Sequence record: OQ378934.1 | DNA from: Escherichia phage LH2 | DNA length: 64,000 bases | Direction: 5' to 3' (one strand) | In this document: positions 1 through 64,000 of the stretch, in pieces | Position numbering within the stretch: the first letter of the stretch is position 1 | Layout: every line of letters begins with the position of its first letter | The notes under the pieces: model-generated | Database searches by the model: none | What the model was told of the DNA's origin: nothing | Seen by the model: the letters and a program-made list of their open reading frames with translations, nothing else | Translations under genes and position numbers: made by a program

Positions 1-153
1 GAGATGTTTAGAAATTGCCATTGCGAGTCTTATTTTGAAAATAAAGATGGTGTTATGATTCCAGAGATGGATGCTTTTGCTCTTATTCCTCGTACTCAGT
101 GGCAATATGTGATGGGTCCTTCACTTTACCGAATAATGAACAGCCTCTTTTAA
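1..153 (+). CDS. 3' end of an upstream gene (partial at window edge), product unknown
   Basis: Frame open from position 1 to TAA at 151-153; lies directly upstream of e where T4 carries e.1-type genes. Confidence 0.4.
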   Translation, partial: EMFRNCHCESYFENKDGVMIPEMDAFALIPRTQWQYVMGPSLYRIMNSLF

Positions 154-684
<531 letters not shown>

Positions 685-743
685 AGTGGTTTACTTTCTC
701 CTAGAATTGTGATAGTATATTCACAGTTACTTGGAGGGATAAA

Positions 744-1160
744 ATGACTCGTATTAATTTGACTTTAGTATCTGAACTTGCTGATCAACATTTAATCGCA
801 GAATACCGTGAATTGCCACGCGTTTTTGGTATAGTTCGTAAACACGTGGCAAATGGTAAGCGGGTTAAAGATTTTAAAATATCTTCCGAGTTTATTTTAG
901 GTTCTGGTCATGTTACGTTCTTTTACGATAAGTTAGAATTTTTGCGAAAGCGTCAATCAGACATTATAACGGAATGCTTAAAACGCGGGTTTAGTATAAA
1001 AGATACTGAAGTTCCTGACATCAGTGATATTCCAGTAGAATGGAAAAATGATTATAATCCATGCAAATCAGCTATTAGGTTGAGTCAACAACGACTCGAT
1101 GAAAAAATTTTAATGAAGCCACACTGGTACAAGTATTACGGCAAAAATATTTACATTTAA
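744..1160 (+). CDS. denV: Endonuclease V (pyrimidine-dimer DNA glycosylase)
   Basis: 138 aa; [17 protein letters not shown]...[11 protein letters not shown]...WYKYYGK matches T4 DenV closely. Confidence 0.92.
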
Positions 1161-1305
1161 ATAACATGGGAATAACCTGGACCTCATGATTCTATGAGGG
1201 ATTCCCGCCAACCTGTAATAAGGTCGAGCCCAAGTGCGGTAATGGGTAAATACAGAAATGGACAATTCATGCGCCACGGAATGACCCAAATTTAGAGATA
1301 ACAAA

Positions 1306-1845
1306 ATGAGAACATTTTTAACTGGTCCTTATCTATCCCTGATGAATGCTTTTACACACCATTCTGATGCTAGAGTAGAAGAAATTTGTAAAAACGAATA
1401 TATCCTGCCATTTGAAGACTTACTTAAGCAGTATTGCACACTTCGACTAGATGGTGGACGTCAATCCGGTAAATCAATTGCAGTAACTAATTTTGCCGCT
1501 AATTGGTTGTATGACGGTGGAACAGTTATTGTTCTTTCTAATAGTTCAGCTTATGCTAAAATTTCTGCAGATAACATCAAAAAGGAATTTTCGCGTTATT
1601 CTAATGATGATATACGTTTTCGTTTATTTACTGATTCTGTGTGTAGTTTTATTGGTAATAAAGGAAGCAAGTTCAGAGGTTTATCTCTTTCGCGAATTTT
1701 ATATATAATTGATGAGCCTGTCAAATCTCCTGATATGGATAAGATTTATGATGCTCATATTGACACTGTACAGTACTGCTGCAATAGTAAATGTTGCATT
1801 GGTGGTATTACTCGTCCTCAATTTTTTGTGATTGGAATGCAATGA
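1306..1845 (+). CDS. Hypothetical protein with Walker A-like motif (GGRQSGKS) and hhhhDE motif (LYIIDEP)
   Basis: 179-aa ORF with ATG start; P-loop-like motif visible in translation. Confidence 0.5.
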   Translation: MRTFLTGPYLSLMNAFTHHSDARVEEICKNEYILPFEDLLKQYCTLRLDGGRQSGKSIAVTNFAANWLYDGGTVIVLSNSSAYAKISADNIKKEFSRYSNDDIRFRLFTDSVCSFIGNKGSKFRGLSLSRILYIIDEPVKSPDMDKIYDAHIDTVQYCCNSKCCIGGITRPQFFVIGMQ

Positions 1846-2171
1846 TGACAGACACGCAACTTTTCGAGTATCTTTATTTTTCGCCAAAAACTATTAAAAA
1901 TAAATTGGTGAATCATTTTGAAATTTTGGCAAATAACAACGTCTTGAGTGAATTTTATCCTAAGCAATACAAATTGCAAAAAGGCGTATTCAAAGGATGC
2001 AGAGTTTTATGTACTGCTCCTAATGCAAAGTTAATGAATAAAATTCCATATTTTACCATGGAATTTATTGATGGGCCTTTTAAAGGACTAATTACCCAAA
2101 GTTTAATGGCATATGATTCTGAGCCATTTTTAATTAAAGAGCAATCTTGGATAAATTTATTTTCTAATTGA
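1842..2171 (+). CDS. Hypothetical protein
   Basis: ATG overlaps upstream stop (ATGA); 109 aa. Confidence 0.45.
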
Positions 2172-2179
2172 GAGGTTAT

Positions 2180-2542
2180 ATGAAAGCATATCAAATTCTT
2201 GAAGGCACGCATAAAGGTACTATTTATTTTGAAGACGGTATTCAAGCACGAATTATTGTCTCTAAAACCTTTAAAGAGGACTCTTTTGTAGACCCAGAAA
2301 TTTTCTATGGTTTGCATGCCCGTGAAATTGAAATTGAGCAACAGCCTACAGTTAAAATTGAAGGTGGTCAACACCTGAACGTTAACGTTCTGCGTCGTGA
2401 AACTCTGGAAGATGCAGTTAAGCATCCGGAAAAATATCCGCAGCTGACCATCCGTGTATCCGGTTATGCAGTTCGCTTTAACTCTCTGACTCCGGAACAG
2501 CAGCGCGACGTTATCGCTCGTACCTTCACCGAGAGTTTGTAA
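2180..2542 (+). CDS. Autonomous glycyl radical cofactor (GrcA/YfiD-like; equivalent of T4 Y06I)
   Basis: C-terminal ...[59 protein letters not shown] carries the glycyl radical motif RVSGYAVRF; SD GAGG before ATG 2180. Confidence 0.85.
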
Positions 2543-2763
2543 TGGCAAAGATAATTATTGAAGGTTCTGAAGATGTGCTAAATGCTTTCGCCGAATGGTT
2601 TAGTAATTCAGGCGAACAGCAATTTAATGAAGCGTGGACCATGGGTGATATTGATGGAATTTATCCTACGACAGAAATTTCTGTTCAAGGATATGGCATT
2701 CATGAACCTATTCGTTTAGTTGAATATGATTTGGGAACGGGTGAGGAAGTAGAATATGATTGA
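2542..2763 (+). CDS. Hypothetical protein
   Basis: 73-aa ORF, start overlaps upstream stop. Confidence 0.5.
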   Translation: MAKIIIEGSEDVLNAFAEWFSNSGEQQFNEAWTMGDIDGIYPTTEISVQGYGIHEPIRLVEYDLGTGEEVEYD

Positions 2764-3022
2764 AGATATTAAGGGTTATAAGCCACATACTGAAGAGAAA
2801 ATCGGTAAAGTGAATGCTATCAAAGACGCTGAAGTTCGTTTAGGACTTATCTTTGATGCTTTATACGATGAATTCTGGGAAGCACTAGATAATTGTGAAG
2901 ACTGTGAATTCGCGAAGAATTATGCTGAAAGCCTCGATCAGTTAACTATTGCTAAAACGAAACTCAAAGAAGCTAGTATGTGGGCTTGTCGTGCTGTGTT
3001 CCAACCAGAGGAAAAATATTAA
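2756..3022 (+). CDS. Hypothetical protein
   Basis: 88-aa ORF, overlaps neighbours by a few nt. Confidence 0.5.
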
Positions 3023-3300
3023 TGGCTCAATTAAGCGCAGGGTTTGGTTATGAGTATTATACTGCCCCTCGTCGTGTATCTGTTGTTCCTAAGAAAATTC
3101 AAAGTCTTGATGACTTCCAGGAAGTAGTCCGTAAAGCTTTCCAGGACTACGCACGTTATCTTAAAGAAGATTCACAGGACTGTCTCGAAGAAGATGAAAT
3201 TGCTTACTATGAGCAGCGTCTTGAACAGCTTAAAAACTTACATGAGGTTCGTGCAGAAGTTACAAAGTCTATGAATAAATTGATTAGATTTAAAGAATAA
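3022..3300 (+). CDS. Hypothetical protein
   Basis: Internal ATG at 3022 overlapping upstream TAA; 92 aa ([13 protein letters not shown]...). Confidence 0.5.
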
Positions 3301-3302
3301 CT

Positions 3303-3332
3303 GTTTACTTTTCCTCTTGACTGTGGTATAAT
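3303..3332 (+). promoter_or_regulatory. T4-type early promoter (GTTTAC -35, TGGTATAAT -10)
   Basis: gtttac at 3303-3308, tataat at 3327-3332, upstream of regB. Confidence 0.55.
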
Positions 3333-3359
3333 TTTTCTATCAGTTAAGAGGAGAATAAC

Positions 3360-3821
3360 ATGACTATCAACACAGAAGTTTTTATCCGTCGAAATAAGCT
3401 TCGTCGTCACTTTGAGTCGGAGTTTCGTCAAATTAACAATGAGATTCGTGAGGCATCAAAAGCAGCAGGGGTCTCATCGTTTCATCTAAAATATTCTCAG
3501 CATCTTCTTGATCGTGCAATTCAACGGGAGATTGATGAGACATATGTTTTTGAATTATTCCATAAAATAAAAGACCATGTTTTAGAAGTTAATGAATTCC
3601 TGAGTATGCCTCCACGCCCTGATATTGACGAAGATTTTATTGATGGGGTTGAATATCGTCCTGGGCGTTTAGAAATCACAGATGGAAATCTTTGGCTTGG
3701 ATTTACAGTTTGTAAACCTAATGCGAAGTTCAAAGACCCGTCACTTCAGTGCAGGATGGCAATTATCAATAGTCGTCGTTTACCAGGAAAGGCTTCTAAA
3801 GCAGTAATTAAAACTCAATGA
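3360..3821 (+). CDS. regB: Sequence-specific endoribonuclease RegB
   Basis: 153 aa, same length as T4 RegB; MTINTEVFIRRNKLRRHFESEF...; position between denV and tk. Confidence 0.85.
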   Translation: MTINTEVFIRRNKLRRHFESEFRQINNEIREASKAAGVSSFHLKYSQHLLDRAIQREIDETYVFELFHKIKDHVLEVNEFLSMPPRPDIDEDFIDGVEYRPGRLEITDGNLWLGFTVCKPNAKFKDPSLQCRMAIINSRRLPGKASKAVIKTQ

Positions 3822-3828
3822 GGTAAGC

Positions 3829-4374
3829 ATGAGAAAAGCACTACTCGCTGGTCTATTGGCCATTTCTATGATGGCACATAGCTCCGAGCATACTTTCAGT
3901 AATGTCCAACTCGATAACATGCGTTACGCGTATCAATTCGGGGAACAATTTTCTAAGGATGGAAAATATAAAACACATAAAAATATCCACAAAAGCGGAT
4001 TAGGTCATATAATGGCTGCTATTTTATGGCAAGAAAGCTCTGCCGGAGTTAATTTAAAATCTAAACCAAAGCATCATGCCTACGGAATGTTCCAAAATTA
4101 TTTGCCGACAATGCGAGCGAGAGTCAAGGAACTTGGTTATAATATGACTGATGCTGAAATAAAAAGAATGTTGAATAAACGGTCCAATTCAGCTTCCTGG
4201 GCGTACATTGAACTTTCTTATTGGTTAAATATACATAAGGGCGATATAAGAAAGGCTATATCCTCTTATAATTCGGGATGGAATGTTAAAGCAGGTTCTA
4301 AATATGCTTCTGAAGTCCTAGAAAAGGCTAACTACCTTAAAAATAATAAACTTTTGGAAATAGTAAATGACTAA
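3829..4374 (+). CDS. Secreted lytic-transglycosylase-like protein (SLT-domain motifs)
   Basis: Signal peptide MRKALLAGLLAISMMAHS; SLT-like motifs QESSAG, YGMFQN, SYNSGWN. Confidence 0.55.
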   Translation: MRKALLAGLLAISMMAHSSEHTFSNVQLDNMRYAYQFGEQFSKDGKYKTHKNIHKSGLGHIMAAILWQESSAGVNLKSKPKHHAYGMFQNYLPTMRARVKELGYNMTDAEIKRMLNKRSNSASWAYIELSYWLNIHKGDIRKAISSYNSGWNVKAGSKYASEVLEKANYLKNNKLLEIVND

Positions 4375-4708
4375 AATTTTGGTTTTATGTATAGGATTAA
4401 TTTCATTTTCTGCGTTAGCAAATACATCATATACTGAAATTAGAGAGTATGTAAACCGTACTGCCGCGGATTATTGTGGGAAAAATAAAGCATGCCAAGC
4501 TGAATTTGCGCAGAAATTAATATATGCATATAAAGACGGAGAAAGAGATAAATCAAGCAGATACAAGAACGATACTTTATTAAAACGATATGCTAAAAAG
4601 TGGAATACCTTAGAATGTTCAGTTGCGGAGGAGAAAGATAAAGCCGCTTGTCATTCAATGGTTGACCGTTTGGTAGATTCTTATAATCGAGGATTGAGTA
4701 CTAGATGA
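4367..4708 (+). CDS. Secreted protein, function unknown
   Basis: N-terminal signal peptide MTKILVLCIGLISFSALA; several Cys. Confidence 0.5.
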   Translation: MTKILVLCIGLISFSALANTSYTEIREYVNRTAADYCGKNKACQAEFAQKLIYAYKDGERDKSSRYKNDTLLKRYAKKWNTLECSVAEEKDKAACHSMVDRLVDSYNRGLSTR

Positions 4709-5172
4709 TTGTAAAATATATCAAGGGCGATATTGTCGCCCTTTTCACTGAAGGTAAAAATATTGCGCATGGATGCAATTGTTTTCATACGATGAAAGCT
4801 GGAGTCGCAGGTCAATTAACCAAAGCTTTCCCTAAAATTTTGGAAGCTGATAAATTACAGACTGAATGGGGTGATGTAACTAAACTTGGTTCTTATTCAG
4901 TCTATGAAAAATACTTTATGACTCATAAAGCGTATTGCTTCAACCTTTATACTCAATTTCAACCAGGGCCAAATTTTGAGTATTCCGCTTTAATGAATTG
5001 TATGTTAGAATTAAATGAGTTTGGTGAAAATAAACTGATTAAACCTACAATCTATATGCCTAGGATTGGTGCAGGCATAGGTAAAGGGAACTGGGATATT
5101 ATTGAGGGGATTTTAGATACATATTCCTCTAAATTAGAAATTGTGATTGTTGATTGGGAACCATTATTATGA
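4705..5172 (+). CDS. Macro-domain-like protein (possible ADP-ribose binding/hydrolase)
   Basis: Motifs resembling macro domain: N..G.N...AGVAGQL and PRIGAGIGKG; weak, by eye only. Confidence 0.4.
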   Translation: MIVKYIKGDIVALFTEGKNIAHGCNCFHTMKAGVAGQLTKAFPKILEADKLQTEWGDVTKLGSYSVYEKYFMTHKAYCFNLYTQFQPGPNFEYSALMNCMLELNEFGENKLIKPTIYMPRIGAGIGKGNWDIIEGILDTYSSKLEIVIVDWEPLL

Positions 5173-5381
5173 ATATACATTATCCACATCCATATGACCC
5201 AAAGAATAAGGCAGTAATTATTCGTCAATGGGAACGCATTTGCCGTACTAAATGTCCAATTAATAGTCCACACGATGTAGATAAAGACTACATTGGAACA
5301 TTCGTTGAATATACCTTTATTGATAGGAAAGGTCGTAAACAACATGTAGAAGAATATTGCTTAAAGGTTACATGGTTATGA
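5169..5381 (+). CDS. Hypothetical protein
   Basis: ATG overlaps upstream stop (ATGA); 70 aa. Confidence 0.45.
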   Translation: MNIHYPHPYDPKNKAVIIRQWERICRTKCPINSPHDVDKDYIGTFVEYTFIDRKGRKQHVEEYCLKVTWL

Positions 5382-5563
5382 GTCTGAGTAAAGAACAAAA
5401 AGATAAATTGTTTGAGCTTATCCATGAACTTCTAGATGAGCATACAGAAGCAAACACCTTTTATGATGAATACGGCCCGCTATCTCCCGAACAGCAAGAA
5501 GAATTTGCTGACCGGTTTGATAAGAAAGAAAACGAATTAATAGCTTATGTGAATACGCTTTAA
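5378..5563 (+). CDS. Hypothetical acidic protein
   Basis: ATG overlaps upstream stop; 61 aa. Confidence 0.45.
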   Translation: MSLSKEQKDKLFELIHELLDEHTEANTFYDEYGPLSPEQQEEFADRFDKKENELIAYVNTL

Positions 5564-5572
5564 GAAGGTGAT

Positions 5573-6154
5573 ATGGCGAGTTTAATTTTTACTTATGCAG
5601 CAATGAATGCTGGAAAATCTGCTTCTCTTTTGACTGCTGCGCATAATTATAAAGAACGCGGAATGGGTGTATTAGTTCTTAAACCTGTTATTGATACTCG
5701 CGATTCTGTCTGTGAAGTCGTTTCTCGCATTGGAATTAAACAGGAAGCGAATATTATTACGGATGATATGGATATTTTTGAGTTCTATAAATGGGCTGAA
5801 GCACAAAAAGATATTCATTGCGTATTTGTAGATGAAGCTCAGTTTTTAAAAACTGAACAGGTGCATCAATTAAGCCGAATTGTCGATACATACAATGTTC
5901 CTGTTATGGCTTATGGACTAAGGACTGATTTCGCTGGAAAATTATTTGAAGGTTCTAAAGAACTTTTGGCGATTGCAGATAAACTTATTGAACTAAAAGC
6001 AGTTTGTCATTGTGGTAAAAAAGCGATTATGACAGCTCGATTAATGGAAGATGGAACACCAGTTAAAGAAGGTAATCAAATCTGTATTGGTGATGAAATT
6101 TATGTTTCTTTGTGCAGAAAACATTGGAATGAATTAACTAAAAAGCTCGGTTAG
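5573..6154 (+). CDS. tk: Thymidine kinase
   Basis: 193 aa; P-loop AAMNAGKS; Zn-binding Cys pairs near C-terminus; same length as T4 Tk. Confidence 0.9.
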   Translation: MASLIFTYAAMNAGKSASLLTAAHNYKERGMGVLVLKPVIDTRDSVCEVVSRIGIKQEANIITDDMDIFEFYKWAEAQKDIHCVFVDEAQFLKTEQVHQLSRIVDTYNVPVMAYGLRTDFAGKLFEGSKELLAIADKLIELKAVCHCGKKAIMTARLMEDGTPVKEGNQICIGDEIYVSLCRKHWNELTKKLG

Positions 6155-6163
6155 TGCAAAAGT

Positions 6164-6171
6164 TATAAATA
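6164..6171 (+). promoter_or_regulatory. Late promoter-like motif TATAAATA
   Basis: Exact octamer about 25 nt upstream of the ATG at 6197. Confidence 0.4.
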
Positions 6172-6196
6172 GGTTTATCTAACTAAAGGGGTATAT

Positions 6197-6409
6197 ATGC
6201 TACAATTAACTGAAAAGCAACTTCGCAATCTTACTGTTCTTCAATTAGATGAAATTCGTAGGGAAGTTGGAAATATCATTTCAGCTTTGCGTCGAGAAGT
6301 ATCACTCAACCAATCTCCGGCAGACTATACTAGATTGCGAAATTTTGAAAAATACCTTGATAAAGTTAAGGCCGTGCATCGGCACAAAGTAAATACAGGA
6401 CAAAAATGA
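6197..6409 (+). CDS. Hypothetical protein
   Basis: 70-aa ORF with SD AAGGGG. Confidence 0.5.
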
Positions 6410-6421
6410 TAGGAGGCCTTT

Positions 6422-6715
6422 ATGGCCTTAAAAGCAACGGCACTATTTGCCATGCTAGGATTAGCGTTTGCTTTATCTCCACCGATTGAAGCAAATGTCG
6501 ATCCTCATTTTGATAAATTTATGGAATCTGGCATTAGACATGTTTATATGCTTTTTGAAAATAAAAGCGTAGAATCATCTGAACAGTTCTATAGTTTTAT
6601 GCGAACGACTTATAAAAATGACCCGTGCTCTTCCGATTTTGAATGTATAGAGCGAGGCGCGGAGATGGCACAATCATACGCTAGAATTATGAACATTAAA
6701 TTGGAGACTGAATGA
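6422..6715 (+). CDS. Hypothetical secreted protein
   Basis: 97 aa; hydrophobic N-terminal signal-like segment ALFAMLGLAFALS. Confidence 0.5.
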   Translation: MALKATALFAMLGLAFALSPPIEANVDPHFDKFMESGIRHVYMLFENKSVESSEQFYSFMRTTYKNDPCSSDFECIERGAEMAQSYARIMNIKLETE

Positions 6716-7098
6716 AATTCAGCGACTTTTCACAAAGTGGAAAACCTTCAAAGGCAGATGAATACTTAGGTTTATTAATGGCTGCACAAGCTTATTTTCA
6801 TTCTGCGCATTTTGAAACTAAAAGTTATGCTAGACACAAGGCATACGATTTTATTTTCTCTGAGTTGCCAGATTTGATTGATAAATTTGGTGAGCAATAT
6901 TTAGGGTATTCTGGTAGAAAATACACACCTTCAATTCCAGATGCTAGTAAACTTCCTACCGACACAATTAAAATGATTGATCGCATACTAGACCAATCTA
7001 ACAGCATTTATAAAGAAATGCCTCCAGCCATTCAAAGCACGATAGATGATATTACTGGGATGTTTTATCAAAGTAAATATCTTCTTTCCCTCGAATAA
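6712..7098 (+). CDS. Hypothetical protein
   Basis: 128 aa; start overlaps upstream stop. Confidence 0.5.
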
Positions 7099-7102
7099 CA
7101 TT

Positions 7103-7125
7103 AGTCTCCTTCGGGAGACTTTTTT
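7103..7125 (+). terminator. Intrinsic terminator (UUCG-loop hairpin plus T-run)
   Basis: agtctcc-ttcg-ggagact followed by ttttt. Confidence 0.6.
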
Positions 7126-7135
7126 CATTTTACCG

Positions 7136-7165
7136 GTTTACTTTCCATTTGAGCTGTGATACTAT
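7136..7165 (+). promoter_or_regulatory. T4-type early promoter
   Basis: gtttac at 7136-7141; -10-like tactat about 18 nt downstream. Confidence 0.5.
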
Positions 7166-7193
7166 ACAACTATCGGATAAAGAGGAGAACATC

Positions 7194-7382
7194 ATGAAAA
7201 TTGAAGCACTTAATCAAGAAGGAAATATCTACGTCATCATTAATGGTGATTTTTTCGTCGACATGGATGAAGTTACCAGTGAAGAACTTGAAAAACTTCT
7301 TAAGAAACGTTATGATATGTGTGATGAAGCTGCAACTCATATGGCGTGTGCAATATTCTCTCTTTCATATGTGGTGGAATAA
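7194..7382 (+). CDS. Hypothetical protein
   Basis: SD GAGGAG then ATG 7194; 62 aa. Confidence 0.5.
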
Positions 7383-7585
7383 TGATTAGTATCGAACAAG
7401 CAGATAAAATTAAAGAATTGGTAGCTTTAATTCGCAAAGCAGACGAGGAACTTAGTGACTTTGCTTGGTTTTCGGCAGGCATTGCAAATAAAGGCGCTGA
7501 AGAACTTGAAGCTAAAGTTGATAATGCTGTAGAAGCTTTAGATATGTTTCTTGATGAAATTATCGATCATAATACGAGAGTTTAA
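7382..7585 (+). CDS. Hypothetical protein
   Basis: ATG overlapping upstream TAA; 67 aa. Confidence 0.5.
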   Translation: MISIEQADKIKELVALIRKADEELSDFAWFSAGIANKGAEELEAKVDNAVEALDMFLDEIIDHNTRV

Positions 7586-7587
7586 GT

Positions 7588-7782
7588 ATGCTAACACGTG
7601 AACAGTTTGAAAAAATCATTAAATTAGCACGTGATATTGAAATAGATTCATACCAATTGGCAGTTGAGCATTGTGAAGGATATTCATACGATGGTATAGA
7701 AGCAGCTAAAAAGGATTTGGATAAATCTAAAGCTAAGTTAGTTCAATATCTTGAAATGATTAGGTGGAATAATGAAAACTGA
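7588..7782 (+). CDS. Hypothetical protein
   Basis: 64-aa ORF. Confidence 0.5.
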   Translation: MLTREQFEKIIKLARDIEIDSYQLAVEHCEGYSYDGIEAAKKDLDKSKAKLVQYLEMIRWNNEN

Positions 7783-7945
7783 AAAGCAGATGTTTTTAAT
7801 GAAGCTAATTGAAGAATATGCTAATGCAGTTTCTGACTATGAGTATTCTTCTCGTGAAAGAGGTACAGCTTTCGCAAAGGAAGAAATGAAAATCATGGTT
7901 GATGCTCACACAAAGCTTCAGAATTTTATTGAAAACGTCATTTAA
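7772..7945 (+). CDS. Hypothetical small protein (57 aa, below ORF-track cutoff)
   Basis: ATG overlaps upstream gene end; MKTEKQMFLMKLIEEYANAV... Confidence 0.35.
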   Translation: MKTEKQMFLMKLIEEYANAVSDYEYSSRERGTAFAKEEMKIMVDAHTKLQNFIENVI

Positions 7946-7947
7946 TG

Positions 7948-7977
7948 GTTTACAAGCTGGCAAGGTTATGGTATAGT
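7948..7977 (+). promoter_or_regulatory. T4-type early promoter
   Basis: gtttac 7948-7953; tatagt 7972-7977. Confidence 0.5.
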
Positions 7978-8112
7978 AATCTTGTCAACTGCCAAGGAGA
8001 AGAGAATGAAAATTTTGTTTGTTGTGTATGTGATGATTCAATATAATTACCCAATGTTTACTTATAATCTAGTGAACAACATTATTGATATTATTCAAAG
8101 GAGTATGTAATT

Positions 8113-8670
8113 GTGAGTGAGTCAAAGAGAATCAATGTGAAACGATTAGTATTAGAAGTTAGTTCACTTTTTGGTGAATTGGCTATAGAAAAAGTAAATA
8201 ATATGTATCGTTTGACGCAAGAAGACGATATGTTGTATTTTACGCCTAGCGAAATCATTCATTTAACCCAAATTGAAAATCCTTATACTGATAAAATTGT
8301 AAGCATTAATGATGAGCATAAAATTCATTTTTATTCTTCATGCCCAGGATTTAATATTGAAAGCGAGTCAATGTGTTTATCAGTTATCCATTGGGATAGT
8401 TTTATAGATAAGATTAAATATTTTTATTATTCTAATGAAAGAAAACATAGTTTAAAATGGTTAAAAAATTGCAATGCTATTATTACTAACGATTGCAATC
8501 AGAATGATGAAACTCTTTTAAATGTATCAAAATGTTATGAAGAGGGAGATGTCTTAACTATTCGTCAAATTGACGATTTTCGATCACATATTGTCACATT
8601 TACCAAAGACGAAGCCATTGCGCTAAAGACTTATCTTGATTCTGTCATTCCAACTATGATTTCAAAGTGA
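8113..8670 (+). CDS. Hypothetical protein (tandem paralog A)
   Basis: GTG start after SD AAAGGAG; 185 aa. Confidence 0.5.
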   Translation: MSESKRINVKRLVLEVSSLFGELAIEKVNNMYRLTQEDDMLYFTPSEIIHLTQIENPYTDKIVSINDEHKIHFYSSCPGFNIESESMCLSVIHWDSFIDKIKYFYYSNERKHSLKWLKNCNAIITNDCNQNDETLLNVSKCYEEGDVLTIRQIDDFRSHIVTFTKDEAIALKTYLDSVIPTMISK

Positions 8671-8676
8671 GGAAAT

Positions 8677-9198
8677 ATGTTTATTTCAAGTGGAAGTGGT
8701 TTAATTCGCGTTAAATTTAAAAATGACATCTTCCTTATTCAAGGAGATGATATTATTAAAATGAGTTATGACGAAATCAAGAAAATTTGTCATATTCTTG
8801 AAAGTCGTGGAAAAGGAAATGCTGTTATTGACATCGGTGATTTATGGGTGACACTTTATGAAGTATCCGAAGGATTTAACATTGAAGATGAAAACAACAT
8901 CTTAGCTATTGATAAAAGAAGTGATTTGTTTGATGTGTTAAAAGTTTATGAACAGTCAAACGGTGGAAGAAAAGCTGCATTGATTTATCAAAAACCACAT
9001 TCATGCGGAACTGCTTCAATCATTTCAGATATTGAAGATGAAACTGATACTTATATGTGTATTTTAAAAGCTGGTGGTGACCGTCATCCGGATTTTATTT
9101 CTATTCGTCAAAACAATGGAGAAATTTCATTATCAAAATCAGAAGCTGAAGCTATGATTAAGTATTTAACAACTGTTACACCTTCAATGAAAGGATAA
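8677..9198 (+). CDS. Hypothetical protein (tandem paralog B)
   Basis: 173 aa; shares EGFNIE and C-terminal ...KYLTTVTPSM with upstream ORF. Confidence 0.5.
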   Translation: MFISSGSGLIRVKFKNDIFLIQGDDIIKMSYDEIKKICHILESRGKGNAVIDIGDLWVTLYEVSEGFNIEDENNILAIDKRSDLFDVLKVYEQSNGGRKAALIYQKPHSCGTASIISDIEDETDTYMCILKAGGDRHPDFISIRQNNGEISLSKSEAEAMIKYLTTVTPSMKG

Positions 9199-9200
9199 TT

Positions 9201-9662
9201 ATGATTATTAATGAAAGCTCTTGGCACTATAAATTATTCAAAATGTTTAACGACGAATGGAAACGACCTAAGACACTGTGTGCATATTTTTGGTCTATTG
9301 TTATCCCTACATTTTTCGTTTCTTTTTTCGGATGTACTATACTCGCAGGTCTAACTATCATCTGCGCAGAAATCATGCAGAAATGGCTTATTTTTGGTAG
9401 TTTATGGACTCTTATTCCATCAGCATTTATACTTGCTATTTTGCTTGTTTTACTTATTATTGGTTCATTTGTTATTCCTGCACAATTGCATGAAAAATAT
9501 AAAGATTATAAATGGAAAAAGGATTATGCTTTACATGTAGAAAATATTGATAGAGCGTATAAAGGTTTACCTCCTATTCAACCAAAGAAATCTATTATCG
9601 TCGAATTTTTAAAAGCGCGTAAAGCTAAAGTATGTCCTGTTATTGAATATAAGGCTGAATGA
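9201..9662 (+). CDS. Integral membrane protein
   Basis: 153 aa with two long hydrophobic segments. Confidence 0.5.
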   Translation: MIINESSWHYKLFKMFNDEWKRPKTLCAYFWSIVIPTFFVSFFGCTILAGLTIICAEIMQKWLIFGSLWTLIPSAFILAILLVLLIIGSFVIPAQLHEKYKDYKWKKDYALHVENIDRAYKGLPPIQPKKSIIVEFLKARKAKVCPVIEYKAE

Positions 9663-10672
9663 TGAAAACAGTAATGAAAAGCTATTTTGGTAGTCATCTT
9701 TATGGAACTTCTACTCCAGAATCTGATGTAGATTTTAAAGAAATCTTTGTTCCTCCTGCTCGTGATATTCTTATCGGAAATGTTAAAGAGCATATGAGTA
9801 AAAACACTAACAACACATCATCTAAAAACACTAAAGATGATATTGACCATGAACTATACAGTCTTAAGTATTTCTTTAAATTAGCAGCAGATGGTGAAAC
9901 CGTAGCATTAGATATGCTTCACACTCCACCTGAACTAGTGGTTAAATCTGATTTACCTGATGTGTGGAAGTTTATTCAAGACAATCGTTCTCGTTTTTAT
10001 ACAACTAACATGAAATCTTATTTAGGATATGTCCGCAAGCAAGCTTCTAAATATGGTGTCAAGGGTTCTCGTTTGGCCGCATTGCGTGATGTATTGAAAG
10101 TAGTTAATCAAATCCCTGAGCAATGGGTTGATTACCAAGAAGACGGTTCCATTAAGCAGCGTCGAACTAAAGTTGAAGATATTAAGCATCGTCTTCCAGA
10201 GAACGAATTCTGTGAATGGGTATTCCATAATCATGAGAAAACAGGCCCACAAACGTTCTACACTGTGTTGGGCCGTAAATATCAGACAACGCTTTCTCTT
10301 ATCGAGCTTAAGCAGTCACTGAACAAATTAGATGCTGAATACGGCGAACGCGCTCGTAAGGCTGAAGCGAATGAGGGCATTGACTGGAAAGCTCTAAGTC
10401 ATGCTTGTCGTGGCGGACTCCAACTATTGGAAATTTACAAAACTGGTGACTTAGTCTATCCACTTCAAGACGCTCCATTTATTCTCGACGTGAAGTTGGG
10501 TAAACATCCATTTAAAACTGTTCAAGAGTTTTTGGAAGATGTGGTCGATCAAGTAGAAGCAGCATCTATTGAAGCTTCTAAGAACGGTATGCAGCAAAAA
10601 GTAGACATGGGTTTCTGGGATGACTTCCTTGAGAGGGTTTATCTTGAAAACCATCGAAGTTATTATAAATGA
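9659..10672 (+). CDS. Nucleotidyltransferase-like protein (Pol-beta superfamily motif)
   Basis: N-terminal GSHLYGTSTPESDVDF matches the GS...DxD nucleotidyltransferase signature; 337 aa. Confidence 0.6.
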   Translation: MMKTVMKSYFGSHLYGTSTPESDVDFKEIFVPPARDILIGNVKEHMSKNTNNTSSKNTKDDIDHELYSLKYFFKLAADGETVALDMLHTPPELVVKSDLPDVWKFIQDNRSRFYTTNMKSYLGYVRKQASKYGVKGSRLAALRDVLKVVNQIPEQWVDYQEDGSIKQRRTKVEDIKHRLPENEFCEWVFHNHEKTGPQTFYTVLGRKYQTTLSLIELKQSLNKLDAEYGERARKAEANEGIDWKALSHACRGGLQLLEIYKTGDLVYPLQDAPFILDVKLGKHPFKTVQEFLEDVVDQVEAASIEASKNGMQQKVDMGFWDDFLERVYLENHRSYYK

Positions 10673-10674
10673 TA

Positions 10675-10699
10675 GGGAGCCTTCGGGCTCCCTTTTTTT
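10675..10699 (+). terminator. Intrinsic terminator
   Basis: gggagc-cttcgg-gctccc followed by ttttttt. Confidence 0.65.
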
Positions 10700-10704
10700 A
10701 TTTC

Positions 10705-10787
10705 AAAAAATTTTCACAAAACAGTTTACAAGCATAAAGCTTTATGGTACTATACAACTATCAACTGATACGGATTTGGAGAATAAA
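10705..10787 (+). repeat. Promoter-leader cassette (PeSL-like), copy A
   Basis: gtttac at 10724-10729 ... tggtactatacaactatcaac ... ttggagaataaaATG; same core as copies at 12163, 37471, 56551. Confidence 0.6.
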
Positions 10788-11756
10788 ATGAAAACTGTAA
10801 CTATCAATAAGGGTATCTACTTCGGTAAAGAAATCTCTGGAACTTTTGAGCTCTTAGGCGAATGGTTCCCAGATAATGCTCCGGTAGATGCACAAGGAGA
10901 TGGTAAAGTTTTTGTTGAAATTGACGGTAAACGTCGCGGTGTTTGGGTTTACAAATCAGATATTTCATATGATGGTGTAAAAGTTGAAGAAGTTAAAGAA
11001 TCGTATGAAGATATGAAAACCCGCATTAACAAAAGATTTAATGTTATGGGAATGATGACGAATGGTATTATTAACGGAAATATTCGTTCATTGATTATCT
11101 CTGGCGCAGCAGGTATTGGTAAAACGTATTCTTTAGATAAAGCTTTAAATAAAGCAAATGATATTGGATACATTGAATATAAAAGCATTAATGGTAAAAT
11201 CTCTGGTATTGGTCTTTATGAACAGCTTTGGAATAATCGTGAAGAGAATTCTGTCCTTTTGATTGATGATGTGGATGTTTTCTCTGATATGGACATTCTT
11301 AATCTTCTAAAAGCCGCTCTGGACACCGGAGAGACCCGTAAAGTCTGCTGGAGCACTGCATCTTCTTACTTAGAAGAAAAAGGCATTGACCGTGAGTTTG
11401 AATTTAAAGGAACGATTGTTTTTATCACAAACGTTGACATTGACCGCGAATTAGACCGTGGTACTAAACTTGCTCCACATTTACAAGCATTAGTGTCCCG
11501 CTCGGTTTATTTAGATTTGGGTGTTCACACTAATGAAGAAATTATGGTCAGGGTTGAAGATGTTATTCTTTCAACTGACATGATGCAAAAGCGTGGTCTT
11601 TCTGATGAAGAAACTTATAAAGCATTATCATGGATGAAAGTTAATGTTAACCGTTTACGCAATGTTTCACTGCGTACTGCTCTTTATCTTGCTGACTTTA
11701 TTATGACCGACAAAAACGGTTGGGAAGAAATTGCTGAGGTTACTCTTCTGAAATAA
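10788..11756 (+). CDS. P-loop ATPase (AAA-like)
   Basis: Walker A GAAGIGKT and Walker B VLLIDDVD; start placed at ATG supplied by the cassette, not the longer track ORF. Confidence 0.65.
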   Translation: MKTVTINKGIYFGKEISGTFELLGEWFPDNAPVDAQGDGKVFVEIDGKRRGVWVYKSDISYDGVKVEEVKESYEDMKTRINKRFNVMGMMTNGIINGNIRSLIISGAAGIGKTYSLDKALNKANDIGYIEYKSINGKISGIGLYEQLWNNREENSVLLIDDVDVFSDMDILNLLKAALDTGETRKVCWSTASSYLEEKGIDREFEFKGTIVFITNVDIDRELDRGTKLAPHLQALVSRSVYLDLGVHTNEEIMVRVEDVILSTDMMQKRGLSDEETYKALSWMKVNVNRLRNVSLRTALYLADFIMTDKNGWEEIAEVTLLK

Positions 11757-11854
11757 TTCATAAGAGGACTTCTATGACAAAAAGGCAGTTCAGAAATAGA
11801 TTATATGGACTGCCATCAAAAAGATGACTAGAATTAAACTGGTGAATGGAGGTA

Positions 11855-12160
11855 ATGATGTTATACTCAAAGGCTCGTGAAATTTACGAAACTAAAATTA
11901 AAGAAGCAGTATTTCAGTTCGCAACGACAATGCGATGGACAAATGACTGGGAGTATTCAAAAAATCATAAGAAGCCCATGGTGACAAGAAAGGCTCATAT
12001 GTTAGTGTTAATAGACCGTGAGCAGATTAAAGCCCGAGAAGCCCTCCAGAATCATAAAAAGGCTGCCTTTGAATGGTTTATGGATAACACTGCTCCTGAG
12101 ACTAAGAAAGCAGTGAGCGCATGGTTCAGTGGAAAAAATTGTGAAAGAAGTTTCTTTTAG
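11855..12160 (+). CDS. Hypothetical protein
   Basis: SD GGAGG then clustered ATGs at 11855/11858; exact start uncertain. Confidence 0.45.
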   Translation: MMLYSKAREIYETKIKEAVFQFATTMRWTNDWEYSKNHKKPMVTRKAHMLVLIDREQIKAREALQNHKKAAFEWFMDNTAPETKKAVSAWFSGKNCERSFF

Positions 12161-12162
12161 TG

Positions 12163-12220
12163 GTTTACAAGACTGTTCCTCTGTGGTACTATACAACTAT
12201 CAACTACGGAGGAACAGAAA
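12163..12220 (+). repeat. Promoter-leader cassette (PeSL-like), copy B
   Basis: 42 nt (gtttacaagactgttcctctgtggtactatacaactatcaac) identical to 37487-37528. Confidence 0.6.
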
Positions 12221-12748
12221 ATGAACGCTAAAGATATTTTCAACTTGGTAAATTACAACGATGGTAAATTTAAATCTGAAGCACAAAGCAAGTTCTTTAA
12301 CGACATCTCAATCGGAGGTGAAATCACGGTTGATGGAGGACAAATTTACAAATCCCGTTGGAATTGGATCGTTATTATCGATGAGATTGGTATTGTAGAA
12401 ATTTACAAAAATACGAATAAAAATCGTACATTACACTGGTCTCGTGATACTAACGAACAGTACAAAAAGGATAAAGCATCTAAATTATCTCGTGTAACTC
12501 AAGAAGATATTGAGTTCATCAAGAAAGATATTTTAATGTATGATAACTTAATTGCTGAAGAGCAAGCTGTTATTGATAAATTTGACGAGATTAAAGCTTC
12601 TCGTGAAATTCCTGATTTTATGAAAGAATCAGTAAATGAACGATACACTCTCATTTCAGAGCGTATTGAAACTTACAAAAAGCAAAGAGCTGAACGCCAA
12701 AATACTCTTCGGAAGTTTGAAGAACGGTTAAAGACGGTACTCGCATAA
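12221..12748 (+). CDS. Hypothetical protein with C-terminal coiled-coil-like region
   Basis: 175-aa ORF following the cassette SD GGAGGA. Confidence 0.55.
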   Translation: MNAKDIFNLVNYNDGKFKSEAQSKFFNDISIGGEITVDGGQIYKSRWNWIVIIDEIGIVEIYKNTNKNRTLHWSRDTNEQYKKDKASKLSRVTQEDIEFIKKDILMYDNLIAEEQAVIDKFDEIKASREIPDFMKESVNERYTLISERIETYKKQRAERQNTLRKFEERLKTVLA

Positions 12749-12749
12749 C

Positions 12750-12774
12750 TGCTTTATACCAAGGATGGTATAAT
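12750..12774 (+). promoter_or_regulatory. Candidate MotA-dependent middle promoter
   Basis: MotA-box-like tgcttta at 12750-12756 and tataat at 12769-12774. Confidence 0.4.
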
Positions 12775-12803
12775 GGTTCTAAGCCCTTTTAATTGAGATT
12801 ATT

Positions 12804-13043
12804 ATGAAACAGTTGATAATTAAAAGATTGAATTTATTGATATGTTGTTTATGTGTAGTAGTTGCATATGGTTATTACGCAATTAATGATTATATGCATT
12901 ATAAAGATTATGATGTTACTGTAGTTAATACCATTACAGGAACACAAGGAAAAGGGTCTAGTTTATCGTTTATTGCCGTATATGAACTCAAAGACGGTTA
13001 TAGATTTAGGAATATATTTCCCCAGAGATGTATTCTTCAATAG
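12804..13043 (+). CDS. Small membrane protein (possibly the 5' part of a frameshifted gene)
   Basis: 79-aa ORF with hydrophobic N-terminus; overlaps next ORF in a different frame. Confidence 0.4.
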   Translation: MKQLIIKRLNLLICCLCVVVAYGYYAINDYMHYKDYDVTVVNTITGTQGKGSSLSFIAVYELKDGYRFRNIFPQRCILQ

Positions 13044-13210
13044 AAAAAGGTGATAATATTACTGTAAGTTTACGTCCTTTCGACGTAAAACAGACACTGT
13101 TTGATAATATTGTTTGGTTCTTTGGGATGGTATTAGTTCAATCTGTGTGCGGTGCTTATGTAGTCTGTTCAATCATATTCTGTGTATTTAGTAAAATTGA
13201 AATTGAGTGA
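13028..13210 (+). CDS. Small membrane protein (possibly the 3' part of a frameshifted gene)
   Basis: 60-aa ORF; hydrophobic C-terminal segment. Confidence 0.35.
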   Translation: MYSSIEKGDNITVSLRPFDVKQTLFDNIVWFFGMVLVQSVCGAYVVCSIIFCVFSKIEIE

Positions 13211-13217
13211 GGAAAAT

Positions 13218-14105
13218 ATGTCAGTAGTAATTAATAATGTCAATGCAGTAATTAAATCTTTAGTTAATAAAAAATCAAATGAATGGACTGTACTTCGCCG
13301 TGGAGAGCCAGATAAATTTTTTCATAGATTTAACCCAACTTTGGATTTGAATGTTATCGACAAAGATGTTCATGCTGAAATTTTAGATAAATTTAAAGTT
13401 GATATTGGATTTGGATTAGAAAAACATTTACAGCGACCAAACGGGTCTGGAATGCTTTTATCTAAACGCATTATGAAAGCCCTTAATAAAATTGGAGCGT
13501 TGTCTCGTATTAATGCGAGCGAAATCCTTCGTAATTATAATAAAGGATATGACCTTTACGGTCGACTAATGCCAAAATTATCATTCGACCAAATGATTGC
13601 GGATTTGTGGGAAAATCAACGACGATTATTAGCATTAGGCGCTCGATTAGCTAAAGGTCTAGATAAACAAATGATTTTTAAGACCAATAATACAGAAGAC
13701 CTTAAATGCTTTAAATTTAGTACTCGTGGAGATGATTATTACATCAGAGCTCACTCTACAGATTATGCCAATATGGGTCATCATCTCTGTTTAGCTTTTG
13801 AAGTTTTAAAAGAAGCCGGAACATTAGAATATGTGTCTGGTGCTAAATGTCCGATTGGTTCAAGTTGTATTTTAATTTATCGCCCAGATGAATCCAGTTC
13901 AACTAAATTGCCTACAAAACCTGTACCAGTTCGTAGTAACGAAAAACATTCTGAACAAATTGATTATTTTAATAAGCAAATTGAAGAGCTAAATATTTCT
14001 ATTCAGCAATATGATGATGAAATTTTCAGACTATCTGGATTGAGTAGTAAAGCTAAATCTGAGCGTGAAAAGTTAATTAAAATTGTTGATTTACTTAAAT
14101 CTTAA
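13218..14105 (+). CDS. Hypothetical protein with C-terminal coiled-coil tail
   Basis: Start at internal ATG after SD GAGGAAAA; heptad-like C-terminus ...QIEELNISIQQYDDEIFRL... Confidence 0.55.
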   Translation: MSVVINNVNAVIKSLVNKKSNEWTVLRRGEPDKFFHRFNPTLDLNVIDKDVHAEILDKFKVDIGFGLEKHLQRPNGSGMLLSKRIMKALNKIGALSRINASEILRNYNKGYDLYGRLMPKLSFDQMIADLWENQRRLLALGARLAKGLDKQMIFKTNNTEDLKCFKFSTRGDDYYIRAHSTDYANMGHHLCLAFEVLKEAGTLEYVSGAKCPIGSSCILIYRPDESSSTKLPTKPVPVRSNEKHSEQIDYFNKQIEELNISIQQYDDEIFRLSGLSSKAKSEREKLIKIVDLLKS

Positions 14106-14113
14106 GGAACACT

Positions 14114-15121
14114 ATGAAAACTCGTTCTCAAATTGAAGATATGGTTCGTAATGCCAGCTATACCCGTGATGTTATGACATTTTTGTGTGAAAATAATTTA
14201 GACCCCGATAAAGTTAATCGTGTTATTCATCACTTTAAGTATACGAATAGCAGTGAATGGGTGCGTAATTTTAGCGAAGCAGGGTATATTACGCAAATGA
14301 CGGCTCGTGAGCATCTCACCGATTTCTGTAAAACTATTGATTATAAAAATCCTCTATTTGTTCAAGGCGTCGGTCAAAGTAAGGTCGATTTATCATCTGG
14401 ATTTTTCAATCCAAATCATTATCGTATTGAATGGAGATTTATTGCTCTATTCCGTAAACAATTAAAACAAATTTTATCAACTGCGAGTCGATTAAAAGGT
14501 TCTGATATTAACTTAAAGAATCTGAAATTTGATGGTTATACTCTTCAGATGGAAGTAAGACCATTAAAAGAAAATAATAGAACTGCACGAATTAGCTTTA
14601 AACCTAATACAAAAAATTCTCTTTCAATTTGTGAATGCCTTAAATCGCAGTTAACAGAAGCATTTAAGTATATGGATGTTGTTGCTGTTGTTCAATCTAA
14701 GATTTTACCTCGTTTTGAGCGAAATTGGGAACATACAACAACATATGAACTTGATATGATCGTTTCATTTAAATACGATTTTTTGAGAAAGGACGAAGTC
14801 CCGCAAGAGAAAAAACCTGAACCCCAAACTAATTACTCATCAAACGATCCTAAATTTTGGATGTATAGCTCAAGCAATATAGATGCATGTAAACTTAATA
14901 AAGTGAGTTTTCTTCCTACTGAAAATTCAAATTTTAAACCTGTAGAAAAATGGCACGCTGACGCGATTGAGAAGTCTCTTAAGGCAGTAGATGATGAACT
15001 CGTTAAAGCGACCAATGAAGTGCTAGAAGCTGAAAAGGCGTTAGAACAAGCTCAGTCAAGGGTTCAAAATCTGACAAAGCAACGTTCTAAACTGAACAAT
15101 GCACTAAATGCACTGAACTAG
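14114..15121 (+). CDS. Hypothetical protein with C-terminal coiled-coil tail
   Basis: 335 aa; C-terminus ...LEAEKALEQAQSRVQNLTKQRSKLNNALNALN. Confidence 0.55.
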   Translation: MKTRSQIEDMVRNASYTRDVMTFLCENNLDPDKVNRVIHHFKYTNSSEWVRNFSEAGYITQMTAREHLTDFCKTIDYKNPLFVQGVGQSKVDLSSGFFNPNHYRIEWRFIALFRKQLKQILSTASRLKGSDINLKNLKFDGYTLQMEVRPLKENNRTARISFKPNTKNSLSICECLKSQLTEAFKYMDVVAVVQSKILPRFERNWEHTTTYELDMIVSFKYDFLRKDEVPQEKKPEPQTNYSSNDPKFWMYSSSNIDACKLNKVSFLPTENSNFKPVEKWHADAIEKSLKAVDDELVKATNEVLEAEKALEQAQSRVQNLTKQRSKLNNALNALN

Positions 15122-15150
15122 TTTACTTTGCCACAAGGATGTGGTATAAT
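15121..15150 (+). promoter_or_regulatory. T4-type early promoter
   Basis: gtttac 15121-15126; tggtataat ending at 15150; near-identical copy at 61069. Confidence 0.55.
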
Positions 15151-15178
15151 GTTCTTACTTTCTACTGAGGAGATTAAT

Positions 15179-16105
15179 ATGACTCGTAAACACTATATTG
15201 ATTATTTTGACAGTCTTATTACTAAACACCGTAATTATCAGATAGGACACAGAGCAGCAATCAATAATATTCTTCGTGATTTCCTTCAATATGTTGGACA
15301 GGAAAATCATATCTGTAAAGATACTCAAAACGCTTATTCTCATTCGTTAGGCAATTTGCTTGAATGGTTTAAACGTTCTCGTATGTTATCTTCTACTGTA
15401 GCTCGTGATAACATTGAAAACTTTATGAAGCCGAGCTTCATTAAATCTGAGACATCTATAACTGATTTGGTTGAATTTACTATTGTTAACGATGTTAAAA
15501 AGACCCATTTGGCTGATTGGTTATCTACCATTCCTGAAACTAAATTTGCTGATAAATTTGCTTGTCAATTCAATGACCAAGTGAATATGCTTTTTAAGCA
15601 TGCTCGTAAACTATTTACCGCGGGCGATGACCGTACAAATACAGTTCATGTTAAGGACTGGGTTATTGCTGATGAAGTAACACACAAGCCAGGTGGTTCA
15701 TCGGTATTAATTAATATCCAGGTTCCTTATTATTACTCACGTAATCTCGGCACCATGACAGCTAGAGAAATTAATAAGCACAACAAAACTATTCGTTCGT
15801 TGTCTTATAAACTCCGCATGATGCTAAAAATTATGGACGTAGTGGAAATGTATGATGAAACCGAAGATAATGGTTCAATGTTATACAGCTCACGCATTCT
15901 AATTAAACTGAAGAATCCTAATACATATAAGCCAGTTGTAAAAGAACCTAAAGTAGAAAAGGTTGATAACCTGAGCGAAGAACGCGAATATCTCAATGCT
16001 CGTTTGATTGAAGTTGAAGCCCAGATTGCCGAACACACCAAATTGTTAAAAGCTCTTAATGCAAAAGCAAATGGTTTACGTAATGCTATTGAGGTATTGA
16101 AATGA
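15179..16105 (+). CDS. Hypothetical protein with C-terminal coiled-coil tail
   Basis: Start at ATG downstream of the promoter with SD GAGGAG; C-terminus ...[33 protein letters not shown]. Confidence 0.55.
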   Translation: MTRKHYIDYFDSLITKHRNYQIGHRAAINNILRDFLQYVGQENHICKDTQNAYSHSLGNLLEWFKRSRMLSSTVARDNIENFMKPSFIKSETSITDLVEFTIVNDVKKTHLADWLSTIPETKFADKFACQFNDQVNMLFKHARKLFTAGDDRTNTVHVKDWVIADEVTHKPGGSSVLINIQVPYYYSRNLGTMTAREINKHNKTIRSLSYKLRMMLKIMDVVEMYDETEDNGSMLYSSRILIKLKNPNTYKPVVKEPKVEKVDNLSEEREYLNARLIEVEAQIAEHTKLLKALNAKANGLRNAIEVLK

Positions 16106-16419
16106 AAAAGCGTCTATTAGAAGATATTGCAGCTTCAAGTAATTCCAGTCTAATTAAAATTATTATGGCTGGTGAAGAAGACGATCTGGAAATGCGTGGA
16201 AAGATTCATGGTTGCGATGATTTAGACTTTAAACCTCCAGCTTGGGATGCCATTATGGCTATGGTTGAACGTCGCGAAAGGGCTTCTAAAAACGTTCCTA
16301 ATTGTCCTGAATGCGGTACTGAACAGGTTCAATTAGTCCATTGGCAGACTAGTAATCTTCGTTATAAATGCCGTCATTGCAAACACCGATTTAACCGAGA
16401 AGAAAATGACAAAGCGTAA
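16102..16419 (+). CDS. Zinc-ribbon protein
   Basis: CPECG...CRHCKH four-Cys arrangement; 105 aa. Confidence 0.55.
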
Positions 16420-16648
16420 AGAATATATGGAGACTGCTGAAAAGGCAGTCCGTGAATTAGCAATAGCTTATTATAATGAACATGGTAAATTTCCTGATAG
16501 ATATAGCGTGCTTAAATCTGCTTTAACTCGTTCATATAAAAATATGCTATCAGAAGTAAGTGATATTATATACAAACATAAAGAACAAACGGGCCAAAGT
16601 CTTGATTACGACGAGACTTTTAAACAAGTACTAGGAATTAAGGAATAA
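16406..16648 (+). CDS. Hypothetical protein
   Basis: 80-aa ORF. Confidence 0.5.
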
Positions 16649-16649
16649 T

Positions 16650-16913
16650 ATGTTTAAAGTATATGGTTATGATAGCAACATCCACAAATGTGTGTATTGC
16701 GATAATGCAAAACGTCTCTTGACTGTGAAGAAACAGCCGTTTGAATTTATCAACATTATGCCGGAAAAAGGTGTTTTTGATGATGAGAAAATCGCTGAGC
16801 TTCTGACGAAACTAGGTCGTGATACTCAAATTGGACTGACGATGCCACAAGTATTTGCTCCTGATGGAAGTCATATTGGTGGATTTGACCAATTGCGGGA
16901 ATACTTTAAATGA
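16650..16913 (+). CDS. nrdC: Thioredoxin/glutaredoxin NrdC
   Basis: 87 aa; redox motif CVYC; matches T4 NrdC length and N-terminus MFKVYGYDSNIHKCVYC. Confidence 0.85.
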   Translation: MFKVYGYDSNIHKCVYCDNAKRLLTVKKQPFEFINIMPEKGVFDDEKIAELLTKLGRDTQIGLTMPQVFAPDGSHIGGFDQLREYFK

Positions 16914-17125
16914 TGCTCGAAGGAACTGATTATATCCATGACTACCGCGGAAGCGCGGTATATGTAGGTGATGAAGTTGCAGTTTACTATGGGTATGGAA
17001 CTTTGATGACAGCCAAGGTTATTCAAATTAAAAATAATCGTGCTAAACTTGAAGTTTATTATTCTAATGGTGAAAAGTCTATTTCTAAGTGGAAATACGG
17101 CGATTGTATGGTCAAACTGGGGTAA
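16910..17125 (+). CDS. Hypothetical protein
   Basis: ATGA overlap with nrdC stop; 71 aa. Confidence 0.5.
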   Translation: MMLEGTDYIHDYRGSAVYVGDEVAVYYGYGTLMTAKVIQIKNNRAKLEVYYSNGEKSISKWKYGDCMVKLG

Positions 17126-17127
17126 AT

Positions 17128-17298
17128 ATGATTTACGATATTAATGTAGCAAGAACTCCGTCAATGGTTACTATTCCTGCTAAAGAACTAGATCGTCTTC
17201 ATAAAATTGAAGAACTTCTTTGGGAAATTGAATCTGATTTGCCATCAGGATTAGAATCCTGGATTGATTATGAAGAACTTAATAAGCTTCGGGGTTAA
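17128..17298 (+). CDS. Hypothetical acidic protein
   Basis: Internal ATG just after upstream TAA; 56 aa. Confidence 0.45.
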   Translation: MIYDINVARTPSMVTIPAKELDRLHKIEELLWEIESDLPSGLESWIDYEELNKLRG

Positions 17299-17420
17299 AC
17301 CTTGGTGGGCGGTTAGATGGGAAACAGTAGAGCCAGAACCGGAAGAACCGGTTTACACTGATGAAGAAACAGTATATAATGAACCTACAATAAATGACAT
17401 AATTGATATGGAGATGGGAC

Positions 17421-17867
17421 ATGATTACAGTAGATAAGTGGTTTAGAATTAATCGTGCTGATAAAGGGCTGTGTAATTACTGGCCGGAACTTAGTGCAGG
17501 TACTGTCTTTAAAGTTCGTGAACTTGCAAAAGAATGTGAAGATGATATAGAACCTGATACTGGAATTATTGAAATTGAACTTTCTGACGGAAAGGTTATT
17601 AACATCTATGATAAGCCAATTACATATTGGTGCCTATGGAATACTGAATCAGTAGAAAACGGCGAAATTGAAGAAGTTGTAGAACGAGTTGATCAAGCTA
17701 TTCATAAACCTAAAGCCGCTTTTCAAGGTGAACGCATTTCATATGCATTAGCTAAATTAGCTGCGCAAGAAAACAATGATGGCTATGAAGGAAATTTGAT
17801 GCAAGCTGCGGCAGAATATATTGAATGGCTTGAAACTCAAATTTCTTTTTCTGACCGAGCGTTTTAA
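17421..17867 (+). CDS. Hypothetical protein (sits where T4 carries pin; not confirmed by sequence)
   Basis: Track ORF begins at TTG; first ATG is 17421; 148 aa. Confidence 0.45.
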   Translation: MITVDKWFRINRADKGLCNYWPELSAGTVFKVRELAKECEDDIEPDTGIIEIELSDGKVINIYDKPITYWCLWNTESVENGEIEEVVERVDQAIHKPKAAFQGERISYALAKLAAQENNDGYEGNLMQAAAEYIEWLETQISFSDRAF

Positions 17868-17884
17868 TACTTGAAAATAATAAA

Positions 17885-17914
17885 TACCCTTATCTATTCA
17901 AGGTAAGGGTTTTA
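17885..17914 (+). terminator. Hairpin plus T-run immediately upstream of gene 49 (terminator and/or translational regulator)
   Basis: accctta...taagggt inverted repeat followed by tttta. Confidence 0.45.
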
Positions 17915-17916
17915 TT

Positions 17917-18390
17917 ATGTTATTGACTGGCAAATTATACAAAGAAGAAAAACAGAAATTTTATGATGCACAAAACGGTAAATGCTTAATTTGCCAACGA
18001 GAACTAAATCCTGATGTTCAAGCTAATCATCTTGACCATGACCATGAATTAAATGGACCGAAAGCTGGAAAGGTACGTGGATTGCTCTGTAATCTCTGCA
18101 ATGCTGCAGAAGGTCAAATGAAGCATAAATTTAATCGTTCTGGCTTAAAGGGACAAGGTGTTGATTATCTTGAATGGTTAGAAAATTTACTTGCTTATTT
18201 AAAATCCGATTACACCCAAAATAATATTCACCCTAACTTTGTTGGAGATAAATCAAAGGAATTTTCTCGTTTAGGAAAAGAGGAAATGATGGCTGAGATG
18301 CTTCAAAGAGGATTTGAATATAATGAATCTGACACTAAAACACAATTAATAGCTTCATTCAAGAAGCAGCTTAGAAAGAGTTTAAAATGA
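17917..18390 (+). CDS. 49: Endonuclease VII (Holliday-junction resolvase)
   Basis: 157 aa; MLLTGKLYKEEKQKFYDAQNGKCLICQRELNPDVQANHLDHDHELNG... matches T4 gp49; Zn-binding Cys and HNH-like core. Confidence 0.92.
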   Translation: MLLTGKLYKEEKQKFYDAQNGKCLICQRELNPDVQANHLDHDHELNGPKAGKVRGLLCNLCNAAEGQMKHKFNRSGLKGQGVDYLEWLENLLAYLKSDYTQNNIHPNFVGDKSKEFSRLGKEEMMAEMLQRGFEYNESDTKTQLIASFKKQLRKSLK

Positions 18391-18924
18391 CAATTGAAAA
18401 AGAAATTGAAGGATTGATTCATAAAACTAATAAAGACCTTTTGAACGAGAATGCTAATAAAGATTCTCGTGTTTTTCCAACTCAACGGGACCTTATGGCT
18501 GGTATTGTGTCTAAACACATTGCCAAAAATATGGTTCCGTCTTTTATTATGAAAGCGCATGAAAGCGGAATTATTCACGTGCACGATATTGATTATTCCC
18601 CTGCTCTTCCATTTACTAATTGCTGTTTAGTCGATTTAAAGGGGATGCTTGAGAATGGATTTAAATTAGGCAATGCTCAAATTGAAACGCCTAAATCGAT
18701 CGGTGTTGCTACTGCAATTATGGCACAAATTACTGCACAGGTTGCTTCACATCAGTACGGCGGAACGACTTTTGCTAATGTAGATAAAGTACTTTCTCCT
18801 TATGTTAAACGCACCTATGCAAAACATATTGATGATGCAGAAAAATGGCAAATCGCTGATGCGTTGAATTATGCTCAATCTAAAACAGAAAAAGATGTCT
18901 ATGACGCGTTCCAGGCGTATGAGT
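18387..18924 (+). CDS. nrdD: Anaerobic ribonucleotide reductase NrdD, exon 1
   Basis: Class III RNR N-terminal region; ORF runs into a stop inside the intron; exon ends with U at 18924. Confidence 0.85.
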
Positions 18925-19135
18925 TAATTTAATTCAGGCTCATGTAAAACCGGTCTAAACGGGGAACCTCTCTAGTAGACAATCCCGTGCTAAATGTTCT
19001 TTTGAACTAAATGCCTAACGACTAACCGTGATGAATGTAGCGGTGTAGAATAGAAGCTAATGCTATTCGAAACGGCCGGCATCGAAAGATGAAGATATAG
19101 TCTAATCTGCATGGCGACATGCAGCAGTCATCTTG

Positions 19136-19143
19136 TATAAATA
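19136..19143 (+). promoter_or_regulatory. Late promoter-like TATAAATA inside the intron, upstream of the intron ORF
   Basis: Exact octamer about 30 nt upstream of ATG 19173. Confidence 0.45.
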
Positions 19144-19172
19144 AGATTATCTTATGAATACGAGGTGAAACA

Positions 19173-19943
19173 ATGAAATGGATAAAAAGACGTTGTACTA
19201 AAATAAAAGATAAAGACGCATTTACATACTTAGTTAAGTTTTCTAATGGTGACATTTATATCGGTTATAAAAAATTTAGAACAATTAAAAACAAGCCCAC
19301 AAACTGGAAAACTTACACAACGTCATCTAAGTATATAAATGAACGCTTAAAAACTGATACACCTACTAAATGGATAATTTTAAAAACATTTGATAGTTAT
19401 AAAGATGCATTAAAACATGAAGAAGAGGTCATACGTAAATATTTTTATAGCAAAAAATGTTTAAATAAATCCATAGGCGGTAAAAAGTTTTATAAGCATC
19501 CGGATACTGAAGAACATATTCAAAAATTAAGAGATGCTCATAAGGGTAAAGTGTTATCCGAATCTCATAAAAACAATATAAAATCTTCTGTAGCTGAATA
19601 TTATGCTAAAAACGGAAGATCTAAGGAACATGTGCAAAATAATATCAATAGTCGAAAAAGTAAAAAACAAGTATCGATAAAGCTTAAAAATAAAACTTTT
19701 AGAAGTTTTAAAAAAGCAGCGGAATATTTAAATTGCACTGAAAGTGAAGTCGAAACTCATCCTCTTGTTTTGAGTATTAAGACTACTATTCATAAAGTTC
19801 CTGAATATGTGGTTGTTGACGGTATTAAGTATACGTCTTATATAGAAGCAGCTAAAGCGCTAAATTTTCATCCTAGCACTATAAAAGAACGTTGCATATC
19901 TATGGACTATCCAAATTTTGTTGTTTCATATAAACGGGCATGA
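19173..19943 (+). CDS. Intron-encoded homing-endonuclease-like protein
   Basis: 256 aa, entirely within the intron; degenerate GIY-YIG-like N-terminus (YLVKFSNGDIYIGY) and NUMOD3-like repeats (EEHIQKLRDAHKGK, SESHKNNIKSS). Confidence 0.7.
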   Translation: MKWIKRRCTKIKDKDAFTYLVKFSNGDIYIGYKKFRTIKNKPTNWKTYTTSSKYINERLKTDTPTKWIILKTFDSYKDALKHEEEVIRKYFYSKKCLNKSIGGKKFYKHPDTEEHIQKLRDAHKGKVLSESHKNNIKSSVAEYYAKNGRSKEHVQNNINSRKSKKQVSIKLKNKTFRSFKKAAEYLNCTESEVETHPLVLSIKTTIHKVPEYVVVDGIKYTSYIEAAKALNFHPSTIKERCISMDYPNFVVSYKRA

Positions 19944-19969
19944 ATTTGCGACTCATGCTGAATATAATG

Positions 19970-21249
19970 ATGAAGTAAATACACTTTTCAGCTCTAATGG
20001 ACAAACGCCTTTTGTAACAATTACGTTTGGCACGGGAACTGACTGGACTGAACGAATGATTCAGAAAGCAATTCTGAAAAATCGTATTAAAGGTCTTGGT
20101 CTTGACGGGATAACTCCTATTTTCCCTAAACTTGTTATGTTCGTTGAAGAGGGTGTTAATCTTTATAAAGACGATCCGAACTATGATATTAAGCAGCTTG
20201 CTCTAGAGTGTGCAAGCAAAAGAATGTATCCTGATATTATTTCAGCTAAGAACAATAAAGCTATCACCGGTTCATCTATTCCTGTTTCTCCAATGGGTTG
20301 CCGCAGTTTCTTGAGCGTATGGAAAGATTCGACTGGTAATGAAATTCTTGATGGACGTAATAATCTTGGCGTTGTAACACTGAATCTTCCTCGCATTGCG
20401 CTAGATTCTTATATTGGAACACAGTTCAATGAACAGAAATTTGCCGAATTGTTCAATGAGAGAATGGATTTATGTTTTGAAGCATTGATGTGTAGAATTA
20501 GTTCCTTAAAAGGAGTTAAAGCTACTGTTGCTCCTATTCTTTACCAAGAAGGTGCATTCGGGGTTCGTCTTAAACCTGATGACGATATAATTGAGTTATT
20601 TAAAAACGGTAGAAGTTCAGTGTCCCTAGGATACATTGGTATTCACGAATTGAATATTCTTGTCGGTCGTGATATTGGACAGGAAATTTTAACTAAAATG
20701 AATGCTCGTCTTAAGCAGTGGACCGAAAGAACTGGTTTTGCTTTTAGCTTGTATTCTACTCCTGCTGAAAACCTTTGTTATCGCTTCTGTAAACTTGATA
20801 CCGAAAAATATGGAAGTGTAAAAGATGTTACCGATAAAGGCTGGTACACTAACAGTTTCCATGTTTCAGTAGAAGAAAATATCACTCCGTTTGAAAAGAT
20901 TTCTCGCGAAGCCCCATATCATTTCATTGCGACAGGCGGTCACATTTCTTATGTTGAACTTCCTGATATGAAAAATAACCTAAAAGGTCTTGAGGCTGTA
21001 TGGGATTATGCTGCACAACATTTAGATTATTTTGGTGTTAACATGCCAGTAGATAAATGTTTTACATGCGGAAGTACCCATGAAATGACTCCTACTGAAA
21101 ACGGGTTTGTTTGTTCTATTTGTGGAGAAACTGATCCTAAAAAGATGAACACAATAAGAAGAACATGCGGATATCTTGGAACTCCTAGCGTTGTTCCTTG
21201 GAATTTAGGTAAAATGAAAGAAATGGTAAAACGAGTAAAACATGCATAG
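19970..21249 (+). CDS. nrdD: Anaerobic ribonucleotide reductase NrdD, exon 2
   Basis: Contains the C-terminal glycyl radical motif RRTCGYLG and Cys-rich Zn site CFTCGS...CSICG. Confidence 0.85.
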
Positions 21250-22072
21250 GTATTATATAATTTATAAAATAACAAATATAATTAATTCAAAGGAATATAT
21301 CGGTGCTCATAGCACCGATAATATAAATGATGGTTATATGGGATCAGGAAAATTGATTCATGCTGCTTTATTGAAATATGGCAGAAAAAATTTTTATAAA
21401 GAAATTTTACATGTTTTTGATAATGAAAAACAGATGTATGATAAAGAAGCTGAACTTGTAACTGAAGAGTATTGTCTAAAAGAAAACACATATAATATTA
21501 AACCTGGTGGCAAAGGTGGAACTGCCTATGAACAAACACTTGAACATCGCCGCAAAAATAGTTTAGCAAATAAAGGTAAAAAGAGAACAGCAGAAACTAA
21601 AATAGCTATTTCAAATGCTTTAAAGAACTATAAACGCACACCAGAACATCAAGCAAACATAAATAAAGCTGTAAGAACAGCCATGAAGCGAAAGGATGTT
21701 AGAAGTAAATTAACCGGAGAGCGTTCTGAGAAAGATAAATTATCTATATCAAACGGTGTTAAAAAATATTACAGTTCTTTGAGCGAAGAAGAACGTGAAC
21801 TTCATCGCAAGCGAATTATTGAAGGTAAAAAGAATTCTCCCATGACATTGGAATCCAGACAAAAACTTTCAAAATCTTTAAAAGGACTTCAAGTTGGTTC
21901 AAAAAATCCAATGTATGGAAAAATTTCTCCAACTAGCAAAACCGTTTCAGTTGACGGTATTAAATATGATTCAATTAAAAAATGCTCAAACGCCATAAAA
22001 GTTTCTAGACATCTTATATTAAAACGCTGTAATTCTACTGACGAAGCTTGGAAAAATTGGATATTATTATGA
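21242..22072 (+). CDS. Freestanding GIY-YIG homing endonuclease (Seg-like)
   Basis: YIIYKITNIINSKEYIGAHS...YMGSGKL GIY-YIG module plus NUMOD3 repeats; between nrdD and nrdG. Confidence 0.8.
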   Translation: MHRYYIIYKITNIINSKEYIGAHSTDNINDGYMGSGKLIHAALLKYGRKNFYKEILHVFDNEKQMYDKEAELVTEEYCLKENTYNIKPGGKGGTAYEQTLEHRRKNSLANKGKKRTAETKIAISNALKNYKRTPEHQANINKAVRTAMKRKDVRSKLTGERSEKDKLSISNGVKKYYSSLSEEERELHRKRIIEGKKNSPMTLESRQKLSKSLKGLQVGSKNPMYGKISPTSKTVSVDGIKYDSIKKCSNAIKVSRHLILKRCNSTDEAWKNWILL

Positions 22073-22539
22073 ATTATGACAGAATATACCCGTGTTGCTT
22101 TGTTAACGGTCCTGGGTGCCGAACTGTTCTTTTCGTTACAGGTTGTTTGCATAAATGTGAAGGGTGTTATAATAAATCAACATGGAACGCTAGAAACGGT
22201 GTTCCATTCACTGGTGAAACACTAGAACAATTAATTGAATGTTTGAATAATGATTATATAGAAGGATTAACTATAACTGGAGGAGACCCTCTCTATCCTG
22301 ATAACCGAGATGTTGTTCATTGCATTGTTCAAACAGTAAAAAATCTTTATCCCAATAAAAGCATTTGGTTGTGGACAGGATATAAGTTTGAAGATATTAA
22401 ACAACTAGAAATGCTTAAATATGTTGATGTTATTATTGATGGGAAGTATGAGAAAAATCTTCCGACCAAAAAGCTGTGGCGAGGTTCAGATAATCAGCGA
22501 CTTTGGTCAAATACCGATGGGGTGTGGAAACATGATTAA
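22069..22539 (+). CDS. nrdG: Anaerobic RNR activating protein NrdG (radical SAM)
   Basis: Cys-rich motifs CCFVNGPGC and CLHKCEGCYN; 156 aa. Confidence 0.88.
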   Translation: MNYDRIYPCCFVNGPGCRTVLFVTGCLHKCEGCYNKSTWNARNGVPFTGETLEQLIECLNNDYIEGLTITGGDPLYPDNRDVVHCIVQTVKNLYPNKSIWLWTGYKFEDIKQLEMLKYVDVIIDGKYEKNLPTKKLWRGSDNQRLWSNTDGVWKHD

Positions 22540-22653
22540 ACTGAATTATATTATTGATACTATAAATGATATGATTTTTCATTTTGGTCCAGAATTTTAT
22601 TCGCAGTATAGTTTAGTACTTATCAATGCTTGGTTAATCAATTAAGGGTAAAT

Positions 22654-22869
22654 ATGTATAAATTTCGTAAAGGTTTAGCTGATTTTCTTACAACTGTAAC
22701 GTTCTTTTTGTTTATGGCAGTTGGTGCTATTTTTCTTATTCCTTTTATTGCTATATTTTTCGTGATTAGTTTGATTTCTCCAGAAAAAGGACTATCTTCT
22801 AGCGAGTTCAATGAGCGTCTGGATAAAATTACTAACAAACTGAATGCTGTTCTTGATAAAAAGGCTTAA
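22654..22869 (+). CDS. Small membrane protein
   Basis: Hydrophobic segment FLFMAVGAIFLIPFIAIFFVISLI; start chosen at internal ATG after AAGGG. Confidence 0.45.
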   Translation: MYKFRKGLADFLTTVTFFLFMAVGAIFLIPFIAIFFVISLISPEKGLSSSEFNERLDKITNKLNAVLDKKA

Positions 22870-22871
22870 TT

Positions 22872-23183
22872 ATGATTAGTTTTGAGCGGTATGTGGTAGA
22901 GAGTTGGAAGGGTTTTGATATGTTCGGTAATGACTATTATTTCTATGAATGTAGTCTAAATCCTAGTTTTTGGGCTGGACGAGAACGAGAACTCGAAGAA
23001 ATTAATAACCGTGCTGAATTGTTAGGTGAATTACCTACAGTTTATTTTACTTTTGATGCATCTGGATTTGTTATCCAGGTTTATTTTCCTGAAGAAAATT
23101 CTGGCGATGATTCTGTTAACCCGCCATACTGGGCTTATCAAGGAATTATTTCTCGTGGAACAAAACTCGAACTTAAAGAATAA
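22872..23183 (+). CDS. Hypothetical protein
   Basis: 103-aa ORF. Confidence 0.5.
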   Translation: MISFERYVVESWKGFDMFGNDYYFYECSLNPSFWAGRERELEEINNRAELLGELPTVYFTFDASGFVIQVYFPEENSGDDSVNPPYWAYQGIISRGTKLELKE

Positions 23184-23184
23184 G

Positions 23185-23478
23185 ATTGAAGTCTATGGAA
23201 TTCCAGATGAAGTAGGTCGTTGTCCTGGATGTCAATCAGTTACAAAACTTCTAAAGGAGCTCAATGCTCCTTTTACTTTCTATAAAGTTCTTACAAATAA
23301 TGGTAAGATTGAGTATGATCGCCCACTGATTGTATCTCTTGCTAAACGAGCTGGATTCACATCTCTTAACATTCGTTATCCAGTCATTTTCATCAATGAT
23401 TCTAGACAAAAGAACATTAAACACTTCAAAGAAACTCTCATTTCACTTGGATATGATAGAGATATCATAGAAGACTAA
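23185..23478 (+). CDS. nrdH: Glutaredoxin-like protein (NrdH-like); start codon uncertain (no in-frame ATG/GTG/TTG nearby)
   Basis: KIEVYG...CPGC glutaredoxin N-terminus begins immediately after upstream stop; the only in-frame ATG is 158 nt upstream inside the previous gene. Confidence 0.5.
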   Translation: MEVYGIPDEVGRCPGCQSVTKLLKELNAPFTFYKVLTNNGKIEYDRPLIVSLAKRAGFTSLNIRYPVIFINDSRQKNIKHFKETLISLGYDRDIIED

Positions 23479-23481
23479 GAC

Positions 23482-23505
23482 GGGCCCTCTGGGCCTTTCT
23501 TTTTC
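23482..23505 (+). terminator. Hairpin plus T-rich tract
   Basis: ggccc-tct-gggcc then tttcttttt. Confidence 0.5.
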
Positions 23506-23575
23506 ACATTCTGTATAAGCTATCGTTCCCTTCTTATCATTCCCTAAAATAATTTTCACAAAGTTGTTTACAAGA

Positions 23576-23595
23576 AGTTCAAACTGTGGTATTAT
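23576..23595 (+). promoter_or_regulatory. T4-type early promoter
   Basis: gtttac 23576-23581; tattat 23590-23595. Confidence 0.5.
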
Positions 23596-23625
23596 TAACA
23601 TATGAATTGCCTTTGAGGATTTGAT

Positions 23626-23808
23626 ATGGTTGTGGTTGATAAAGAAATTAAAAAGGGACAATATTATTTTATTAATGGTAATGTTGTTCGTGTTACTTAT
23701 GTAAACGGTTTTGAAGTTTATTATCTTATACTCAAGTTACATAAACAGATGATTTGTGACCGTGCTGTATTTAGTTCAGTTGCTAAGGAAATTAAACTCC
23801 ATGGGTAA
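23626..23808 (+). CDS. Hypothetical protein
   Basis: 60-aa ORF downstream of the promoter. Confidence 0.45.
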   Translation: MVVVDKEIKKGQYYFINGNVVRVTYVNGFEVYYLILKLHKQMICDRAVFSSVAKEIKLHG

Positions 23809-24094
23809 AACGTATCGTCGTAAAGATTTAAAAGTACGTGATTATGACTATTTCGGAAAGCGTAAAGCTCCTGATGGTGTAAGTCATAAAGATATGGTTG
23901 AAAACATTTTTCGCTCAGATAAATGGCGTAGAATGAAAGGCATTGATTCAGAAGTTAAAGATGAGCTAAACCGTCAATTGCGTAGTGAAGTAAGAAAGTT
24001 GAAAAAATCAGTTTACATTGACGATGATTTTGATTACAATACTTCTCAACGAGTTGCTAAGCGTAAATCAAACGAGTGCTATCGTTACAGCTGA
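23801..24094 (+). CDS. Hypothetical basic protein
   Basis: ATG overlapping upstream end; 97 aa, Lys/Arg-rich. Confidence 0.5.
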   Translation: MGKTYRRKDLKVRDYDYFGKRKAPDGVSHKDMVENIFRSDKWRRMKGIDSEVKDELNRQLRSEVRKLKKSVYIDDDFDYNTSQRVAKRKSNECYRYS

Positions 24095-24101
24095 GGAAAA
24101 T

Positions 24102-24302
24102 ATGAATCCTGAATCTAAATTATCGCAACGAATTGCTGAAGCTCGTCGTCAGTTCTTTGAAAATATGATAGCCCAAGGTATTGATGACGAAGTTTTTCTG
24201 AACTGGTTTTGGAATCACAAATATTCAAAATGCGCAGGAGCAATATCAATATCAGCTGCAATGATGTACGAAGGCTGGAAGGGTGCCAAACAGTTTAGCT
24301 AA
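24102..24302 (+). CDS. Hypothetical protein
   Basis: SD GAGGAAAA then ATG 24102; 66 aa. Confidence 0.45.
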   Translation: MNPESKLSQRIAEARRQFFENMIAQGIDDEVFLNWFWNHKYSKCAGAISISAAMMYEGWKGAKQFS

Positions 24303-24320
24303 GGGCTTCGGCCCTTTTTT
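24303..24320 (+). terminator. Intrinsic terminator
   Basis: gggc-ttcg-gccc followed by tttttt. Confidence 0.65.
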
Positions 24321-24355
24321 GGATAATAAAATTTTAACGCAATTGAGGATAATGT

Positions 24356-24682
24356 ATGACTATTCAAATTAAAAACGCCATCAATTCTTATGCATATGAT
24401 AAAGTAGTTTCTCTGCTAGAAAAAGGCGATATTGTAACTCCTCAAATTTTGGATAAATGGGAAAAAGAGCTTCATCAGACGATGAAACAGAATGATCAGA
24501 AGATTGGACGAAATACTGTCCGTGAATTGATGGTTCAATATATCTTGTCAGAATTTGATGTTAAAGCTTTTGGTGTAGAATCTAAAGCTTATCAAAAGCA
24601 TGAAATTTCTGATAAAACTATTCGTCGTATGAAAAATCAACGCAAGAAAAAATTTGCTGACCTGAAAATTACTAAGGCATAA
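24356..24682 (+). CDS. Hypothetical protein
   Basis: 108-aa ORF. Confidence 0.5.
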   Translation: MTIQIKNAINSYAYDKVVSLLEKGDIVTPQILDKWEKELHQTMKQNDQKIGRNTVRELMVQYILSEFDVKAFGVESKAYQKHEISDKTIRRMKNQRKKKFADLKITKA

Positions 24683-24684
24683 TT

Positions 24685-24900
24685 ATGAACGAAGCTCTTA
24701 TTAACGATTTACGTCTTGCCGGATATGAAGTAAATACAAACGGCATTGGTTTAACTCAAATTGAAGGAAACGGATTCATCCTTGAGTATGAATTTAGCCA
24801 ATGGTGGTTATACGCTAATTATGGCGAATTGATTGAATACGTTGACCAATTTGATTCACTAGATGCAGCTCTTGAAGCGGCTAAGTTGATGAATGTATGA
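24685..24900 (+). CDS. Hypothetical protein
   Basis: 71-aa ORF. Confidence 0.5.
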   Translation: MNEALINDLRLAGYEVNTNGIGLTQIEGNGFILEYEFSQWWLYANYGELIEYVDQFDSLDAALEAAKLMNV

Positions 24901-25166
24901 AATTTATTAATATTTCTATTACTATTGAAAATTATGGAATTTTCTATGTTGACCAATACATGAAAATTTCATTTTTCCCAAATAAAACTGGTGTTGGATA
25001 TTGGGAAAGCCATGTTTCTGAATTAACTGGAAGTAAATATTTTAATACCCATAAAAAGTTTTTAGACTTTTTATATCGCGCTGATATTAATGATCATTAC
25101 ATAGATATTCATGAATTTAAAAAGATGATGGAGAAAGTGTTCCAAGCATACTGCTTACTTAGATAA
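24897..25166 (+). CDS. Hypothetical protein
   Basis: 89-aa ORF, ATGA overlap. Confidence 0.45.
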   Translation: MKFINISITIENYGIFYVDQYMKISFFPNKTGVGYWESHVSELTGSKYFNTHKKFLDFLYRADINDHYIDIHEFKKMMEKVFQAYCLLR

Positions 25167-25189
25167 CTGATATCCTCTATGCTTTAAGA

Positions 25190-25215
25190 TAGATCTTCAA
25201 ATATTATGATATAAT
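25190..25215 (+). promoter_or_regulatory. Candidate MotA-dependent middle promoter for gene 55
   Basis: tgcttta at 25190-25196; tataat at 25210-25215. Confidence 0.45.
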
Positions 25216-25244
25216 AGATCTATGAATTGAGCTAAGAGGTGAAA

Positions 25245-25802
25245 ATGTCAGAAACTAAGCCTAAATATAATTACGTAAACAATAAAGAGCTTTTACAAGC
25301 TATTATTGATTGGAAAACAGAATTAGCAAATAATAAAGACCCAAATAAAGTAGTTCGTCAGAATGATACTATCGGATTAGCCATTATGCTTATTGCAGAA
25401 GGCTTATCTAAACGTTTCAACTTTTCAGGATACACCCAATCTTGGAAACAAGAAATGATTGCAGATGGTATAGAAGCTTCTATTAAAGGGCTTCATAATT
25501 TTGATGAAACGAAATATAAAAACCCACATGCATATATAACTCAAGCTTGTTTTAATGCATTCGTCCAACGTATTAAAAAAGAACGTAAGGAAGTTGCAAA
25601 GAAATATAGTTACTTCGTTCACAATGTCTATGACAGTCGTGACGACGATATGGTTGCGTTAGTAGATGAAACTTTTATTCAAGACATCTACGATAAAATG
25701 ACGCATTACGAAGAATCAACCTATAGAACACCGGGGGCTGAAAAGAAAAGTGTTGTAGACGATTCTCCTAGTTTGGATTTTTTATATGAGGCTAACGATT
25801 AA
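25245..25802 (+). CDS. 55: Late-transcription sigma factor gp55
   Basis: 185 aa starting [32 protein letters not shown] as in T4 gp55. Confidence 0.9.
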
Positions 25803-26004
25803 CCTCTCCGGATTCTTGGAAGAAATACCTGAAGTTGAAGCTATTCCCTATTTACTTAAAATGTATCTCAGGGAAGTTTTAGCTCTTGACATTGATATTG
25901 ATCCAGAAAATCCGTATGATACCGCTTTTAAATCTAATGGTGTAGAATTAAACTATCGGTATCATTTAACAGATGATGATTTTTATTTTATATTAGAGAA
26001 ATAA
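25786..26004 (+). CDS. Hypothetical protein
   Basis: 72-aa ORF overlapping the end of 55. Confidence 0.4.
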
Positions 26005-26005
26005 T

Positions 26006-26323
26006 ATGACTGATAAACCCGAAATTAATGATGAAGTGGAAAAGCTTATTTCTTCTATTGAAGAAAAGAACCGTCTTGAAGCAGAAAGAAAAGCAAATAA
26101 GTTATTGTCTAAAAATAAACGCGAACTGAACCGTCTTTATAAACACGCTCAAATTGCAGCTGAAAACAATAATTTTGCTCAATACGAATATGCTATCAAG
26201 AAAAGTCGGGATATTCTAAAACAGCCATATAACGATGAACTCATTAGTATTCTTTGGAAGACTACTAGATCGCAGATTGAGGATATGATTGATGCTTACA
26301 CACGTAAAATTCAAGCGTCTTAA
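26006..26323 (+). CDS. Hypothetical coiled-coil protein
   Basis: 105-aa ORF. Confidence 0.5.
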   Translation: MTDKPEINDEVEKLISSIEEKNRLEAERKANKLLSKNKRELNRLYKHAQIAAENNNFAQYEYAIKKSRDILKQPYNDELISILWKTTRSQIEDMIDAYTRKIQAS

Positions 26324-26495
26324 AATTAATGCAGGATTTACTGAATCTTTGAATGGTCATCTTTGCGTGAAAATTTCTGAAAAAGAATACCACGATAGTT
26401 CAATTAAAGAAGTTAATCCTCCTATTGTAAGAGCAGACCCTAATATGAAAGTGTGGGTTGATTCCTATCAAGTCAAAAAATGGTGGCAACTGTGA
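26292..26495 (+). CDS. Hypothetical protein
   Basis: ATG 26292; overlaps upstream gene by 32 nt. Confidence 0.35.
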   Translation: MLTHVKFKRLKINAGFTESLNGHLCVKISEKEYHDSSIKEVNPPIVRADPNMKVWVDSYQVKKWWQL

Positions 26496-26498
26496 AAG

Positions 26499-26672
26499 AT
26501 GAACACCCAGACTTCTGAAATAGATTATAATAAAATTCGTTCCTCTAAAGTAGAAATGATGAGACGCTTTAAAGAGGCTCACGATAAAGCTAAAGCAGAA
26601 GGAACTATAACGTATAAGCGCATAAAATTTAGAAGCTCTAACGAGCCTTTGTATGGCGTATTATGCGGATAG
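26499..26672 (+). CDS. Hypothetical small protein (57 aa, below ORF-track cutoff)
   Basis: ATG 26499; ends TAG at 26670-26672 inside a hairpin. Confidence 0.4.
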   Translation: MNTQTSEIDYNKIRSSKVEMMRRFKEAHDKAKAEGTITYKRIKFRSSNEPLYGVLCG

Positions 26673-26690
26673 GAGCTTCGGCTCCTATAT

Positions 26691-26714
26691 TGCTTTATAA
26701 ATTTTTGGTAAAAT
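26691..26714 (+). promoter_or_regulatory. Candidate middle promoter upstream of alpha-gt
   Basis: tgcttta 26691-26697; taaaat 26709-26714. Confidence 0.35.
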
Positions 26715-26738
26715 AAACCAAAACAATGAGGATATTAA

Positions 26739-27941
26739 ATGAAAGTATGTATTTTTATGGCTCGAGGTCTTGAAGGTTGCGGTGTAACTAAATTTTCTCT
26801 TGAGCAGCGTGATTGGTTTATTAAAAATGGTCATGAAGTAACTTTGGTTTATGCTAAAGATAAATCATTTACTCGTAATTGCGCGCATGATTATAAATCA
26901 TTTTCAATTCCGGTTTTATTGGCAAAAGAATACGATAAAACACTTAAGCTGGTAAATGATTGTGATATTCTAATTATCAATTCAGTTCCTGCTACTTCAG
27001 TAGAAGAAGACACAATTAATAACTATAAAAAAATTATTGATAATATTAAACCTTCGGTTCGTGTTGTAGTTTATCAGCATGACCATTCTTCTCTTTCTTT
27101 ACGCCGAAATTTGGGATTAGAAGAAACTGTTCGTCGAGCTGATGTTATTTTTAGCCATTCTGATAATGGTGATTTTAATAAAGTTTTAATGAAAGAATGG
27201 TATCCGGAAACTGTTTCTTTGTTTGATGATATTGAAGAAGCACCGACCGTATATAACTTTCAGCCTCCTATGGATATTGCGAAGGTTCGATCAACCTACT
27301 GGAAAGATGTTTCTGAAATTAACATGAATATCAACCGTTGGATTGGTCGTACTACTACATGGAAAGGCTTTTATCAGATGTTTGATTTCCACGAAAAACA
27401 TCTTAAACCTGCAGGACTAAGTACTATTATGGAAGGTCTGGAACGTTCTCCAGCATTCATTCCTATTAAAGAAAAAGGAATTCCATACGAGTATTATCGT
27501 CTTCATCAAGTAGACCAAATTAAAATTGCTCCTAATTTGCCGACGCAAATTCTCGACCGTTATGTAAATAGCGAAATGCTTGAACGCATGAGTAAATCCG
27601 GATTTGGTTATCAGCTGAGTAAGTTGGACAAAAAATATCTACAGCGTTCTTTAGAATACACTCATCTCGAGCTTGGTGCATGTGGAACAATTCCAGTATT
27701 TTGGAAATCTACTGGTGAAAATTTAAAATTCCGTGTTGATAATACTCCGTTAATTTCTCATGATAGCGGTATCGTTTGGTTTGATGAAAATGACATGGAA
27801 TCAACATTTGAGCGTATTAAAGAACTGTCATCTGACCGAGCTCTTTATGACCGTGAACGTGAAAAAGCTTATGAATTTTTGTATCAGCATCAAGATTCAA
27901 GCTTCTGTTTTAAAGAACAGTTTGACATTATTACAAAATAA
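26739..27941 (+). CDS. agt: DNA alpha-glucosyltransferase
   Basis: 400 aa; N-terminus M..CIFMARGLEGCGVTKFSLEQRDWFIKNGHEV as recalled for T4 alpha-gt; between 55 and 47. Confidence 0.88.
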   Translation: MKVCIFMARGLEGCGVTKFSLEQRDWFIKNGHEVTLVYAKDKSFTRNCAHDYKSFSIPVLLAKEYDKTLKLVNDCDILIINSVPATSVEEDTINNYKKIIDNIKPSVRVVVYQHDHSSLSLRRNLGLEETVRRADVIFSHSDNGDFNKVLMKEWYPETVSLFDDIEEAPTVYNFQPPMDIAKVRSTYWKDVSEINMNINRWIGRTTTWKGFYQMFDFHEKHLKPAGLSTIMEGLERSPAFIPIKEKGIPYEYYRLHQVDQIKIAPNLPTQILDRYVNSEMLERMSKSGFGYQLSKLDKKYLQRSLEYTHLELGACGTIPVFWKSTGENLKFRVDNTPLISHDSGIVWFDENDMESTFERIKELSSDRALYDREREKAYEFLYQHQDSSFCFKEQFDIITK

Positions 27942-27942
27942 A

Positions 27943-27954
27943 GGGCTTCGGCCC
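27943..27954 (+). terminator. UUCG-loop hairpin (weak terminator or RNA stability element)
   Basis: gggc-ttcg-gccc directly after agt stop; T-tract is poor. Confidence 0.4.
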
Positions 27955-28117
27955 TTTAGCTTTATACGGAGTTTGATATAATGATATTTCTTGGATATGT
28001 GATACTTTTTCTAGCGTTTTATCTATTCACTAGAGCATGTTGGATTGGGTTCTTTAGCACTCCAGATGGATTTATTTCAATAATTTTATTTTGCATTTCA
28101 ATGACGGTTCTTGATAT

Positions 28118-29137
28118 ATGAAAATTTTAAATTTAGGCGATTGGCATTTAGGCGTTAAAGCTGATGATGAATGGATTCGCGGTATTCAACTTGACGGAAT
28201 TAAGCAGGCGATAGAGTATTCTAAGAAAAATGGAATTACTACATGGATTCAATACGGTGATATTTTTGATGTACGAAAAGCAATCACACATAAAACTATG
28301 GAGTTCGCTCGTGAAATAGTTCAAATGCTTGATGATGCTGGAATCACATTACATACTATTGTAGGAAATCACGATCTCCACTATAAAAATGTAATGCATC
28401 CAAATGCTTCTACTGAGCTTTTGGCTAAATATCCTAATGTTAAAGTATATGATAAGCCTACTACAGTAGATTTTGACGGATGTTTGATTGATTTAATTCC
28501 TTGGATGTGCGAAGAAAATACTGGTGAAATTCTTGAACACATCAAAACTTCATCTGCTTCTTTTTGTGTTGGTCACTGGGAACTGAATGGATTTTATTTT
28601 TATAAAGGAATGAAATCTCACGGTCTTGAACCTGATTTCCTTAAGACTTATAAAGAGGTGTGGTCTGGTCACTTCCATACTATCTCTGAGGCTGCTAACG
28701 TCAGATATATTGGGACACCATGGACACTAACTGCAGGTGACGAGAATGACCCTCGCGGGTTCTGGATGTTTGATACAGAAACAGAACGAATGGAATTTAT
28801 TCCAAACAACACTACCTGGCATCGTCGAATTCAGTATCCATTTAAGGGAAAAATTGACTATAAAGATTTTACAAATCTATCAGTACGTGTTATAGTAACT
28901 GAGGTAGACAAAAATCTGACGAAGTTCGAATCTGAACTAGAAAAAGTTGTGCATTCATTACGAGTTGTGTCAAAGATTGATAACTCTGTCGAGTCAGATG
29001 ATAGTGAAGAAGTTGAAGTTCAATCTCTTCAGACATTGATGGAAGAATACATTAATGCAATTCCAGACATCACTGATTCTGATCGCGAAGCACTTATTCA
29101 ATATGCAAATCAGTTATATGTAGAGGCAACACAATGA
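28118..29137 (+). CDS. 47: Recombination endonuclease subunit gp47 (Mre11-like)
   Basis: 339 aa; phosphoesterase motifs DWHLG, GDIFD, GNHD. Confidence 0.9.
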   Translation: MKILNLGDWHLGVKADDEWIRGIQLDGIKQAIEYSKKNGITTWIQYGDIFDVRKAITHKTMEFAREIVQMLDDAGITLHTIVGNHDLHYKNVMHPNASTELLAKYPNVKVYDKPTTVDFDGCLIDLIPWMCEENTGEILEHIKTSSASFCVGHWELNGFYFYKGMKSHGLEPDFLKTYKEVWSGHFHTISEAANVRYIGTPWTLTAGDENDPRGFWMFDTETERMEFIPNNTTWHRRIQYPFKGKIDYKDFTNLSVRVIVTEVDKNLTKFESELEKVVHSLRVVSKIDNSVESDDSEEVEVQSLQTLMEEYINAIPDITDSDREALIQYANQLYVEATQ

Positions 29138-29397
29138 CTTTTGATGAATTTAAAAATGTTATGATGAGTCAGCATTTTGAATGCGAAGTAAAAGATGATA
29201 TTGGGCATAAAGAAATTATTGAATATTGGTTTGAACCACTAGAGGTTGAAGATAATTGTATTAAAAAGGTCACGGTCTGCACTGACTGGGCTGTATCTTT
29301 TAACTTCAACATTTTAGATAATGACACACCTAAATCATTACAAGATATGGCTGTATCTTGTATTAAGGATGCATACTGTGAAGTTTTCGACATTTGA
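29134..29397 (+). CDS. Hypothetical protein
   Basis: 87-aa ORF, ATGA overlap. Confidence 0.5.
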   Translation: MTFDEFKNVMMSQHFECEVKDDIGHKEIIEYWFEPLEVEDNCIKKVTVCTDWAVSFNFNILDNDTPKSLQDMAVSCIKDAYCEVFDI

Positions 29398-29584
29398 CAT
29401 TAACGATGAATTCATAGCAAATATTGATTACACCGAAGAAGATTCTAGATATGTTGGAATAATTTATATCACATCAAAAGCAGCACAAGGTGTTGTTTGC
29501 ATGGCTGAATTTGATGAATACTTTTTAGATTATGATGATATGATAGAATGGTCTAAAAGATACATTAAAAGGAATCTTTTGTGA
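29369..29584 (+). CDS. Hypothetical protein
   Basis: Internal ATG 29369; 71 aa. Confidence 0.4.
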   Translation: MHTVKFSTFDINDEFIANIDYTEEDSRYVGIIYITSKAAQGVVCMAEFDEYFLDYDDMIEWSKRYIKRNLL

Positions 29585-31263
29585 AGAATTTTAAACTTAA
29601 TAGAGTAAAATATAAAAATATAATGTCAGTTGGTCAAAATGGGATTGACATTCAACTAGATAAGGTTCAAAAAACTCTTATTACTGGACGAAATGGCGGT
29701 GGTAAGTCTACTATGCTAGAAGCCATCACATTTGGGCTTTTTGGCAAGCCATTTCGTGATGTAAAGAAAGGTCAATTAATAAACAGCACAAATAAAAAAG
29801 AACTTTTAGTTGAACTGTGGATGGAATATGATGAGAAAAAGTACTATATCAAAAGAGGACAAAAACCAAACGTTTTCGAAATCACCGTTAACGGTACACG
29901 TCTTAATGAATCTGCCAGCAGTAAAGATTTCCAAGCAGAATTTGAACAGCTTATCGGAATGTCATATGCCAGTTTCAAGCAGATTGTTGTCCTTGGTACA
30001 GCAGGGTATACCCCTTTCATGGGTTTGTCGACCCCTGCGCGAAGAAAGCTTGTGGAAGACCTGCTTGAGGTAGGAACATTAGCTGAAATGGATAAGCTTA
30101 ATAAAGCACTAATACGTGAATTAAATTCACAAAACCAAGTGCTTGATGTTAAAAAAGATAGTATTATCCAACAAATTAAAATATATAATGATAACGTTGA
30201 ACGCCAGAAAAAATTAACTGGTGATAACCTTACTCGTCTGCAGAATATGTATGATGATTTGGCAAAAGAAGCTAGAACGCTAAAATCGGAAATAGAAGAA
30301 GCTAATGAAAGATTAGTTAATATTGTTTTGGATGAAGACCCGACTGATGCATTTAATAAAATCGGTCAAGAAGCATTTTTAATTAAATCAAAAATTGACT
30401 CGTATAATAAAGTCATTAATATGTATCACGAAGGTGGATTATGTCCAACCTGTTTGTCACAATTAAGTTCTGGTGATAAAGTTGTTTCTAAAATTAAAGA
30501 TAAAGTTTCTGAATGTACGCATTCATTTGAACAGCTTTCAACGCATCGTGATAATTTAAAAGTTCTTGTTGACGAATACCGAGATAATATTAAAACCCAG
30601 CAGACGTTGGCGAATGATATTCGCAATAAAAAGCAATCTCTAATCACGACGGTAGATAAAGCTAAAAAGGTTAAAGCGGCTATAGAAAAAGCATCATCTG
30701 AGTTTATTGACCATGCTGATGAAATAGCACTGCTTCAAGAAGAACTTGATAAAATTGTTAAGACAAAAACTAATTTAGTAATGGAAAAATACCACAGAGG
30801 AATTTTGACTGACATGCTCAAAGATTCTGGTATTAAAGGTGCTATTATTAAAAAGTACATTCCATTATTTAATAAGCAGATTAACCATTATCTTAAAATA
30901 ATGGAAGCGGATTATGTGTTTACATTAGATGAAGAATTTAATGAGACAATTAAATCCCGTGGTCGTGAAGATTTTAGTTATGCTTCATTTAGTGAAGGTG
31001 AAAAAGCACGAATCGATATTGCTCTTTTATTTACTTGGCGTGATATTGCTTCTATCGTATCTGGTGTTAGTATTAGTACATTAATTCTTGATGAAGTGTT
31101 TGATGGGTCATTTGATGCCGAAGGTATTAAAGGCGTAGCTAATATTATAAATTCAATGAAAAATACTAATGTTTTTATAATTTCGCATAAAGACCATGAC
31201 CCGCAAGAATATGGTCAGCATCTTCAAATGAAGAAAGTTGGTCGGTTTACTGTAATGGTTTAA
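29581..31263 (+). CDS. 46: Recombination endonuclease subunit gp46 (Rad50/SbcC-like ATPase)
   Basis: 560 aa; GTG start; Walker A GRNGGGKST, Cys hook CPTC, signature and D-loop region near C-terminus. Confidence 0.9.
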   Translation: MKNFKLNRVKYKNIMSVGQNGIDIQLDKVQKTLITGRNGGGKSTMLEAITFGLFGKPFRDVKKGQLINSTNKKELLVELWMEYDEKKYYIKRGQKPNVFEITVNGTRLNESASSKDFQAEFEQLIGMSYASFKQIVVLGTAGYTPFMGLSTPARRKLVEDLLEVGTLAEMDKLNKALIRELNSQNQVLDVKKDSIIQQIKIYNDNVERQKKLTGDNLTRLQNMYDDLAKEARTLKSEIEEANERLVNIVLDEDPTDAFNKIGQEAFLIKSKIDSYNKVINMYHEGGLCPTCLSQLSSGDKVVSKIKDKVSECTHSFEQLSTHRDNLKVLVDEYRDNIKTQQTLANDIRNKKQSLITTVDKAKKVKAAIEKASSEFIDHADEIALLQEELDKIVKTKTNLVMEKYHRGILTDMLKDSGIKGAIIKKYIPLFNKQINHYLKIMEADYVFTLDEEFNETIKSRGREDFSYASFSEGEKARIDIALLFTWRDIASIVSGVSISTLILDEVFDGSFDAEGIKGVANIINSMKNTNVFIISHKDHDPQEYGQHLQMKKVGRFTVMV

Positions 31264-31277
31264 TTTATAAGAGATTA

Positions 31278-31301
31278 TGCTTTAATTTATTAGAGTATAA
31301 T
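31278..31301 (+). promoter_or_regulatory. Candidate MotA-dependent middle promoter
   Basis: tgcttta 31278-31284; tataat 31296-31301. Confidence 0.4.
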
Positions 31302-31318
31302 CTCTATGGAGGAAAAAC

Positions 31319-31507
31319 ATGGAATATTCAACTGGACAGCATCTATTAACTATTCCTGAAATAAAACGATATATTCTGAGAAATAATTTTTCTAATGAAG
31401 AGCATATAGTTACTGAATCTATGCTTAAGAATGCATTTAAATCAGAATATACGAAAATAATGTCCAACAGAAATGAAGCTTGGACTGTTACTGATTATTA
31501 TGACTAA
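31319..31507 (+). CDS. Hypothetical protein
   Basis: 62 aa; SD GGAGG. Confidence 0.5.
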   Translation: MEYSTGQHLLTIPEIKRYILRNNFSNEEHIVTESMLKNAFKSEYTKIMSNRNEAWTVTDYYD

Positions 31508-31516
31508 AGGTGTATT

Positions 31517-31906
31517 ATGACTAAAATTACTGTGAATTATACTGTTGATGTAAAAGATATTCAGCCAAAACACGTGCGTTCTGAATCAAATCCACAAAAC
31601 CAAAATAAAATTCGTCGAGCATGGGTTTTGTCTCTTTCTGATAACGCAATGGAAGTTATTCAGAACAAAATTAAATCTGCACCTGCTCGTCATGCGTATT
31701 ATGAAGCTATCGATCGTGAAGTGAGTGATAAATGGATTGAACTGATGCGCAAACATACTGCAGAATCTCTAAATGCTGGTGCTAAATTTATTATGACTTC
31801 ATGCGGTGAACGCCTTGAAGATGGTTATTGCGGTAATGCAGATGAACGTCTAATTGTTGCTGCTCAAATTGTTGCGGAAACAATTGCTGCTGAGTTTAAT
31901 CGTTAA
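31517..31906 (+). CDS. rpbA: RNA polymerase-binding protein RpbA
   Basis: 129 aa; between 46 and 45 as in T4; assignment by position and length. Confidence 0.6.
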
Positions 31907-31961
31907 TTGCTTTATTAAATTAGTTATAAAATTAAATCTCATTTGAATTGAAGGAAATTAC

Positions 31962-32648
31962 ATGAAATTATCTAAAGACACGCTGAATATTTTGAAAAAT
32001 TTCGCTACTATTAACTCTGGTATTATGCTTAAATCTGGTCAATTTATTATGACTCGCGCGGTTAATGGTACAACTTATGCAGAAGCAAATATTTCTGACA
32101 CTATTGATTTTGATGTAGCAATTTACGATTTGAACGGTTTTCTCGGTATTCTGTCTCTAGTTAATGATGATGCAGAAATTTCCCAGTCAGAAGATGGAAA
32201 TATTAAAATTGCTGATGCTCGTTCAACAATTTTTTGGCCAGCAGCCGATCCGAGTACAGTAGTTGCTCCTAATAAACCAATTCCATTCCCGGTAGCATCT
32301 GTTGTTACTGAAATTAAAGCGGAAGACCTTCAACAGCTGTTGCGTGTATCTCGCGGTCTGCAGATTGATACAATTGCTATCACAGTAAAAGAAGGTAAAA
32401 TCGTAATTAACGGTTTTAATAAAGTGGAAGATTCTGCTTTGACCCGTGTTAAATATTCTTTGACTCTTGGTGATTATGATGGTGAAAATACATTTAATTT
32501 CATTATCAATATGGCAAATATGAAAATGCAACCAGGAAATTATAAACTTCTGCTCTGGGCAAAAGGTAAACAAGGCGCTGCTAAATTTGAAGGTGAACAC
32601 GCGAATTATGTAGTAGCTCTTGAAGCTGATTCTACCCACGATTTTTAA
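31962..32648 (+). CDS. 45: Sliding clamp gp45
   Basis: 228 aa; MKLSKDTLNILKNFATINSGIMLKSGQFIMTRAVNGTTYAEANISD... Confidence 0.92.
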   Translation: MKLSKDTLNILKNFATINSGIMLKSGQFIMTRAVNGTTYAEANISDTIDFDVAIYDLNGFLGILSLVNDDAEISQSEDGNIKIADARSTIFWPAADPSTVVAPNKPIPFPVASVVTEIKAEDLQQLLRVSRGLQIDTIAITVKEGKIVINGFNKVEDSALTRVKYSLTLGDYDGENTFNFIINMANMKMQPGNYKLLLWAKGKQGAAKFEGEHANYVVALEADSTHDF

Positions 32649-32652
32649 TAGA

Positions 32653-32664
32653 GGGCTTCGGCCC
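32653..32664 (+). terminator. UUCG-loop hairpin after gene 45
   Basis: gggc-ttcg-gccc. Confidence 0.45.
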
Positions 32665-32699
32665 TTTATAATTTACATTAAAACTTGAATGAGGAAATT

Positions 32700-33659
32700 A
32701 TGATTACTGTAAATGAAAAAGAACACATTCTTGAACAGAAATATCGTCCATCTACTATCGATGAATGTATTCTTCCCGCCTTTGATAAAGAAACCTTTAA
32801 ATCTATTACAAGTAAAGGTAAGATTCCACATATTATTCTTCATTCTCCTTCTCCAGGAACAGGTAAAACAACTGTAGCAAAAGCGTTGTGTCATGATGTA
32901 AATGCTGATATGATGTTTGTGAATGGGTCAGATTGTAAAATTGATTTCGTTCGCGGTCCTTTGACTAATTTTGCTAGTGCAGCTTCATTTGATGGTCGTC
33001 AAAAAGTAATCGTTATTGATGAATTTGACCGTTCAGGGTTAGCAGAGTCTCAGCGACATCTTCGTTCCTTTATGGAAGCTTATAGTTCAAACTGTAGTAT
33101 TATTATTACTGCTAACAATATTGATGGTATTATTAAACCGCTTCAGTCACGCTGCCGAGTTATTACGTTCGGTCAACCGACCGATGAAGATAAAATTGAA
33201 ATGATGAAGCAGATGATTCGTCGATTGACTGAAATCTGTAAGCATGAAGGAATTGCTATAGCTGATATGAAAGTTGTAGCAGCTTTGGTTAAAAAGAATT
33301 TTCCTGATTTTCGTAAAACTATTGGCGAGCTCGATAGTTATTCGTCTAAAGGTGTTTTGGATGCTGGTATTTTATCACTGGTTACTAACGATCGTGGTGC
33401 TATTGATGATGTTCTTGAGTCTCTCAAAAATAAAGATGTTAAACAACTCAGAGCTTTAGCACCAAAATATGCGGCTGATTATTCGTGGTTCGTTGGTAAA
33501 CTTGCCGAAGAAATCTATACACGCGTAACTCCACAAAGTATTATTCGTATGTATGAAATTGTTGGTGAAAATAACCAGTATCACGGAATTGCGGCTAATA
33601 CGGAATTACATTTAGCATATCTTTTCATTCAATTGGCATGCGAAATGCAGTGGAAGTGA
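32700..33659 (+). CDS. 44: Clamp-loader ATPase subunit gp44
   Basis: 319 aa from ATG 32700; Walker [11 protein letters not shown]; Walker B VIVIDEFD. Confidence 0.9.
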
Positions 33660-33660
33660 T

Positions 33661-34224
33661 ATGAGCTTATTTGAAGATGATATTCAATTAAACGAGCATC
33701 AAGTTGCTTGGTATTCAAAAGATTGGACAGCTGTCCAATCTGTTGCTGATTCTTTTAAAGAAAAAGCTGAAAATGAGTTTTTTGAAATAATTGGAGCTAT
33801 TAATAATAAAACTAAATGCTCTATTGCTCAAAAAGATTATTCAAAATACATGGTTGAGAATGCATTATCACAATTTCCTGAGTGCATGCCAGCTGTATAT
33901 GCTATGAATTTAATTGGATCAGGTTTAAGCGATGAAGCCCATTTTAATTATCTAATGGCTGCTGTTCCTCGGGGTAAAAGATACGGTAAATGGGCAAAAC
34001 TGGTTGAAGATTCTACCGAAGTATTGATTATTAAGTTACTTGCTAAGCGGTATCAAGTTAATACAAATGATGCAATTAACTATAAATCAATTCTTACTAA
34101 AAATGGAAAACTTCCTTTAGTATTAAAAGAACTAAAAGGTTTAGTCACGGATGATTTTTTGAAAGAAGTGACTAAGAACGTAAAAGAACAGAAACAACTC
34201 AAAAAACTAGCATTGGAATGGTAA
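33661..34224 (+). CDS. 62: Clamp-loader subunit gp62
   Basis: 187 aa, directly after 44. Confidence 0.85.
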
Positions 34225-34225
34225 A

Positions 34226-34594
34226 ATGATTGAAATTACTCTTAAAAAACCTGAAGATTTTCTGAAAGTAAAAGAAACTTTGACTCGTATGGGAATTGCT
34301 AATAATAAAGATAAAGTTCTGTATCAGTCCTGTCATATTCTTCAGAAAAAAGGACTATACTATATCGTTCATTTTAAAGAAATGCTTCGTATGGATGGTC
34401 GTCAAGTTGAAATGACAGAAGAAGATGAAGTTCGTCGTGATTCAATCGCATGGCTGTTAGAAGATTGGGGACTGATTGAAATCGCTCCCGGTCAAAGAAC
34501 TTTTATGAAAGATTTAACTAATAACTTCCGAGTTATTTCTTTTAAACAAAAACATGAATGGAAACTCGTTCCTAAATATACGATTGGAAATTAA
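34226..34594 (+). CDS. regA: Translational repressor RegA
   Basis: 122 aa; MIEITLKKPEDFLKVKETLTRMGIANNKDKVLYQSCHILQKKGLYYIVHFKEM... Confidence 0.88.
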   Translation: MIEITLKKPEDFLKVKETLTRMGIANNKDKVLYQSCHILQKKGLYYIVHFKEMLRMDGRQVEMTEEDEVRRDSIAWLLEDWGLIEIAPGQRTFMKDLTNNFRVISFKQKHEWKLVPKYTIGN

Positions 34595-34597
34595 GCA

Positions 34598-34614
34598 AGG
34601 GGCTTCGGCCCCTT
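34598..34614 (+). terminator. UUCG-loop hairpin after regA
   Basis: aggggc-ttcg-gcccctt. Confidence 0.5.
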
Positions 34615-34672
34615 ATTTGGAGTATAATATATCAAGAGCCTAATAACTCGGGCTATAAACTAAGGAATATCT

Positions 34673-37369
34673 ATGAAAGAATTTTATATCTCTATTGAAA
34701 CAGTCGGAAATAGCATTGTTGAACGTTATATTGATGAAAATGGAAAGGAACGTACTCGCGAAGTAGAATATCTTCCGACTATGTTTAGACACTGTAAGGA
34801 AGAATCAAAATACAAAGACATTTACGGTAAAAATTGCGCTCCTCAAAAATTTCCATCAATGAAAGATGCCCGAGATTGGATGAAACGAATGGAAGACATC
34901 GGTCTCGAAGCTCTTGGTATGAACGATTTTAAACTCGCTTATATCAGTGATACATATGGTTCAGAAATTGTTTATGATCGAAAATTTGTTCGTGTAGCTA
35001 ACTGCGACATTGAGGTTACTGGTGATAAATTTCCTGACCCAATGAAAGCAGAATATGAAATTGATGCTATCACTCATTATGATTCAATTGACGACCGTTT
35101 TTACGTCTTTGATTTGTTGAATTCAATGTACGGTTCAGTATCAAAATGGGATGCAAAGTTAGCTGCTAAGCTTGACTGTGAAGGTGGTGATGAAGTTCCT
35201 CAAGAAATTCTTGACCGAGTAATTTATATGCCATTCGATAATGAGCGTGATATGCTCATGGAATATATTAATCTCTGGGAACAGAAACGACCTGCTATTT
35301 TTACTGGTTGGAATATTGAGGGATTTGACGTTCCGTATATCATGAATCGTGTTAAAATGGTTCTCGGTGAACGTAGTATGAAACGTTTCTCTCCAATCGG
35401 TCGAGTAAAATCTAAACTAATTCAAAATATGTACGGTAGCAAAGAAATTTATTCTATTGATGGCGTATCTATTCTTGATTATTTAGATTTGTACAAGAAA
35501 TTCGCATTTACTAATTTGCCATCATTCTCTTTGGAATCAGTTGCTCAACATGAAACCAAAAAAGGTAAATTACCATATGATGGTCCTATTAATAAACTTC
35601 GTGAGACTAATCATCAACGATACATTAGTTATAACATCATTGACGTAGAATCAGTTCAAGCAATTGATAAAATTCGCGGGTTTATTGATCTAGTTTTAAG
35701 TATGTCTTATTACGCTAAAATGCCTTTTTCTGGTGTAATGAGTCCTATTAAAACTTGGGATGCTATTATTTTTAACTCATTGAAAGGTGAACATAAGGTT
35801 ATTCCTCAACAAGGTTCGCACGTTAAACAAAGTTTTCCAGGTGCATTTGTGTTTGAACCTAAACCGATTGCTCGTCGATACATTATGAGTTTTGACTTGA
35901 CGTCTCTGTATCCTAGCATTATTCGTCAGGTTAACATTAGTCCTGAAACTATTCGTGGACAGTTTAAAGTTCATCCAATTCATGAATATATCGCAGGAAC
36001 AGCTCCTAAGCCAAGTGATGAATATTCTTGTTCTCCGAATGGATGGATGTATGATAAGCATCAAGAAGGTATCATTCCAAAGGAAATCGCTAAAGTATTT
36101 TTCCAGCGTAAAGATTGGAAAAAGAAAATGTTCGCTGAAGAAATGAATGCCGAAGCTATTAAAAAGATTATTATGAAAGGTGCAGGGTCTTGTTCAACTA
36201 AACCAGAAGTTGAACGATATGTTAAGTTCAATGATGATTTCTTAAACGAATTATCGAATTACACTGAATCTGTTCTTAATAGTCTGATCGAAGAATGTGA
36301 AAAAGCAGCTACACTTGCTAACACAAATCAGCTGAACCGTAAAATTCTTATTAACAGTCTTTATGGTGCTCTTGGTAATATTCATTTCCGTTACTATGAT
36401 TTGCGAAATGCTACTGCTATCACAATTTTCGGTCAAGTTGGTATTCAGTGGATTGCTCGTAAAATTAATGAATATCTGAATAAAGTATGTGGAACTGATG
36501 GTGAAGATTTCATCGCGGCGGGTGATACTGATTCGGTATATGTTTGTGTAGATAAAGTTATTGAAAAAGTAGGTCTTGACCGCTTTAAAGAACAAAATGA
36601 TTTAGTTGAATTCATGAATCAGTTCGGTAAGAAAAAGATGGAACCTATGATTGATGTTGCATATCGTGAGTTATGTGATTATATGAATAACCGCGAGCAT
36701 CTGATGCATATGGACCGTGAAGCTATTTCTTGCCCTCCACTTGGTTCAAAGGGTGTTGGTGGATTTTGGAAAGCGAAAAAACGTTATGCTCTGAACGTTT
36801 ATGATATGGAAGATAAGCGATTTGCTGAACCACATCTAAAAATCATGGGTATGGAAACTCAGCAGAGTTCAACACCAAAAGCAGTACAAGAAGCTCTCGA
36901 AGAAAGTATTCGTCGTATTCTTCAGGAAGGCGAAGAGTCTGTCCAAGAATACTATAAGAACTTTGAGAAAGAATACCGTCAACTTGACTATAAAGTTATT
37001 GCTGAAGTAAAAACCGCGAACGATATAGCGAAATATGACGATAAAGGTTGGCCAGGGTTTAAATGCCCGTTCCATATTCGTGGTGTACTAACTTATCGTC
37101 GAGCTGTTAGTGGTTTAGGTGTAGCTCCAATTTTGGATGGAAATAAGGTAATGGTTCTTCCATTACGTGAGGGAAATCCATTTGGTGACAAGTGTATTGC
37201 TTGGCCGTCGGGTACGGAACTTCCAAAAGAAATTCGTTCTGATGTACTGTCTTGGATTGACTACTCAACTTTGTTCCAAAAATCGTTTGTTAAACCGCTT
37301 GCGGGCATGTGTGAATCGGCAGGTATGGACTATGAGGAAAAAGCTTCGTTAGACTTCCTGTTTGGCTGA
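34673..37369 (+). CDS. 43: DNA polymerase gp43 (family B)
   Basis: 898 aa; exonuclease motifs (DIEV, YNIIDV) and polymerase motifs (DLTSLYPSI, YGDTDS, KKRY). Confidence 0.95.
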   Translation: MKEFYISIETVGNSIVERYIDENGKERTREVEYLPTMFRHCKEESKYKDIYGKNCAPQKFPSMKDARDWMKRMEDIGLEALGMNDFKLAYISDTYGSEIVYDRKFVRVANCDIEVTGDKFPDPMKAEYEIDAITHYDSIDDRFYVFDLLNSMYGSVSKWDAKLAAKLDCEGGDEVPQEILDRVIYMPFDNERDMLMEYINLWEQKRPAIFTGWNIEGFDVPYIMNRVKMVLGERSMKRFSPIGRVKSKLIQNMYGSKEIYSIDGVSILDYLDLYKKFAFTNLPSFSLESVAQHETKKGKLPYDGPINKLRETNHQRYISYNIIDVESVQAIDKIRGFIDLVLSMSYYAKMPFSGVMSPIKTWDAIIFNSLKGEHKVIPQQGSHVKQSFPGAFVFEPKPIARRYIMSFDLTSLYPSIIRQVNISPETIRGQFKVHPIHEYIAGTAPKPSDEYSCSPNGWMYDKHQEGIIPKEIAKVFFQRKDWKKKMFAEEMNAEAIKKIIMKGAGSCSTKPEVERYVKFNDDFLNELSNYTESVLNSLIEECEKAATLANTNQLNRKILINSLYGALGNIHFRYYDLRNATAITIFGQVGIQWIARKINEYLNKVCGTDGEDFIAAGDTDSVYVCVDKVIEKVGLDRFKEQNDLVEFMNQFGKKKMEPMIDVAYRELCDYMNNREHLMHMDREAISCPPLGSKGVGGFWKAKKRYALNVYDMEDKRFAEPHLKIMGMETQQSSTPKAVQEALEESIRRILQEGEESVQEYYKNFEKEYRQLDYKVIAEVKTANDIAKYDDKGWPGFKCPFHIRGVLTYRRAVSGLGVAPILDGNKVMVLPLREGNPFGDKCIAWPSGTELPKEIRSDVLSWIDYSTLFQKSFVKPLAGMCESAGMDYEEKASLDFLFG

Positions 37370-37382
37370 TAGAATAAATCTA

Positions 37383-37404
37383 GGGACCTCCGGGTCCCCT
37401 TTTC
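37383..37404 (+). terminator. Intrinsic terminator after gene 43
   Basis: gggacc-tccg-ggtccc then cttttc. Confidence 0.55.
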
Positions 37405-37470
37405 ATACAAGTAATATAAATCTATACTTAAGAAAAATAGATGATTCTAGGACCTTTGAATTCATTAAAA

Positions 37471-37550
37471 AATTTTTCACAAAGCTGTTTACAAGACTGT
37501 TCCTCTGTGGTACTATACAACTATCAACCAATACAAATTTGGAGAATGAA
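37471..37550 (+). repeat. Promoter-leader cassette (PeSL-like), copy C
   Basis: Contains the 42-nt block identical to 12163-12204 and the ttggagaatgaaATG leader. Confidence 0.6.
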
Positions 37551-37931
37551 ATGAAAATCGCTATTTTGGTTATTGCATTGGGTCTTACTGGTTGTGTAGC
37601 TCAAGGACCGGTAGTAAATCAGTCTGATGTAGGAAAAATTGTAAACTGTTCAAGCAAATTTTATAATCCTAACGTCAAGTGTTATAAAGAAGTTCCAAAA
37701 CAGACAGTAGAACAAATGCAGGCGAATTTTGACGAAGCTATTCGTCCAGATGAATCTGCACAAGCATATCGTAATTCAGATGTGATTACGCGTGAAGAAA
37801 AAATTGAAAACTACTGTGCTGAACTTTGGGCAAATTGGGCTAATAATTACCAATGGCGTACTGGTAAAAATGCTCCGATGGAGTATGTAGTAAATTCTTA
37901 TAATTCATGTGTAAAAAATTTGACTAAGTGA
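37551..37931 (+). CDS. Lipoprotein
   Basis: MKIAILVIALGLTGC lipobox; start supplied by the cassette. Confidence 0.6.
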   Translation: MKIAILVIALGLTGCVAQGPVVNQSDVGKIVNCSSKFYNPNVKCYKEVPKQTVEQMQANFDEAIRPDESAQAYRNSDVITREEKIENYCAELWANWANNYQWRTGKNAPMEYVVNSYNSCVKNLTK

Positions 37932-37938
37932 GGAAAAC

Positions 37939-38190
37939 ATGGAAACTTTAGTAGCAGGTTCAATTTTTATGGTTTTAGTTTCAGGCGTGTTGGCTATTAT
38001 TATATACATGCTTCCATGGTTTATCGCCTTGATGCGCGGGTCAAAATCGACAGTAGGAATCTTTTTCACATCTTTACTGTTTAACTGGTCAATTATTGGT
38101 TGGTTTATTACATTTATTTGGTCAATTGCGGGTGAAACTAAAAAATCCGCACAACCAAATCAAGTAATTATCATCAGAGAGAAGGAATGA
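37939..38190 (+). CDS. imm: Immunity (superinfection exclusion) membrane protein Imm
   Basis: 83 aa, two TM segments; between 43 and 42 as in T4. Confidence 0.8.
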   Translation: METLVAGSIFMVLVSGVLAIIIYMLPWFIALMRGSKSTVGIFFTSLLFNWSIIGWFITFIWSIAGETKKSAQPNQVIIIREKE

Positions 38191-38336
38191 AAAGCAAAAT
38201 TTTAGCAGTATTGCTTTTAATCTTGATGATTATAATAAGTATATACTATAGCGTAGCAGTTCCTTGTATGATTCCAACGCTTATTATAGGGTGGAGTTTA
38301 TTACTGTTACAAGTTAAATATGAATGTATCAATTGA
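38187..38336 (+). CDS. Small hydrophobic membrane peptide (49 aa, below ORF-track cutoff)
   Basis: ATGA overlap with imm stop; MKSKILAVLLLILMIIISIYYSVAVPCMIPTLIIGWSLLLLQVKYECIN. Confidence 0.4.
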   Translation: MKSKILAVLLLILMIIISIYYSVAVPCMIPTLIIGWSLLLLQVKYECIN

Positions 38337-38343
38337 GGTTTAA

Positions 38344-39084
38344 ATGATTAATGACTCTATGACAGTTGAAGAAATCCGTCTTCATTTGGGAATTGCATTA
38401 AAGGAAAAAGATTTCGTAGTTGATAAAACTGGTGTTAAAACTATTGAAATTATTGGTGCATCATTTGTAGCAGATGAACCTTTTATTTTTGGCGCTCTTA
38501 ATGACGAATACATTCAGCGTGAACTTGAATGGTATAAATCTAAAAGTTTGTTTGTTAAAGATATTCCGGGTGAAACACCGAAGATTTGGCAGCAGGTAGC
38601 ATCTTCTAAAGGCGAAATTAACTCGAATTATGGTTGGGCCATCTGGTCGGAAGATAACTATGCTCAGTATGACATGTGTTTAGCTGAACTTGGTCAAAAT
38701 CCTGATTCTCGACGTGGTATCATGATTTATACTCGTCCATCCATGCAGTTTGACTACAATAAAGATGGCATGTCAGATTTCATGTGTACGAATACAGTGC
38801 AGTACCTGATTCGTGATAAGAAAGTCAATGCAGTGGTTAACATGAGAAGCAATGATTGCTGGGCAGGCTATCGTAATGATTATGCATGGCAAAAATACGT
38901 ATTAGATAAATTAGTATCTGATTTGAATGCAGGCGATTCAACTCGTCAGTATAAAGCAGGTTCTATTATATGGAATGTTGGAAGTCTTCATGTATATTCT
39001 CGTCATTTTTACTTGGTTGATCATTGGTGGAATACTGGCGAAACTCATATTATGAAAAAAGATTATAACGGTGAGTGGAAATGA
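38344..39084 (+). CDS. 42: dCMP hydroxymethylase gp42
   Basis: 246 aa; thymidylate-synthase-like fold motifs; close match to T4 gp42 as recalled. Confidence 0.92.
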   Translation: MINDSMTVEEIRLHLGIALKEKDFVVDKTGVKTIEIIGASFVADEPFIFGALNDEYIQRELEWYKSKSLFVKDIPGETPKIWQQVASSKGEINSNYGWAIWSEDNYAQYDMCLAELGQNPDSRRGIMIYTRPSMQFDYNKDGMSDFMCTNTVQYLIRDKKVNAVVNMRSNDCWAGYRNDYAWQKYVLDKLVSDLNAGDSTRQYKAGSIIWNVGSLHVYSRHFYLVDHWWNTGETHIMKKDYNGEWK

Positions 39085-39923
39085 TTCAATTTGTAATTCC
39101 AAGTTATCAACGTGTAGGGGCAGTTTCTGCCCTTGATATGTTTCCGACTGATTATGAACCTCATATTGTAGTACGTGAACACGAAGAAAAAGCTTATTAT
39201 GATGCTTATGGGTCTAGAGCTAAAATTATAACTATTCCTGATGATGTTAATGGAATTGCTGGTACTCGTAAAGCAATTACTAATATGTATGCAGGTCAAC
39301 GAATCTGGATGATTGATGATGATACTACTATTCGTATGAGTTCAATGCGAAAGAAAGATGATCGTCGCTGCGTAGATAAAATTAATCAATTAACTCGTGA
39401 ACAGTTCTATGAATTGATTCAATACGTTGAAGATGCCATGGATTGTGGGTATTATCACGGTCATGCTCGTCTACCTATTTTTAAAATTACTTCATCTTGG
39501 GGTAATTATCGTGAAAATTCATATGGATTCACGAATACCTGGTATGACCTCGGAAAACTTACAACAGAACAAATTGGGTATGGAAAAATTGATTTATGCG
39601 AAGATATGTATGCATTTCTCAATTTAATTAATCAAGGTTATCCGCATTTGGCCTTGTTCAAATATCTGGTTGTATCTGGAAAAGCACAAGCTCCAGGCGG
39701 ATGTAGTTCAATTCGTAGTAATTCAAAACATAATAGAGCTCTTGAGCAAATCAATAGAGAGTTTCCGGAGCAAGCTCGTTGGAAAACTTCTAATATTGAA
39801 AAACGAAAATCATTAGGTGAAGAAGACGAGCCATTAAAGGTTCTTCGCATGTGTGTTTCACGCAAAGAAAAATCAGAAGCGTTTCATAAGTTTAATGCTA
39901 TTCATCCAATAGCGGTTGATTAA
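39081..39923 (+). CDS. Glycosyltransferase, GT-A-like (DxD motif), at the beta-gt locus
   Basis: FVIPSYQR N-terminus and IDDDTTIR DxD motif; does not resemble T4 beta-glucosyltransferase as I recall it. Confidence 0.6.
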   Translation: MIQFVIPSYQRVGAVSALDMFPTDYEPHIVVREHEEKAYYDAYGSRAKIITIPDDVNGIAGTRKAITNMYAGQRIWMIDDDTTIRMSSMRKKDDRRCVDKINQLTREQFYELIQYVEDAMDCGYYHGHARLPIFKITSSWGNYRENSYGFTNTWYDLGKLTTEQIGYGKIDLCEDMYAFLNLINQGYPHLALFKYLVVSGKAQAPGGCSSIRSNSKHNRALEQINREFPEQARWKTSNIEKRKSLGEEDEPLKVLRMCVSRKEKSEAFHKFNAIHPIAVD

Positions 39924-39927
39924 TGAC

Positions 39928-40593
39928 ATGAAAAGACATAAAGAAAAGAAATATAATTATACTTATGTTATAACTAATTTAGTTAATAATAAAATTTACT
40001 ATGGAACTCATTCAACCGATGATTTAAATGATGGTTATATGGGATCAGGAACTTTATTAGCACAAGCCAAGAAAAAGTATGGTAAGAAAAATTTTAATTT
40101 AAGCATTCTTGGGTTTTATAAAGATTTTAAATCAGCCCGTGATGCTGAAAGAGAATTAGTAACAATAGATGTGGTAAATGATCCTATGACTTATAATTTA
40201 AAAATTGGTGGAGAGGGTGGTAGAAGAATTGGTTATAGAGTTTCATCAGAAACCAAAGAAAAAATTTCAAAAGCTCAAAAAGGAAAACCAAAACATCTTG
40301 GATTTAGTGATGTTTGCCGGAAAGCCCAGCTAGGCAAAAAGCAGTCAGAAGAAACTAAAGCAAAACGAAAAGAAGCTTTGCTTAATAATCCATATGGTTA
40401 TAATAGAAATAAACCATCACATAAACGTGACCCAATAATGTGGGATAACATTGAAAAGATTAAAGAAATATGGGAAAACTCTGGAAAACCCGGTGCTATT
40501 AAGCTTAAAAAATTAGCAATTGAAGCTGGATTTCCAAATAAATCTTATGCAAGAATGCTCGAAGTATTTCGTGGAACAAGAACACTACTATAA
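39928..40593 (+). CDS. Freestanding GIY-YIG homing endonuclease (Seg-like)
   Basis: YVITNLVNNKIYYGTHS...YMGSGTLL; paralog of the 21242 ORF; NUMOD3-like repeats. Confidence 0.75.
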   Translation: MKRHKEKKYNYTYVITNLVNNKIYYGTHSTDDLNDGYMGSGTLLAQAKKKYGKKNFNLSILGFYKDFKSARDAERELVTIDVVNDPMTYNLKIGGEGGRRIGYRVSSETKEKISKAQKGKPKHLGFSDVCRKAQLGKKQSEETKAKRKEALLNNPYGYNRNKPSHKRDPIMWDNIEKIKEIWENSGKPGAIKLKKLAIEAGFPNKSYARMLEVFRGTRTLL

Positions 40594-40601
40594 GGTATTA
40601 T

Positions 40602-41777
40602 ATGTCTGATTTAAAATCTCGTTTGATTAAAGCTTCTACTTCTAAATTGACTGCAGAATTAACAGCATCTAAATTCTTTAATGAAAAAGATGTAGTTCGA
40701 ACAAAAATTCCTATGATGAATATTGCACTTTCTGGTGAAATTACTGGTGGTATGCAATCTGGTCTGTTAATTTTGGCAGGTCCATCAAAATCATTTAAAT
40801 CAAACTTTGGATTAACAATGGTGTCATCTTACATGCGTCAATATCCTGATGCAGTATGTTTGTTTTATGATAGTGAATTTGGTATTACTCCTGCTTATTT
40901 GCGGTCTATGGGAGTCGATCCAGAACGAGTAATTCATACTCCGGTTCAATCACTTGAGCAATTACGTATTGACATGGTTAATCAATTGGATGCAATTGAA
41001 CGCGGCGAAAAGGTAGTCGTTTTTATCGATTCACTTGGTAACTTAGCTTCTAAGAAAGAAACTGAAGATGCTTTAAATGAAAAAGTTGTTAGTGATATGA
41101 CTAGAGCTAAAACAATGAAAAGCTTATTTCGTATCGTAACTCCCTATTTTAGTACTAAAAATATTCCATGTATTGCTATTAACCATACATACGAAACACA
41201 AGAAATGTTTAGTAAAACAGTTATGGGAGGTGGTACTGGACCGATGTATTCGGCTGATACTGTATTCATTATCGGTAAGCGCCAGATTAAAGATGGTTCT
41301 GATCTTCAGGGGTATCAATTTGTTCTAAATGTAGAAAAATCTCGTACCGTCAAAGAAAAAAGTAAATTCTTTATTGATGTTAAATTTGACGGTGGTATCG
41401 ATCCTTATTCTGGATTGTTAGATATGGCTCTTGAATTAGGATTTGTAGTAAAACCTAAAAATGGCTGGTATGCTCGTGAATTTCTTGATGAAGAAACCGG
41501 CGAGATGATTCGCGAAGAAAAATCTTGGCGTGCAAAAGATACCAACTGTACTACATTCTGGGGTCCTTTATTTAAGCATCAACCATTCCGAGATGCTATT
41601 AAACGCGCTTATCAGTTAGGTGCTATTGATAGTAATGAAATTGTTGAAGCTGAAGTTGATGAATTGATTAACTCAAAGGTTGAAAAATTTAAATCTCCAG
41701 AAAGTAAAAGTAAATCAGCAGCTGATTTAGAAACTGACCTAGATCAGTTAAGTGATATGGAAGAATTTAATGAATAA
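40602..41777 (+). CDS. uvsX: Recombinase UvsX (RecA-like)
   Basis: 391 aa; Walker A GPSKSFKS; matches T4 UvsX. Confidence 0.92.
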   Translation: MSDLKSRLIKASTSKLTAELTASKFFNEKDVVRTKIPMMNIALSGEITGGMQSGLLILAGPSKSFKSNFGLTMVSSYMRQYPDAVCLFYDSEFGITPAYLRSMGVDPERVIHTPVQSLEQLRIDMVNQLDAIERGEKVVVFIDSLGNLASKKETEDALNEKVVSDMTRAKTMKSLFRIVTPYFSTKNIPCIAINHTYETQEMFSKTVMGGGTGPMYSADTVFIIGKRQIKDGSDLQGYQFVLNVEKSRTVKEKSKFFIDVKFDGGIDPYSGLLDMALELGFVVKPKNGWYAREFLDEETGEMIREEKSWRAKDTNCTTFWGPLFKHQPFRDAIKRAYQLGAIDSNEIVEAEVDELINSKVEKFKSPESKSKSAADLETDLDQLSDMEEFNE

Positions 41778-42114
41778 AGATGATTTAGATTTAGATCTAG
41801 AAATTATCGATGAATCCCCCTCTTCGGAGGGGGAAGAAGAAAGAAAAGAACGTCTTTTTAATGAATCTCTTAAGATAATTAAATCTGCTATGGAAAATGT
41901 TATCCAGGAGATTGTCATTAAACTAGAAGACGGTTCTACACACATTGTGTATGTGACAAAATTAGATTGGGTTGATGGAAAAGTCGTAATGGACTTTGCT
42001 GTTCTTGACCAAGAAAGAAAAGCTGAGTTAGCTCCTCATGTAGAAAAATGTATTACAATGCAACTACAAGATGCATTTAATAAAAGGTCAAAGAAAAAAT
42101 TTAAATTCTTTTAA
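41770..42114 (+). CDS. 40: gp40-like protein (head assembly factor)
   Basis: ATG overlapping uvsX stop; 114 aa; position between uvsX and 41. Confidence 0.6.
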   Translation: MNKDDLDLDLEIIDESPSSEGEEERKERLFNESLKIIKSAMENVIQEIVIKLEDGSTHIVYVTKLDWVDGKVVMDFAVLDQERKAELAPHVEKCITMQLQDAFNKRSKKKFKFF

Positions 42115-42123
42115 GGAGTAAGT

Positions 42124-43551
42124 GTGGTAGAAATTATTCTTTCTCATCTCATATTTGATCAAGCTTATTTTTCAAAAGTTTGGCCATATATGGATTCAGA
42201 ATATTTTGAAAGTGGTCCAGCTAAAAATACATTCAAATTAATTAAATCTCATGTCAATGAGTACCATAGCGTTCCATCTATTAATGCGTTAAATGTTGCG
42301 TTAGAAAATAGTTCATTTACTGAAACAGAATATTCTGGTGTAAAAACACTTATTTCGAAACTAACCGATTCTCCAGAAGACCACAGCTGGTTAGTAAAAG
42401 AAACAGAAAAATATGTTCAGCAAAGGGCGATGTTTAATGCTACGTCTAAAATAATTGAAATTCAAACTAATGCTGAGCTTCCTCCGGAAAAACGAAATAA
42501 GAAAATGCCAGATGTAGGTGCTATTCCTGACATCATGCGCCAAGCATTATCAATTTCATTTGATAGTTACGTTGGTCATGATTGGATGGATGACTACGAA
42601 GCACGTTGGCTATCTTATATGAATAAAGCTCGTAAGGTTCCATTTAAACTCAAAATTCTAAATAAAATTACTAAAGGCGGAGCTGAAACTGGAACACTGA
42701 ACGTTTTAATGGCTGGTGTTAACGTCGGTAAGTCATTAGGTCTGTGTTCATTGGCAGCAGATTATTTGCAGCTCGGACATAATGTTCTTTACATTTCCAT
42801 GGAAATGGCTGAAGAAGTTTGTGCTAAACGTATTGACGCTAATATGCTTGATGTTTCTCTTGATGACATTGATGATGGGCATATTTCTTACGCTGAATAT
42901 AAAGGAAAAATGGAAAAATGGCGTGAGAAATCTACTCTTGGTCGTTTAATCGTTAAACAGTATCCTACTGGTGGAGCAGATGCTAACACATTCAGGTCTC
43001 TCTTGAATGAATTGAAGCTCAAGAAGAATTTTGTTCCAACAATCATTATTGTCGACTATCTAGGTATTTGTAAATCTTGCCGCATTAGAGTTTATTCAGA
43101 AAATAGTTACACAACTGTTAAAGCTATTGCAGAAGAATTGCGTGCTCTGGCTGTTGAAACCGAAACTGTTCTTTGGACTGCAGCACAGGTTGGTAAACAA
43201 GCTTGGGATTCTTCTGATGTTAACATGAGTGATATCGCAGAATCTGCCGGTCTTCCAGCAACAGCTGATTTTATGCTTGCGGTCATTGAAACCGAGGAGC
43301 TAGCAGCTGCTGAACAACAACTCATTAAGCAAATCAAATCACGATATGGTGATAAGAATAAATGGAATAAGTTTTTGATGGGTGTTCAAAAAGGAAATCA
43401 GAAATGGGTAGAAATTGAACAAGATTCTACTCCAACTGAAGTGAACGAAGTAGCAGGTTCACAACAGATTCAGGCTGAACAGAATCGCTATCAAAGAAAT
43501 GAATCTACTCGAGCCCAGTTAGATGCTTTGGCAAATGAATTAAAATTTTAG
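42124..43551 (+). CDS. 41: Replicative DNA helicase gp41 (DnaB-like)
   Basis: 475 aa; GTG start after SD AAGGAG; Walker A GVNVGKS. Confidence 0.92.
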   Translation: MVEIILSHLIFDQAYFSKVWPYMDSEYFESGPAKNTFKLIKSHVNEYHSVPSINALNVALENSSFTETEYSGVKTLISKLTDSPEDHSWLVKETEKYVQQRAMFNATSKIIEIQTNAELPPEKRNKKMPDVGAIPDIMRQALSISFDSYVGHDWMDDYEARWLSYMNKARKVPFKLKILNKITKGGAETGTLNVLMAGVNVGKSLGLCSLAADYLQLGHNVLYISMEMAEEVCAKRIDANMLDVSLDDIDDGHISYAEYKGKMEKWREKSTLGRLIVKQYPTGGADANTFRSLLNELKLKKNFVPTIIIVDYLGICKSCRIRVYSENSYTTVKAIAEELRALAVETETVLWTAAQVGKQAWDSSDVNMSDIAESAGLPATADFMLAVIETEELAAAEQQLIKQIKSRYGDKNKWNKFLMGVQKGNQKWVEIEQDSTPTEVNEVAGSQQIQAEQNRYQRNESTRAQLDALANELKF

Positions 43552-43580
43552 TTTACAAGCTGACAAGACTATGGTATAGT
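43551..43580 (+). promoter_or_regulatory. T4-type early promoter with palindromic -10 region
   Basis: gtttac 43551-43556; tatagt 43575-43580 inside acaagact...agtcttgt inverted repeat. Confidence 0.5.
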
Positions 43581-43609
43581 AGTCTTGTTGGTTAAATGAG
43601 GAGATCGTT

Positions 43610-43792
43610 ATGGAATTGGTAAAGGTAGTTTTTATGGGGTGGTTTAAGAATGAAAGCATGTTTACTAAAGAAATCACAATGATGAAAGATGACGTTCAAT
43701 GGGCTACTACTCAATATGCTGAAGTTAATAAAGCATTAGTTAAAGCTTTCATTGATGACAAGAAAGTATGTGAAGTGGATTGCCGAGGATAA
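43610..43792 (+). CDS. dmd: Dmd-like antitoxin (inhibitor of host RnlA/LsoA RNase toxins)
   Basis: 60 aa; MELVKVVFMGWFKNESMFTKEITMMKDDVQW... as recalled for T4 Dmd; immediately downstream of 41. Confidence 0.6.
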   Translation: MELVKVVFMGWFKNESMFTKEITMMKDDVQWATTQYAEVNKALVKAFIDDKKVCEVDCRG

Positions 43793-43793
43793 T

Positions 43794-44051
43794 ATGCATA
43801 TTGTTTTATTTAAACCTACTCCGTATAACGTCAGGAAAAATACTCAATTCAAAGCACTTATTGCAGATACGTGGGAATTGGTGCTAGATATTCCAGCAGA
43901 AGAAAGTCCTCCATTTGGTCGAGTGGAATTTATTAAGTTTGCTGTGCGCCCTACGAAGCGACAGATTCGTCAATGCAAAAGATACTTTCGTAAAATCGTC
44001 AAGTTAGAGAAACAGTTTGTAACATGTGATTATGCAGAAGTTTTAAAATAA
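43794..44051 (+). CDS. Hypothetical protein
   Basis: ATG 43794; 85 aa. Confidence 0.45.
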   Translation: MHIVLFKPTPYNVRKNTQFKALIADTWELVLDIPAEESPPFGRVEFIKFAVRPTKRQIRQCKRYFRKIVKLEKQFVTCDYAEVLK

Positions 44052-44053
44052 GT

Positions 44054-44086
44054 GTTTACTTTTGTTGAAAATTGAGATACTATAAA
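44054..44086 (+). promoter_or_regulatory. T4-type early promoter
   Basis: gtttac 44054-44059; tactataaa -10 region. Confidence 0.45.
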
Positions 44087-44109
44087 CATAAACTACTGAG
44101 GAGATTATC

Positions 44110-44403
44110 ATGAAAAAATTTGTTTTTGCTGCAATTTTTGCTTTGACTTCTTGTGCTGCTCAGCCTGCTATGGCAGGTTATGATAAAGATTTGTGTGAAT
44201 GGTCTATGACAGCAGATCAGACTGAGGTTGAAACTCAGATTGAAGCAGATATTATGAATATCGTTGAGCGTGATCGCCCTGAAATGAAAGCTGAAGTACA
44301 AAAACAGCTTAAGTCTGGTGGTGTAATGCAGTATAATTACGTTCTGTATTGTGATAAAAACTTCAATAATAAAAATATCATCGCTGAAGTGGTAGGTGAA
44401 TAA
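44110..44403 (+). CDS. sp: Periplasmic protein, Spackle-like
   Basis: 97 aa with signal peptide MKKFVFAAIFALTSCAAQPAMA; position 41 to 61 as in T4; assignment by position and size. Confidence 0.55.
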   Translation: MKKFVFAAIFALTSCAAQPAMAGYDKDLCEWSMTADQTEVETQIEADIMNIVERDRPEMKAEVQKQLKSGGVMQYNYVLYCDKNFNNKNIIAEVVGE

Positions 44404-44415
44404 TTAGAGGTTAAT

Positions 44416-44772
44416 ATGTATAGTTCTGAATTTCCATATTTAAAAATGGAAAAAATTTCATACGATTTTATAGATGAAAAGGTTTATTACAGTTTTCATG
44501 AGCCGCGTTTTAACAGTGAAGTCGGTTTTATTGTAGTAAAAGACAATTTCATTTTAAAGATATATTCGGCATTAAAGGATTTTCACTACGAAAATATTAA
44601 CCTAAAATTTGATAAAGAAAACGTTCGTAATTGCGCAGTAACAATTACAGGAAATAAAGGTACATGCGTTATGCTATCTGATGAAATTAATGATTTGCTA
44701 AATGATGCCGAAAAGGTTGTTATTCCATCGATTGATGACCAAATTTTTAATGCTTTTATGAATAGAGGTTAA
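44416..44772 (+). CDS. Hypothetical protein
   Basis: 118-aa ORF. Confidence 0.5.
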   Translation: MYSSEFPYLKMEKISYDFIDEKVYYSFHEPRFNSEVGFIVVKDNFILKIYSALKDFHYENINLKFDKENVRNCAVTITGNKGTCVMLSDEINDLLNDAEKVVIPSIDDQIFNAFMNRG

Positions 44773-44773
44773 T

Positions 44774-44938
44774 ATGAAAACATATAAAGAATTTATCAAA
44801 GAAGATATGGTCGCTGGAGATTCAGGTGGTAGTCCTGAAAATATCTCTACTGGAACAACATCAGGCGCTGTAGTAAATAAAGGCCCTGAACAGATTCCTA
44901 AAAAGAAAAAAGAGGAATCTAAAGAAAAAGAAGAGTAA
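44774..44938 (+). CDS. Small hydrophilic protein with capsid-targeting-sequence-like N-terminus (54 aa, below ORF-track cutoff)
   Basis: MKTYKEFIKE resembles the T4 internal-protein CTS; SD GAGG upstream; ends 2 nt before primase ATG. Confidence 0.45.
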   Translation: MKTYKEFIKEDMVAGDSGGSPENISTGTTSGAVVNKGPEQIPKKKKEESKEKEE

Positions 44939-44940
44939 AA

Positions 44941-45969
44941 ATGTCATCAATACCTTGGATTGATAATGAGTTTGCATACCGTGCATTAGCTCATTTACCT
45001 AAATTCACACAAGTAAATAATAGTTCAACTTTTAAATTGCGGTTTAGATGTCCTGTTTGTGGAGATTCAAAAACCGACCAAAATAAAGCCCGTGGATGGT
45101 ATTATGGTGATAATAATGAAGGAAATATTCATTGTTATAACTGTAACTATCATGCACCAATCGGAATATATCTAAAGGAGTTTGAACCTGATTTATATCG
45201 TGAGTATATCTTTGAAATAAGAAAAGAAAAAGGTAAAAGTCGTCCAGTAGAAAAACCTAAAGAACTTCCTAAACAACCTGAGAAGAAAATAATTAAATCT
45301 CTTCCGTCATGTGTTAGATTAGATAAACTGGCGGAAGGCCATCCAATTATAAAATATGTAAAAGCTCGCTGTATTCCAAAGGATAAATGGAAATATCTTT
45401 GGTTTACAACCGAATGGCCTAAATTAGTTAATAGCATAGCACCAGGAACATATAAAAAGGAAATACCTGAGCCTCGTCTTGTTATTCCAATTTATAATGC
45501 TAATGGAAAAGCTGAGTCTTTTCAAGGACGCGCATTAAAGAAAGATGCTCCTCAAAAATATATTACCATCAAAGCTTATCCTGAGGCAACAAAAATCTAT
45601 GGTGTTGAACGGGTTAAAGATGGTGATGTATATGTTCTAGAAGGACCTATAGATTCACTTTTTATTGAAAATGGTATAGCTATTACAGGTGGTCAATTAG
45701 ACCTAGAAATTGTTCCATTTAAAGATAGACGTGTATGGGTTTTAGATAATGAACCTCGTCATCCTGACACTATTAAACGAATGACTAAATTAGTTGATGC
45801 AGGAGAAAGGGTTATGTTTTGGGACAAATCTCCCTGGAAATCAAAAGATGTTAATGATATGATTAGAAAGGAAGGTGCAACCCCTGAGCAAATTATGGAA
45901 TATATGAAAAATAATATTGCGCAGGGGTTGATGGCTAAAATGCGGCTATCTAAATATGCTAAGATTTAA
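44941..45969 (+). CDS. 61: DNA primase gp61
   Basis: 342 aa; Zn-ribbon CPVCGDS...CYNC; TOPRIM-like core. Confidence 0.92.
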   Translation: MSSIPWIDNEFAYRALAHLPKFTQVNNSSTFKLRFRCPVCGDSKTDQNKARGWYYGDNNEGNIHCYNCNYHAPIGIYLKEFEPDLYREYIFEIRKEKGKSRPVEKPKELPKQPEKKIIKSLPSCVRLDKLAEGHPIIKYVKARCIPKDKWKYLWFTTEWPKLVNSIAPGTYKKEIPEPRLVIPIYNANGKAESFQGRALKKDAPQKYITIKAYPEATKIYGVERVKDGDVYVLEGPIDSLFIENGIAITGGQLDLEIVPFKDRRVWVLDNEPRHPDTIKRMTKLVDAGERVMFWDKSPWKSKDVNDMIRKEGATPEQIMEYMKNNIAQGLMAKMRLSKYAKI

Positions 45970-46166
45970 ATTAACCCAACTAAAGCAAATGCTAAATCTA
46001 CGAATGTATCAAGAGTAATTACTGGAATACTAACGCCATGAGCAATAGCAACTGGCGATAAAACAAAATTCCAAAGTAAAATTCCTATCATAGCAGAAAT
46101 AGTAAAAGCTATACGTTTTTTATTACCTTTGATGGCATTAACAAGTGCCATTAATTTTTGTACCAT
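45966..46166 (-). CDS. Small membrane protein encoded on the opposite strand
   Basis: 66 aa, two hydrophobic segments; strong SD (AAGGAGG) 6 nt before ATG on the minus strand; convergent with 61. Confidence 0.55.
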   Translation of the reverse strand: MVQKLMALVNAIKGNKKRIAFTISAMIGILLWNFVLSPVAIAHGVSIPVITLDTFVDLAFALVGLI

Positions 46167-46179
46167 ATGTCCTCCTTAT

Positions 46180-46203
46180 TGCTTTATATATTTATTGTAT
46201 AAT
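46180..46203 (+). promoter_or_regulatory. Candidate MotA-dependent middle promoter upstream of the HNH gene
   Basis: tgcttta 46180-46186; tataat 46198-46203. Confidence 0.4.
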
Positions 46204-46236
46204 TAATCTACTAACCAATGAATTGAAAGGATATAT

Positions 46237-46887
46237 GTGAATTACCAAAAAATTTACTCGGCTTTAATTACAAAAGCTAAATGCCGGCATCTTGGCGGAT
46301 ATAAAGAACGCCATCATATAATTCCTAGATGTATAGGAGGAGCAGATGACAAAAACAATCTTGTTGAGTTAACTGCGCGTGAGCATTTTATAGCTCATAG
46401 ATTATTAACTAAAATATATCCAGATGTGAGAGGATTGCATTATGCTGTAAATTTAATGCGATATAATAAAGGTGTTAAATTAACAAGTAGATTAATAGAA
46501 ACTCTTAAAATCCAAAACTCTGTTCTTTTCTCGGGTGAAAATAATCCTAGATATGGCAAGCCGTCATGGATTAAAGGCAAAAAGACCCCAGAAGAAACTA
46601 AAGCCAAAATGCGTCTAGCTCATAAAGGTAAAATTATATCCGATGAAGCCAAGGCTAATATGAGTAAAGCCCGAAAAGGAAGATTTAGCGGTAAAAATTC
46701 GCCTCGATACGGTTTACCAAATCCTAGGCGAGGAGAAATATGGAATAGTTATGATGCGCTTTATGAATTATGGGTTTATAATAATAGACCTAAGCGCACA
46801 AAATTTAATAAAATAGCTGTCAAGGCAGGTTATCCTAATATCTGCTATAGACATATGATAGAAAACTTCATAAGAAAGGAAAAATAA
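46237..46887 (+). CDS. Freestanding HNH homing endonuclease (Mob-like)
   Basis: GTG start; HNH motif ERHHIIPRCIGGADDKNNLVELTAREH; NUMOD3-like repeats; between 61 and 56. Confidence 0.75.
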   Translation: MNYQKIYSALITKAKCRHLGGYKERHHIIPRCIGGADDKNNLVELTAREHFIAHRLLTKIYPDVRGLHYAVNLMRYNKGVKLTSRLIETLKIQNSVLFSGENNPRYGKPSWIKGKKTPEETKAKMRLAHKGKIISDEAKANMSKARKGRFSGKNSPRYGLPNPRRGEIWNSYDALYELWVYNNRPKRTKFNKIAVKAGYPNICYRHMIENFIRKEK

Positions 46888-46888
46888 C

Positions 46889-47407
46889 ATGCCACATTTC
46901 AACGAATGTAGTCATCTGATCGAAGGCGCTGATAAAGCTCAAAATGAATACTGGGATATTCTCGGTGATGAAAAAGACCCGCTGCAGGTTATGCTTGATA
47001 TGCAGAAATCTTTGCAGGTTCGTTTAGCTAAAGATAAACCTGAATATAACCGTCATCCTGATGATTTGGCTACTGCAGGTGAAGTTGTTGATTGGCTGCG
47101 TAATCAGAAAGATTATATTGACGATGAATTCCGTGAACTTCTAACTTCTCTTGGCGGTATGAGCAATGGCGAAAAAGATGCATCTGCTGTATGGAAGCCT
47201 TGGAAGTCACAGCATGGTGAACGCCGTGAAACTCTAATTACTGATTTGTCTCCACAAGACCAGTTGGAAATTAAATTCGAAATGATTGATATTCTTCATT
47301 TCGTTCTGAACATGTTCCAAGGTCTCGGCCTTACTGCTGAAGAAATCTTTAAACTTTATTATCTGAAGAATGCTGAAAACTTCGCTCGTCAAGACCGAGG
47401 TTATTAA
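46889..47407 (+). CDS. 56: dCTP pyrophosphatase gp56
   Basis: 172 aa; MPHFNECSHLIEGADKAQNEYWDILGDEKDPLQVMLDMQ... matches T4 gp56 as recalled. Confidence 0.88.
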   Translation: MPHFNECSHLIEGADKAQNEYWDILGDEKDPLQVMLDMQKSLQVRLAKDKPEYNRHPDDLATAGEVVDWLRNQKDYIDDEFRELLTSLGGMSNGEKDASAVWKPWKSQHGERRETLITDLSPQDQLEIKFEMIDILHFVLNMFQGLGLTAEEIFKLYYLKNAENFARQDRGY

Positions 47408-47451
47408 TAGCTCGTTTATTTAAACGACGACTTAAAAGCCGCGAGAATTAT

Positions 47452-47459
47452 TATAAATA
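47452..47459 (+). promoter_or_regulatory. Late promoter TATAAATA for soc
   Basis: Exact octamer about 30 nt upstream of soc ATG. Confidence 0.6.
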
Positions 47460-47489
47460 ATCATGTAATTTAAATAAAAGGAGAATTAC

Positions 47490-47735
47490 ATGGCTAGTAC
47501 TCGCGGTTATGTTAACATCAAAACATTTGAGCAGAAATTAGATGGAAATAAGAAAATTGAAGGAAAGGAAATTTCTGTAGCTTTCCCTCTTTATTCTGAC
47601 GTTCACAAAATTTCTGGCGCTCATTACCAGACATTCCCTTCAGAAAAAGCAGCATATACTACTGTATATGAAGAAAATCAACGTGATGCATGGATTGCTG
47701 CAAACGAAGATTTGTGGAAAGTAACTGGTGAATAA
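47490..47735 (+). CDS. soc: Small outer capsid protein Soc
   Basis: 81-aa ORF; MASTRGYVNIKTFEQKLDGNKKIEGKEISVAFPLYSDVHKISGAHYQTF... matches T4 Soc. Confidence 0.88.
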   Translation: MASTRGYVNIKTFEQKLDGNKKIEGKEISVAFPLYSDVHKISGAHYQTFPSEKAAYTTVYEENQRDAWIAANEDLWKVTGE

Positions 47736-47740
47736 ATTCA

Positions 47741-47765
47741 AGGACTCCTTCGGGAGTCCTTTTTT
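47741..47765 (+). terminator. Intrinsic terminator after soc
   Basis: aggactcc-ttcg-ggagtcct followed by ttttt; part of a module repeated at 7103. Confidence 0.65.
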
Positions 47766-47775
47766 CATTTTACCG

Positions 47776-47805
47776 GTTTACTTTCCAAAATGAGTATGGT
47801 ATAAT
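47776..47805 (+). promoter_or_regulatory. T4-type early promoter
   Basis: gtttac 47776-47781; tataat 47800-47805. Confidence 0.55.
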
Positions 47806-47831
47806 AGAATTATCTTATAGAGGAGAACACT

Positions 47832-48044
47832 ATGTTAAATCGTTGGATTAAACCAAATGAAGACCTCCAGAAGGTTCTTGATAAAGCTATCTCTGATAAA
47901 TGGGGTATGAAAAGCTGGGATTGTGATATCGTCACGCATTCATTCATGATGCATGCAGATGGTTCAGTCGAGTTCAATGCTGAAATGCGATATACTGACT
48001 GGGGTGGATTTCAAAGAGTCGAATTTCAAAGAGGATTTTTGTGA
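47832..48044 (+). CDS. Hypothetical protein
   Basis: 70 aa; SD GAGGAG. Confidence 0.5.
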   Translation: MLNRWIKPNEDLQKVLDKAISDKWGMKSWDCDIVTHSFMMHADGSVEFNAEMRYTDWGGFQRVEFQRGFL

Positions 48045-48385
48045 TGTTTATCTTTAATTGGTTTAAAAATTTCTTTACGGATTTTTTCTTTACAGCTCCT
48101 GGAGAAGGTGTAGTTCCTATTTCAAATGACTACCTTCCTTTAACTGTAGTTGAATATGTTTATATGGGAGATGGAACAGTAGAAGCGGTTACTATGACTT
48201 ATGAAGAAGCCCAGGAATATTATAAAAATCCTTGGCGCTGGTCAACACCTACTGCATCATCTAATACGCAGAATACACAATCTAGTTCTGATTCATATGA
48301 CACTAATGTTCCTGTTCATGTATGGACGGGCGATTCGTGTGGAAGTTCTTGTGATTCTAGTTGTTCATCTACATCTTGTGATTGA
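48041..48385 (+). CDS. Hypothetical protein with Cys/Ser/Asp-rich C-terminal tail
   Basis: C-terminus [19 protein letters not shown]. Confidence 0.5.
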
Positions 48386-48393
48386 GGAAAATT

Positions 48394-48879
48394 ATGGAAG
48401 CGATTTTGTTTGAAATGTATATTAATAGCGATAGCATGTCGTTTGCTAAAGATGTTCCAATTACAGTAGCAGTAATGATTGATAAGGGTTATTGTGACCC
48501 AATGTATCTCGTAGAAAATTTCGTTTCAATGCCAGTTCCAGAAGATGCTGAAATAAAACTTAAAAAGATTGGTATTATTGAAACTGTACCAAATATTCCG
48601 TTTAGAGCAATTGAAGCATTTACTAAATCCGAATACATTAATGTTAGCGCAGAACAATATAATGATAAGCCTTTATCTTTCTATTCATATGATTCAATAT
48701 ATGACTGGAAAGTAGATAAGGGAAATAAATTTATAATTGTGAGTGAAGATGCTTTATCATACTTTATTTCTTCTGTATGGAATAGTTTACATCCAAATTT
48801 GCTAAAAATTCATGAATTTGATGATGCTCCTACTGTTGTTTTAGGTAAAACAAATGAAAGTTCTGAAGAAAATGTTTGA
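48394..48879 (+). CDS. Hypothetical protein
   Basis: ATG 48394 after SD GAGGAAAA; 161 aa. Confidence 0.5.
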
Positions 48880-49057
48880 ATGGTTCAATAGACCAAACTC
48901 AATGTACATTGATGATGGTTGGGTTGAACAGGCAAATAAAGAAATGCAGAACGAATCAGAAGAATGGATGAAATCAATGATTAGCATTGAGAAAGAAAAG
49001 AAATTAGAACGCTCAGCGCTTAAATTGATGAGAGACATCTATGGGGATAAATCATGA
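48854..49057 (+). CDS. Hypothetical protein
   Basis: 67-aa ORF; start ambiguous (48854 or 48872). Confidence 0.4.
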
Positions 49058-49218
49058 ACAGAGATATGACGTTAGAAGAGGCTAAAGCTAAAGCAAATGA
49101 AGCACTGGATTTGCTTCTTAAAATTGGCAGTAAAATGATGGAAGAAAATGAGAAACATATCCAGGAAAACAAAATTCCTGACGGCCCATTAGTAGGCAAG
49201 AGGAAATCGCATGATTGA
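49054..49218 (+). CDS. Hypothetical small protein (54 aa, below ORF-track cutoff)
   Basis: ATGA overlap with upstream stop; [25 protein letters not shown]... Confidence 0.35.
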
Positions 49219-49681
49219 AGTAGCAAAACTATATTCAATAGAATTTATGTCTAAAGAAGGTAAATCAGTAAATACACTTGATAAAGAGTGCTCATTAATT
49301 ATTCCTTTAGCAGAAAATCCGGATATTTTAATTAAAGATATAAAAGAAAGAAAATATCCAGAAAATGTTATTCTAATTATAAAGCATACTGAAGATATTT
49401 TGCAGAATACTGATTCACCATTTTCTTCTTCTGAAGCTTTAACTATTAAAGGCTATAAAAGAGCTCATGAATATGGTCTTTTTGACCTGTTTGAAGACGA
49501 TAAAGTTAAATTAGCGAGTCAACCTTCTAAAAGTAAAACATTCATTATTGAAGATATTAAAGATATAAATGCATTTGTTAAGATGGTCTGGGCTCATTTT
49601 GATGTTGGACTGCGCTGGAGAATGTCCGAAGAAGAAAGAAAAATTATTGAAGCTAATCGTTATTTTGGTTTTTATCGCTAG
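49211..49681 (+). CDS. Hypothetical protein
   Basis: 156-aa ORF. Confidence 0.5.
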
Positions 49682-49689
49682 GAATTAAT

Positions 49690-49872
49690 ATGGATTTATT
49701 TGAGATGTTAGAAGATAATCATTCTACGAATATCCAGAATGATTCTAGTGATTATAAGAAAGAGTACCGTATAGTATTACAGAATTATGGAATTGAAGCC
49801 CCAGATGCTCTTCTAGAAGAACTAGCTTCATACCATCTTGACCCTCCGCCCTGGGCTCCCTGGGCAAAATAA
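49690..49872 (+). CDS. Hypothetical protein
   Basis: 60-aa ORF. Confidence 0.45.
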   Translation: MDLFEMLEDNHSTNIQNDSSDYKKEYRIVLQNYGIEAPDALLEELASYHLDPPPWAPWAK

Positions 49873-49883
49873 TTCAAAAAGTT

Positions 49884-49913
49884 GTTTACTTTCCTTTCTA
49901 ACGATGATATGAT
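49884..49913 (+). promoter_or_regulatory. T4-type early promoter
   Basis: gtttac 49884-49889; tatgat 49908-49913. Confidence 0.45.
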
Positions 49914-49939
49914 AGCTTCTGAAGTATATGGAGGCTATC

Positions 49940-50563
49940 ATGATTATTAATCCTGCAGATGTTGAACAGTTATCTATAAAAGCTGAAAGTGTCGATTTTC
50001 AATATGATATGTATAAAAAGGTCTGTGAAAAATTTACTGACTTTGAACAGTCAGTTCTTTGGCAATGTATGGAAGCCAAAAAGAATGAAGCTCTTCATCA
50101 GCAGTTGAATAAAATCGTTAAAAAGCATTTAACTGAATCACCTTATCAGTTATATCGTGGTATATCAAAATCGACAAAAGAACTCATTAAAGATTTACAA
50201 GTCGGAGAAGTGTTTTCAACGAACAGAGTAGATTCATTTACTACTAGTTTGCACACAGCATGTGGTTTTTCTTATGTTGAATATTCCACTGAAATAGTAC
50301 TTCGCTTAAAAACTGATAAAGCTTTTAATTACTCTGACCATATCAGCGATATTATACTTTCTTCTCCTAATACTGAATTTAAGTATACATATGAAGATAC
50401 TGATGGATTAGATTCAGAACGTACTGATAACTTAATGATGATTGTACGTGAACAAGAATGGATGATTCCAATTGGAAAGTATAAAATAACTTCTATTTCA
50501 AAAGAAAAATTACACGATTCATTTGGAACATTTAAAGTGTATGATATTGAGGTAGTTGAATGA
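49940..50563 (+). CDS. modB: ADP-ribosyltransferase ModB-like
   Basis: 207 aa from ATG after SD GGAGG; R...STS...E arrangement (YRG, FSTN, EQEWMIP); assignment by length and position. Confidence 0.55.
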   Translation: MIINPADVEQLSIKAESVDFQYDMYKKVCEKFTDFEQSVLWQCMEAKKNEALHQQLNKIVKKHLTESPYQLYRGISKSTKELIKDLQVGEVFSTNRVDSFTTSLHTACGFSYVEYSTEIVLRLKTDKAFNYSDHISDIILSSPNTEFKYTYEDTDGLDSERTDNLMMIVREQEWMIPIGKYKITSISKEKLHDSFGTFKVYDIEVVE

Positions 50564-51162
50564 AATATTCAGCAATGCAATTAAAAGATTTTAAAATCAA
50601 ATCAATGGATGCATCGGTGCGTGCTTCTATTCGTGAAGAATTACTTTCTGAAGGATTTAATTTATCCGAAATTGAACTTTTAATTCATTGTATTACTAAT
50701 AAGCCAGACGATCATTCTTGGTTAAATGAAATAATCAAATCTCGTTTGGTTCCAAACGATAAACCTCTTTGGAGAGGTGTTCCAGTTGAGACTAAGCAGG
50801 TGTTAAATCAAGGAATTGATATTATTACATTTGATAAAGTAGTATCAGCTTCATATGATAAAAATATAGCTCTACATTTTGCTTCTGGTTTAGAGTATAA
50901 CACACAAGTTATTTTTGAATTCAAAGCTCCTATGGTATTTAATTTTCAGGAGTATGCTATAAAAGCTCTACGTTGTAAAGAATATAGTCCAAGTTTTAAA
51001 TTTCCAGATAGCCATCGCTATCGTAATATGGAATTAGTTTCAGATGAACAGGAAGTAATGATACCAGCTGGAAGTGTATTTAGAATTGCGGATAGATATG
51101 AATATAAAAAGTATTCAACATACACTATCTATACTCTTGATTTTGAAGGATTTAATCTATAA
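50560..51162 (+). CDS. modA: ADP-ribosyltransferase ModA-like
   Basis: 200 aa; paralog of the upstream ORF (WRG, SAS, EQEVMIP); ATGA overlap. Confidence 0.55.
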   Translation: MKYSAMQLKDFKIKSMDASVRASIREELLSEGFNLSEIELLIHCITNKPDDHSWLNEIIKSRLVPNDKPLWRGVPVETKQVLNQGIDIITFDKVVSASYDKNIALHFASGLEYNTQVIFEFKAPMVFNFQEYAIKALRCKEYSPSFKFPDSHRYRNMELVSDEQEVMIPAGSVFRIADRYEYKKYSTYTIYTLDFEGFNL

Positions 51163-51218
51163 TGGAAGGACTTAGATTCATTATACCATGAAAGTTTTAA
51201 AGCATTTTTCATAAAGTT

Positions 51219-51249
51219 GTTTACAAGCTGAAGTAAAAATGTTATAGTA
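51219..51249 (+). promoter_or_regulatory. T4-type early promoter
   Basis: gtttac 51219-51224; tatagt 51244-51249. Confidence 0.5.
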
Positions 51250-51278
51250 TAAGTAGTTAACCCGTCCGTGAGAAAAAT

Positions 51279-52028
51279 ATGAAACTGTCTAAAAATCAAA
51301 TTCGTAAAATTACACGTCGCTTAGAGCATACTCAGGCATCTGCCAAAAGACGTTCTAAGGATTTTAACTTAGACTTTAATTACATTAAGAACATTTTAGA
51401 TCAGAAAGTTTGCGCTTACTCGGGAGAACCTTTTGATAATCGTATTGAAGGAGAGAAATTATCATTAGAACGTTTTAATAACGATATAGGCTACATTAAA
51501 GGTAATGTTATCCCAGTTAAGAAAAAATATAACACAGCTCGTTCTGATTTAACATTAGAAGAACTTATTGAAAAACGTGATGCCATTGCAAGACGTATCG
51601 CTAATCCTTCTGCCCGTAAAGTAGAGAAACTTAATCTCGACGAGAAGAAATGGGCCCAAATTAAAAAGGTTTATGGCACTATTTTAAAAATCCGAGCAAA
51701 ACGTGAAAATCGTGTTAAGCATATGGCGAACATGATGAAAAATCAGCCTTTATCTAACGAATCTAAACTTAAAATTGCTGCTTTGAAAGCACGCATTAAT
51801 GGCTCACATCAAGCAGAAGGCCATGAACTTACTAAACTCAACGTTCTTCTTAAAGGCTCTGACTGGAAAACTAAAACTAAATTAACTGACGCTGAATCGC
51901 TTTTCGATACATATGATAAAGTTATCCAAGGTCTGCAACGTTTTGAAAAGATTGGTTTCATTGGTAAATTAAAATTGAAACGTGGCTTACCACTTAGCGC
52001 ATCATTATTCCAACTGATTAAAGGTTAA
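51279..52028 (+). CDS. srd: Srd-like protein
   Basis: 249 aa; upstream of dda as in T4; assignment by position and length only. Confidence 0.45.
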   Translation: MKLSKNQIRKITRRLEHTQASAKRRSKDFNLDFNYIKNILDQKVCAYSGEPFDNRIEGEKLSLERFNNDIGYIKGNVIPVKKKYNTARSDLTLEELIEKRDAIARRIANPSARKVEKLNLDEKKWAQIKKVYGTILKIRAKRENRVKHMANMMKNQPLSNESKLKIAALKARINGSHQAEGHELTKLNVLLKGSDWKTKTKLTDAESLFDTYDKVIQGLQRFEKIGFIGKLKLKRGLPLSASLFQLIKG

Positions 52029-52030
52029 TT

Positions 52031-52342
52031 ATGGTTTATGTATATGCAATAGTTTATCGAGATATGGAAGGATTTACTGTCCCGGTTCCACTTGATGAGC
52101 ATCGTCCTGCAGTATTTTTTAGAAAGGATATTGCAGATAAAGTTTTCGATACTTTGAAAACACAGTATAAAACAGATTTAAAAATGGGAGTTCTAAGAAT
52201 GGTCGAAACTCCGCGTAAGTTCTGGTTTAATAAGCTTGAAATGAAACACGTTAAACTAGATGCGGAGACGCAAAGATTATATCGGCGAATTTTAGATACT
52301 GGGCGTATTGTTAGTATACCAATTGCAGGGAATTTACGATGA
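52031..52342 (+). CDS. Hypothetical protein
   Basis: 103-aa ORF immediately before dda. Confidence 0.5.
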   Translation: MVYVYAIVYRDMEGFTVPVPLDEHRPAVFFRKDIADKVFDTLKTQYKTDLKMGVLRMVETPRKFWFNKLEMKHVKLDAETQRLYRRILDTGRIVSIPIAGNLR

Positions 52343-53658
52343 CATTTGATGATTTGACCGAAGGTCAGAAAAATGCCTTTAACATCGTTATGAGGGCTAT
52401 TAAAGAAAAGAAACATCATGTAACTATTAATGGACCTGCCGGTACTGGTAAGACTACTCTTACTAAGTTCATCATTGAAGCCTTAATATCTACGGGCGAA
52501 ACTGGCATTATTTTAGCAGCTCCTACTCATGCAGCTAAAAAGATTCTTTCAAAACTATCAGGGAAAGAAGCGAGTACTATTCACAGTATTCTCAAAATTA
52601 ACCCAGTAACATACGAAGAAAACGTTCTTTTTGAACAAAAAGAAGTACCGGATTTAGCCAAATGTAGAGTATTAATCTGCGACGAAGTATCAATGTATGA
52701 TAGAAAGCTATTTAAAATTTTGCTTTCAACTATTCCACCTTGGTGTACTATAATTGGAATAGGTGATAATAAGCAAATTAGACCCGTTGACCCAGGAGAA
52801 AACACTGCTTATATCAGTCCATTCTTTACACATAAAGATTTTTATCAGTGTGAACTCACTGAAGTTAAACGCAGTAATGCTCCTATTATTGATGTAGCTA
52901 CTGATGTTCGCAACGGTAAGTGGATTTATGATAAAGTTGTTGACGGGCATGGAGTACGTGGATTTACTGGTGATACCGCTTTACGCGATTTTATGGTAAA
53001 TTATTTTTCAATCGTCAAATCACTAGATGATTTGTTTGAAAATCGCGTAATGGCATTTACGAATAAATCTGTTGATAAGTTAAATAGCATTATTCGTAAA
53101 AAGATTTTTGAAACTGATAAAGATTTTATTGTCGGTGAAATTATTGTAATGCAGGAACCATTAATTAAAACATATAAAATTGATGGAAAGCCTGTGTCAG
53201 AAATTATTTTTAATAACGGACAATTAGTTCGTATTATAGAAGCAGAGTATACATCAACATTTGTTAAAGCTCGTGGTGTTCCTGGAGAATATCTAATTCG
53301 TCATTGGGATTTAACAGTAGAAACTTACGGCGATGATGAATATTATCGTGAAAAGATTAAAATAATTTCATCTGATGAAGAGCTGTATAAGTTTAACTTA
53401 TTTTTAGGTAAAACGGCAGAAACTTATAAAAATTGGAATAAAGGTGGAAAAGCTCCGTGGAGTGATTTTTGGGATGCTAAATCACAGTTTAGTAAAGTGA
53501 AAGCACTTCCTGCGTCAACATTCCATAAAGCTCAGGGCATGTCTGTAGATCGTGCTTTCATCTATACACCTTGTATTCATTATGCAGATGCTGAACTAGC
53601 ACAGCAGCTTCTTTATGTTGGTGTCACTCGTGGTCGTTATGATGTGTTTTACGTATGA
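52339..53658 (+). CDS. dda: DNA helicase Dda (SF1)
   Basis: 439 aa; Walker A GPAGTGKTT; Walker B ICDEVSM; matches T4 Dda. Confidence 0.92.
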   Translation: MTFDDLTEGQKNAFNIVMRAIKEKKHHVTINGPAGTGKTTLTKFIIEALISTGETGIILAAPTHAAKKILSKLSGKEASTIHSILKINPVTYEENVLFEQKEVPDLAKCRVLICDEVSMYDRKLFKILLSTIPPWCTIIGIGDNKQIRPVDPGENTAYISPFFTHKDFYQCELTEVKRSNAPIIDVATDVRNGKWIYDKVVDGHGVRGFTGDTALRDFMVNYFSIVKSLDDLFENRVMAFTNKSVDKLNSIIRKKIFETDKDFIVGEIIVMQEPLIKTYKIDGKPVSEIIFNNGQLVRIIEAEYTSTFVKARGVPGEYLIRHWDLTVETYGDDEYYREKIKIISSDEELYKFNLFLGKTAETYKNWNKGGKAPWSDFWDAKSQFSKVKALPASTFHKAQGMSVDRAFIYTPCIHYADAELAQQLLYVGVTRGRYDVFYV

Positions 53659-53664
53659 TTAAAT

Positions 53665-53925
53665 TTGAGGAAGCTATTCGTGGAAATAACTAAAGACCAG
53701 TTTTATCTACTTCAAGATAAAGTGAGCGAAATTTATGAAATAGCTTATAGTAAAAATCGCAAAAACGTGAAAATTGAATCAGGCAAGTTAATGCTTCAAT
53801 TGGAAGAAATTGAACGAGATTTGATTGCATTAGAATTCTTTTGCGGTGAAGTGAAAACTGTTACAATCAGTGATTATGTTTTAGGTGAAATTAGCCATCT
53901 TTATAAGGCGGTTATTAATGATTGA
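53665..53925 (+). CDS. Hypothetical protein
   Basis: 86-aa ORF. Confidence 0.5.
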   Translation: MRKLFVEITKDQFYLLQDKVSEIYEIAYSKNRKNVKIESGKLMLQLEEIERDLIALEFFCGEVKTVTISDYVLGEISHLYKAVIND

Positions 53926-54160
53926 ATTAAGTTTGCATCAGTTTAAATCTCTTGTGGCAAATGTTAAAGCTGTCATTCAAGAAAATTCAGGACCTGATAA
54001 TGTTACTATTCGCGAAAAAGCTTTAAAGATAGTATACAGTCTTGAAGAGATACAAAAAGATATTGAATCTATGGCAAAATTTATTGATGAGCCCATTAAT
54101 AAAGTTTATATCCAAGATTATACTGTAGGTCAAATTCGCGATTTAGCGAGGAAAATTTAA
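53918..54160 (+). CDS. Hypothetical protein
   Basis: Internal ATG 53918; 80 aa; similar in pattern to the upstream ORF. Confidence 0.45.
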   Translation: MIELSLHQFKSLVANVKAVIQENSGPDNVTIREKALKIVYSLEEIQKDIESMAKFIDEPINKVYIQDYTVGQIRDLARKI

Positions 54161-54843
54161 TGTTTGATTTTATTATAGATTTTGAAACAATGGGAAGCGG
54201 TGAAAAGGCAGCTGTTATTGATTTGGCTGTTATTGCCTTTGACCCTAATCCAGAAGTAGTTGAAACATTTGATGAATTAGTTTCACGTGGCATTAAAATC
54301 AAATTTGATTTAAAAAGTCAAAAAGGACATCGTCTTTTTACTAAAAGCACTATCGAATGGTGGAAAAATCAGTCTCCTGAAGCTCGAAAAAATATTGCAC
54401 CATCAGATGAAGATGTAAGCACTATCGATGGTATTGTAAAATTTAATGATTACATCAATGCACATAATATCGATCCTTGGAAATCTCAAGGCTGGTGCCG
54501 TGGAATGTCGTTTGATTTTCCAATTTTAGTCGATCTCATTCGCGATATTCAACGTCTTAATGGCGTTTCTGAGAATGAACTTGACACATTTAAGTTAGAA
54601 CCATGTAAATTCTGGAATCAGCGTGATATTCGTACCAGAATTGAAGCACTTCTGCTTGTTCGTGATATGACCACATGTCCTCTTCCAAAGGGAACTTTAG
54701 ATGGATTCGTTGCACATGATTCTATTCATGACTGTGCGAAAGACATCCTGATGATGAAGTATGCTTTGCGATATGCTATGGGTCTTGAAGATGCTCCATC
54801 AGAGGAAGAGTGCGATCCTCTTTCTCTTCCAACAAAACGATAA
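54160..54843 (+). CDS. dexA: Exonuclease A (DexA)
   Basis: 227 aa; MFDFIIDFETMGSGEKAAVIDLAVIAF... DEDDh-type motifs; matches T4 DexA. Confidence 0.88.
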   Translation: MFDFIIDFETMGSGEKAAVIDLAVIAFDPNPEVVETFDELVSRGIKIKFDLKSQKGHRLFTKSTIEWWKNQSPEARKNIAPSDEDVSTIDGIVKFNDYINAHNIDPWKSQGWCRGMSFDFPILVDLIRDIQRLNGVSENELDTFKLEPCKFWNQRDIRTRIEALLLVRDMTTCPLPKGTLDGFVAHDSIHDCAKDILMMKYALRYAMGLEDAPSEEECDPLSLPTKR

Positions 54844-54849
54844 AAAGTT

Positions 54850-54879
54850 GTTTACTTCCTCGGTTAGTTGTGGTATTAT
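54850..54879 (+). promoter_or_regulatory. T4-type early promoter
   Basis: gtttac 54850-54855; tattat 54874-54879. Confidence 0.5.
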
Positions 54880-54906
54880 AACACCATAGCTACTGAGGAT
54901 AATAAA

Positions 54907-55407
54907 ATGAAAATTTATCGTGTTGAATCATCTTTTAGTATTCTTAATTATGAAGATGCTATAACAATACGTCGAAATCTTTGTGTTCAAATAACGCCGT
55001 ACAGGAGTATAATAGATTCATGGAGCGAAGAGTGGCTATTACACGTAGGTTATGACAGACCTAATTTTATGCATCATAGTGATAATAATAAAAGAATTCC
55101 TTTACCACACGAAGATAAACTATTAGTTAAAAACGCTAATATAGTAATTAATACTAAGTTCAAGAAAGATTATGTTGGAGTAGAATATCATATTCCAGGA
55201 TGGTTTATAGCTCTTTATCATTTTGCTTTCGCTAGTGAATATGATATGATGAGATGGTTCACACGAGAAGAGCGGGAAGAATTATCTTCTAAAGGATTTT
55301 ATCTCGCTGTATACGAAGTTCCTGAAGATGAAGTTATCATTGGCGGGCACCAAGTAATGTTCCGCAAATCGCATGCTGAACTCGTAGATTTTATTGAAAT
55401 GAGATAA
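54907..55407 (+). CDS. Hypothetical protein (MotB-region gene)
   Basis: ATG 54907 downstream of the promoter; 166 aa. Confidence 0.5.
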   Translation: MKIYRVESSFSILNYEDAITIRRNLCVQITPYRSIIDSWSEEWLLHVGYDRPNFMHHSDNNKRIPLPHEDKLLVKNANIVINTKFKKDYVGVEYHIPGWFIALYHFAFASEYDMMRWFTREEREELSSKGFYLAVYEVPEDEVIIGGHQVMFRKSHAELVDFIEMR

Positions 55408-55409
55408 TT

Positions 55410-55952
55410 ATGAAATTTAATTATAATCCTGAATACATACCAAATCCGGTAGCTAAACTGATTGATTTTGATGTTGTAAGCACTTATGTATGCCCTGTTA
55501 AACCACTGGAAATTAAGGAACCTACTATGACTACCGCTATTGAAATCGGCAAAACCTACAAACTAGTTGAACCTGAAATTAAAACTAATGCCTTGATTTC
55601 CGGCCATAAAACTTTGACTGATGTTTTTGGCGAAGGCGAATTTACCGTTGAAGACTTTGAAAAAAGTAAATGGTTTACTAAATCTTATATTGTCCACGGT
55701 CGTCGTTTAGACAACAACAAAATAGAGAAAATCCTAGTTTATGAAGCAGAGTTCATCCTGTTCCAAGAAGTTGAAGAACAAGACCCTACCGACCTTCTAA
55801 CTCGTGCAGTAGCTATTAAGACCCCATTTATTTCGGTCTGTGGTTGGGTAACAGACCAGTGGATTGAAGATGGTGTTGAACTTCTGAACGTTGTTCATGC
55901 AGGTGATTTTAGCGTAGTACCTCGTAGTGCAGTGGTAGCTATTTTGAATTAA
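55410..55952 (+). CDS. Hypothetical protein (tandem paralog 1)
   Basis: 180 aa; C-terminal block ...CGWVTDQWIEDGVELLNVV... Confidence 0.5.
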   Translation: MKFNYNPEYIPNPVAKLIDFDVVSTYVCPVKPLEIKEPTMTTAIEIGKTYKLVEPEIKTNALISGHKTLTDVFGEGEFTVEDFEKSKWFTKSYIVHGRRLDNNKIEKILVYEAEFILFQEVEEQDPTDLLTRAVAIKTPFISVCGWVTDQWIEDGVELLNVVHAGDFSVVPRSAVVAILN

Positions 55953-55954
55953 TA

Positions 55955-55984
55955 GTTTACAAACTCTTGGGACCAGAGTATAAT
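55955..55984 (+). promoter_or_regulatory. T4-type early promoter
   Basis: gtttac 55955-55960; tataat 55979-55984. Confidence 0.5.
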
Positions 55985-56028
55985 GGTCCCGTGGAGTATA
56001 AAATCTTTTTAACAAGTGAGAGATAACT

Positions 56029-56517
56029 ATGATTATTAATATTGGTGAAATTGCTCGTGTATCTGATAAATCCCGTTCTAAAGCAGCAGGAAAATTGGTC
56101 GAAATTGTAAGCATTCAGCTTAAACACGGTGTTAAAGATGAAGATTCTGAAGTAAAAGTTCGTATCATTCCTAAAGATGGAAAGTCTAAACCTCAGTTTG
56201 GTTATGTTCGCGCGAAATTTCTTGAATCTGCGTTTTTGAAAGCTGTTCCTGCTAAAGGAATTGAAACGATTGATACTTCGCATGTAGGTGTAGACTTTAA
56301 GTGGAAACTCGGTCAAGCTATTAAGTTCGTTGCTCCTTATGAATTTAACTTTATCAAAGACGATGGAAGGGTTGTTTATACTCGTGCTATGTGTGGATAC
56401 ATTACCGATCAATGGGTAGAAGATGGTGTTAAGCTGTACAATGTGGTATTTTTAGGAACATACAAAGTCATTCCTGAAAGTTGGATTAAACACTATAGCA
56501 ATGCTCTCTATGCATAA
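56029..56517 (+). CDS. Hypothetical protein (tandem paralog 2)
   Basis: 162 aa; C-terminal block ...CGYITDQWVEDGVKLYNVV... shared with the 55410 ORF. Confidence 0.5.
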   Translation: MIINIGEIARVSDKSRSKAAGKLVEIVSIQLKHGVKDEDSEVKVRIIPKDGKSKPQFGYVRAKFLESAFLKAVPAKGIETIDTSHVGVDFKWKLGQAIKFVAPYEFNFIKDDGRVVYTRAMCGYITDQWVEDGVKLYNVVFLGTYKVIPESWIKHYSNALYA

Positions 56518-56550
56518 AGTTTAAATTTTTTCATAAAACTATATACATCA

Positions 56551-56628
56551 GTAGTTGATTATGGTACTATATCAATATCAACTACTGATACAGAAAACAA
56601 CTTGGAGAATAAAATGGAAATTCGCTAA
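56551..56628 (+). repeat. Promoter-leader cassette (PeSL-like), copy D, carrying a 4-codon micro-ORF
   Basis: tggtactatatcaatatcaac ... ttggagaataaaATGGAAATTCGCTAA; leader conserved with copies A and C but ORF stops after MEIR. Confidence 0.5.
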
Positions 56629-56687
56629 AGGTGCTGATACTCTTCTGAAACGCATCGCTCCAATGTTCAATTAATGAGGAAATTGTA

Positions 56688-56903
56688 ATGAAACGTAAAA
56701 TTGTTCAGAATTGCACTAATGATGAATTTGAAGATGTATTATTCGATCCAGATTTGGTAGTAGTTCAAAAGGAACATACTAGCAAGTTTACTCACTTGAC
56801 TTCGGTTTATGTGTATGAGAAAGTCGGTGATAAACAGCCAATTTATGGTGTATTTCGTGAAATTACTGAAGATGGCACAACTTACTGGAAGGAAATTTAT
56901 TAA
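56688..56903 (+). CDS. Hypothetical protein
   Basis: 71 aa; SD GAGGAAA. Confidence 0.5.
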
Positions 56904-57322
56904 TGGCTATTAAATTTGAAGTTAATAAATGGTATCAATTTAAAAATAAACAAGCTCAAGAAAATTTTATTAAAGACCATACTGATAACGGAATCTATGC
57001 ACGACGTTTAGGTATGGAGCCTTTTAAAATTTTAGATGCTGATTATCTTGGGCGTCCTACTAAAATTATGACATCCATAGGTGTGCTCAAACGTTGTGCC
57101 GGCGGTGATATCCTTGATGAAAACTTTATCTGGCTCTCTACTAACGAAGCTGGGTTCTTTGATGAAGTTGAAAATCCATATCAGGCTGCTGAAGAACAAG
57201 AGCAGGAAGAGCAAGAACAAATAGAAGATTTCACAGAATTCCCGGTAATGAAAGTTACTATTGAAAATAATGAACAAGCATGGTCTTTGTATCAGATGTT
57301 GAAAGCTCACTTTAAGGAATAA
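56903..57322 (+). CDS. Hypothetical protein with acidic Gln/Glu stretch
   Basis: 139 aa; [16 protein letters not shown]. Confidence 0.5.
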
Positions 57323-57324
57323 TT

Positions 57325-57501
57325 ATGCCTCTTTATGATTATAAATGTCAATCCAAAGACTGCGCAAAAGAATACGAAAAAATCAAGAAAATTTCTGAAA
57401 GGGATACTGATGTATGTCCTGATTGTCATCGGATTGCTATTCGGTTAGTTTCCGCTCCTAAGCATGTGAATGGTGGATTTTACGACTTACTTAAAGGGTG
57501 A
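57325..57501 (+). CDS. FmdB-family-like zinc-ribbon protein (58 aa, below ORF-track cutoff)
   Basis: MPLYDYKC..C...CPDC pattern typical of FmdB-type zinc ribbons. Confidence 0.5.
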   Translation: MPLYDYKCQSKDCAKEYEKIKKISERDTDVCPDCHRIAIRLVSAPKHVNGGFYDLLKG

Positions 57502-57503
57502 TT

Positions 57504-57875
57504 ATGTTTAAAATCGGTAAGAAATATCGTGTTCGCGAAGGTGAAGAAAAGAAATATCTACTTTCTTCTATTTATAGGAATGGTTCTATTAATGCCGTAA
57601 TATCTACAAGTGAATTTATCGTTGAAGATATGAAAGGTAATAATGTTACAATGATTAGTACATCATCTGGAAATGATGGAAAAATTCTTCACAGTTTTCA
57701 GAGTAATGTTCTAATTTATGATGAAGAATTTGACTTCTTCGAAGAAGTTCCTGAAGATTTTGATTTTGGATGCACCATCACTATGAAATCTGGCGACCCT
57801 CTTTCTTTTACAGTTAAAGATGAAAGAAGTCGCTTGAGAATTATTAGTCTCCTTCAAGCCATTAAATTTGAGTGA
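57504..57875 (+). CDS. Hypothetical protein
   Basis: ATG 57504; 123 aa. Confidence 0.5.
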   Translation: MFKIGKKYRVREGEEKKYLLSSIYRNGSINAVISTSEFIVEDMKGNNVTMISTSSGNDGKILHSFQSNVLIYDEEFDFFEEVPEDFDFGCTITMKSGDPLSFTVKDERSRLRIISLLQAIKFE

Positions 57876-57879
57876 AATT

Positions 57880-58140
57880 ATGAAATATGTTAATCGTTCT
57901 ATCGCGGCATTAGTATTAGCAGTATCTTTAGTAGGATGTACTGATGCTGATAACGCAACCAAAGTTTTGTCTTCAAGCGGTTTTACTAATATTGAAATCA
58001 CTGGATACAATTGGTTCGGTTGCTCTGAAAATGATTTCCAGCATACTGGATTTCGTGCTATTGGACCTACTGGGCAGAAAGTAGAAGGAACAGTATGTTC
58101 TGGGCTGTTCTTTAAGGATTCGACTATCCGTTTTAAATAA
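57880..58140 (+). CDS. Lipoprotein
   Basis: MKYVNRSIAALVLAVSLVGC lipobox. Confidence 0.55.
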   Translation: MKYVNRSIAALVLAVSLVGCTDADNATKVLSSSGFTNIEITGYNWFGCSENDFQHTGFRAIGPTGQKVEGTVCSGLFFKDSTIRFK

Positions 58141-58142
58141 AA

Positions 58143-58154
58143 GGCCTTCGGGCC
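58143..58154 (+). terminator. UUCG-loop hairpin after the lipoprotein gene
   Basis: ggcc-ttcg-ggcc. Confidence 0.45.
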
Positions 58155-58209
58155 TTTAGCTTTATGATTACCGGAGTATAATATTCCCGAAACCAAACGA
58201 GGATAAGTG

Positions 58210-59760
58210 ATGATTAAGAATGAAATTAAAATTCTGAGCGATATTGAACATATCAAAAAGCGTAGCGGCATGTACATTGGTTCTTCTGCTAATGAAATGC
58301 ATGAGCGCTTTCTGTTTGGTAAATGGGAAAGTGTTCAGTATGTACCTGGTCTTGTTAAGCTTATTGATGAAATTATCGATAACTCAGTAGATGAAGGTAT
58401 TCGTACTAAGTTTAAATTCGCAAATAAAATTAATGTTACCATTAAAAATAATCAGGTAACAGTTGAAGATAACGGTCGTGGTATTCCACAAGCGATGGTT
58501 AAAACACCTACCGGTGAAGAAATTCCTGGTCCAGTTGCTGCATGGACTATTCCAAAAGCAGGTGGTAACTTTGGTGATGATAAAGAACGCGTCACTGGCG
58601 GTATGAACGGTGTTGGTTCTAGTTTAACTAACATTTTTTCTGTGATGTTTGTCGGCGAAACTGGCGATGGTCAAAATAATATTGTAGTTCGTTGTTCAAA
58701 TGGCATGGAAAATAAATCGTGGGAAACTATTCCTGGAAAATGGAAAGGAACTCGTGTTACTTTCATTCCTGATTTTATGTCATTTGAAACTAATGAGCTA
58801 TCTCAGGTTTATCTTGACATTACATTAGATCGTCTCCAGACACTTGCAGTAGTTTATCCTGATATTCAATTTACCTTTAATGGTAAAAAGGTTCAGGGTA
58901 ATTTTAAGAAATACGCACGCCAATATGATGAGCATGCTATCGTTCAAGAACAAGAAAATTGTTCTATTGCGGTTGGTCGTTCACCGGATGGTTTTCGTCA
59001 ATTAACATACGTCAATAACATTCATACTAAGAATGGTGGCCATCACATTGACTGTGTTATGGATGATATTTGTGAAGACCTTATTCCACAAATCAAACGT
59101 AAATTTAAAATTGACGTAACTAAAGCACGTGTTAAAGAATGTTTGACTATCGTTATGTTTGTTCGTGATATGAAAAACATGCGATTTGATTCTCAAACTA
59201 AAGAGCGTTTGACTTCTCCATTTGGTGAAATTCGTAGTCATATTCAGCTTGATGCTAAAAAGATTTCACGTGCTATTTTAAATAATGAAGCAATTTTAAT
59301 GCCAATTATTGAAGCTGCCTTAGCTCGTAAATTGGCGGCAGAAAAAGCAGCAGAAACTAAAGCAGCTAAAAAGGCCTCTAAAGCTAAGGTTCATAAACAT
59401 ATCAAAGCGAATCTTTGTGGTAAAGATGCTGACACGACTCTTTTCTTGACTGAGGGTGATTCTGCTATCGGATATCTTATTGATGTTCGTGATAAAGAAC
59501 TTCATGGTGGTTATCCATTGCGTGGTAAAGTTCTTAACAGTTGGGGTATGTCATATGCTGATATGCTTAAAAACAAAGAACTGTTTGATATTTGCGCAAT
59601 CACTGGATTAGTTCTTGGTGAAAAGGCATTTGAAGAAAAAGAAGATGGCGAGTGGTTTACTTTCGAACTAAATGGCGATACAATTATCGTAAATGAAAAT
59701 GATGAAGTACAGATTAATGGTAAATGGATAACAGTAGGTGAATTACGAAAAAATCTATAA
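58210..59760 (+). CDS. 39: DNA topoisomerase II large subunit gp39 (GyrB-like ATPase and TOPRIM start)
   Basis: 516 aa from ATG 58210; GHKL ATPase motifs (DNSVDEG, GRGIP, GGMNGVGSS). Confidence 0.9.
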   Translation: MIKNEIKILSDIEHIKKRSGMYIGSSANEMHERFLFGKWESVQYVPGLVKLIDEIIDNSVDEGIRTKFKFANKINVTIKNNQVTVEDNGRGIPQAMVKTPTGEEIPGPVAAWTIPKAGGNFGDDKERVTGGMNGVGSSLTNIFSVMFVGETGDGQNNIVVRCSNGMENKSWETIPGKWKGTRVTFIPDFMSFETNELSQVYLDITLDRLQTLAVVYPDIQFTFNGKKVQGNFKKYARQYDEHAIVQEQENCSIAVGRSPDGFRQLTYVNNIHTKNGGHHIDCVMDDICEDLIPQIKRKFKIDVTKARVKECLTIVMFVRDMKNMRFDSQTKERLTSPFGEIRSHIQLDAKKISRAILNNEAILMPIIEAALARKLAAEKAAETKAAKKASKAKVHKHIKANLCGKDADTTLFLTEGDSAIGYLIDVRDKELHGGYPLRGKVLNSWGMSYADMLKNKELFDICAITGLVLGEKAFEEKEDGEWFTFELNGDTIIVNENDEVQINGKWITVGELRKNL

Positions 59761-60556
59761 TGACTTAATAGTGCGGGGTAAAACCCGCGTTTCTAAATTT
59801 AAGGGTGAAATTCATCATATCCTTCCAAGATCAATGGGAGGTTCTGATGATAAAGAAAATTTGGTGAAACTGACTTTTCGTGAACACTTTTTAGCACATT
59901 TTCTACTATATAAAATTCATCGTAATCGTGAAATGGCATATGCGATGAATAGAATGTTAAACACTGAAAAATATTTACGTTCTAGTAAATTATATGAAAT
60001 TGCTAGAATTTACCATCAAAGAGCAGTATCTGAATGGTCAAAAAACTTTATGAAAGATAAAGTTTTAATGAGAAGTATTAAATCGGGTAAATGCGCCTTA
60101 TTAATTAAAGGATCATTTAACCCAAAGGAATGGTGCGGTGTTAATAAAGGTGTTAAGCTTCCTGGAATTAAAGGCATGACATGCTTTAAAAATGAAAAGG
60201 GCGAAGTTTTTCGTCTTCATGTTAATGATCCACGCATTAAAGCTGAAAAATTAGTTGGTATTGGAAATACTGTTGCTGCTACTGCAAAAGCAGCTGAACT
60301 TGAAAAAGCGAAACCATGGTATAATAAATCAGCGACAAATCCAGAGGCTGTAAAATTAATACCAAATTTATATGAATGGTACGTCACGAAATATGACCCC
60401 GATCATTATAAACGAACAGGAGTTGCTAAATGGAAATCAGTTAATAATATAACTGTGAATTCAAAATTATTCGGCCGAGCATTTAATGAATTTAAACGCG
60501 GTTGGATTCCTGATGAAAAGTTCTATGAGGTGTATAATGAAATTTGTAAAAATTGA
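59738..60556 (+). CDS. mobA: HNH homing endonuclease (MobA-like) inserted between 39 and 60
   Basis: GTG start overlapping the 3' end of 39; HNH motif GEIHHILPRSMGGSDDKENLVKLTFREH; paralog of the 46237 ORF. Confidence 0.75.
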   Translation: MNYEKIYNDLIVRGKTRVSKFKGEIHHILPRSMGGSDDKENLVKLTFREHFLAHFLLYKIHRNREMAYAMNRMLNTEKYLRSSKLYEIARIYHQRAVSEWSKNFMKDKVLMRSIKSGKCALLIKGSFNPKEWCGVNKGVKLPGIKGMTCFKNEKGEVFRLHVNDPRIKAEKLVGIGNTVAATAKAAELEKAKPWYNKSATNPEAVKLIPNLYEWYVTKYDPDHYKRTGVAKWKSVNNITVNSKLFGRAFNEFKRGWIPDEKFYEVYNEICKN

Positions 60557-60674
60557 TTCTTCTAGCGTTGATATGAAAAAATATAAATTGCAGAACAATG
60601 TTCGTCGTTCTATTAAATCCTCTTCAATGAACTATGCGAATGTCGCTATTATGACAGACGCAGATCACGATGGA
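60537..60674 (+). CDS. 60: Topoisomerase II subunit gp60, codons 1-46 (before the bypass)
   Basis: MKFVKIDSSSVDMKKYKLQNNVRRSIKSSSMNYANVAIMTDADHDG ending at take-off GGA 60672-60674. Confidence 0.85.
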
Positions 60675-60724
60675 TAGCCTTCGGGCTATCCATAGAAATA
60701 CCTCATAATTAAGAGATTATTGGA
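60675..60724 (+). other. 60: 50-nt translational bypass (coding gap) of gene 60
   Basis: UAG stop directly after take-off GGA; stem-loop tagc-cttcgg-gcta; landing GGA at 60722-60724; frame resumes at TTA 60725. Confidence 0.85.
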
Positions 60725-61069
60725 TTAGGTTCTATTTATCCTTCTTTGCTCGGATTTTTTAGTAATTGGCCAGAACTGTTTGAACAAGGAAGAATTCGCT
60801 TTGTCAAAACTCCTGTAATCATCGCTCAGGTCGGTAAAAAACAAGAATGGTTTTATACAGTCGCTGAATACGAGAGTGCTAAAGATGCTCTACCTAAACA
60901 TAGCATCCGTTATATTAAGGGACTTGGCTCTTTGGAAAAATCTGAATATCGTGAGATGATTCAAAACCCAGTATATGATGTTGTTAAACTTCCTGAGAAC
61001 TGGAAAGAGCTTTTTGAAATGCTCATGGGAGATAATGCTGACCTTCGTAAAGAATGGATGAGCCAATAG
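60725..61069 (+). CDS. 60: Topoisomerase II subunit gp60, codons 47-160 (after the bypass)
   Basis: LGSIYPSLLGFFSNWPELFEQGRIRFVKTPVII...; combined length 160 aa. Confidence 0.85.
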   Translation, partial: LGSIYPSLLGFFSNWPELFEQGRIRFVKTPVIIAQVGKKQEWFYTVAEYESAKDALPKHSIRYIKGLGSLEKSEYREMIQNPVYDVVKLPENWKELFEMLMGDNADLRKEWMSQ

Positions 61070-61098
61070 TTTACTTTACCACAAGGATGTGGTATAAT
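61069..61098 (+). promoter_or_regulatory. T4-type early promoter (near-identical to 15121-15150)
   Basis: gtttac 61069-61074; tataat 61093-61098. Confidence 0.55.
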
Positions 61099-61123
61099 TA
61101 ATTGGGCAAATGAGGATATTGAA

Positions 61124-61327
61124 ATGAAATCATATAAAGTAAATTTAGAACTATTTGATAAAGCAGTTCATCGAGAATATAGAATCATTCAACGCTTTTT
61201 CGATATGGGAGAAGCCGAAGAGTTTAAAAACCGCTTTAAGGATATTAGAGATAAAATTCAATCCGACACTGCAACTAAAGATGAACTACTAGAAGTTGCT
61301 GAAGTTATTAAACGCAATATGAATTAA
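61124..61327 (+). CDS. Hypothetical protein (rIIA.1 position)
   Basis: 67-aa ORF immediately upstream of rIIA. Confidence 0.5.
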
Positions 61328-61337
61328 TGAGGAAATT

Positions 61338-63515
61338 ATGATTATCACCACTGAAAAAGAAACAATTCTTGGTAATGGTTCTAAATCAAAAGCATTTAGC
61401 ATCACAGCGTCTCCTAAAGTATTTAAAATTCTGTCATCTGATTTGTATACAAACAAGATTCGCGCAGTGGTTCGTGAATTGATTACCAACATGATTGATG
61501 CCCATGCTCTTAATGGAAATCCTGAAAAATTTATCATTCAAGTTCCAGGACGATTAGATCCGCGATTTGTTTGCCGAGATTTTGGTCCGGGTATGAGCGA
61601 TTTTGATATTCAGGGTGATGATAATTCTCCTGGGTTGTATAATTCATACTTTAGTTCATCTAAGGCTGAATCTAATGATTTCATTGGTGGATTTGGTTTA
61701 GGTTCTAAATCTCCGTTTAGTTATACTGATACATTTAGTATTACTTCGTACCATAAAGGCGAAATTCGTGGTTATGTAGCTTACATGGATGGTGATGGTC
61801 CGCAGATTAAACCTACATTCGTAAAAGAAATGGGTCCAAATGATAAAACTGGTATTGAAATCGTAGTTCCAGTTGAAGAAAAAGATTTTAGAAACTTTGC
61901 TTATGAAGTTTCTTATATCATGCGACCGTTCAAAGATTTGGCTATCATTAATGGTCTTGACCGCGAAATTGATTATTTTCCGGATTTTGATGACTATTAC
62001 GGTGTAAATCCAGAAAGATATTGGCCAGATCGTGGTGGATTGTATGCTATCTATGGTGGTATTGTTTATCCTATCGATGGTGTTATTAGAGACCGTAACT
62101 GGTTAAGCATCCGCAATGAAGTGAATTACATTAAGTTTCCAATGGGTTCACTTGATATTGCTCCATCGCGTGAGGCTCTTTCATTAGATGATCGTACTCG
62201 TAAAAATATTATTGAGCGTGTTAAAGAGCTCAGTGAGCAGGCATTTAATGAAGATGTAAAACGATTTAAAGAATCTACATCTCCTCGTCATACATACCGT
62301 GAATTGATGAAGATGGGATATTCTGCTCGAGATTATATGATTAGCAATTCAGTCAAATTTACGACTAAAAATCTGTCATATAAAAAGATGCAGAGCATGT
62401 TTGAACCTGACAGTAAGTTATGCAATGCAGGGGTTGTGTATGAAGTAAATCTTGACCCTCGACTGAAACGCATTAAGCAAAGCCATGAAACTTCAGCCGT
62501 TGCGTCAAGCTATCGTCTGTTTGGTATTAATACGACAAAAATTAATATTGTTATTGATAATATTAAAAATCGTGTTAATATTGTCCGTGGATTAGCACGT
62601 GCATTAGATGATAGTGAATTTAATAACACTTTAAATATTCATCACAATGAGCGTCTTCTGTTTATTAATCCGGAAGTAGAATCGCAGATTGATTTGCTTC
62701 CTGATATTATGGCAATGTTTGAAAGTGATGAAGTTAACATTCATTATTTGTCAGAAATTGAAGCTTTAGTTAAAAGTTATATTCCAAAGGCAGTAAAAAG
62801 TACAGCTCCTCGTCCTAAAACTGCCACTGCGTTTAAGTTTGAAATTAAAGACGGGCGCTGGGAAAAAGAGGAACTGTTTACGCTCACATCAGAAGCAGAT
62901 GAAATTACTGGTTATGTAGCATATATGCATCGTTCTGATATTTTCTCTATGGATGGTACTACATCGCTTTGTAATCCATCTACGAGTATTTTGACCCGTA
63001 TGGCTAATCTTATTGGCATTAATGAATTTTATGTTATTCGTCCACTTTTGCAGAAAAAGGTAAAAGAACTTGGTCAGTGCCAATGTATTTTTGAAACTCT
63101 GCGTGATTTATATGTAGATGCTTTTGATGCTGTAGATTATGATAAGTATGTAGGTTATTCGAGTTCAGCTAAACGATATATTGATAAAATTATCAAGTAT
63201 CCTGAACTAGATTTTATGATGAAGTACTTCAGTGTAGATGAAGTTTCCGAAGAATATACTCGCCTTGGTAATATGGTTAGTTCATTGCAGGGTATATATT
63301 TCAACGGTGGAAAAGATACCATCGGTCATGACATCTGGACAGTAACTAATCTTTTTGAAACACTATCATATAATGCTTCAAAAAACAGTGATAAAATGGT
63401 TGCTGAGTTTACCAAGAAATTCCGTATTGTTTCCGATTTCATCGGTTATCGCAACTCTTTAAGTGATGATGAAGTTTCCCAAATCGCTAAAACTATGAAG
63501 GCCCTTGCGGCCTAA
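61338..63515 (+). CDS. rIIA: Rapid-lysis protein rIIA
   Basis: 725 aa; ATPase-like N-terminal domain; length and position match T4 rIIA. Confidence 0.92.
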
Positions 63516-63526
63516 TAAGGAAAATT

Positions 63527-64000
63527 ATGTACAATATTAAATGCCTGACCAAAAACGAACAAGCTGAAATTGTCAAACTGTATTCAAGTGGTAATTACAC
63601 CCAACAGGAATTGGCTGATTGGCAAGGTGTATCGGTTGACACAATCCGTCGTGTTTTGAAAAATGCTGAAGAAGCTGAACGCTCTAAAGTTACCATTAGC
63701 GGTGACATTACAGTTACAGTTAATAGCGATGCAGTTATTGCTCCAGTTGCTAAATCTGACATTATTTGGAATGCATCTAAAAAATTCATTTCAATTACTG
63801 TTGACGGCGTAACTTATAACGCAACTCCTAATACTCATTCAAACTTCCAGGAAATTCTTAATCTGCTTGTAGCGGATAAGTTGGAAGAAGCGGCACAAAA
63901 AATTAACGTTCGTCGCGCTGTTGAAAAATATATTTCCGGTGATGTTCGAATTGAAGGTGGAAGCTTGTTCTATCAAAATATTGAATTACGGTCTGGTTTA
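63527..64000 (+). CDS. rIIB: Rapid-lysis protein rIIB (5' partial, runs off window)
   Basis: MYNIKCLTKNEQAEIVKLYSSGNYTQQELADWQGVSVDTIRRVL...; open to the window end. Confidence 0.85.
   Translation, partial: MYNIKCLTKNEQAEIVKLYSSGNYTQQELADWQGVSVDTIRRVLKNAEEAERSKVTISGDITVTVNSDAVIAPVAKSDIIWNASKKFISITVDGVTYNATPNTHSNFQEILNLLVADKLEEAAQKINVRRAVEKYISGDVRIEGGSLFYQNIELRSGL

Follow-up and report, generated by a model that had tools for sequence, protein, structure and literature searches.

An identical 42-nt early promoter core at two loci of a T4-like phage, probably explained by exchange between promoter cassettes, and its RNA hairpin partner at one of them

Why should two sites of one phage genome, 25 kb apart, be identical over 42 nucleotides? 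The window analyzed here, which means the whole 64,000-nt stretch of Escherichia phage LH2 (sequence record OQ378934.1), comes from a T4-like phage (Tequatrovirus), and its + strand corresponds to the T4 minus strand. An exact-match search of the window found the 42-mer GTTTACAAGACTGTTCCTCTGTGGTACTATACAACTATCAAC exactly twice, at 12163-12204 (site A) and 37487-37528 (site B), both on the + strand, so the repeat noticed in an earlier sequence-only reading is real. No third copy with three or fewer mismatches was present elsewhere in the window, and the nearest other site, 10724-10765 (site C), had 8 mismatches, every one of them in the promoter spacer. The 42-mer was matched 0 times in 100 dinucleotide-preserving shuffles and the number expected by chance was 0, so a chance origin of the identity was rejected. 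The exact identity ended sharply, with not one further base shared on either side, and the 60-nt flanks of A and B agreed at 20/60 positions on the left and 15/60 on the right, which is chance level. Around site A, phages such as SA20RB and ime09 match the window at 98-99% identity; around site B, several phages reach about 97%.

The repeat is a promoter core that reaches from -36 to +6, as the sequence-only reading had also seen. Both copies contain GTTTAC with the -35 hexamer TTTACA, a 17-bp spacer, TGG as the TGn element and the -10 hexamer TACTAT, which is the signature of T4 early promoters (Pe). The T4 early consensus has GTTTAC at -36 to -31 and an 'uber' promoter layout of UP, -35, TGn and -10 elements (PMC1524935, PMC2988021), and the information content of the consensus is higher in T4 early promoters than in promoters of the host (PMC2988021). 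The core of the nrdC.8 promoter (site A, 12163-12204, + strand) has its -35 hexamer at 12164-12169, TGG at 12184-12186 and the -10 hexamer at 12187-12192, and the core of the imm.1 promoter (site B, 37487-37528, + strand) has the corresponding hexamers at 37488-37493 and 37511-37516. Transcription would start at about 12199 and 37523, if it begins 7 nt past the -10 hexamer. The UP-like region of B (about -40 to -60), cattaaaaaatttttcacaaagct, is about 79% A+T and includes an A6T5 tract. The UP-element region of A is about 71% A+T, but it falls within the coding end of nrdC.9 (ORF 11846-12160, + strand), whose stop codon TAG (12158-12160) leaves only 2 nt to the start of the 42-mer. Both sites lie on the same strand, just 5' of the Shine-Dalgarno sequence (SD) and ATG of an early-region gene, in the T4-orthologous position. 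T4-like early promoters are annotated in SA20RB at the orthologues of sites A and C, and an early promoter is predicted in fPS-2 at the orthologue of site B. As judged from these features, A and B are sigma-70 promoters of the T4 early type, which host RNA polymerase would read straight after infection.

The genes around the two sites are unrelated. Promoter A would drive nrdC.8 (175 aa, 12221-12748, + strand). Upstream of site B lies the DNA polymerase gene 43 (34673-37369), followed by a stem-loop terminator (37383-37398, + strand) that is 88 nt upstream of promoter B, and downstream lie imm.1 (126 aa, 37551-37931, + strand), imm (37939-38190) and gene 42 (38344-39084). Site C (10724-10765, + strand) is the early promoter of nrdC.10 (10788-11756) and also has a terminator upstream (10674-10693); between P(nrdC.10) and site A no convincing terminator was found. 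An Rfam search matched L20_leader at 10545-10706, over the end of nrdC.11 and this terminator, with 28.9 bits against a gathering threshold of 58.7 (E = 0.006), which is most likely a chance match, and permissive E-values around site A gave sub-threshold chance matches only. The window also contains a 45-nt direct repeat (21306-21350 and 40007-40051, 89% identical, ending in ...AATGATGGTTATATGGGATCAGGAA), apparently a conserved coding motif of two paralogous, possibly homing-endonuclease-like genes.

A pattern search of the window returned 16 T4-type early promoters, each with a 17-bp spacer and each on the + strand. Compared pairwise, they agreed at a median of 22/42 positions over the whole frame and at 5/14 in the spacer, and after A and B (42/42) the best pairs among the 16 reached 34/42. 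This bears out the earlier remark that the promoter consensus alone does not require identity of the spacer. Site C shares with A and B the -35 hexamer and the 21-nt block TGGTACTATACAACTATCAAC, and differs from them in the spacer. The promoters of nrdC.8, imm.1 and nrdC.10 probably form one paralogous sub-family of promoter cassettes. The spacer of site C (10733-10746) is itself a perfect 14-nt palindrome, CATAAAGCTTTATG, conserved in T4, T2, SA20RB and IMG/VR contigs. Two other pairs of early promoters, 15121-15150/61069-61098 and 7948-7985/43551-43588, agree at 13/14 spacer positions and 34/42 overall, and in the second pair a palindrome surrounds the -10 box, as in ACAAGACTATGGTATAGTCTTGT at 43557-43579. 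Such further near-identical pairs suggest that promoter sub-families are a general feature.

To see how old the identity is, one has to look at the alleles of both loci in relatives, of which we compared 15 B alleles and 12 A alleles out of about 540 Tequatrovirus genomes. Promoters were present at both loci in every relative examined. In T4, one base (T12C) separates the orthologue of A from the window 42-mer and 3 bases separate that of B, and the two T4 sites agree with each other at 38/42 positions. The -35 hexamer and positions 22-42 were essentially invariant among the 15 B alleles (diversity about 0) and invariant at locus A in the 12 genomes. At B the variation was concentrated in the spacer: pairwise diversity was 0.26 at spacer positions 7-21, compared with 0.064 in the left 230 nt and 0.144 in the adjacent 60 nt, and at least 9 different spacers are in use at this locus. 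Phages with nearly identical flanks could have quite different spacers. T2 and PST differ at 4/230 flank positions and 6/18 spacer positions (p = 1e-5), and PYps55T and the fetched locus L004 at 3/231 and 3/18 (p = 0.006). Two spacer patches, AAGA/ATCC and CTTCCA/CCTCTG, occurred at B in all four combinations. This pattern fits short-patch exchange better than it fits clock-like divergence, although no donor of the alternative 'ATCC' patch (GTTTACATCC) was found among the fetched loci.

Of about 540 Tequatrovirus records, roughly 50 have the exact A-type 42-mer at locus B, where it is flanked by at least four different sequence backgrounds. The window and BYEP01 share one of them (99.4% identical over 161 nt), ESh36 (1 record) has another, and the PYps55T type (19 records) a third. 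The T2 type makes up the fourth, with up to 31 records that carry an extra ORF; the 42-mer was read in T2 only, and the other extra-ORF records presumably carry it as well. In BYEP01 the B site equals the window 42-mer and the phage's own A copy has T14C, and in T2 position 12 is T at B and C in its own A copy. The resident A is thus one base off B in both phages, which suggests that the B allele spreads as a B allele and was not freshly converted in them.

These distributions bear directly on how recent the event was. The sequence-only reading had proposed recent duplication or gene conversion between two cassettes. Recent segmental duplication was rejected, since the flanks have no homology, relatives have promoters at both loci and the T4 pair already matches at 38/42; what the two loci have in common is only the core from -36 to +6, and not a cassette with its flanks or flanking genes. 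If, on the other hand, the resident A had overwritten the B spacer in the immediate lineage of this phage, a perfect 42/42 match would be expected, and the private substitutions that border the 42-mer in the B allele (AAAGCT on the left, CAATACAAA on the right) do give it the look of an island of identity. T4-type phages recombine intensively, which also counts for such a recent conversion. However, the same allele in BYEP01 next to an A copy with T14C, the T12/C difference within T2-type phages and the occurrence of the exact 42-mer at B in about 50 records with at least four backgrounds all argue against it, and we regard it as improbable. The claim of recency is therefore not supported, and the part of the earlier proposal that survives is exchange between cassettes. 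B might instead be an old copy of an A-type promoter that simply stayed unmutated in this lineage, with no later exchange. In the network of B alleles the A-type one does sit at the center, 2 steps from Sfk20, 3 from T4 and 5-6 from others, and 38/42 positions are still shared in T4, so the A-type allele could be the ancestral state at B that was retained in some lineages. Old paralogy as the only cause is nevertheless rather unlikely, because the spacer is the most variable part of B (0.26 against 0.064) and yet occurs in exact A-type form on several flank haplotypes, pairs with near-identical flanks differ by 3-6 clustered spacer bases, the two patches are found in all four combinations, and in T2 an entire A-type cassette occupies locus B.

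In principle, the same 42 bases could have arisen twice under selection for the best possible strong early promoter, and the high consensus information of T4 early promoters (PMC2988021) as well as the invariance of the -35 hexamer and positions 22-42 at both loci would agree with that. The spacer speaks strongly against such convergence: the other 14 early promoters match A/B and each other at only about 5/14 spacer positions, and relatives use at least 9 different spacers at B, so independent origin is very improbable. An assembly or transcription error is hardly credible, because the exact match was confirmed by computed search, the same sequences are present at both loci in many independently sequenced phages, and a 42-nt repeat is shorter than a sequencing read. 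We therefore consider it likely that A and B are early promoters of one cassette family and owe their identity to cassette exchange, and not to a recent duplication in this genome.

The surroundings of the core indicate how such an exchange might have run. In the upstream region, the 5'UTR and the first codons, site C resembles B (82% over 93 nt). From this comparison B is a mosaic across the genus, in which C-like flanks and a C-like 5'UTR surround an A-type core. The B core would have descended from an A-type cassette when promoter cassettes exchanged homologous sequence, in the manner of PeSL (promoter-early stem-loop) cassettes or of gene conversion, and the A-type allele at B would then have spread among phages. 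We infer both the direction and the timing of this exchange. Since a crossover joining A to B would remove 25 kb with genes 43, 45, 44, 62, 46, 47 and 55, the phage should survive only non-crossover exchange.

A hint at the direction came from RNA structure. The RNA fold of 12150-12235 gave a 15-bp stem with an MFE of -30.2 kcal/mol (z = -5.75), and 0/200 shuffles were as stable. Its 5' arm CUGUUCCUCUGUGGU (12173-12187, + strand) is the promoter spacer plus TGn, the 15-nt loop (12188-12202, + strand) holds the -10 box and the predicted start site, and the 3' arm ACUACGGAGGAACAG (12203-12217, + strand) lies in the 5'UTR and contains the nrdC.8 SD, GGAGG, at 12208-12212. The 42-mer at A is thus the left part of a 61-nt unit that runs from the promoter to the ATG. 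An inverted-repeat finder detected the same two arms independently, with 87% complementarity as DNA. The two mismatched positions become G·U pairs once the sense strand is read as RNA, a hint that the structure exists at the RNA level, in the sense direction. The T4 orthologue of site A forms a 13-bp stem (z = -5.6). At site B no hairpin was found (z = +1.15), since the 3' arm is absent there and the 5'UTR reads CAATACAAATTTGGAGAATGAAATG, and in 13 other B alleles with B-type UTRs the pairing between spacer and SD was weak (-4 to -9 kcal/mol), with no comparable hairpin. The spacer is therefore 'explained' by pairing only in the A-type cassette and is an orphan arm at B, which suggests that an A-type cassette was the source of the promoter module at B. 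The sequence-only reading was right about the promoter, and the spacer of site A as half of an RNA hairpin was absent from it.

The hairpin itself varies among relatives. The variants T12C, T14C, ACAG/ACAC and GGATG (T2) among the 12 A alleles each weaken the stem, and no compensatory covariation was found in these 12 alleles within Tequatrovirus. Diversity of the A spacer was 0.046 (12 genomes), no lower than in its slowly evolving surroundings, so constraint on the hairpin is not demonstrated by it. Across genera, Dhakavirus JS10 keeps the spacer-SD pairing with different sequences, weakly (z = -1.9), and in Mosigvirus HX01 a hairpin forms with the SD excluded from it. An IMG/VR scan with a degenerate 42-mer pattern returned only 4 T4-like contigs, which is too few for statistics.

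The A-type cassette was also found in front of other genes. With its hairpin, the full cassette precedes three different genes, namely nrdC.8, an 83-aa ORF in T2 and a membrane ORF in IMG/VR. At locus B of T2, the A-type 42-mer is followed by the A-type 5'UTR TACGGAGGAACACAAAATG, hairpin included (z = -4.5), and the extra 83-aa ORF is inserted between the promoter and imm.1 (1646-1897 of fetched locus L012); homology between T2 and the window stops precisely at the last base of the 42-mer, 37528. The extra ORF is present at locus B in 31 Tequatrovirus records. A homologue, 54% identical, lies at the rI.-1/mobD.3 locus of Dhakavirus IME08 (L015, 1162-1422), where a terminator of its own and a related early promoter precede it. 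The third A-type cassette is on the minus strand of IMG/VR contig 2974742932_000001 (L011, about 2560-2700 in reverse-complement coordinates), in front of a small 37-aa membrane ORF (MKKIIKAIWNVV...), about 2 kb past the stretch that is homologous to the window's right end (63516-63997); outside the window, its source genome may have one more copy of the cassette. ESh36, PYps55T and F1 (L018, L019 and L024, about 350-560) have an ORF of about 78 aa, beginning MKI..., after promoter B instead of the 126-aa imm.1, so the gene behind promoter B is replaceable. The sequence-only reading had raised the comparison of flanking genes among related phages, and behind B they do differ, being imm.1, the ORF of about 78 aa or the extra 83-aa ORF of T2. 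In this sense the promoter core is a portable module, and homology between phages breaks off at its edges (-36 to +6). It has been reported that PeSL mobile regulatory cassettes mediate shuffling in T4-type phages, the T4/PST pair included (PMC2839356, PMC4122927).

What the hairpin could do at site A follows from its geometry, with the predicted start at about 12199 in the loop and the 5' arm upstream of it. Transcripts that come from P(nrdC.10) upstream would contain both arms, and the ribosome-binding site (RBS) of nrdC.8 and the GGAG target of RegB would be hidden in the hairpin. Transcripts from promoter A would begin in the loop and lack the 5' arm, which would leave the RBS free and the message translatable. 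Such translational gating of nrdC.8 is our reading of the fold and of predicted start sites. In T4, the intergenic GGAG of nrdC.8 is cut by RegB in vivo only 'moderately', and RNA structure protects GGAG from RegB (PMC1702504). This moderate cutting would be compatible with a pool in which some transcripts are structured and others are not.

Hairpins around early promoters were not limited to site A. In the window, 7/16 early promoters had a hairpin with z < -2.4 between the spacer and the start codon (values from -2.5 to -7), compared with 6.3% of random 60-nt windows (n = 300), which gave a binomial p of 3e-5. These promoters are at 689-760, 3303-3375, 7948-8010, 12163-12223, 43551-43615, 49884-49945 and 54850-54915, with the spacer as the 5' arm, and in 5/7 (those at 689, 3303, 12163, 49884 and 54850) the 3' arm covers the SD or the start codon. 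It is conceivable, though we lean against it, that hairpin-embedded early promoters are a general and portable control module of T-even phages. With the promoter's own spacer as the anti-SD strand, translation of a gene, and its exposure to RegB, would be confined to transcripts of its own early promoter and denied to read-through transcripts. The imm.1 copy would then be decayed or chimeric, with the promoter half only. No description of an early promoter inside an SD-sequestering hairpin was found in the part of the literature that was searched, so this aspect is possibly unreported. Should such gating exist and be general, it would carry the logic of T4 lysozyme, soc and I-TevI over from late-only to early-only expression, and it would account for the incomplete RegB cleavage of some early GGAG sites.

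Compared with known systems, A and B belong to kinds already described, namely T4 early promoters and PeSL-like cassettes. They resemble P(nrdC.8) and P(imm.1) of T4 in GTTTAC, the 17-bp spacer, TGn, TAnnnT, the A/T-rich upstream region and the loci themselves, and nothing essential differs except that the cores match at 42/42 in this phage and at 38/42 in T4. Targets of the endoribonuclease RegB are resembled by nrdC.8 in having GGAG in the SD of an early mRNA, cut moderately in T4 (PMC1702504), and the difference is that the proposed link between the hairpin and partial cleavage is ours and absent from that paper. In the RBS-sequestering hairpins of T4 e, soc, 49 and I-TevI, an internal late promoter (TATAAATA) allows late-only translation (PMC3014915). 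Site A is alike in that the SD lies in a stable helix and that, from geometry only, a transcript of the proximal promoter would lack the 5' strand; it differs in that its internal promoter is an early sigma-70 promoter whose own spacer is the 5' strand. By this analogy the element at A may work like the e/soc/49/I-TevI family, outside the described set. PeSL units each combine a terminator, an early promoter, an SD and an ATG, and their near-identical copies are scattered over junctions where close relatives differ in gene content (Arbiol 2010, PMC2839356; Comeau 2014, PMC4122927). Site B is such a full composite with a varying downstream gene, the A-type cassette precedes three genes, and the stem-loop upstream of the promoter is present at B (37383-37398) and C (10674-10693). 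Site A differs, because it has no upstream stem-loop and abuts the nrdC.9 stop, and its own stem-loop encloses the -10 box and the start. The mosaic structure and the clustered differences at B fit exchange between such copies. That near-identical early promoter cassettes act as recombination junctions in T4-type genomes is already published; what this pair adds is a clean case in which a promoter spacer also serves as one strand of an RNA hairpin, and in which an 'orphan arm' indicates which way an exchange went.

Follow-up and report, generated by a model that had tools for sequence, protein, structure and literature searches.

Where three adjacent genes each end in a heptad-like C-terminal segment, the question arises of whether the tails join the three products into one hetero-oligomeric complex or serve the separate members of a family, diversified by domain swapping or by descent. 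The first possibility, and domain swapping as the second, had been put forward in the original prediction. The genes lie in the window, that is, the whole 64,000-nucleotide stretch analysed (Escherichia phage LH2, sequence record OQ378934.1), which is the DNA of a T4-like phage (Tequatrovirus).

The array and its genes

The array occupies a plastic early region with nrdC.8 on one side and nrdC.2 on the other. The letters A (nrdC.6), B (nrdC.5), C (nrdC.3) and D (nrdC.4) are used throughout. The lengths and coordinates predicted for the three open reading frames (295, 335 and 308 aa, plus strand) were confirmed, and the gap between A and B is 8 nt.

12221–12748, plus strand: nrdC.8, 175 aa; upstream neighbour with a heptad-patterned C-terminal helix (score 1.57), given as context and outside the family as far as seen
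13218–14105, plus strand: ORF A, 295 aa; orthologue of T4 nrdC.6 (PHROG 2257; precomputed Pfam PF26899)
14114–15121, plus strand: ORF B, 335 aa; orthologue of T4 nrdC.5 (Pfam DUF7235)
15179–16105, plus strand: ORF C, 308 aa; orthologue of T4 nrdC.3 (PHROG 1435; precomputed Pfam PF26897)

ORF A is 96% identical to T4 nrdC.6 over 259 aa and has relatives in 741 phage records. ORF B is 91% identical to T4 nrdC.5 and sits at the orthologous place, with nrdC.6 before it and nrdC.4/nrdC.3 after it (gene order, 27 loci). It scores 388.7 bits with PF23882 (DUF7235), for which the cut-off is 30, aa 1–335 aligning to profile positions 1–307 of 307, and the B-type genes of Gaprivervirus, Mosigvirus and Dhakavirus match DUF7235 too (E 1e-119 to 1e-128). 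ORF C is only 60% identical to T4 nrdC.3 and 95–99% identical to 310 other records, and is a non-T4 allele type of nrdC.3. The gene thus exists as two alleles, 60% identical, within genomes that are otherwise ~95% identical. Their divergence is concentrated in the body of the protein: the tail of ORF C is 78% identical to that of the T4 allele, and the middle of the protein 41–51%.

The C-terminal tails

The tails were scored with a COILS-type heptad score (28-residue window). The position-specific matrix was modelled on the Lupas MTK matrix, and the scores were calibrated empirically in place of the published probabilities. In the null model the last 56 residues of each ORF were shuffled 500 times with composition kept, and the maximum score was recorded.

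13947–14102, plus strand: predicted ORF A coiled-coil tail, aa 244–295, with an invariant DDEIF.L motif; heptad score 1.57, shuffle p 0.010
14939–15118, plus strand: predicted ORF B coiled-coil tail, aa 276–335, eight heptads in a single register to the last residue; heptad score 1.94, shuffle p 0.000
15968–16102, plus strand: predicted ORF C coiled-coil tail, aa 264–308; heptad score 1.72, shuffle p 0.004

The high-scoring segments (A aa 238–282, B aa 279–335, C aa 255–308) are 45–57 residues long, and in each protein a single uninterrupted heptad register runs to the C-terminus. Because the shuffled sequences score lower, the tail score depends on residue order and not on composition alone. 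Runs of at least 40 residues above 1.3 occur in 7 of the 107 non-overlapping ORFs of the window, four of which are the neighbours nrdC.8, A, B and C; a Rad50-like ORF (29623–31263) served as an internal positive control. The Leu/Ile/Ala/Glu/Lys-rich, heptad-like tail that the original prediction saw on all three genes is therefore borne out (scores 1.57–1.94, shuffle p ≤ 0.01), and the coiled-coil prediction that it named as a check, run here as COILS-type scoring, scores the tails as coiled.

AlphaFold2 (AF2) models were made for A and B. The A model (mean pLDDT 78.6) contains a helical domain (aa 3–150), a β hairpin–helix–β hairpin domain (aa 165–221) and a disordered linker (aa 227–242). 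Its tail is modelled as two helices, 245–271 and 277–294, with a break at SGLSS (block-mean pLDDT 69–92 over aa 241–295). This modelled helix–turn–helix might pack back onto itself instead of pairing with a second chain. In the B model helices span aa 4–126, followed by strands (132–162), a helix (169–185), further strands (190–219), a linker (222–275) and a single C-terminal helix (276–334), for which the block-mean pLDDT of 55–94 rises to the C-terminus. The same order of domains (helical domain, β-α-β domain, disordered linker, C-terminal helix) is observed in both models, a fold comparison that rests on secondary-structure order owing to the low confidence of the B model (mean pLDDT only 53).

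In each of the four families conservation is higher in the tail than in the body (0.66 against 0.48 for nrdC.6; 0.49 against 0.40, 0.81 against 0.74 and 0.69 against 0.58 for the others), and the tail is the best-conserved segment in nearly all pairwise orthologue comparisons, the body being variable. Between genera the ORF A tail is 60–69% identical, compared with 18–31% for the N-terminal helices and β domain. The b, c and f positions of the tails are conserved too (0.47–0.80). Strong conservation holds inside orthologue groups, and the tails have diverged across paralogues: when tails from different genes are compared, their order-specific similarity is not above heptad-shuffled nulls (z 0.1–1.9). 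The tails are accordingly similar as a type of coiled coil, as originally proposed, but not in the order of their residues. The e and g positions carry few charges in an analysis of g–e' pairing, so that pairing rules favour neither homo- nor hetero-pairs. The tails are putatively self-associating.

Alternatively, the tails could form a common docking module that binds one conserved helical partner, of host or phage, rather than each other, thereby bringing the bodies together. In each protein conservation is indeed highest in the tail, surface positions included, and the tail always lies at the extreme C-terminus after a flexible linker. However, the absence of order-specific similarity among the paralogue tails is hard to square with one shared site, and no candidate partner was found, which makes such a module distinctly improbable.

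Paralogy, array order and gene loss

Profile comparison with hhalign, using diverse profiles, gave probabilities of 97.7% for C–D (P 2e-12), 79% for B–C (P 1.5e-5) and 75% for B–D (P 2.5e-5), and of 85% for B against C and D together (P 6.6e-6). ORF C also matches T4 nrdC.4 directly (BLASTP E 1.6e-8). Homology among nrdC.5, nrdC.3 and T4 nrdC.4 extends over most of each protein. ORF A matches the merged B, C and D profile weakly (P 0.0029; pairwise 0.014–0.1), although all 20 negative controls were worse (minimum P 0.032). In Foldseek searches of BFVD the A and B models both match Serratia phage CBH8 protein A0A1Z1LY96 (E 1.7e-3 and 1.8e-5, respectively), the B model otherwise giving mostly noise as the model is poor. 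The weak sequence match and the shared domain order make nrdC.6 a putative homologue of the rest of the family. The N-terminal regions, originally described as dissimilar, are thus homologous along their length in B, C and D, and have the same AF2 domain order in A. It follows that the shared tail is probably in the main an inheritance from a common ancestor, and no graft onto unrelated bodies.

nrdC.8 was considered as a fifth member and rejected (hhalign against A–D, P 0.05–0.7). Profiles of the three families, when run against the sequences of the PDB, matched nothing or only coiled-coil/TPR segments at E 0.27–0.68. A tblastn search with Mosigvirus nrdC.5 found nothing outside the four genera described below, and IMG/VR searches for related loci gave 7 and 13 close loci and none further. 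An exhaustive HMMER search of 1.8 billion representatives with the nrdC.3 profile returned five matches, all T4-like, and hence no distant cellular relatives of nrdC.3 at that sensitivity.

Four Tevenvirinae genera retain the array order A-B-(D)-(C), which is A-B-D-C in most sampled Tequatrovirus loci, A-B-C in Mosigvirus and A-B-D in Gaprivervirus and Dhakavirus. In the window D is missing, and the junction was located by comparing each base with the 5' ends of nrdC.4 and nrdC.3 in T4.

15122–15150, plus strand: early-promoter-like site in the B–C spacer, TTTACT-17-TATAAT with extended TG; found by promoter scan, a consensus match only
15179–15189, plus strand: deletion scar; the first 11 nt of ORF C (ATGACTCGTAA) are those of T4 nrdC.4, with nrdC.3 thereafter

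The crossover falls within an 8-nt microhomology, ACTCGTAA (15182–15189), and the B–C spacer of the window is identical to the T4 nrdC.5–nrdC.4 spacer. The junction indicates that nrdC.4 has been excised in frame and that the three-gene array is derived from the usual four-gene array. The same junction occurs in 26 of 500 phage records. Other members have been lost or fused elsewhere: phage ACG-C40 retains A only, Pinarejo is without the A body, Manna has an nrdC.6/nrdC.4 chimera and lacks B, and the metagenomic P0162 is an nrdC.5/nrdC.3 chimera. The domain swapping originally proposed therefore survives as recombination between paralogues (the Manna chimera, P0162 and the nrdC.4 excision), which is recent and overlies duplication and divergence.

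These losses bear directly on the proposal that the three tails zip into a heteromeric coiled coil, placing nrdC.6, nrdC.5 and nrdC.3 (or nrdC.4) in one assembly. Its attraction is that A, B and one of C or D lie side by side in the same orientation in each of the four genera sampled, with just 8 nt between A and B, and that conservation at b, c and f is what would be expected if more than one helix face were buried. Nearly all genomes sampled also contain A and B together with C, D or both, yet this co-occurrence is no stronger than that of the syntenic neighbours nrdC.8, nrdC.2 and nrdC.1. Against a hetero-oligomer, ACG-C40, Pinarejo, Manna and the window each lack members, the tails have diverged between paralogues, and in the annotated T4 reference the nrdC.6 tail is out of frame. 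Furthermore, T4 nrdC.5 carried on a plasmid gives the Dsr1 phenotype, restoring plating of the T4 deletion clone evo 3 on a Dsr1 host (PMC9391042). Taken together, the losses, the chimeras and this rescue make an obligate hetero-complex unlikely, and the one-assembly proposal as a whole is quite doubtful; facultative hetero-association of the paralogues is possible. The passages of that paper concerning evo 3 do not give the extent of its deletion, so action of nrdC.5 without all of its paralogues cannot be claimed.

A putative anti-defence family

The array is probably a diversified family of anti-defence paralogues (nrdC.6, nrdC.5 and nrdC.3, with nrdC.4 excised) that combine a self-associating tail with a fast-evolving body. 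The body would consist of the N-terminal helical domain and then the small β-hairpin/helix/β-hairpin domain, joined by the flexible linker to the slowly evolving coiled-coil helix. Each paralogue would pair with itself through its own tail, and so display two or more copies of the variable body, which would bind a host protein. For nrdC.5 the target may be the NADase defence Dsr1 itself or another component of its pathway. Since nrdC.5 defeats Dsr1, the remaining members are candidates for similar roles, and may neutralize other host defences. Direct binding of the bodies to defence proteins is putative, as is the anti-defence role of nrdC.6 and nrdC.3. The anti-Dsr1 activity is known for the T4 allele (PMC9391042), and the ORF B allele of the window is a candidate for the same. 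The region holds further counter-defence genes, as gene 49.2, a neighbour of the array, is an inhibitor of OLD (PMC13096335).

Functional evidence is confined to nrdC.5, and the co-occurrence of A, B and C or D would also suit a three-part complex. A search of the literature and databases found no function for nrdC.3, nrdC.4 or nrdC.6. It could therefore be argued that, nrdC.5 apart, the genes arose by an old duplication and have another early function, such as binding nucleic acid or host machinery. ORF C gives weak matches, over aa 29–85, to the N-terminal SAM-like domain of tyrosine recombinases, but this assignment was rejected since the scores lie far under the curated cut-offs (Pfam E 0.075, 13.8 bits against 22.3; NCBIfam E 0.0013 and 0.011, 18 against 279, with nothing above cut-off in the NCBIfam search). 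The match is moreover absent in six relatives, among them T4 nrdC.3, Mosigvirus nrdC.3 and three nrdC.4 proteins. The genes are also dispensable in natural isolates, allelically dimorphic and located beside other counter-defence genes, as host-range accessory genes usually are, and a non-defence role for the remaining members is considered unlikely.

A more specific form of the anti-defence reading is that the proteins form a set of matched decoys or blockers, nrdC.5 binding the TPR sensor of Dsr1 and nrdC.3, nrdC.4 and nrdC.6 binding relatives of that sensor. Avs7 and other defence proteins with different effectors reportedly share the TPR sensor domain of Dsr1 (PMC12803255), and the coiled-coil tail could give the multivalency needed to compete with an oligomeric capsid-protein trigger. 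This is a long shot; if true, the array would be the first diversified family of inhibitors directed at a single superfamily of bacterial pattern-recognition sensors.

Even in T4, the best studied of phages, nrdC.5 has so far been a phenotype without a mechanism; recognition of one family makes its orphan paralogues cheaply approachable. A constant tail on a variable body, with natural losses and chimeras, explains how this locus differs among near-identical phages, a variability that matters when the host range of therapeutic T4-like phages is to be predicted.

Several known systems come close. ORF B resembles T4 NrdC.5 (Srikant et al., 2022; PMC9391042) in identity, array position and full-length DUF7235 match. 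The passages of that paper dealing with NrdC.5 give a phenotype only; the coiled-coil tail, the domain architecture and the kinship to nrdC.3, nrdC.4 and nrdC.6 are not described in them. Among the T4 genes nrdC.3, nrdC.4 and nrdC.6 (PHROGs 1435 and 2257; PF26897 and PF26899), the first and last are orthologous to ORFs C and A. The window differs from T4 in its nrdC.3 allele, its intact nrdC.6 tail and its lack of nrdC.4. DSAD1, described as an inhibitor of the DSR2 sirtuin defence from Bacillus phages (e.g. PMC10981675), is a functional analogue of nrdC.5 in that it is said there to neutralize a SIR2-type NADase defence protein. The likeness is one of function, DSAD1 acting on DSR2 rather than on Dsr1, and no DSAD1 chain turned up when the three family profiles were run against PDB sequences. 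The T4 internal proteins IPI, IPII and IPIII likewise form a variable accessory cluster at a plastic locus, with a short constant module in common and counter-defence factors among them. IPIII is also mentioned in the T4 study (PMC9391042). The resemblance of these proteins to the nrdC array, in combining a variable cluster with a constant module, is by analogy only: their module is an N-terminal capsid-targeting peptide of virion-packaged proteins, whereas that of the nrdC array is a C-terminal coiled coil.

Array composition and gene order

The window has a G+C content of about 34% and carries 105 of its 107 ORFs on the + strand, the direction of the early genes on comparison with the annotated T4 genome. 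Its 13000-16200 region is matched at 80-99% identity by 656 phage records, nearly all from T4-like phages of Escherichia, Shigella and relatives. The local order is nrdC.10, nrdC.9, nrdC.8, nrdC.7, ORFs A-B-C, nrdC.2, nrdC.1 and nrdC, and the three central ORFs correspond to genes already annotated in T4:

13218-14105, + strand, ORF A, nrdC.6 orthologue, 96% identity to T4 nrdC.6 over 259 residues
14114-15121, + strand, ORF B, nrdC.5 orthologue, 91% identity to T4 nrdC.5
15179-16105, + strand, ORF C, nrdC.3 orthologue, 60% identity to T4 nrdC.3

The fourth gene of the T4 block, nrdC.4, is missing from the window. Upstream, nrdC.7 (a 133-aa membrane protein in T4) is broken into two ORFs that overlap (79 aa at 12804-13043 and 60 aa at 13028-13210), the split being due to a frameshift or to an error in sequencing. 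The nrdC.10 ORF (10620-11756) is longer than in T4 (378 against 325 aa) owing to an upstream ATG; none of its weak P-loop matches, which are to AAA and STAND NTPase families, reaches cut-off.

Relatives of nrdC.6, nrdC.3, nrdC.5 and nrdC.4 occur in 741, 653, 555 and 554 records of the phage collection, respectively, and an exhaustive HMMER profile search found none of nrdC.3 outside T4-like phages. Array order is fixed over 27 loci, being nrdC.6-nrdC.5-nrdC.4-nrdC.3 in most Tequatrovirus, nrdC.6-nrdC.5-nrdC.3 in Mosigvirus and nrdC.6-nrdC.5-nrdC.4 in Gaprivervirus and Dhakavirus. The last two genera also contain a 71-aa ORF, missing from Tequatrovirus, between the nrdC.6-type and nrdC.5-type genes (L011 4233-4448, L013 4236-4451), the C-terminal half of which is hydrophobic.

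Conserved tails and variable bodies

The C-terminal coiled-coil-type tails ascribed to the three ORFs by the original prediction are real and were correctly spotted. COILS-type scoring with a 28-residue window and a position matrix modelled on the Lupas MTK matrix, calibrated empirically, gives heptad scores of 1.57 (A), 1.94 (B) and 1.72 (C), with p = 0.010, 0.000 and 0.004, respectively, when the last 56 residues are shuffled. Each tail holds a single register, uninterrupted up to the C-terminus. Runs of at least 40 residues scoring >1.3 are found in 7 of the 107 ORFs, four of which are neighbours (nrdC.8, A, B and C); a Rad50-like ORF (29623-31263) served as positive control. In the AlphaFold2 models the tail follows a disordered linker, as one helix in ORF B (aa 276-334) and two in ORF A (245-271 and 277-294). 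Weak database matches to prefoldin, SNARE and leucine-zipper families are located on the same segments. The terminal helix of nrdC.8 (12221-12748) is also heptad-patterned (score 1.57); comparison with the four paralogues detected no homology. A 2026 paper lists the gene among those down-regulated in DRT1-expressing cells.

In weighted alignments the tail is conserved above the body in all four families (nrdC.6, 0.66 versus 0.48; nrdC.5, 0.49 versus 0.40; nrdC.3, 0.81 versus 0.74; nrdC.4, 0.69 versus 0.58), with positions a and d most conserved and b, c and f constrained too. Between genera, nrdC.6 tails share 60-69% identity and the N-terminal helices and beta domain 18-31%. Tequatrovirus nrdC.3 exists as two alleles (window 15179-16105 and, in T4, locus L001 6934-7860), with 310 records 95-99% identical to the window and 114, T4 and T2 among them, below 60%. 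Their divergence is concentrated in the middle of the protein (41-51% identity, versus 85% over the first 75 residues and 78% in the tail). Likeness between the tails of different paralogues does not exceed that of heptad-shuffled versions of the same tails; since the tails are conserved within families, each paralogue retains its own specific tail. The conserved helix would most likely mediate self-association, facultative hetero-association of paralogues or docking of the tails on a common partner being possible alternatives.

The N-terminal regions had been described as dissimilar, which does not hold for B and C. BLASTP aligns nrdC.3 with T4 nrdC.4 at 25% identity across 276 residues (E 1.6e-8). 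In hhalign profile-profile comparisons, using orthologues gathered from Gaprivervirus, Mosigvirus and Dhakavirus phages, this pair reaches a probability of 97.7% (P 2e-12), and nrdC.5 aligns with nrdC.3 (79%, P 1.5e-5), nrdC.4 (75%, P 2.5e-5) and the merged nrdC.3 and nrdC.4 profile (85%, P 6.6e-6); 20 negative controls with unrelated window proteins gave P >= 0.03. The alignments are collinear and bring two motifs into register, a helix of type S-R-x-L-S-x-x-x-A-R-D-x-I-x-N-F and, just before the beta domain, a helix F-R-x-x-x-K-x-I-L-x-x-A-S-K/R-L-x-x-G-D. On these comparisons the bodies of nrdC.5, nrdC.3 and nrdC.4 are related, and the link of nrdC.6 to the three merged (10.7%, P 0.0029) is suggestive only. 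The AlphaFold2 models of nrdC.6 (pLDDT 78.6) and nrdC.5 (low-confidence) share one order of elements: helical domain, strands, helix, strands, disordered linker and terminal helix. Both match one 346-aa protein of Serratia phage CBH8 (BFVD). Further matches of the nrdC.6 model are to proteins of 300-335 aa from T4-like phages of Pectobacterium, Enterobacter and Acinetobacter (E 6e-7 to 3e-4, TM 0.41-0.50), and the predicted fold may therefore extend beyond the sequence family.

Excision of nrdC.4 and other rearrangements

The junction at 15122-15189 indicates that the order in the window is a derived state, from which nrdC.4 was excised precisely and in frame. The spacer between B and C is identical to the nrdC.5-nrdC.4 spacer of T4, and the first 11 nt of ORF C are those of T4 nrdC.4, with nrdC.3 sequence thereafter; the crossover sits in the 8-nt microhomology ACTCGTAA. 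The junction is common to 26 of 500 phage records, and the excision places nrdC.3 downstream of the early-promoter-like site of nrdC.4.

Other copies are fused, duplicated or lost. Salmonella phage Manna, which is without nrdC.5, joins nrdC.6(1-268) to nrdC.4(251-333) at 'DDEI|VNTP' (L009 3215-4252), the metagenomic protein P0162 combines nrdC.5 and nrdC.3 in one chimera, and nrdC.6 of phage Sf25 contains an internal duplication. In ACG-C40 nrdC.6 is the sole intact array member, in Pinarejo its body is lost, and nrdC.5 and nrdC.4 are split in SP18 and locus L003, respectively. The nrdC.6 of the T4 reference (NC_000866) is annotated as 275 aa with a frameshifted peptide at its 3' end, the tail coding sequence persisting downstream out of frame; that of strain T4T is full-length (295 aa). 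Diversification by domain swapping, as originally proposed, thus stands in part: the chimeras and the excision attest to recombination between copies, and the origin of the family fits duplication and divergence, with recombination reshaping it later.

Function and relation to known defence systems

A compensatory-deletion clone of T4 was unable to plate on ECOR17 or on Dsr1-carrying MG1655, and its plating was restored by plasmid-expressed nrdC.5 (Srikant et al., 2022; PMC9391042). This result is the only functional evidence for the array; roles of nrdC.6 and nrdC.3 would be putative. The hetero-oligomeric complex also proposed is unlikely in obligate form, because single members are lost in nature and plasmid-borne nrdC.5 by itself complements the deletion clone. 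The variable bodies would bind host targets, and defence proteins may be bound directly.

Dsr1 reportedly detects the major capsid protein via a TPR sensor common to Avs7 (2026 preprint, PMC12803255), and OLD is inhibited by gene 49.2, near the array (PMC13096335). No description of the tails or paralogy of nrdC.3, nrdC.4, nrdC.5 and nrdC.6 was found in the literature searched; new here are the view of these genes as one family and the proposal, open to testing, that the orphan paralogues nrdC.3, nrdC.4 and nrdC.6 are candidate counter-defence factors.

Follow-up and report, generated by a model that had tools for sequence, protein, structure and literature searches.

The 64,000-nt stretch of Escherichia phage LH2 DNA that we analysed (record OQ378934.1; hereafter the window) almost certainly carries, at positions 18925-19969 of its + strand, a mobile self-splicing group I intron in nrdD that is homologous to the nrdD (sunY) intron of phage T4 and lies at the identical site. 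Nothing in the window sequence contradicts this explanation. Since the 1980s, the T4 nrdD/sunY intron and its endonuclease, I-TevII, have served as textbook cases of RNA self-splicing and intron homing. Wherever splicing chemistry, promoter use, DNA cleavage or homing is discussed below, we extrapolate from experiments on the T4 copy, which is 66% identical to that of the window in DNA and 56% in protein.

The window comes from a Tequatrovirus, a T4-like phage, and the region around the nrdD intron is collinear with the T4 map, to whose minus strand the + strand of the window corresponds. The order of genes is gp49 endonuclease VII (17917-18390), nrdD and nrdG. The nrdD region has matches in more than 1000 phage records, with Tequatrovirus isolates at the top (96-98% identity). 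The original prediction had the nrdD frame running into a stop at 18930, and indeed the frame that starts at 18387 closes at a TAA at 18930-18932. The codons of the second part of the gene (~19970 to 21249) are in a different frame since the 1045 nt between the exons leave a remainder of 1 when divided by 3. Exon 1 (18387-18924, + strand) contains codons 1-179 and the first base of codon 180 and matches positions 1-141 of the Pfam NRDD profile with 139.5 bits; its length and end point are identical to those of exon 1 in T4. Exon 2 (19970-21249, + strand) matches positions 145-562 of the same profile with 409.9 bits and includes the glycyl-radical domain (Gly_radical, 88.4 bits), in agreement with the claim that this half of the protein is encoded in another frame about 1 kb downstream.

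Joining 18924 to 19970 yields 1818 nt that encode 605 amino acids and a stop, reading ...DAFQAYEYEVNTLF..., and the protein across the joined exons reads ...QAYEYEVNTLF.... The predicted spliced junction is ...GCGTATGAGT followed by ATGAAGTAAAT.... It was compared with two intron-less alleles, those of phages RB14 and Shfl2, which read TATGAAT/ATGAAGT across the site, the spliced junction of the window being TATGAGT/ATGAAGT. A shift of the boundaries by a single base fails to reproduce the RB14 and Shfl2 sequence, and the junction 18924/19970 is therefore unambiguous. Excision of 18925-19969 restores the frame and gives an nrdD that corresponds to intron-less alleles, with the 605-aa NrdD that had been anticipated. 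In T4, 1033 nt are removed at exactly the same exon positions, again resulting in a 605-aa NrdD, and the insertion point is identical in the two phages (GAGU before the intron, a terminal G, and AUGAAG after it).

The bases at the splice sites are those of a group I intron. As predicted, the interval starts after a U (U18924) and ends in G (G19969). The last exon base, U18924, forms a U.G pair with G18938 in helix P1, and a U.G pair at the 5' splice site is kept in four of the five introns in which it could be scored. The 3' splice site (19967-19969, + strand), read from the sequence, consists of AU and the terminal G19969. A19967 and U19968 could pair with U19106 and A19105 in J7/9, a putative contact resembling the P9.0 of the sunY literature. 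The equivalent pairs in T4 are A-U and A-U, that is, one compensatory change relative to the window.

The Rfam search that had been proposed as a check found the group I intron family RF00028 at 18893-19109, scoring 52.1 bits (gathering score 50; E 2.3e-10). This was the sole Rfam match in the 64 kb, and it covered the full model (1-253). The match exceeds the gathering score by only ~2 bits, and its alignment begins 32 nt inside exon 1, so the P1 and P2 columns are misaligned. Because of the small margin and because the first ~30 aligned positions fall on the exon, the structure was mapped by hand against that of T4. P1 (18918-24/18938-44) pairs the exon sequence UAUGAGU with the internal guide GCUCAUG and appears as a hairpin in the predicted fold; P2 is absent. 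The catalytic core as a whole (P3-P9) occupies 18950-19124 and contains P3 (18950-55/19074-79), P4 (18959-64/18983-88), P5 (18969-71/18977-79), P6 (18989-90/19013-14), P6a (18996-99/19004-07), P7 (19020-24/19098-19102, pseudoknotted with P3), P7.1 (19026-29/19040-43), P7.2 (19048-52/19064-68), P8 (19080-83/19088-91) and P9 (19107-13/19118-24), all on the + strand. P7.1 and P7.2 are located between the 5' strand of P7 and the 3' strand of P3; this is the criterion for subgroup IA in the classification of Michel and Westhof, and the intron has the fold of that subgroup. In addition, UUCA at 18933-18936 could pair with UGAA at 19971-19974 of exon 2 to form a candidate P10.

To this structure comparative evidence can be added. 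Between the window and T4, 51 of 51 pairs are standard, 11 of them changed on both sides and two on one side. A covariance model built from this pair of introns was used to align the cores of four further phage introns, namely those of two Justusliebigvirus loci, the terminase gene of Aeromonas phage 2L372D and nrdD of Vibrio phage F97. The Justusliebigvirus loci correspond in position to the region of the split nrdD in the related phage VEcB. Across the six introns, 99.7% of 290 cells pair and 23 of the 51 pairs show compensatory changes. None of 500 shuffles reached any of five measures for the six-intron structure, and in a control in which the partners were slid by 1-3 columns 29-42% of the cells paired. 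P1 keeps all seven of its pairs in the six introns, three of them with compensatory changes. P7.1 and P7.2 pair at 100%, with two and four compensatory pairs, respectively. P7 is invariant and hence uninformative for covariation. The helices P3-P9, including the P3/P7 pseudoknot, are all present in this set, with compensatory changes, and the conserved group I core of the original prediction is upheld by both the Rfam match and the P1-P9 covariation. The alignment model had P3 and P7 wrongly nested (11 wrong pairs), and these two helices were therefore not favoured by the fitting; the matches of that model were unambiguous. A structure in plain brackets, with P3 and P7 nested, was also scored and discarded: these two helices then pair in only 27% of cells, compared with 97-100% when P7 is drawn as a pseudoknot.

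At its 3' end the intron has a further hairpin, GGCAUGA/UCAUGCU (19937-43/19953-59, + strand; -7.6 kcal/mol), which overlaps the stop codon of the internal ORF at 19941-19943. T4 has the hairpin GGUAGAG/CUCUACU at the same place, the helix being preserved via several compensatory changes. Read on the minus strand, the 3' hairpin is also the sole terminator-like signal inside the intron. One GenBank record marks another hairpin, P9, as a terminator.

Most GenBank records of this lineage annotate two nrdD fragments as separate coding sequences and call the ORF a 'homing endonuclease' or 'hypothetical protein'; it is occasionally labelled 'intron-associated endonuclease 2' or 'group I intron endonuclease'. 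The common form of annotation would suit an arrangement without splicing, in which a free-standing endonuclease cassette has split nrdD and the halves are separate polypeptides, as with nrdA and mobE of phage Aeh1, or the gene is dead. Intron-free split ribonucleotide reductase genes are known in phages (PMC3653736). However, exon 2 has neither a start codon nor a ribosome-binding site of its own at the junction, and the U.G of P1 and the terminal G mark precisely the boundaries at which excision brings the two frames together. The core of the ribozyme has all its parts, exceeds the Rfam threshold and has 23 compensatory pair changes, and the homologous T4 nrdD intron is a proven self-splicing RNA (PMC2988022). 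Guanosine-dependent self-splicing has been reported for T4 group I introns, from autocatalytic labelling with GTP in vitro (a title cited in PMC3653736; reviewed in PMC2988022). Against this evidence we consider an arrangement without splicing extremely improbable, and we treat the interval as a self-splicing intron in what follows.

The intron belongs to the T4 nrdD/sunY lineage, as judged by the same insertion site and homology over the whole intron. Host gene, site, layout and regulatory design are shared with the T4 nrdD (sunY) intron and I-TevII, and NrdD has 605 aa in both. The common layout consists of a 5' ribozyme core of ~200 nt, a late promoter with a stem, an ORF for a GIY-YIG endonuclease and a 3' hairpin over the stop codon; the helices are the same (P1-P9 with P7.1 and P7.2, and no P2). 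The DNA identity of 66% extends over 97% of the length and is distributed unevenly: the core is 71% identical, the ORF 63% and the leader 53%. The window intron is 1045 nt long, compared with 1033 nt in T4. The loop of its sequestering stem contains 9 inserted nt, its P7.2 loop is 7 nt larger and its P8 is shorter, and its endonuclease has 256 aa, compared with 258 aa in T4. The nrdD exons of the two phages differ by only ~6-7%, and for this reason the intron lineages must be far older, or must evolve faster, than the host genes. The original prediction made no mention of the element being a divergent allele of the textbook T4 intron.

Other phage introns were compared as well. The td/I-TevI and nrdB/I-TevIII introns of T4 are likewise group IA introns in genes of nucleotide metabolism, but they occupy other sites in other host genes, and I-TevIII, unlike the product of the window ORF, is of the HNH type. 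In the td and nrdB introns, too, the ORF is expressed from its own late or middle promoter and the ribosome-binding site is hidden in read-through RNA (PMC2988022). Our covariance model matches the td-type intron of phage PspYZU05 in two parts that flank the I-TevI ORF, whereas the window ORF is downstream of P9. The ribozyme cores of the introns in Justusliebigvirus nrdD, the 2L372D terminase gene and F97 nrdD are clearly homologous to that of the window (97-170 bits with the covariance model; 68-81% DNA identity over ~190 nt), but their insertion sites or host genes differ. Among related IA introns the cargo differs or is absent: F97 has an HNH endonuclease, and VEcB a 169-aa hypothetical protein.

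The internal ORF (19173-19943, + strand, 256 aa) is a homing endonuclease gene of the I-TevII family. Compared end to end with T4 I-TevII, 144 of 257 residues are identical (56%; E 1e-101) with two gap positions (1%), a full-length homology that bears out the description of the ORF as endonuclease-like. The protein is composed of a GIY-YIG catalytic domain at residues ~9-100, a linker, and NUMOD1/HTH-like modules at ~171-193 and ~216-241. Pfam PF19835 (SegE_GIY-YIG) matches residues 9-86 with 26.6 bits (cut-off 25), and NUMOD1 matches two stretches of the ORF with 25.3 bits (cut-off 22.8). The canonical GIY-YIG model, PF01541, gives 10.3 bits, below its cut-off of 22.6, and the assignment to the GIY-YIG class consequently rests on PF19835 and on the homology to I-TevII. 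With these two the ORF does contain a GIY-YIG catalytic domain. Two details of the original prediction have to be revised. The N-terminus had been called degenerate, but its motif, FTY-x9-YIG, is not very degenerate and PF19835 is above its cut-off. The repeats had been called NUMOD3-like, but Pfam finds no NUMOD3 in the ORF even at E<=10, and NUMOD1 instead; T4 I-TevII, by comparison, has a sub-threshold NUMOD3 at residues 109-125 (18.8 bits versus 20.4). All coordinates in the prediction were correct.

A profile of the two I-TevII proteins was also compared, using hhalign, with a profile of I-TevI and one Seg-like enzyme. The match had 94.7% probability and spanned the catalytic as well as the C-terminal DNA-binding parts. 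FTY17-19, YIG29-31, E83/E84 and N98 are invariant between the window ORF and T4 I-TevII, and their putative roles follow from the analogy with I-TevI. Searching PDB sequences with the ORF yielded nothing at E<=10, and no NCBIfam family matches it. Relative to T4, dN is ~0.38 and dS ~1.5; the resulting dN/dS of ~0.25 indicates purifying selection on the endonuclease since the lineages split.

Upstream of the ORF is an exact match to the T4 late-promoter consensus, TATAAATA, at 19136-19143 (+ strand). This is the late-promoter motif that had been noted at 19136; it is placed like the I-TevII promoter of T4 and cuts through a stem. The stem has 11 bp (19128-38/19159-69, + strand), with UCAUCUUGUAU pairing with AUACGAGGUGA, and the promoter octamer lies in its 5' arm and loop. 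The AUACGAGGUGA arm contains the Shine-Dalgarno sequence GAGG (19163-19166), five bases before the ATG region. The predicted fold of this stem together with P9 has -27.6 kcal/mol (z -5.5), and none of 200 shuffles was equally stable. RNA beginning at 19150 is predicted to be unfolded (0 kcal/mol). Thus, at the level of sequence and fold, the octamer is placed such that late transcripts would drop the 5' arm of the stem. T4 has an equivalent stem and promoter, and regulation of I-TevII by the late promoter and hairpin, as well as its homing, has been described (PMC2988022, PMC1865063). Promoter use has been demonstrated for T4 only (PMC2988022).

The octamer is not enriched in the 64-kb window (6 observed versus 10.6 expected). 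Since this count is not above chance, the octamer alone is uninformative and its meaning comes from its position. In such an AT-rich window the copy at 19136 might be a chance match, with the ORF translated only from read-through pre-mRNA or from excised intron RNA. We consider this quite improbable, because the octamer aligns with the TATAAATA in the late promoter region upstream of I-TevII in T4 even though the leaders are only 53% identical, and a late start would take away exactly the 5' arm, by which the stem masks the Shine-Dalgarno sequence. We therefore retain the octamer as the predicted late promoter of the endonuclease gene. It is labelled a late promoter in the record of phage SA20RB. 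Downstream of it, TATGAATACGAGGTGAAAC (19153-19171) is invariant between the two lineages, in contrast to the leader overall. A scan for sigma-70 promoters found nothing relevant on the + strand.

In T4, a stretch resembling the homing site has been noted as a possible autorepression operator. In the window, the invariant stretch TATGAATACGAGGTGAAAC shows such a resemblance: when the homing site is compared with the ORF leader, the best match is 14 of 20 bases (CGTATGAGTATGAAGTAAAT versus CTTATGAATACGAGGTGAAA at 19151), which 19 of 300 shuffles equalled; in T4 it is 13 of 16 bases, with three of 300 shuffles as good. This marginal match is a hint of a putative autorepression operator in the ORF leader.

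The distribution of the intron among phages is patchy. A 400-nt probe of the spliced junction matched 689 phage records, ~620 of which are uninterrupted, and the full-length intron is present in 68 records. The endonuclease of the window occurs in 44 records at >=95% protein identity and that of the T4 type (56% identical to the query) in ~24, with nothing between the two groups. The carriers of this lineage (the window, N2, SA20RB and 215Ecol030PP) share exon changes, CCAGGCG upstream and ACACTTTTCAG downstream, that are missing in T4, RB14 and Shfl2. The shared tract ends at differing distances among the carriers, as co-conversion tracts do. At exon position -2, carriers of either intron type have a G that pairs in P1 (with C18940 in the window), and intron-less alleles have A.

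Copies with a damaged endonuclease gene were also found. In phage 215Ecol030PP the ORF is deleted from the intron, which is reduced to 479 nt, and in phages F1 and FN the ORF is frameshifted and in two pieces. As intact, frameshifted and ORF-deleted copies coexist, several stages of endonuclease decay are present in one lineage. Such decay, together with the sub-threshold score of the canonical GIY-YIG Pfam model, would fit an intron that splices but whose endonuclease is inactive, so that it is stranded and passed on by vertical inheritance alone, as is the T4 nrdB intron, whose I-TevIII is truncated. On the other hand, at least 15 independent phage isolates have the window ORF at its full length and with 100% identity. 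Its FTY...YIG, E83/E84 and N98 residues are invariant relative to the active I-TevII, and its dN/dS is ~0.25. Moreover, carriers whose nrdD genes otherwise differ have the intron-linked exon flanks in common, over lengths that vary, which is the pattern that recent homing would leave. An inactive endonuclease thus appears unlikely to us, and we prefer to regard the intron as mobile.

By analogy with T4, the following sequence of events can be proposed. Early and middle transcripts would read through nrdD, and the first ~200 nt of the intron would fold into the P1-P9 ribozyme. Guanosine would attack after U18924, and exon 1 would then attack after G19969, so that the ligated exons form the mRNA for the 605-aa NrdD. 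In these long transcripts the 11-bp stem would lock the ribosome-binding site of the endonuclease. Late in infection, transcription from the TATAAATA at 19136 would begin inside the stem, leaving the site free, and the 256-aa I-TevII-type GIY-YIG endonuclease would be made. Where a co-infecting phage has an nrdD allele with no intron, the enzyme would cleave that allele close to the insertion site, and double-strand-break repair would copy the intron and a short stretch of flanking exon into the cut allele. For T4 I-TevII, cleavage of intron-less nrdD and homing have both been shown experimentally (PMC1865063, PMC2988022); for the present lineage, the patchy distribution and the intron-linked exon flanks lend them indirect support.

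The element is real and ordinary: it is a divergent sister of the T4 copy and has already been widely sequenced. With the T4 nrdD/sunY intron and I-TevII long established, it offers little new biology. Our literature searches, whose coverage excluded most subscription papers, found no paper on the divergent nrdD intron lineage. Its value for annotation is that records of this lineage should carry a joined nrdD coding sequence and an intron feature. A modest evolutionary interest lies in two intron lineages ~34% apart at the same nucleotide of genes that are only 6-7% different. We also suggest, as a tentative and rather doubtful possibility, that the nrdD intron and endonuclease described here form a second lineage, deeply diverged and in competition with that of T4 for one homing site. 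Current databases have more records of it than of the T4 type (44 versus ~24). Since its endonuclease is 44% different from I-TevII and the DNA-binding C-terminus is the most diverged part (52% identity), target recognition or cleavage may differ between the two enzymes. If so, the two lineages would lend themselves, as a natural pair, to work on how the specificity of homing endonucleases is re-tuned at one fixed site, and the enzyme would provide a second scaffold beside I-TevII for engineered GIY-YIG nucleases.

The final ~80 nt of nrdD (window ~21170-21249, plus strand) diverges sharply from the corresponding sequences of T4, RB14 and SA20RB. Against these three phages we counted 32 mismatches in 78 nt at the 3′ end of the gene, compared with 0-12 per 60 nt elsewhere. 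As a consequence of this divergence, the C-terminal ~24 residues of NrdD, directly after the glycyl-radical motif RRTCGYLG, are altered. Phages N2 and 215Ecol030PP share this divergent end, and a seg-like gene lies directly 3′ of nrdD in both the window and N2. The divergent end looks like exon sequence that was imported together with the seg-like gene.

Between nrdD and nrdG the window carries a free-standing GIY-YIG endonuclease ORF of 276 aa (21242-22072, plus strand), while T4 has the HNH gene mobC at this position. The ORF matched the Pfam families NUMOD3 (29.5 bits) and I-TevI_DNA-bd (20.8 bits), and scored 49 bits with TIGR01453, under the cut-off of 56. The ORF begins at an ATG overlapping the nrdD stop codon, and its own stop codon overlaps the nrdG ATG at 22069. 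About 72 phage records contain a protein at least 90% identical to it, the top match being 96% identical and none identical. Mechanical ORF calling placed nrdG at 22048-22539 (plus strand), starting from a TTG at 22048; the T4-like start is probably instead the ATG at 22069 (MNYDRIYPC...).

The intron lineage of the window also includes decayed members, in phages 215Ecol030PP, F1 and FN. The copy in 215Ecol030PP (locus L004, 1701-2179) is 479 nt long and has lost almost the entire ORF, with the ribozyme core and the 3′ end still intact. In F1 and FN (records H117 and H118) the endonuclease ORF is in two pieces. Most public records of this lineage give nrdD as two separate genes without a joined CDS. 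In the record of SA20RB the P9 hairpin of the intron (locus L003, 2221-2248), the counterpart of window 19107-19134, is labelled 'rho-independent terminator'.

The octamer TATAAATA, which matches the T4 late-promoter consensus, was observed six times in the whole window, rarer than the 10.6 copies expected from shuffled sequence. Two exact copies, 13 nt apart, are located close to the window start (156-163 and 169-176, plus strand).

IA ribozyme cores close to that of the window's intron, with 68-81% identity over ~190 nt, were also found in other phage genes or sites. They occupy a second nrdD position in phi92-like phages (loci L005 from VEcB, and L009 and L010 from Justusliebigvirus), the large terminase gene of Aeromonas phage 2L372D (L006), and nrdD of Vibrio phage F97 (L007), where HNH ORFs accompany the core. 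One and the same ribozyme appears to move with differing cargo.

Follow-up and report, generated by a model that had tools for sequence, protein, structure and literature searches.

Five homing endonuclease genes of T-even kinds in a 64-kb segment of a T4-like phage

Between nrdD and nrdG of Escherichia phage LH2 (record OQ378934.1) lies a free-standing gene that a first-pass annotation had counted among five homing-endonuclease-like genes (two GIY-YIG, two HNH and an intron ORF), placed at sites that differ from T4 and subject to turnover. The locus raises the question of which elements these are, and whether their number, sites and state differ from what is known in T-even phages. I refer to the whole stretch of DNA analysed, 64 kb in length, as the window; the features described below lie on its plus strand, with the exception of the empty sites, which are given without a strand. 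All five ORFs were found, full length, exactly where they had been described and between correctly named flanking genes, and their families are borne out by Pfam or PHROG matches, identity to T4 proteins and aligned motifs. All keep the nuclease motifs that could be placed, and judged by these none of the five looks catalytically dead, as had been considered. A tblastn search of the 64 kb with all T4 Seg and Mob proteins identified no further copy. Four of the five are already-named T-even elements (I-TevII-like, SegH, SegA and MobA), and the fifth, the HNH gene at 46237–46887, is a relative of MobD that is annotated in databases, though uncharacterised. The window is a segment of a mosaic Tequatrovirus (T4-like) genome, and the finding is correct but ordinary; dense and variable endonuclease genes are textbook T-even biology. 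I hold with high confidence that the best explanation is a mosaic T4-like segment carrying five intact homing endonuclease genes of known T-even kinds, which would home as do their characterised relatives.

The homologous ∼64 kb of T4 contains seven such genes (mobA, segF, segA, mobB, mobC, I-TevII and mobD), so that five is no excess. The turnover proposed in the first-pass annotation is real, because the endonuclease set differs between T4 (seven genes), the window (five), T6 (segH only) and T2 (none of these), and a synteny comparison with these phages confirmed that endonuclease positions are not identical among close relatives. The claim that the sites differ from T4 does not stand as worded: the intron ORF, segA and mobA are exactly at T4 sites, segH is in the slot that T4 fills with mobC, and only the HNH gene upstream of gene 56 occupies a site at which T4 has no endonuclease gene. 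That gene, and the empty slot between 56 and soc, are real differences from T4. The empty spacer (47408–47489, 82 bp) corresponds to the segF site of T4, where T4 positions 16307–15610 (segF) are unmatched in the window, and the mobB site (26723–26748) is also empty, T4 positions 38679–37817 having no counterpart. Within the window no counterpart was found for T4 segF, mobB, mobD or dam. The absence of mobB and mobD, the missing dam, the divergent intron lineage and the intact mobA had been overlooked previously. At the T4 mobD site, ∼960 bp (8695–9658) that do not align to T4 led to the suspicion of a sixth endonuclease, but this candidate was ruled out: the two ORFs located there (8677–9662; 173 and 153 amino acids) correspond to a paralogue of a neighbouring gene and a membrane protein, with no tblastn match to MobD or to any other Seg or Mob protein.

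Each of the five genes is present in only ∼5–13% of roughly 520 Tequatrovirus-like records, with counts of ∼26 for segA, 41 for mobA, 45 for the intron ORF, 58 for the HNH gene and ∼67 for segH (roughly 520–900 matching records). Empty sites were identified for all four free-standing genes, in T2 and T6 for segA and mobA, in T2 for segH, and in T6, W143 and phage 132 for the HNH gene. All four therefore show presence/absence polymorphism at fixed intergenic sites, with clean insertion boundaries.

The gene between nrdD and nrdG (21242–22072) is segH, which encodes a free-standing GIY-YIG homing endonuclease of 276 amino acids. Its product is identical at 260 of 276 positions (94%) to the annotated SegH of T6, found at the same locus, and the name is also carried by homologues in the PP01, F2 and SYGD1 records. 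Position between nrdD and nrdG, absence of the T4 mobC and high identity to the named T6 protein identify it as the SegH orthologue. The replacement of mobC by segH in some T4 relatives is already on record (Sandegren, Nord & Sjöberg 2005, Nucleic Acids Res 33:6203, PMC1275590, doi 10.1093/nar/gki932), and SegH is reported, according to papers that cite this study, to cleave site-specifically and to show biased inheritance. The protein matches PHROG 314 ('homing endonuclease', E=2.6e-60), with NUMOD3 above the Pfam cut-off, and is 44–47% identical to SegA over the nuclease domain (E 1e-22 to 2e-26). It gives no match to PF01541, which SegA itself passes, and scores 18.3 bits for PF19835, below the cut-off of 25. 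The GIY-YIG motif pair is present in the N-terminal region, as IIY (6–8) and YIG (19–21), ∼10 residues apart. Y8, Y19 and G21 are invariant in an alignment with SegA, SegF and I-TevII, and residues E69 and N85 do not vary among five Seg/I-TevII proteins, three of which (SegA, SegF and I-TevII) have been shown by experiment to be active. No position in the Seg/I-TevII alignment could be assigned to the canonical GIY-YIG arginine, the equivalent of Arg27 of I-TevI. Single-sequence searches of SegH and of the HNH protein encoded upstream of gene 56 against solved structures returned only chance-level matches, and small family profiles were needed; with these, the top PDB match for SegH was the I-TevI catalytic domain (1LN0), weakly (E=0.58) but over the motifs.

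Linked to segH is a recoded nrdD 3′ end, comprising the last 64 bp of that gene (21186–21249). The match to T2 and T4 stops at 21185, where the glycyl-radical codons lie, and the C-terminus reads ...GYLGTPSVVPWNLGKMKEMVKRVKHA in the window and T6, both of which carry segH, and ...GYLGNPNERGFNLGKNKEIMHRVKHQ in T2 and T4. No island of identity to T6 was found around segH, which is ∼90–98% identical, as are its flanks; there is therefore no sign of recent segH transfer. It shares 8 bp with nrdD and 4 bp with nrdG, the same overlaps as in T6. This close fit, with the missing identity island, would be expected if some of the five genes were domesticated or decaying, no longer homing and kept vertically by operon packing, that is by overlapping start and stop codons and by embedded ribosome-binding sites and promoters; such embedded regulatory signals do favour retention (PMC2988022). 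I consider this unlikely, as none of the five ORFs is truncated or has lost its motifs, and as other elements of the window show evidence of movement, described below.

Upstream, nrdD is interrupted by a group I intron (18925–19969), a clean 1045-bp insertion relative to the intron-less nrdD of T6. It is inserted at the splice site that its counterpart in T4 nrdD also uses, and belongs to a divergent lineage: the two introns are 55–78% identical, compared to 90–99% for the exons. Exon 1 ends in T (U) and the last base of the intron is G, and these splice bases, together with the precise insertion and a match to Rfam RF00028 at 18893–19109 (52.1 bits, gathering score 50), place it among group I introns. 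The intron encodes an I-TevII-like GIY-YIG protein of 256 amino acids (19173–19943), with 56% amino-acid identity to T4 I-TevII over its full length, and matches to SegE_GIY-YIG (26.6 bits, cut-off 25) and NUMOD1. The ORF is at least 99% identical at the nucleotide level in 44 of 45 phage records, in which the flanks differ by several percent.

The second GIY-YIG gene, segA (39928–40593, 221 amino acids), is found between a glucosyltransferase gene and uvsX, as in T4. All of its 666 nucleotides are identical to those of several T4 records, T4T among them, and identity to the reference AF158101 is 99.8%; the protein is 99.5% identical to that of the T4 reference, and matches the Pfam GIY-YIG family with 37.4 bits (E=3.3e-9). 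Relative to T6, segA is a 682-bp insertion. Analysis of identity in 200-nt windows delineated a T4-identical block (39901–41200) that encompasses segA and the first ∼600 bp of uvsX: identity to T4 is 99–100% to about 41200, then 94–98% (∼96% background), and identity to T6 over the same uvsX stretch is 73–84%, then 94–99%. This block is probably a co-conversion tract. The gene upstream of segA (39075–39923) is a glucosyltransferase of the T2/T6 type, absent from T4.

Such a mosaic could in principle arise when T-even phages that infect the same cell exchange modules in the ordinary way, with the endonuclease genes as passengers rather than drivers of the differences from T4. Endonuclease-free differences do occur, at ipII/ipIII, nrdC.4, 49.2/49.3, 61.2, motB.1 and the glucosyltransferase, and the gene 56 allele described below is widespread without the HNH gene. 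However, mosaic boundaries meet endonuclease genes at the level of single bases (39901, 46231/46874 and 21185), an identity island shared between genera is confined to the HNH cassette and about 25 bp, and endonuclease-dependent marker exclusion has been demonstrated in published crosses for SegF, SegA-type enzymes and MobA (PMC2988022; bioRxiv 10.1101/2022.08.31.505936). A purely passenger role is thus very unlikely, and homing by intact endonucleases is the reading retained here.

The gene for the topoisomerase large subunit is split into genes 39 and 60 by the MobA mobile element (59628–60733), whose boundaries were set against the fused gene 39 of T6; at 1106 bp, its size is within the published 1097–1106 nt (bioRxiv 10.1101/2022.08.31.505936). 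It contains an intact HNH gene, mobA (59738–60556, 272 amino acids), with a GTG start and a 23-bp overlap with gene 39, both in agreement with a review of these elements (PMC2988022). Downstream is the gene 60 translational bypass gap (60675–60724, 50 nt), with a take-off GGA at 60672–4, a UAG stop and a landing GGA at 60722–4; the gap and hairpin region differs from T4 by one base. The length of ∼1.1 kb, the HNH ORF within 269–279 amino acids and the bypass cassette downstream assign the element to the MobA-bypass type. The T4 reference copy of mobA contains 11 single-base indels, and mobA of laboratory T4 has been described as a pseudogene (bioRxiv 10.1101/2022.08.31.505936). That T4 has kept its own mobA in this form is a further point in favor of vertically retained remnants.

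The other HNH gene (46237–46887) encodes a protein of 216 amino acids, and is located directly upstream of gene 56, in an interval where T4 has dam. The protein is 34% identical to T4 MobD over its full length, and is not orthologous to any T4 mob gene. It matches PHROG 655 with E=1e-59 (MobA, E=2.5e-57), and the two HNH proteins of the window are 49% identical over their first 92 residues. Both possess the HH...N...H(...H) motif, in ERHHIIPRCIGGADDKNNLVELTAREHFIAH and GEIHHILPRSMGGSDDKENLVKLTFREHFLAH, at positions that are invariant across T4 MobB, MobC and MobD, and a family profile recovers HNH domains in 6ME0 (E=2.4e-6), McrA and colicin E7. Neither reaches the Pfam threshold for PF01844 (18.8 and 20.1 bits, against 21.4); the short, divergent Mob-type domain falls just under this cut-off, and membership in the HNH family is based on motif and profile.

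Aligned base by base with W143, phage 132 and T6, in which the site is empty, the window shows an inserted cassette of 642 bp (46232–46873). On either side of the cassette is a copy of a 7-bp direct repeat, GAAAGGA (46225–46231 and 46874–80), which is the Shine-Dalgarno sequence of gene 56. Upstream of the cassette, a middle-promoter-like element (TTGCTTTA ... TATAAT; 46179–46203) is native to the spacer between genes 61 and 56: T6, W143 and phage 132 have it although they lack the cassette, and its homologue in fPS-2 is annotated 'predicted middle promoter'. Among the 58 phage records that contain the HNH gene, 22 are from Klebsiella phages. The cassette is 95–99% identical to that of the Klebsiella Jiaodavirus 5N, within flanks of 60–75% identity, and the identity island between Tequatrovirus and Jiaodavirus comprises the cassette and about 25 bp, no wider. 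That the Shine-Dalgarno sequence of gene 56 is now supplied by the cassette could favor its retention as a remnant. Against this, the intron ORF, segA and the HNH gene are near-identical in otherwise diverged genomes, which argues for recent movement of all three.

A variant gene 56 5′ end (46889–46915) travels with the cassette: the four close carriers of the HNH gene, which span two genera, all have ATGCCACATTTCAACGAATGTAGTCA, and T6 and phage 132 differ (ATGGCTCACTTTAATGAATGT...). As identity to T6 and T4 drops to 74–76% at the cassette end, it was suspected that a private immune allele of the entire gene 56 accompanies the cassette. This strong form was rejected, as the same allele is found at 95% identity or more in 163 records, most without the HNH gene, and only the first ∼27 bp of gene 56 remain a candidate immunity patch. 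The variant 5′ end is also found in some genomes devoid of the HNH gene, such as W143 and L012, and may thus simply mark co-conversion passively, without acting as an immunity patch.

Proteins with HNH domains serve many functions, and this one, which is uncharacterised, scores under the Pfam HNH cut-off and is co-transcribed with the nucleotide-metabolism gene 56; it might thus not home but serve the phage in another way, for example by packaging or repairing DNA or by competing with other elements. I regard this as improbable, since the protein has the full architecture of T4 Mob proteins (N-terminal MNYxKIY...HH..N..H, NUMOD3, and a C-terminal module like that of SegA), occurs in only about 7% of relatives and at one site in every case, is part of a cleanly inserted cassette with a repeat that resembles a target site, and has been transferred between genera. 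A more specific proposal is that the gene is an active homing cassette that moves between Tequatrovirus and Jiaodavirus, and inserts at an exact point, after the Shine-Dalgarno sequence and before the start-codon region of the dCTPase gene 56; I give this an even chance. Both genes would then stay translated, since the cassette duplicates the 7-bp Shine-Dalgarno sequence, and the ∼27 bp of recoded 5′ gene 56 could serve as target-site immunity. If so, gene 56 would be attacked from both sides by unrelated enzymes, the HNH protein upstream and SegF or an fPS-2-type HNH protein downstream. A literature search found no specific description of an endonuclease between 61/dam and 56.

The mechanism of homing is taken here from characterised members of these families; what the window itself contributes is polymorphism, intact motifs and recoded or donor-identical patches. 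In a mixed infection, the partner phage has an endonuclease-free allele of the conserved gene adjacent to each element; the enzyme would cut or nick this allele, and recombinational repair would then copy the endonuclease gene, with nearby donor sequence, into the recipient genome. The carrier would be protected because the insertion, or the recoded patch beside it, disrupts the target. SegA cuts uvsX and SegF cuts gene 56, MobA and MobE nick their targets, and all are inherited at high frequency (PMC2988022); MobA is active in T4 relatives (bioRxiv 10.1101/2022.08.31.505936). Possible footprints of such events, recoded or donor-identical, are found at the 3′ end of nrdD, at the 5′ ends of uvsX and gene 56, and at gene 39/60.

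These observations add little beyond confirmation, but the window is a tidy natural illustration of T-even endonuclease genes, in which, beside every element, an essential neighbour gene has a patch that is either recoded or identical to the donor. A modest new detail is the HNH cassette, near-identical across Tequatrovirus and Klebsiella Jiaodavirus amid diverged flanks. It is the sole part that could justify bench work, and, being near-identical across two genera and inserted so as to duplicate a Shine-Dalgarno sequence, it lends itself readily to mapping of its target site.

Each element can be set against a known system. The window segH and that of T6 (MH550421) share the nrdD/nrdG locus, which is the slot of T4 mobC, a length of 276 amino acids, 94% identity, the GIY-YIG N-terminal domain, NUMOD3 and an I-TevI-like DNA-binding tail, and differ by 16 amino-acid substitutions. 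The intron resembles the T4 nrdD (sunY) intron and its I-TevII in insertion site, in the ribozyme core upstream with the ORF near the 3′ end, and in encoding a GIY-YIG enzyme of nearly the same length; at 56% amino-acid identity for the ORF and 55–78% nucleotide identity for the RNA, it is a distinct allele, near-invariant (at least 99%) in 44 records. T4 SegA (Sharma & Hinton 1994; PMC2988022) is matched in sequence, in its site upstream of uvsX and in the T4-type 5′ uvsX attached, whereas the upstream neighbour in the window is a beta-glucosyl-HMC-alpha-glucosyltransferase of the T2/T6 type instead of the T4 beta-gt. The MobA element agrees with the gene 60 bypass cassette (Bonocora et al. 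2011, as cited in bioRxiv 10.1101/2022.08.31.505936) in its 1106 bp, topoisomerase position, 272-residue HNH protein, GTG start, 23-bp overlap and 50-nt bypass, and its mobA is intact, unlike the pseudogene of laboratory T4. Finally, the HNH protein upstream of gene 56 shares the Mob architecture and 34% identity with T4 MobD, and is a functional analogue of SegF, in that both are encoded by free-standing endonuclease genes abutting gene 56. However, segF is downstream of 56 and belongs to a different nuclease family, and the window HNH gene also occurs in Klebsiella Jiaodavirus.

The five endonuclease-like ORFs claimed by the first-pass annotation are all found in the window, at the positions given. 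Pfam and PHROG scans place those at 21242–22072, 39928–40593 and 19173–19943 (the ORF of the nrdD intron) in the GIY-YIG/Seg group, and those at 46237–46887 and 59738–60556 in the HNH/Mob group, the latter followed by DNA-binding motifs of NUMOD type. The description of each pair as paralogs was fair, with 44–47% identity over the nuclease domains for the two free-standing GIY-YIG proteins and 49% for the HNH pair. A tblastn search with the five proteins and every T4 Seg and Mob protein of the region revealed no sixth copy or fragment in the window.

As read from an alignment with T4 MobB, MobC and MobD, both HNH proteins keep all invariant residues of the E-x-HH-I-x-P...GG-x-DD-x-x-N-L-V...H-x-x-x-H block, and the profile of this alignment finds HNH domains in McrA, colicin E7, Cas8f-HNH fusions and, at E = 2.4e-6, a group II intron maturase. 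With SegA, SegF and I-TevII, which are listed as active (PMC2988022), the three GIY-YIG proteins have in common the Tyr/Tyr-x-Gly motifs, one Glu and one Asn. The canonical GIY-YIG arginine was not located in that alignment, and the top match of the profile to structures, I-TevI, is weak (E = 0.58). Catalytically dead proteins would have counted against the earlier interpretation; nothing in these motif alignments suggests catalytic death for any of the five.

T4 (∼1–67187) aligns with the whole window in reverse orientation, end to end, at 81–98% identity, with the familiar gene order rIIA-60-39 ... 56-61-41-uvsX-42-43 ... nrdG-nrdD-49 ... tk-e. Since no record in the phage collection searched is close to the window along its full length (best local identities 96–99%), I consider it an unsampled mosaic Tequatrovirus. 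The window also differs from T4 by indels or replacements in which no endonuclease is involved, at 733–740, 5554–5573, 15182–15198, 16914–17297, 22854–23179, 24911–25172, 44404–44728, 55395–55840 and 57506–57878. The T4 genes ipII/ipIII, tk.1, nrdC.4 and 55.4 are missing, 49.2/49.3, 61.2 and motB.1 are swapped for other sequence, and the window has additional small ORFs, such as one at 22872–23183, and a lipoprotein-like ORF at 57868–58140. T6 possesses an 855-bp ORF, T6ORF054, between 46 and 46.1 (32495–33349 of the fetched locus), missing from both the window and T4.

The homologous stretch of T4 is annotated with seven endonuclease genes, namely mobA, segF, segA, mobB, mobC, I-TevII and mobD. 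Synteny with T4 upholds the claim that the sites differ for only one gene in five, the HNH gene before gene 56, which alone among them has no counterpart in T4. The mobA, segA and nrdD intron ORF sites are common to both phages, and the mobC slot is taken in the window by the GIY-YIG gene at 21242–22072. Compared with T4, segF and mobB are simply absent, and two unrelated ORFs occupy the mobD position. In this region T6 carries segH alone: its gene 39 is fused, segA and the intron are missing, and the 61/56 junction is empty. In T2 all five are absent; dam lies upstream of 56, and nrdG directly overlaps nrdD. The endonuclease sets thus differ among the window, T4, T6 and T2, and the turnover that had been expected is borne out.

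The gene at 21242–22072 is assigned as SegH from its sequence (260/276 amino acids identical to T6 SegH), a name used in the T6, PP01, F2 and SYGD1 records. It has been reported that segH replaces MobC in some relatives (bioRxiv 10.1101/2022.08.31.505936). Relative to the empty T2 junction, the segH unit starts at 21186, inside nrdD at the glycyl-radical codons, and compared with T2 and T4 the carriers (window, T6) have a recoded nrdD 3′ end, 64 bp long. The segH gene shares 8 bp with nrdD and 4 bp with nrdG. Along the locus identity to T6 stays flat, so that nothing points to a recent transfer of segH.

The segA gene is identical at 666/666 nucleotides to several T4 records, T4T among them (99.8% to the AF158101 reference), and no more than 26 records, most of them T4 stocks, contain it. 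Identity to T4 is 99–100% over the stretch from 39901 to about 41200, which spans segA and the first ∼600 bp of uvsX, before dropping to a 94–98% background; against T6 the same uvsX stretch is 73–84% identical, rising abruptly to 94–99% beyond. SegA cleavage has been reported within uvsX (PMC2988022), and the block has the appearance of a tract co-converted from a T4-like donor. Its upstream neighbour (39075–39923) is a T2/T6-type beta-glucosyl-HMC-alpha-glucosyltransferase, a gene that T4 lacks, and not the T4 beta-gt. The window further contains an alpha-gt gene (26739–27941), and together these suggest T2/T6-like DNA glucosylation in a phage bearing the T4 segA/uvsX block.

A group I intron model matches 18893–19109 above the Rfam threshold, and the intron is a clean 1045-bp insertion (18925–19969) at the T4 site. 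It is 55–78% identical to the T4 intron, compared with 90–99% for the exons, and its ORF product is 56% identical to I-TevII. The allele is at least 99% identical in 44 of 45 records, whereas no record exceeds 96.3% identity to the adjacent nrdD-nrdG segment, a pattern that fits recent spread.

Compared with T6, whose gene 39 is fused, the mobA element is a 1106-bp insertion (59628–60733), within the published range of 1097–1106 nt (bioRxiv 10.1101/2022.08.31.505936). Eleven single-base indels separate the T4 reference mobA from the intact 272-codon gene of the window, in agreement with the reported pseudogene status of mobA in laboratory T4 and the retention of an active gene in relatives (bioRxiv 10.1101/2022.08.31.505936). 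The 50-nt bypass gap is intact, with one base different from T4. This single difference in the gene 60 bypass region (60669–60725) lies just past the take-off hairpin, with GCTATCTATAG in T4 and GCTATCCATAG in the window.

The HNH protein encoded before gene 56 resembles MobD most closely (34% identity, full length). The ∼85 residues at its C-terminus (46612–46869) are about 33% identical to the SegA C-terminus (40318–40569; E∼4e-8); two unrelated nuclease families appear to share a DNA-binding module. The gene is found in 58 records, 36 of Tequatrovirus type and 22 from Klebsiella phages at ∼91%, and is immediately 5′ of gene 56 in all fetched loci, namely ELT1 (after dam), Yersinia phage fPS-2 and Klebsiella Jiaodavirus 5N; more distant homologues (79–81% at the amino acid level) also precede gene 56 in two metagenomic loci. 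Compared with Jiaodavirus 5N, the primase gene is 50–73% and gene 56 65–80% identical, but the HNH gene is 95–98% (5′ end) and 96–99% (3′ end) identical, with the high identity extending about 25 bp into gene 56. Jiaodavirus 5N has a second MobD-like HNH gene, ∼35% identical to that of the window, directly upstream of the primase gene (1572–2207 of the fetched locus). In fPS-2, the slot between 56 and soc (segF in T4, empty in the window) is occupied by a different 278-aa HNH-like ORF with the motif HHILPK (3498–4334 of the fetched locus); endonuclease-like genes therefore flank gene 56 on both sides in fPS-2.

Relative to the empty sites of W143, phage 132 and T6, the HNH insert spans 46232–46873 and has on either side a copy of the 7-bp repeat GAAAGGA, the Shine-Dalgarno sequence of gene 56. 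The endonuclease, with its GTG start, uses the left copy; gene 56 uses the right one, which lies inside the last codons of the HNH gene. The cassette is promoter-less, since the middle-promoter-like element just 5′ of it belongs to the native spacer; several T4 endonuclease genes are likewise promoter-less (PMC2988022). A variant start of gene 56 (∼27–32 bp), differing from T6 and phage 132 mostly at synonymous positions, is common to four out of four close HNH carriers and also occurs in a few HNH-less genomes. The remainder of the allele is common without HNH. The enzyme probably acts close to the gene 56 start, and the variant patch may either confer immunity or be only a co-converted marker.

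T4 has dam in the interval where the window has the HNH gene, and dam is missing from the window. The absence is clean at junction 46178, exactly where ELT1 has an 879-bp dam segment (2279–3156 of the fetched locus) followed by the same HNH gene. In T4 and T2, dam is followed by 56, and both dam and HNH are lacking in T6, W143 and phage 132. Between the primase gene and the cassette lies an antisense 66-aa ORF (45966–46166, minus strand), conserved with or without dam or HNH; it is named dam.1 in T6 and annotated as a hypothetical protein in ELT1, fPS-2, W143 and phage 132.

The first-pass observation stands. Its interpretation, turnover of endonuclease genes that bias inheritance of nearby markers, is right in spirit, but its headline was overstated. 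Both the phenomenon and four of the genes have been described before. The remaining one, the HNH gene before 56, is new and uncharacterised but belongs to a known kind, and dozens of genome annotations already label it a homing endonuclease.
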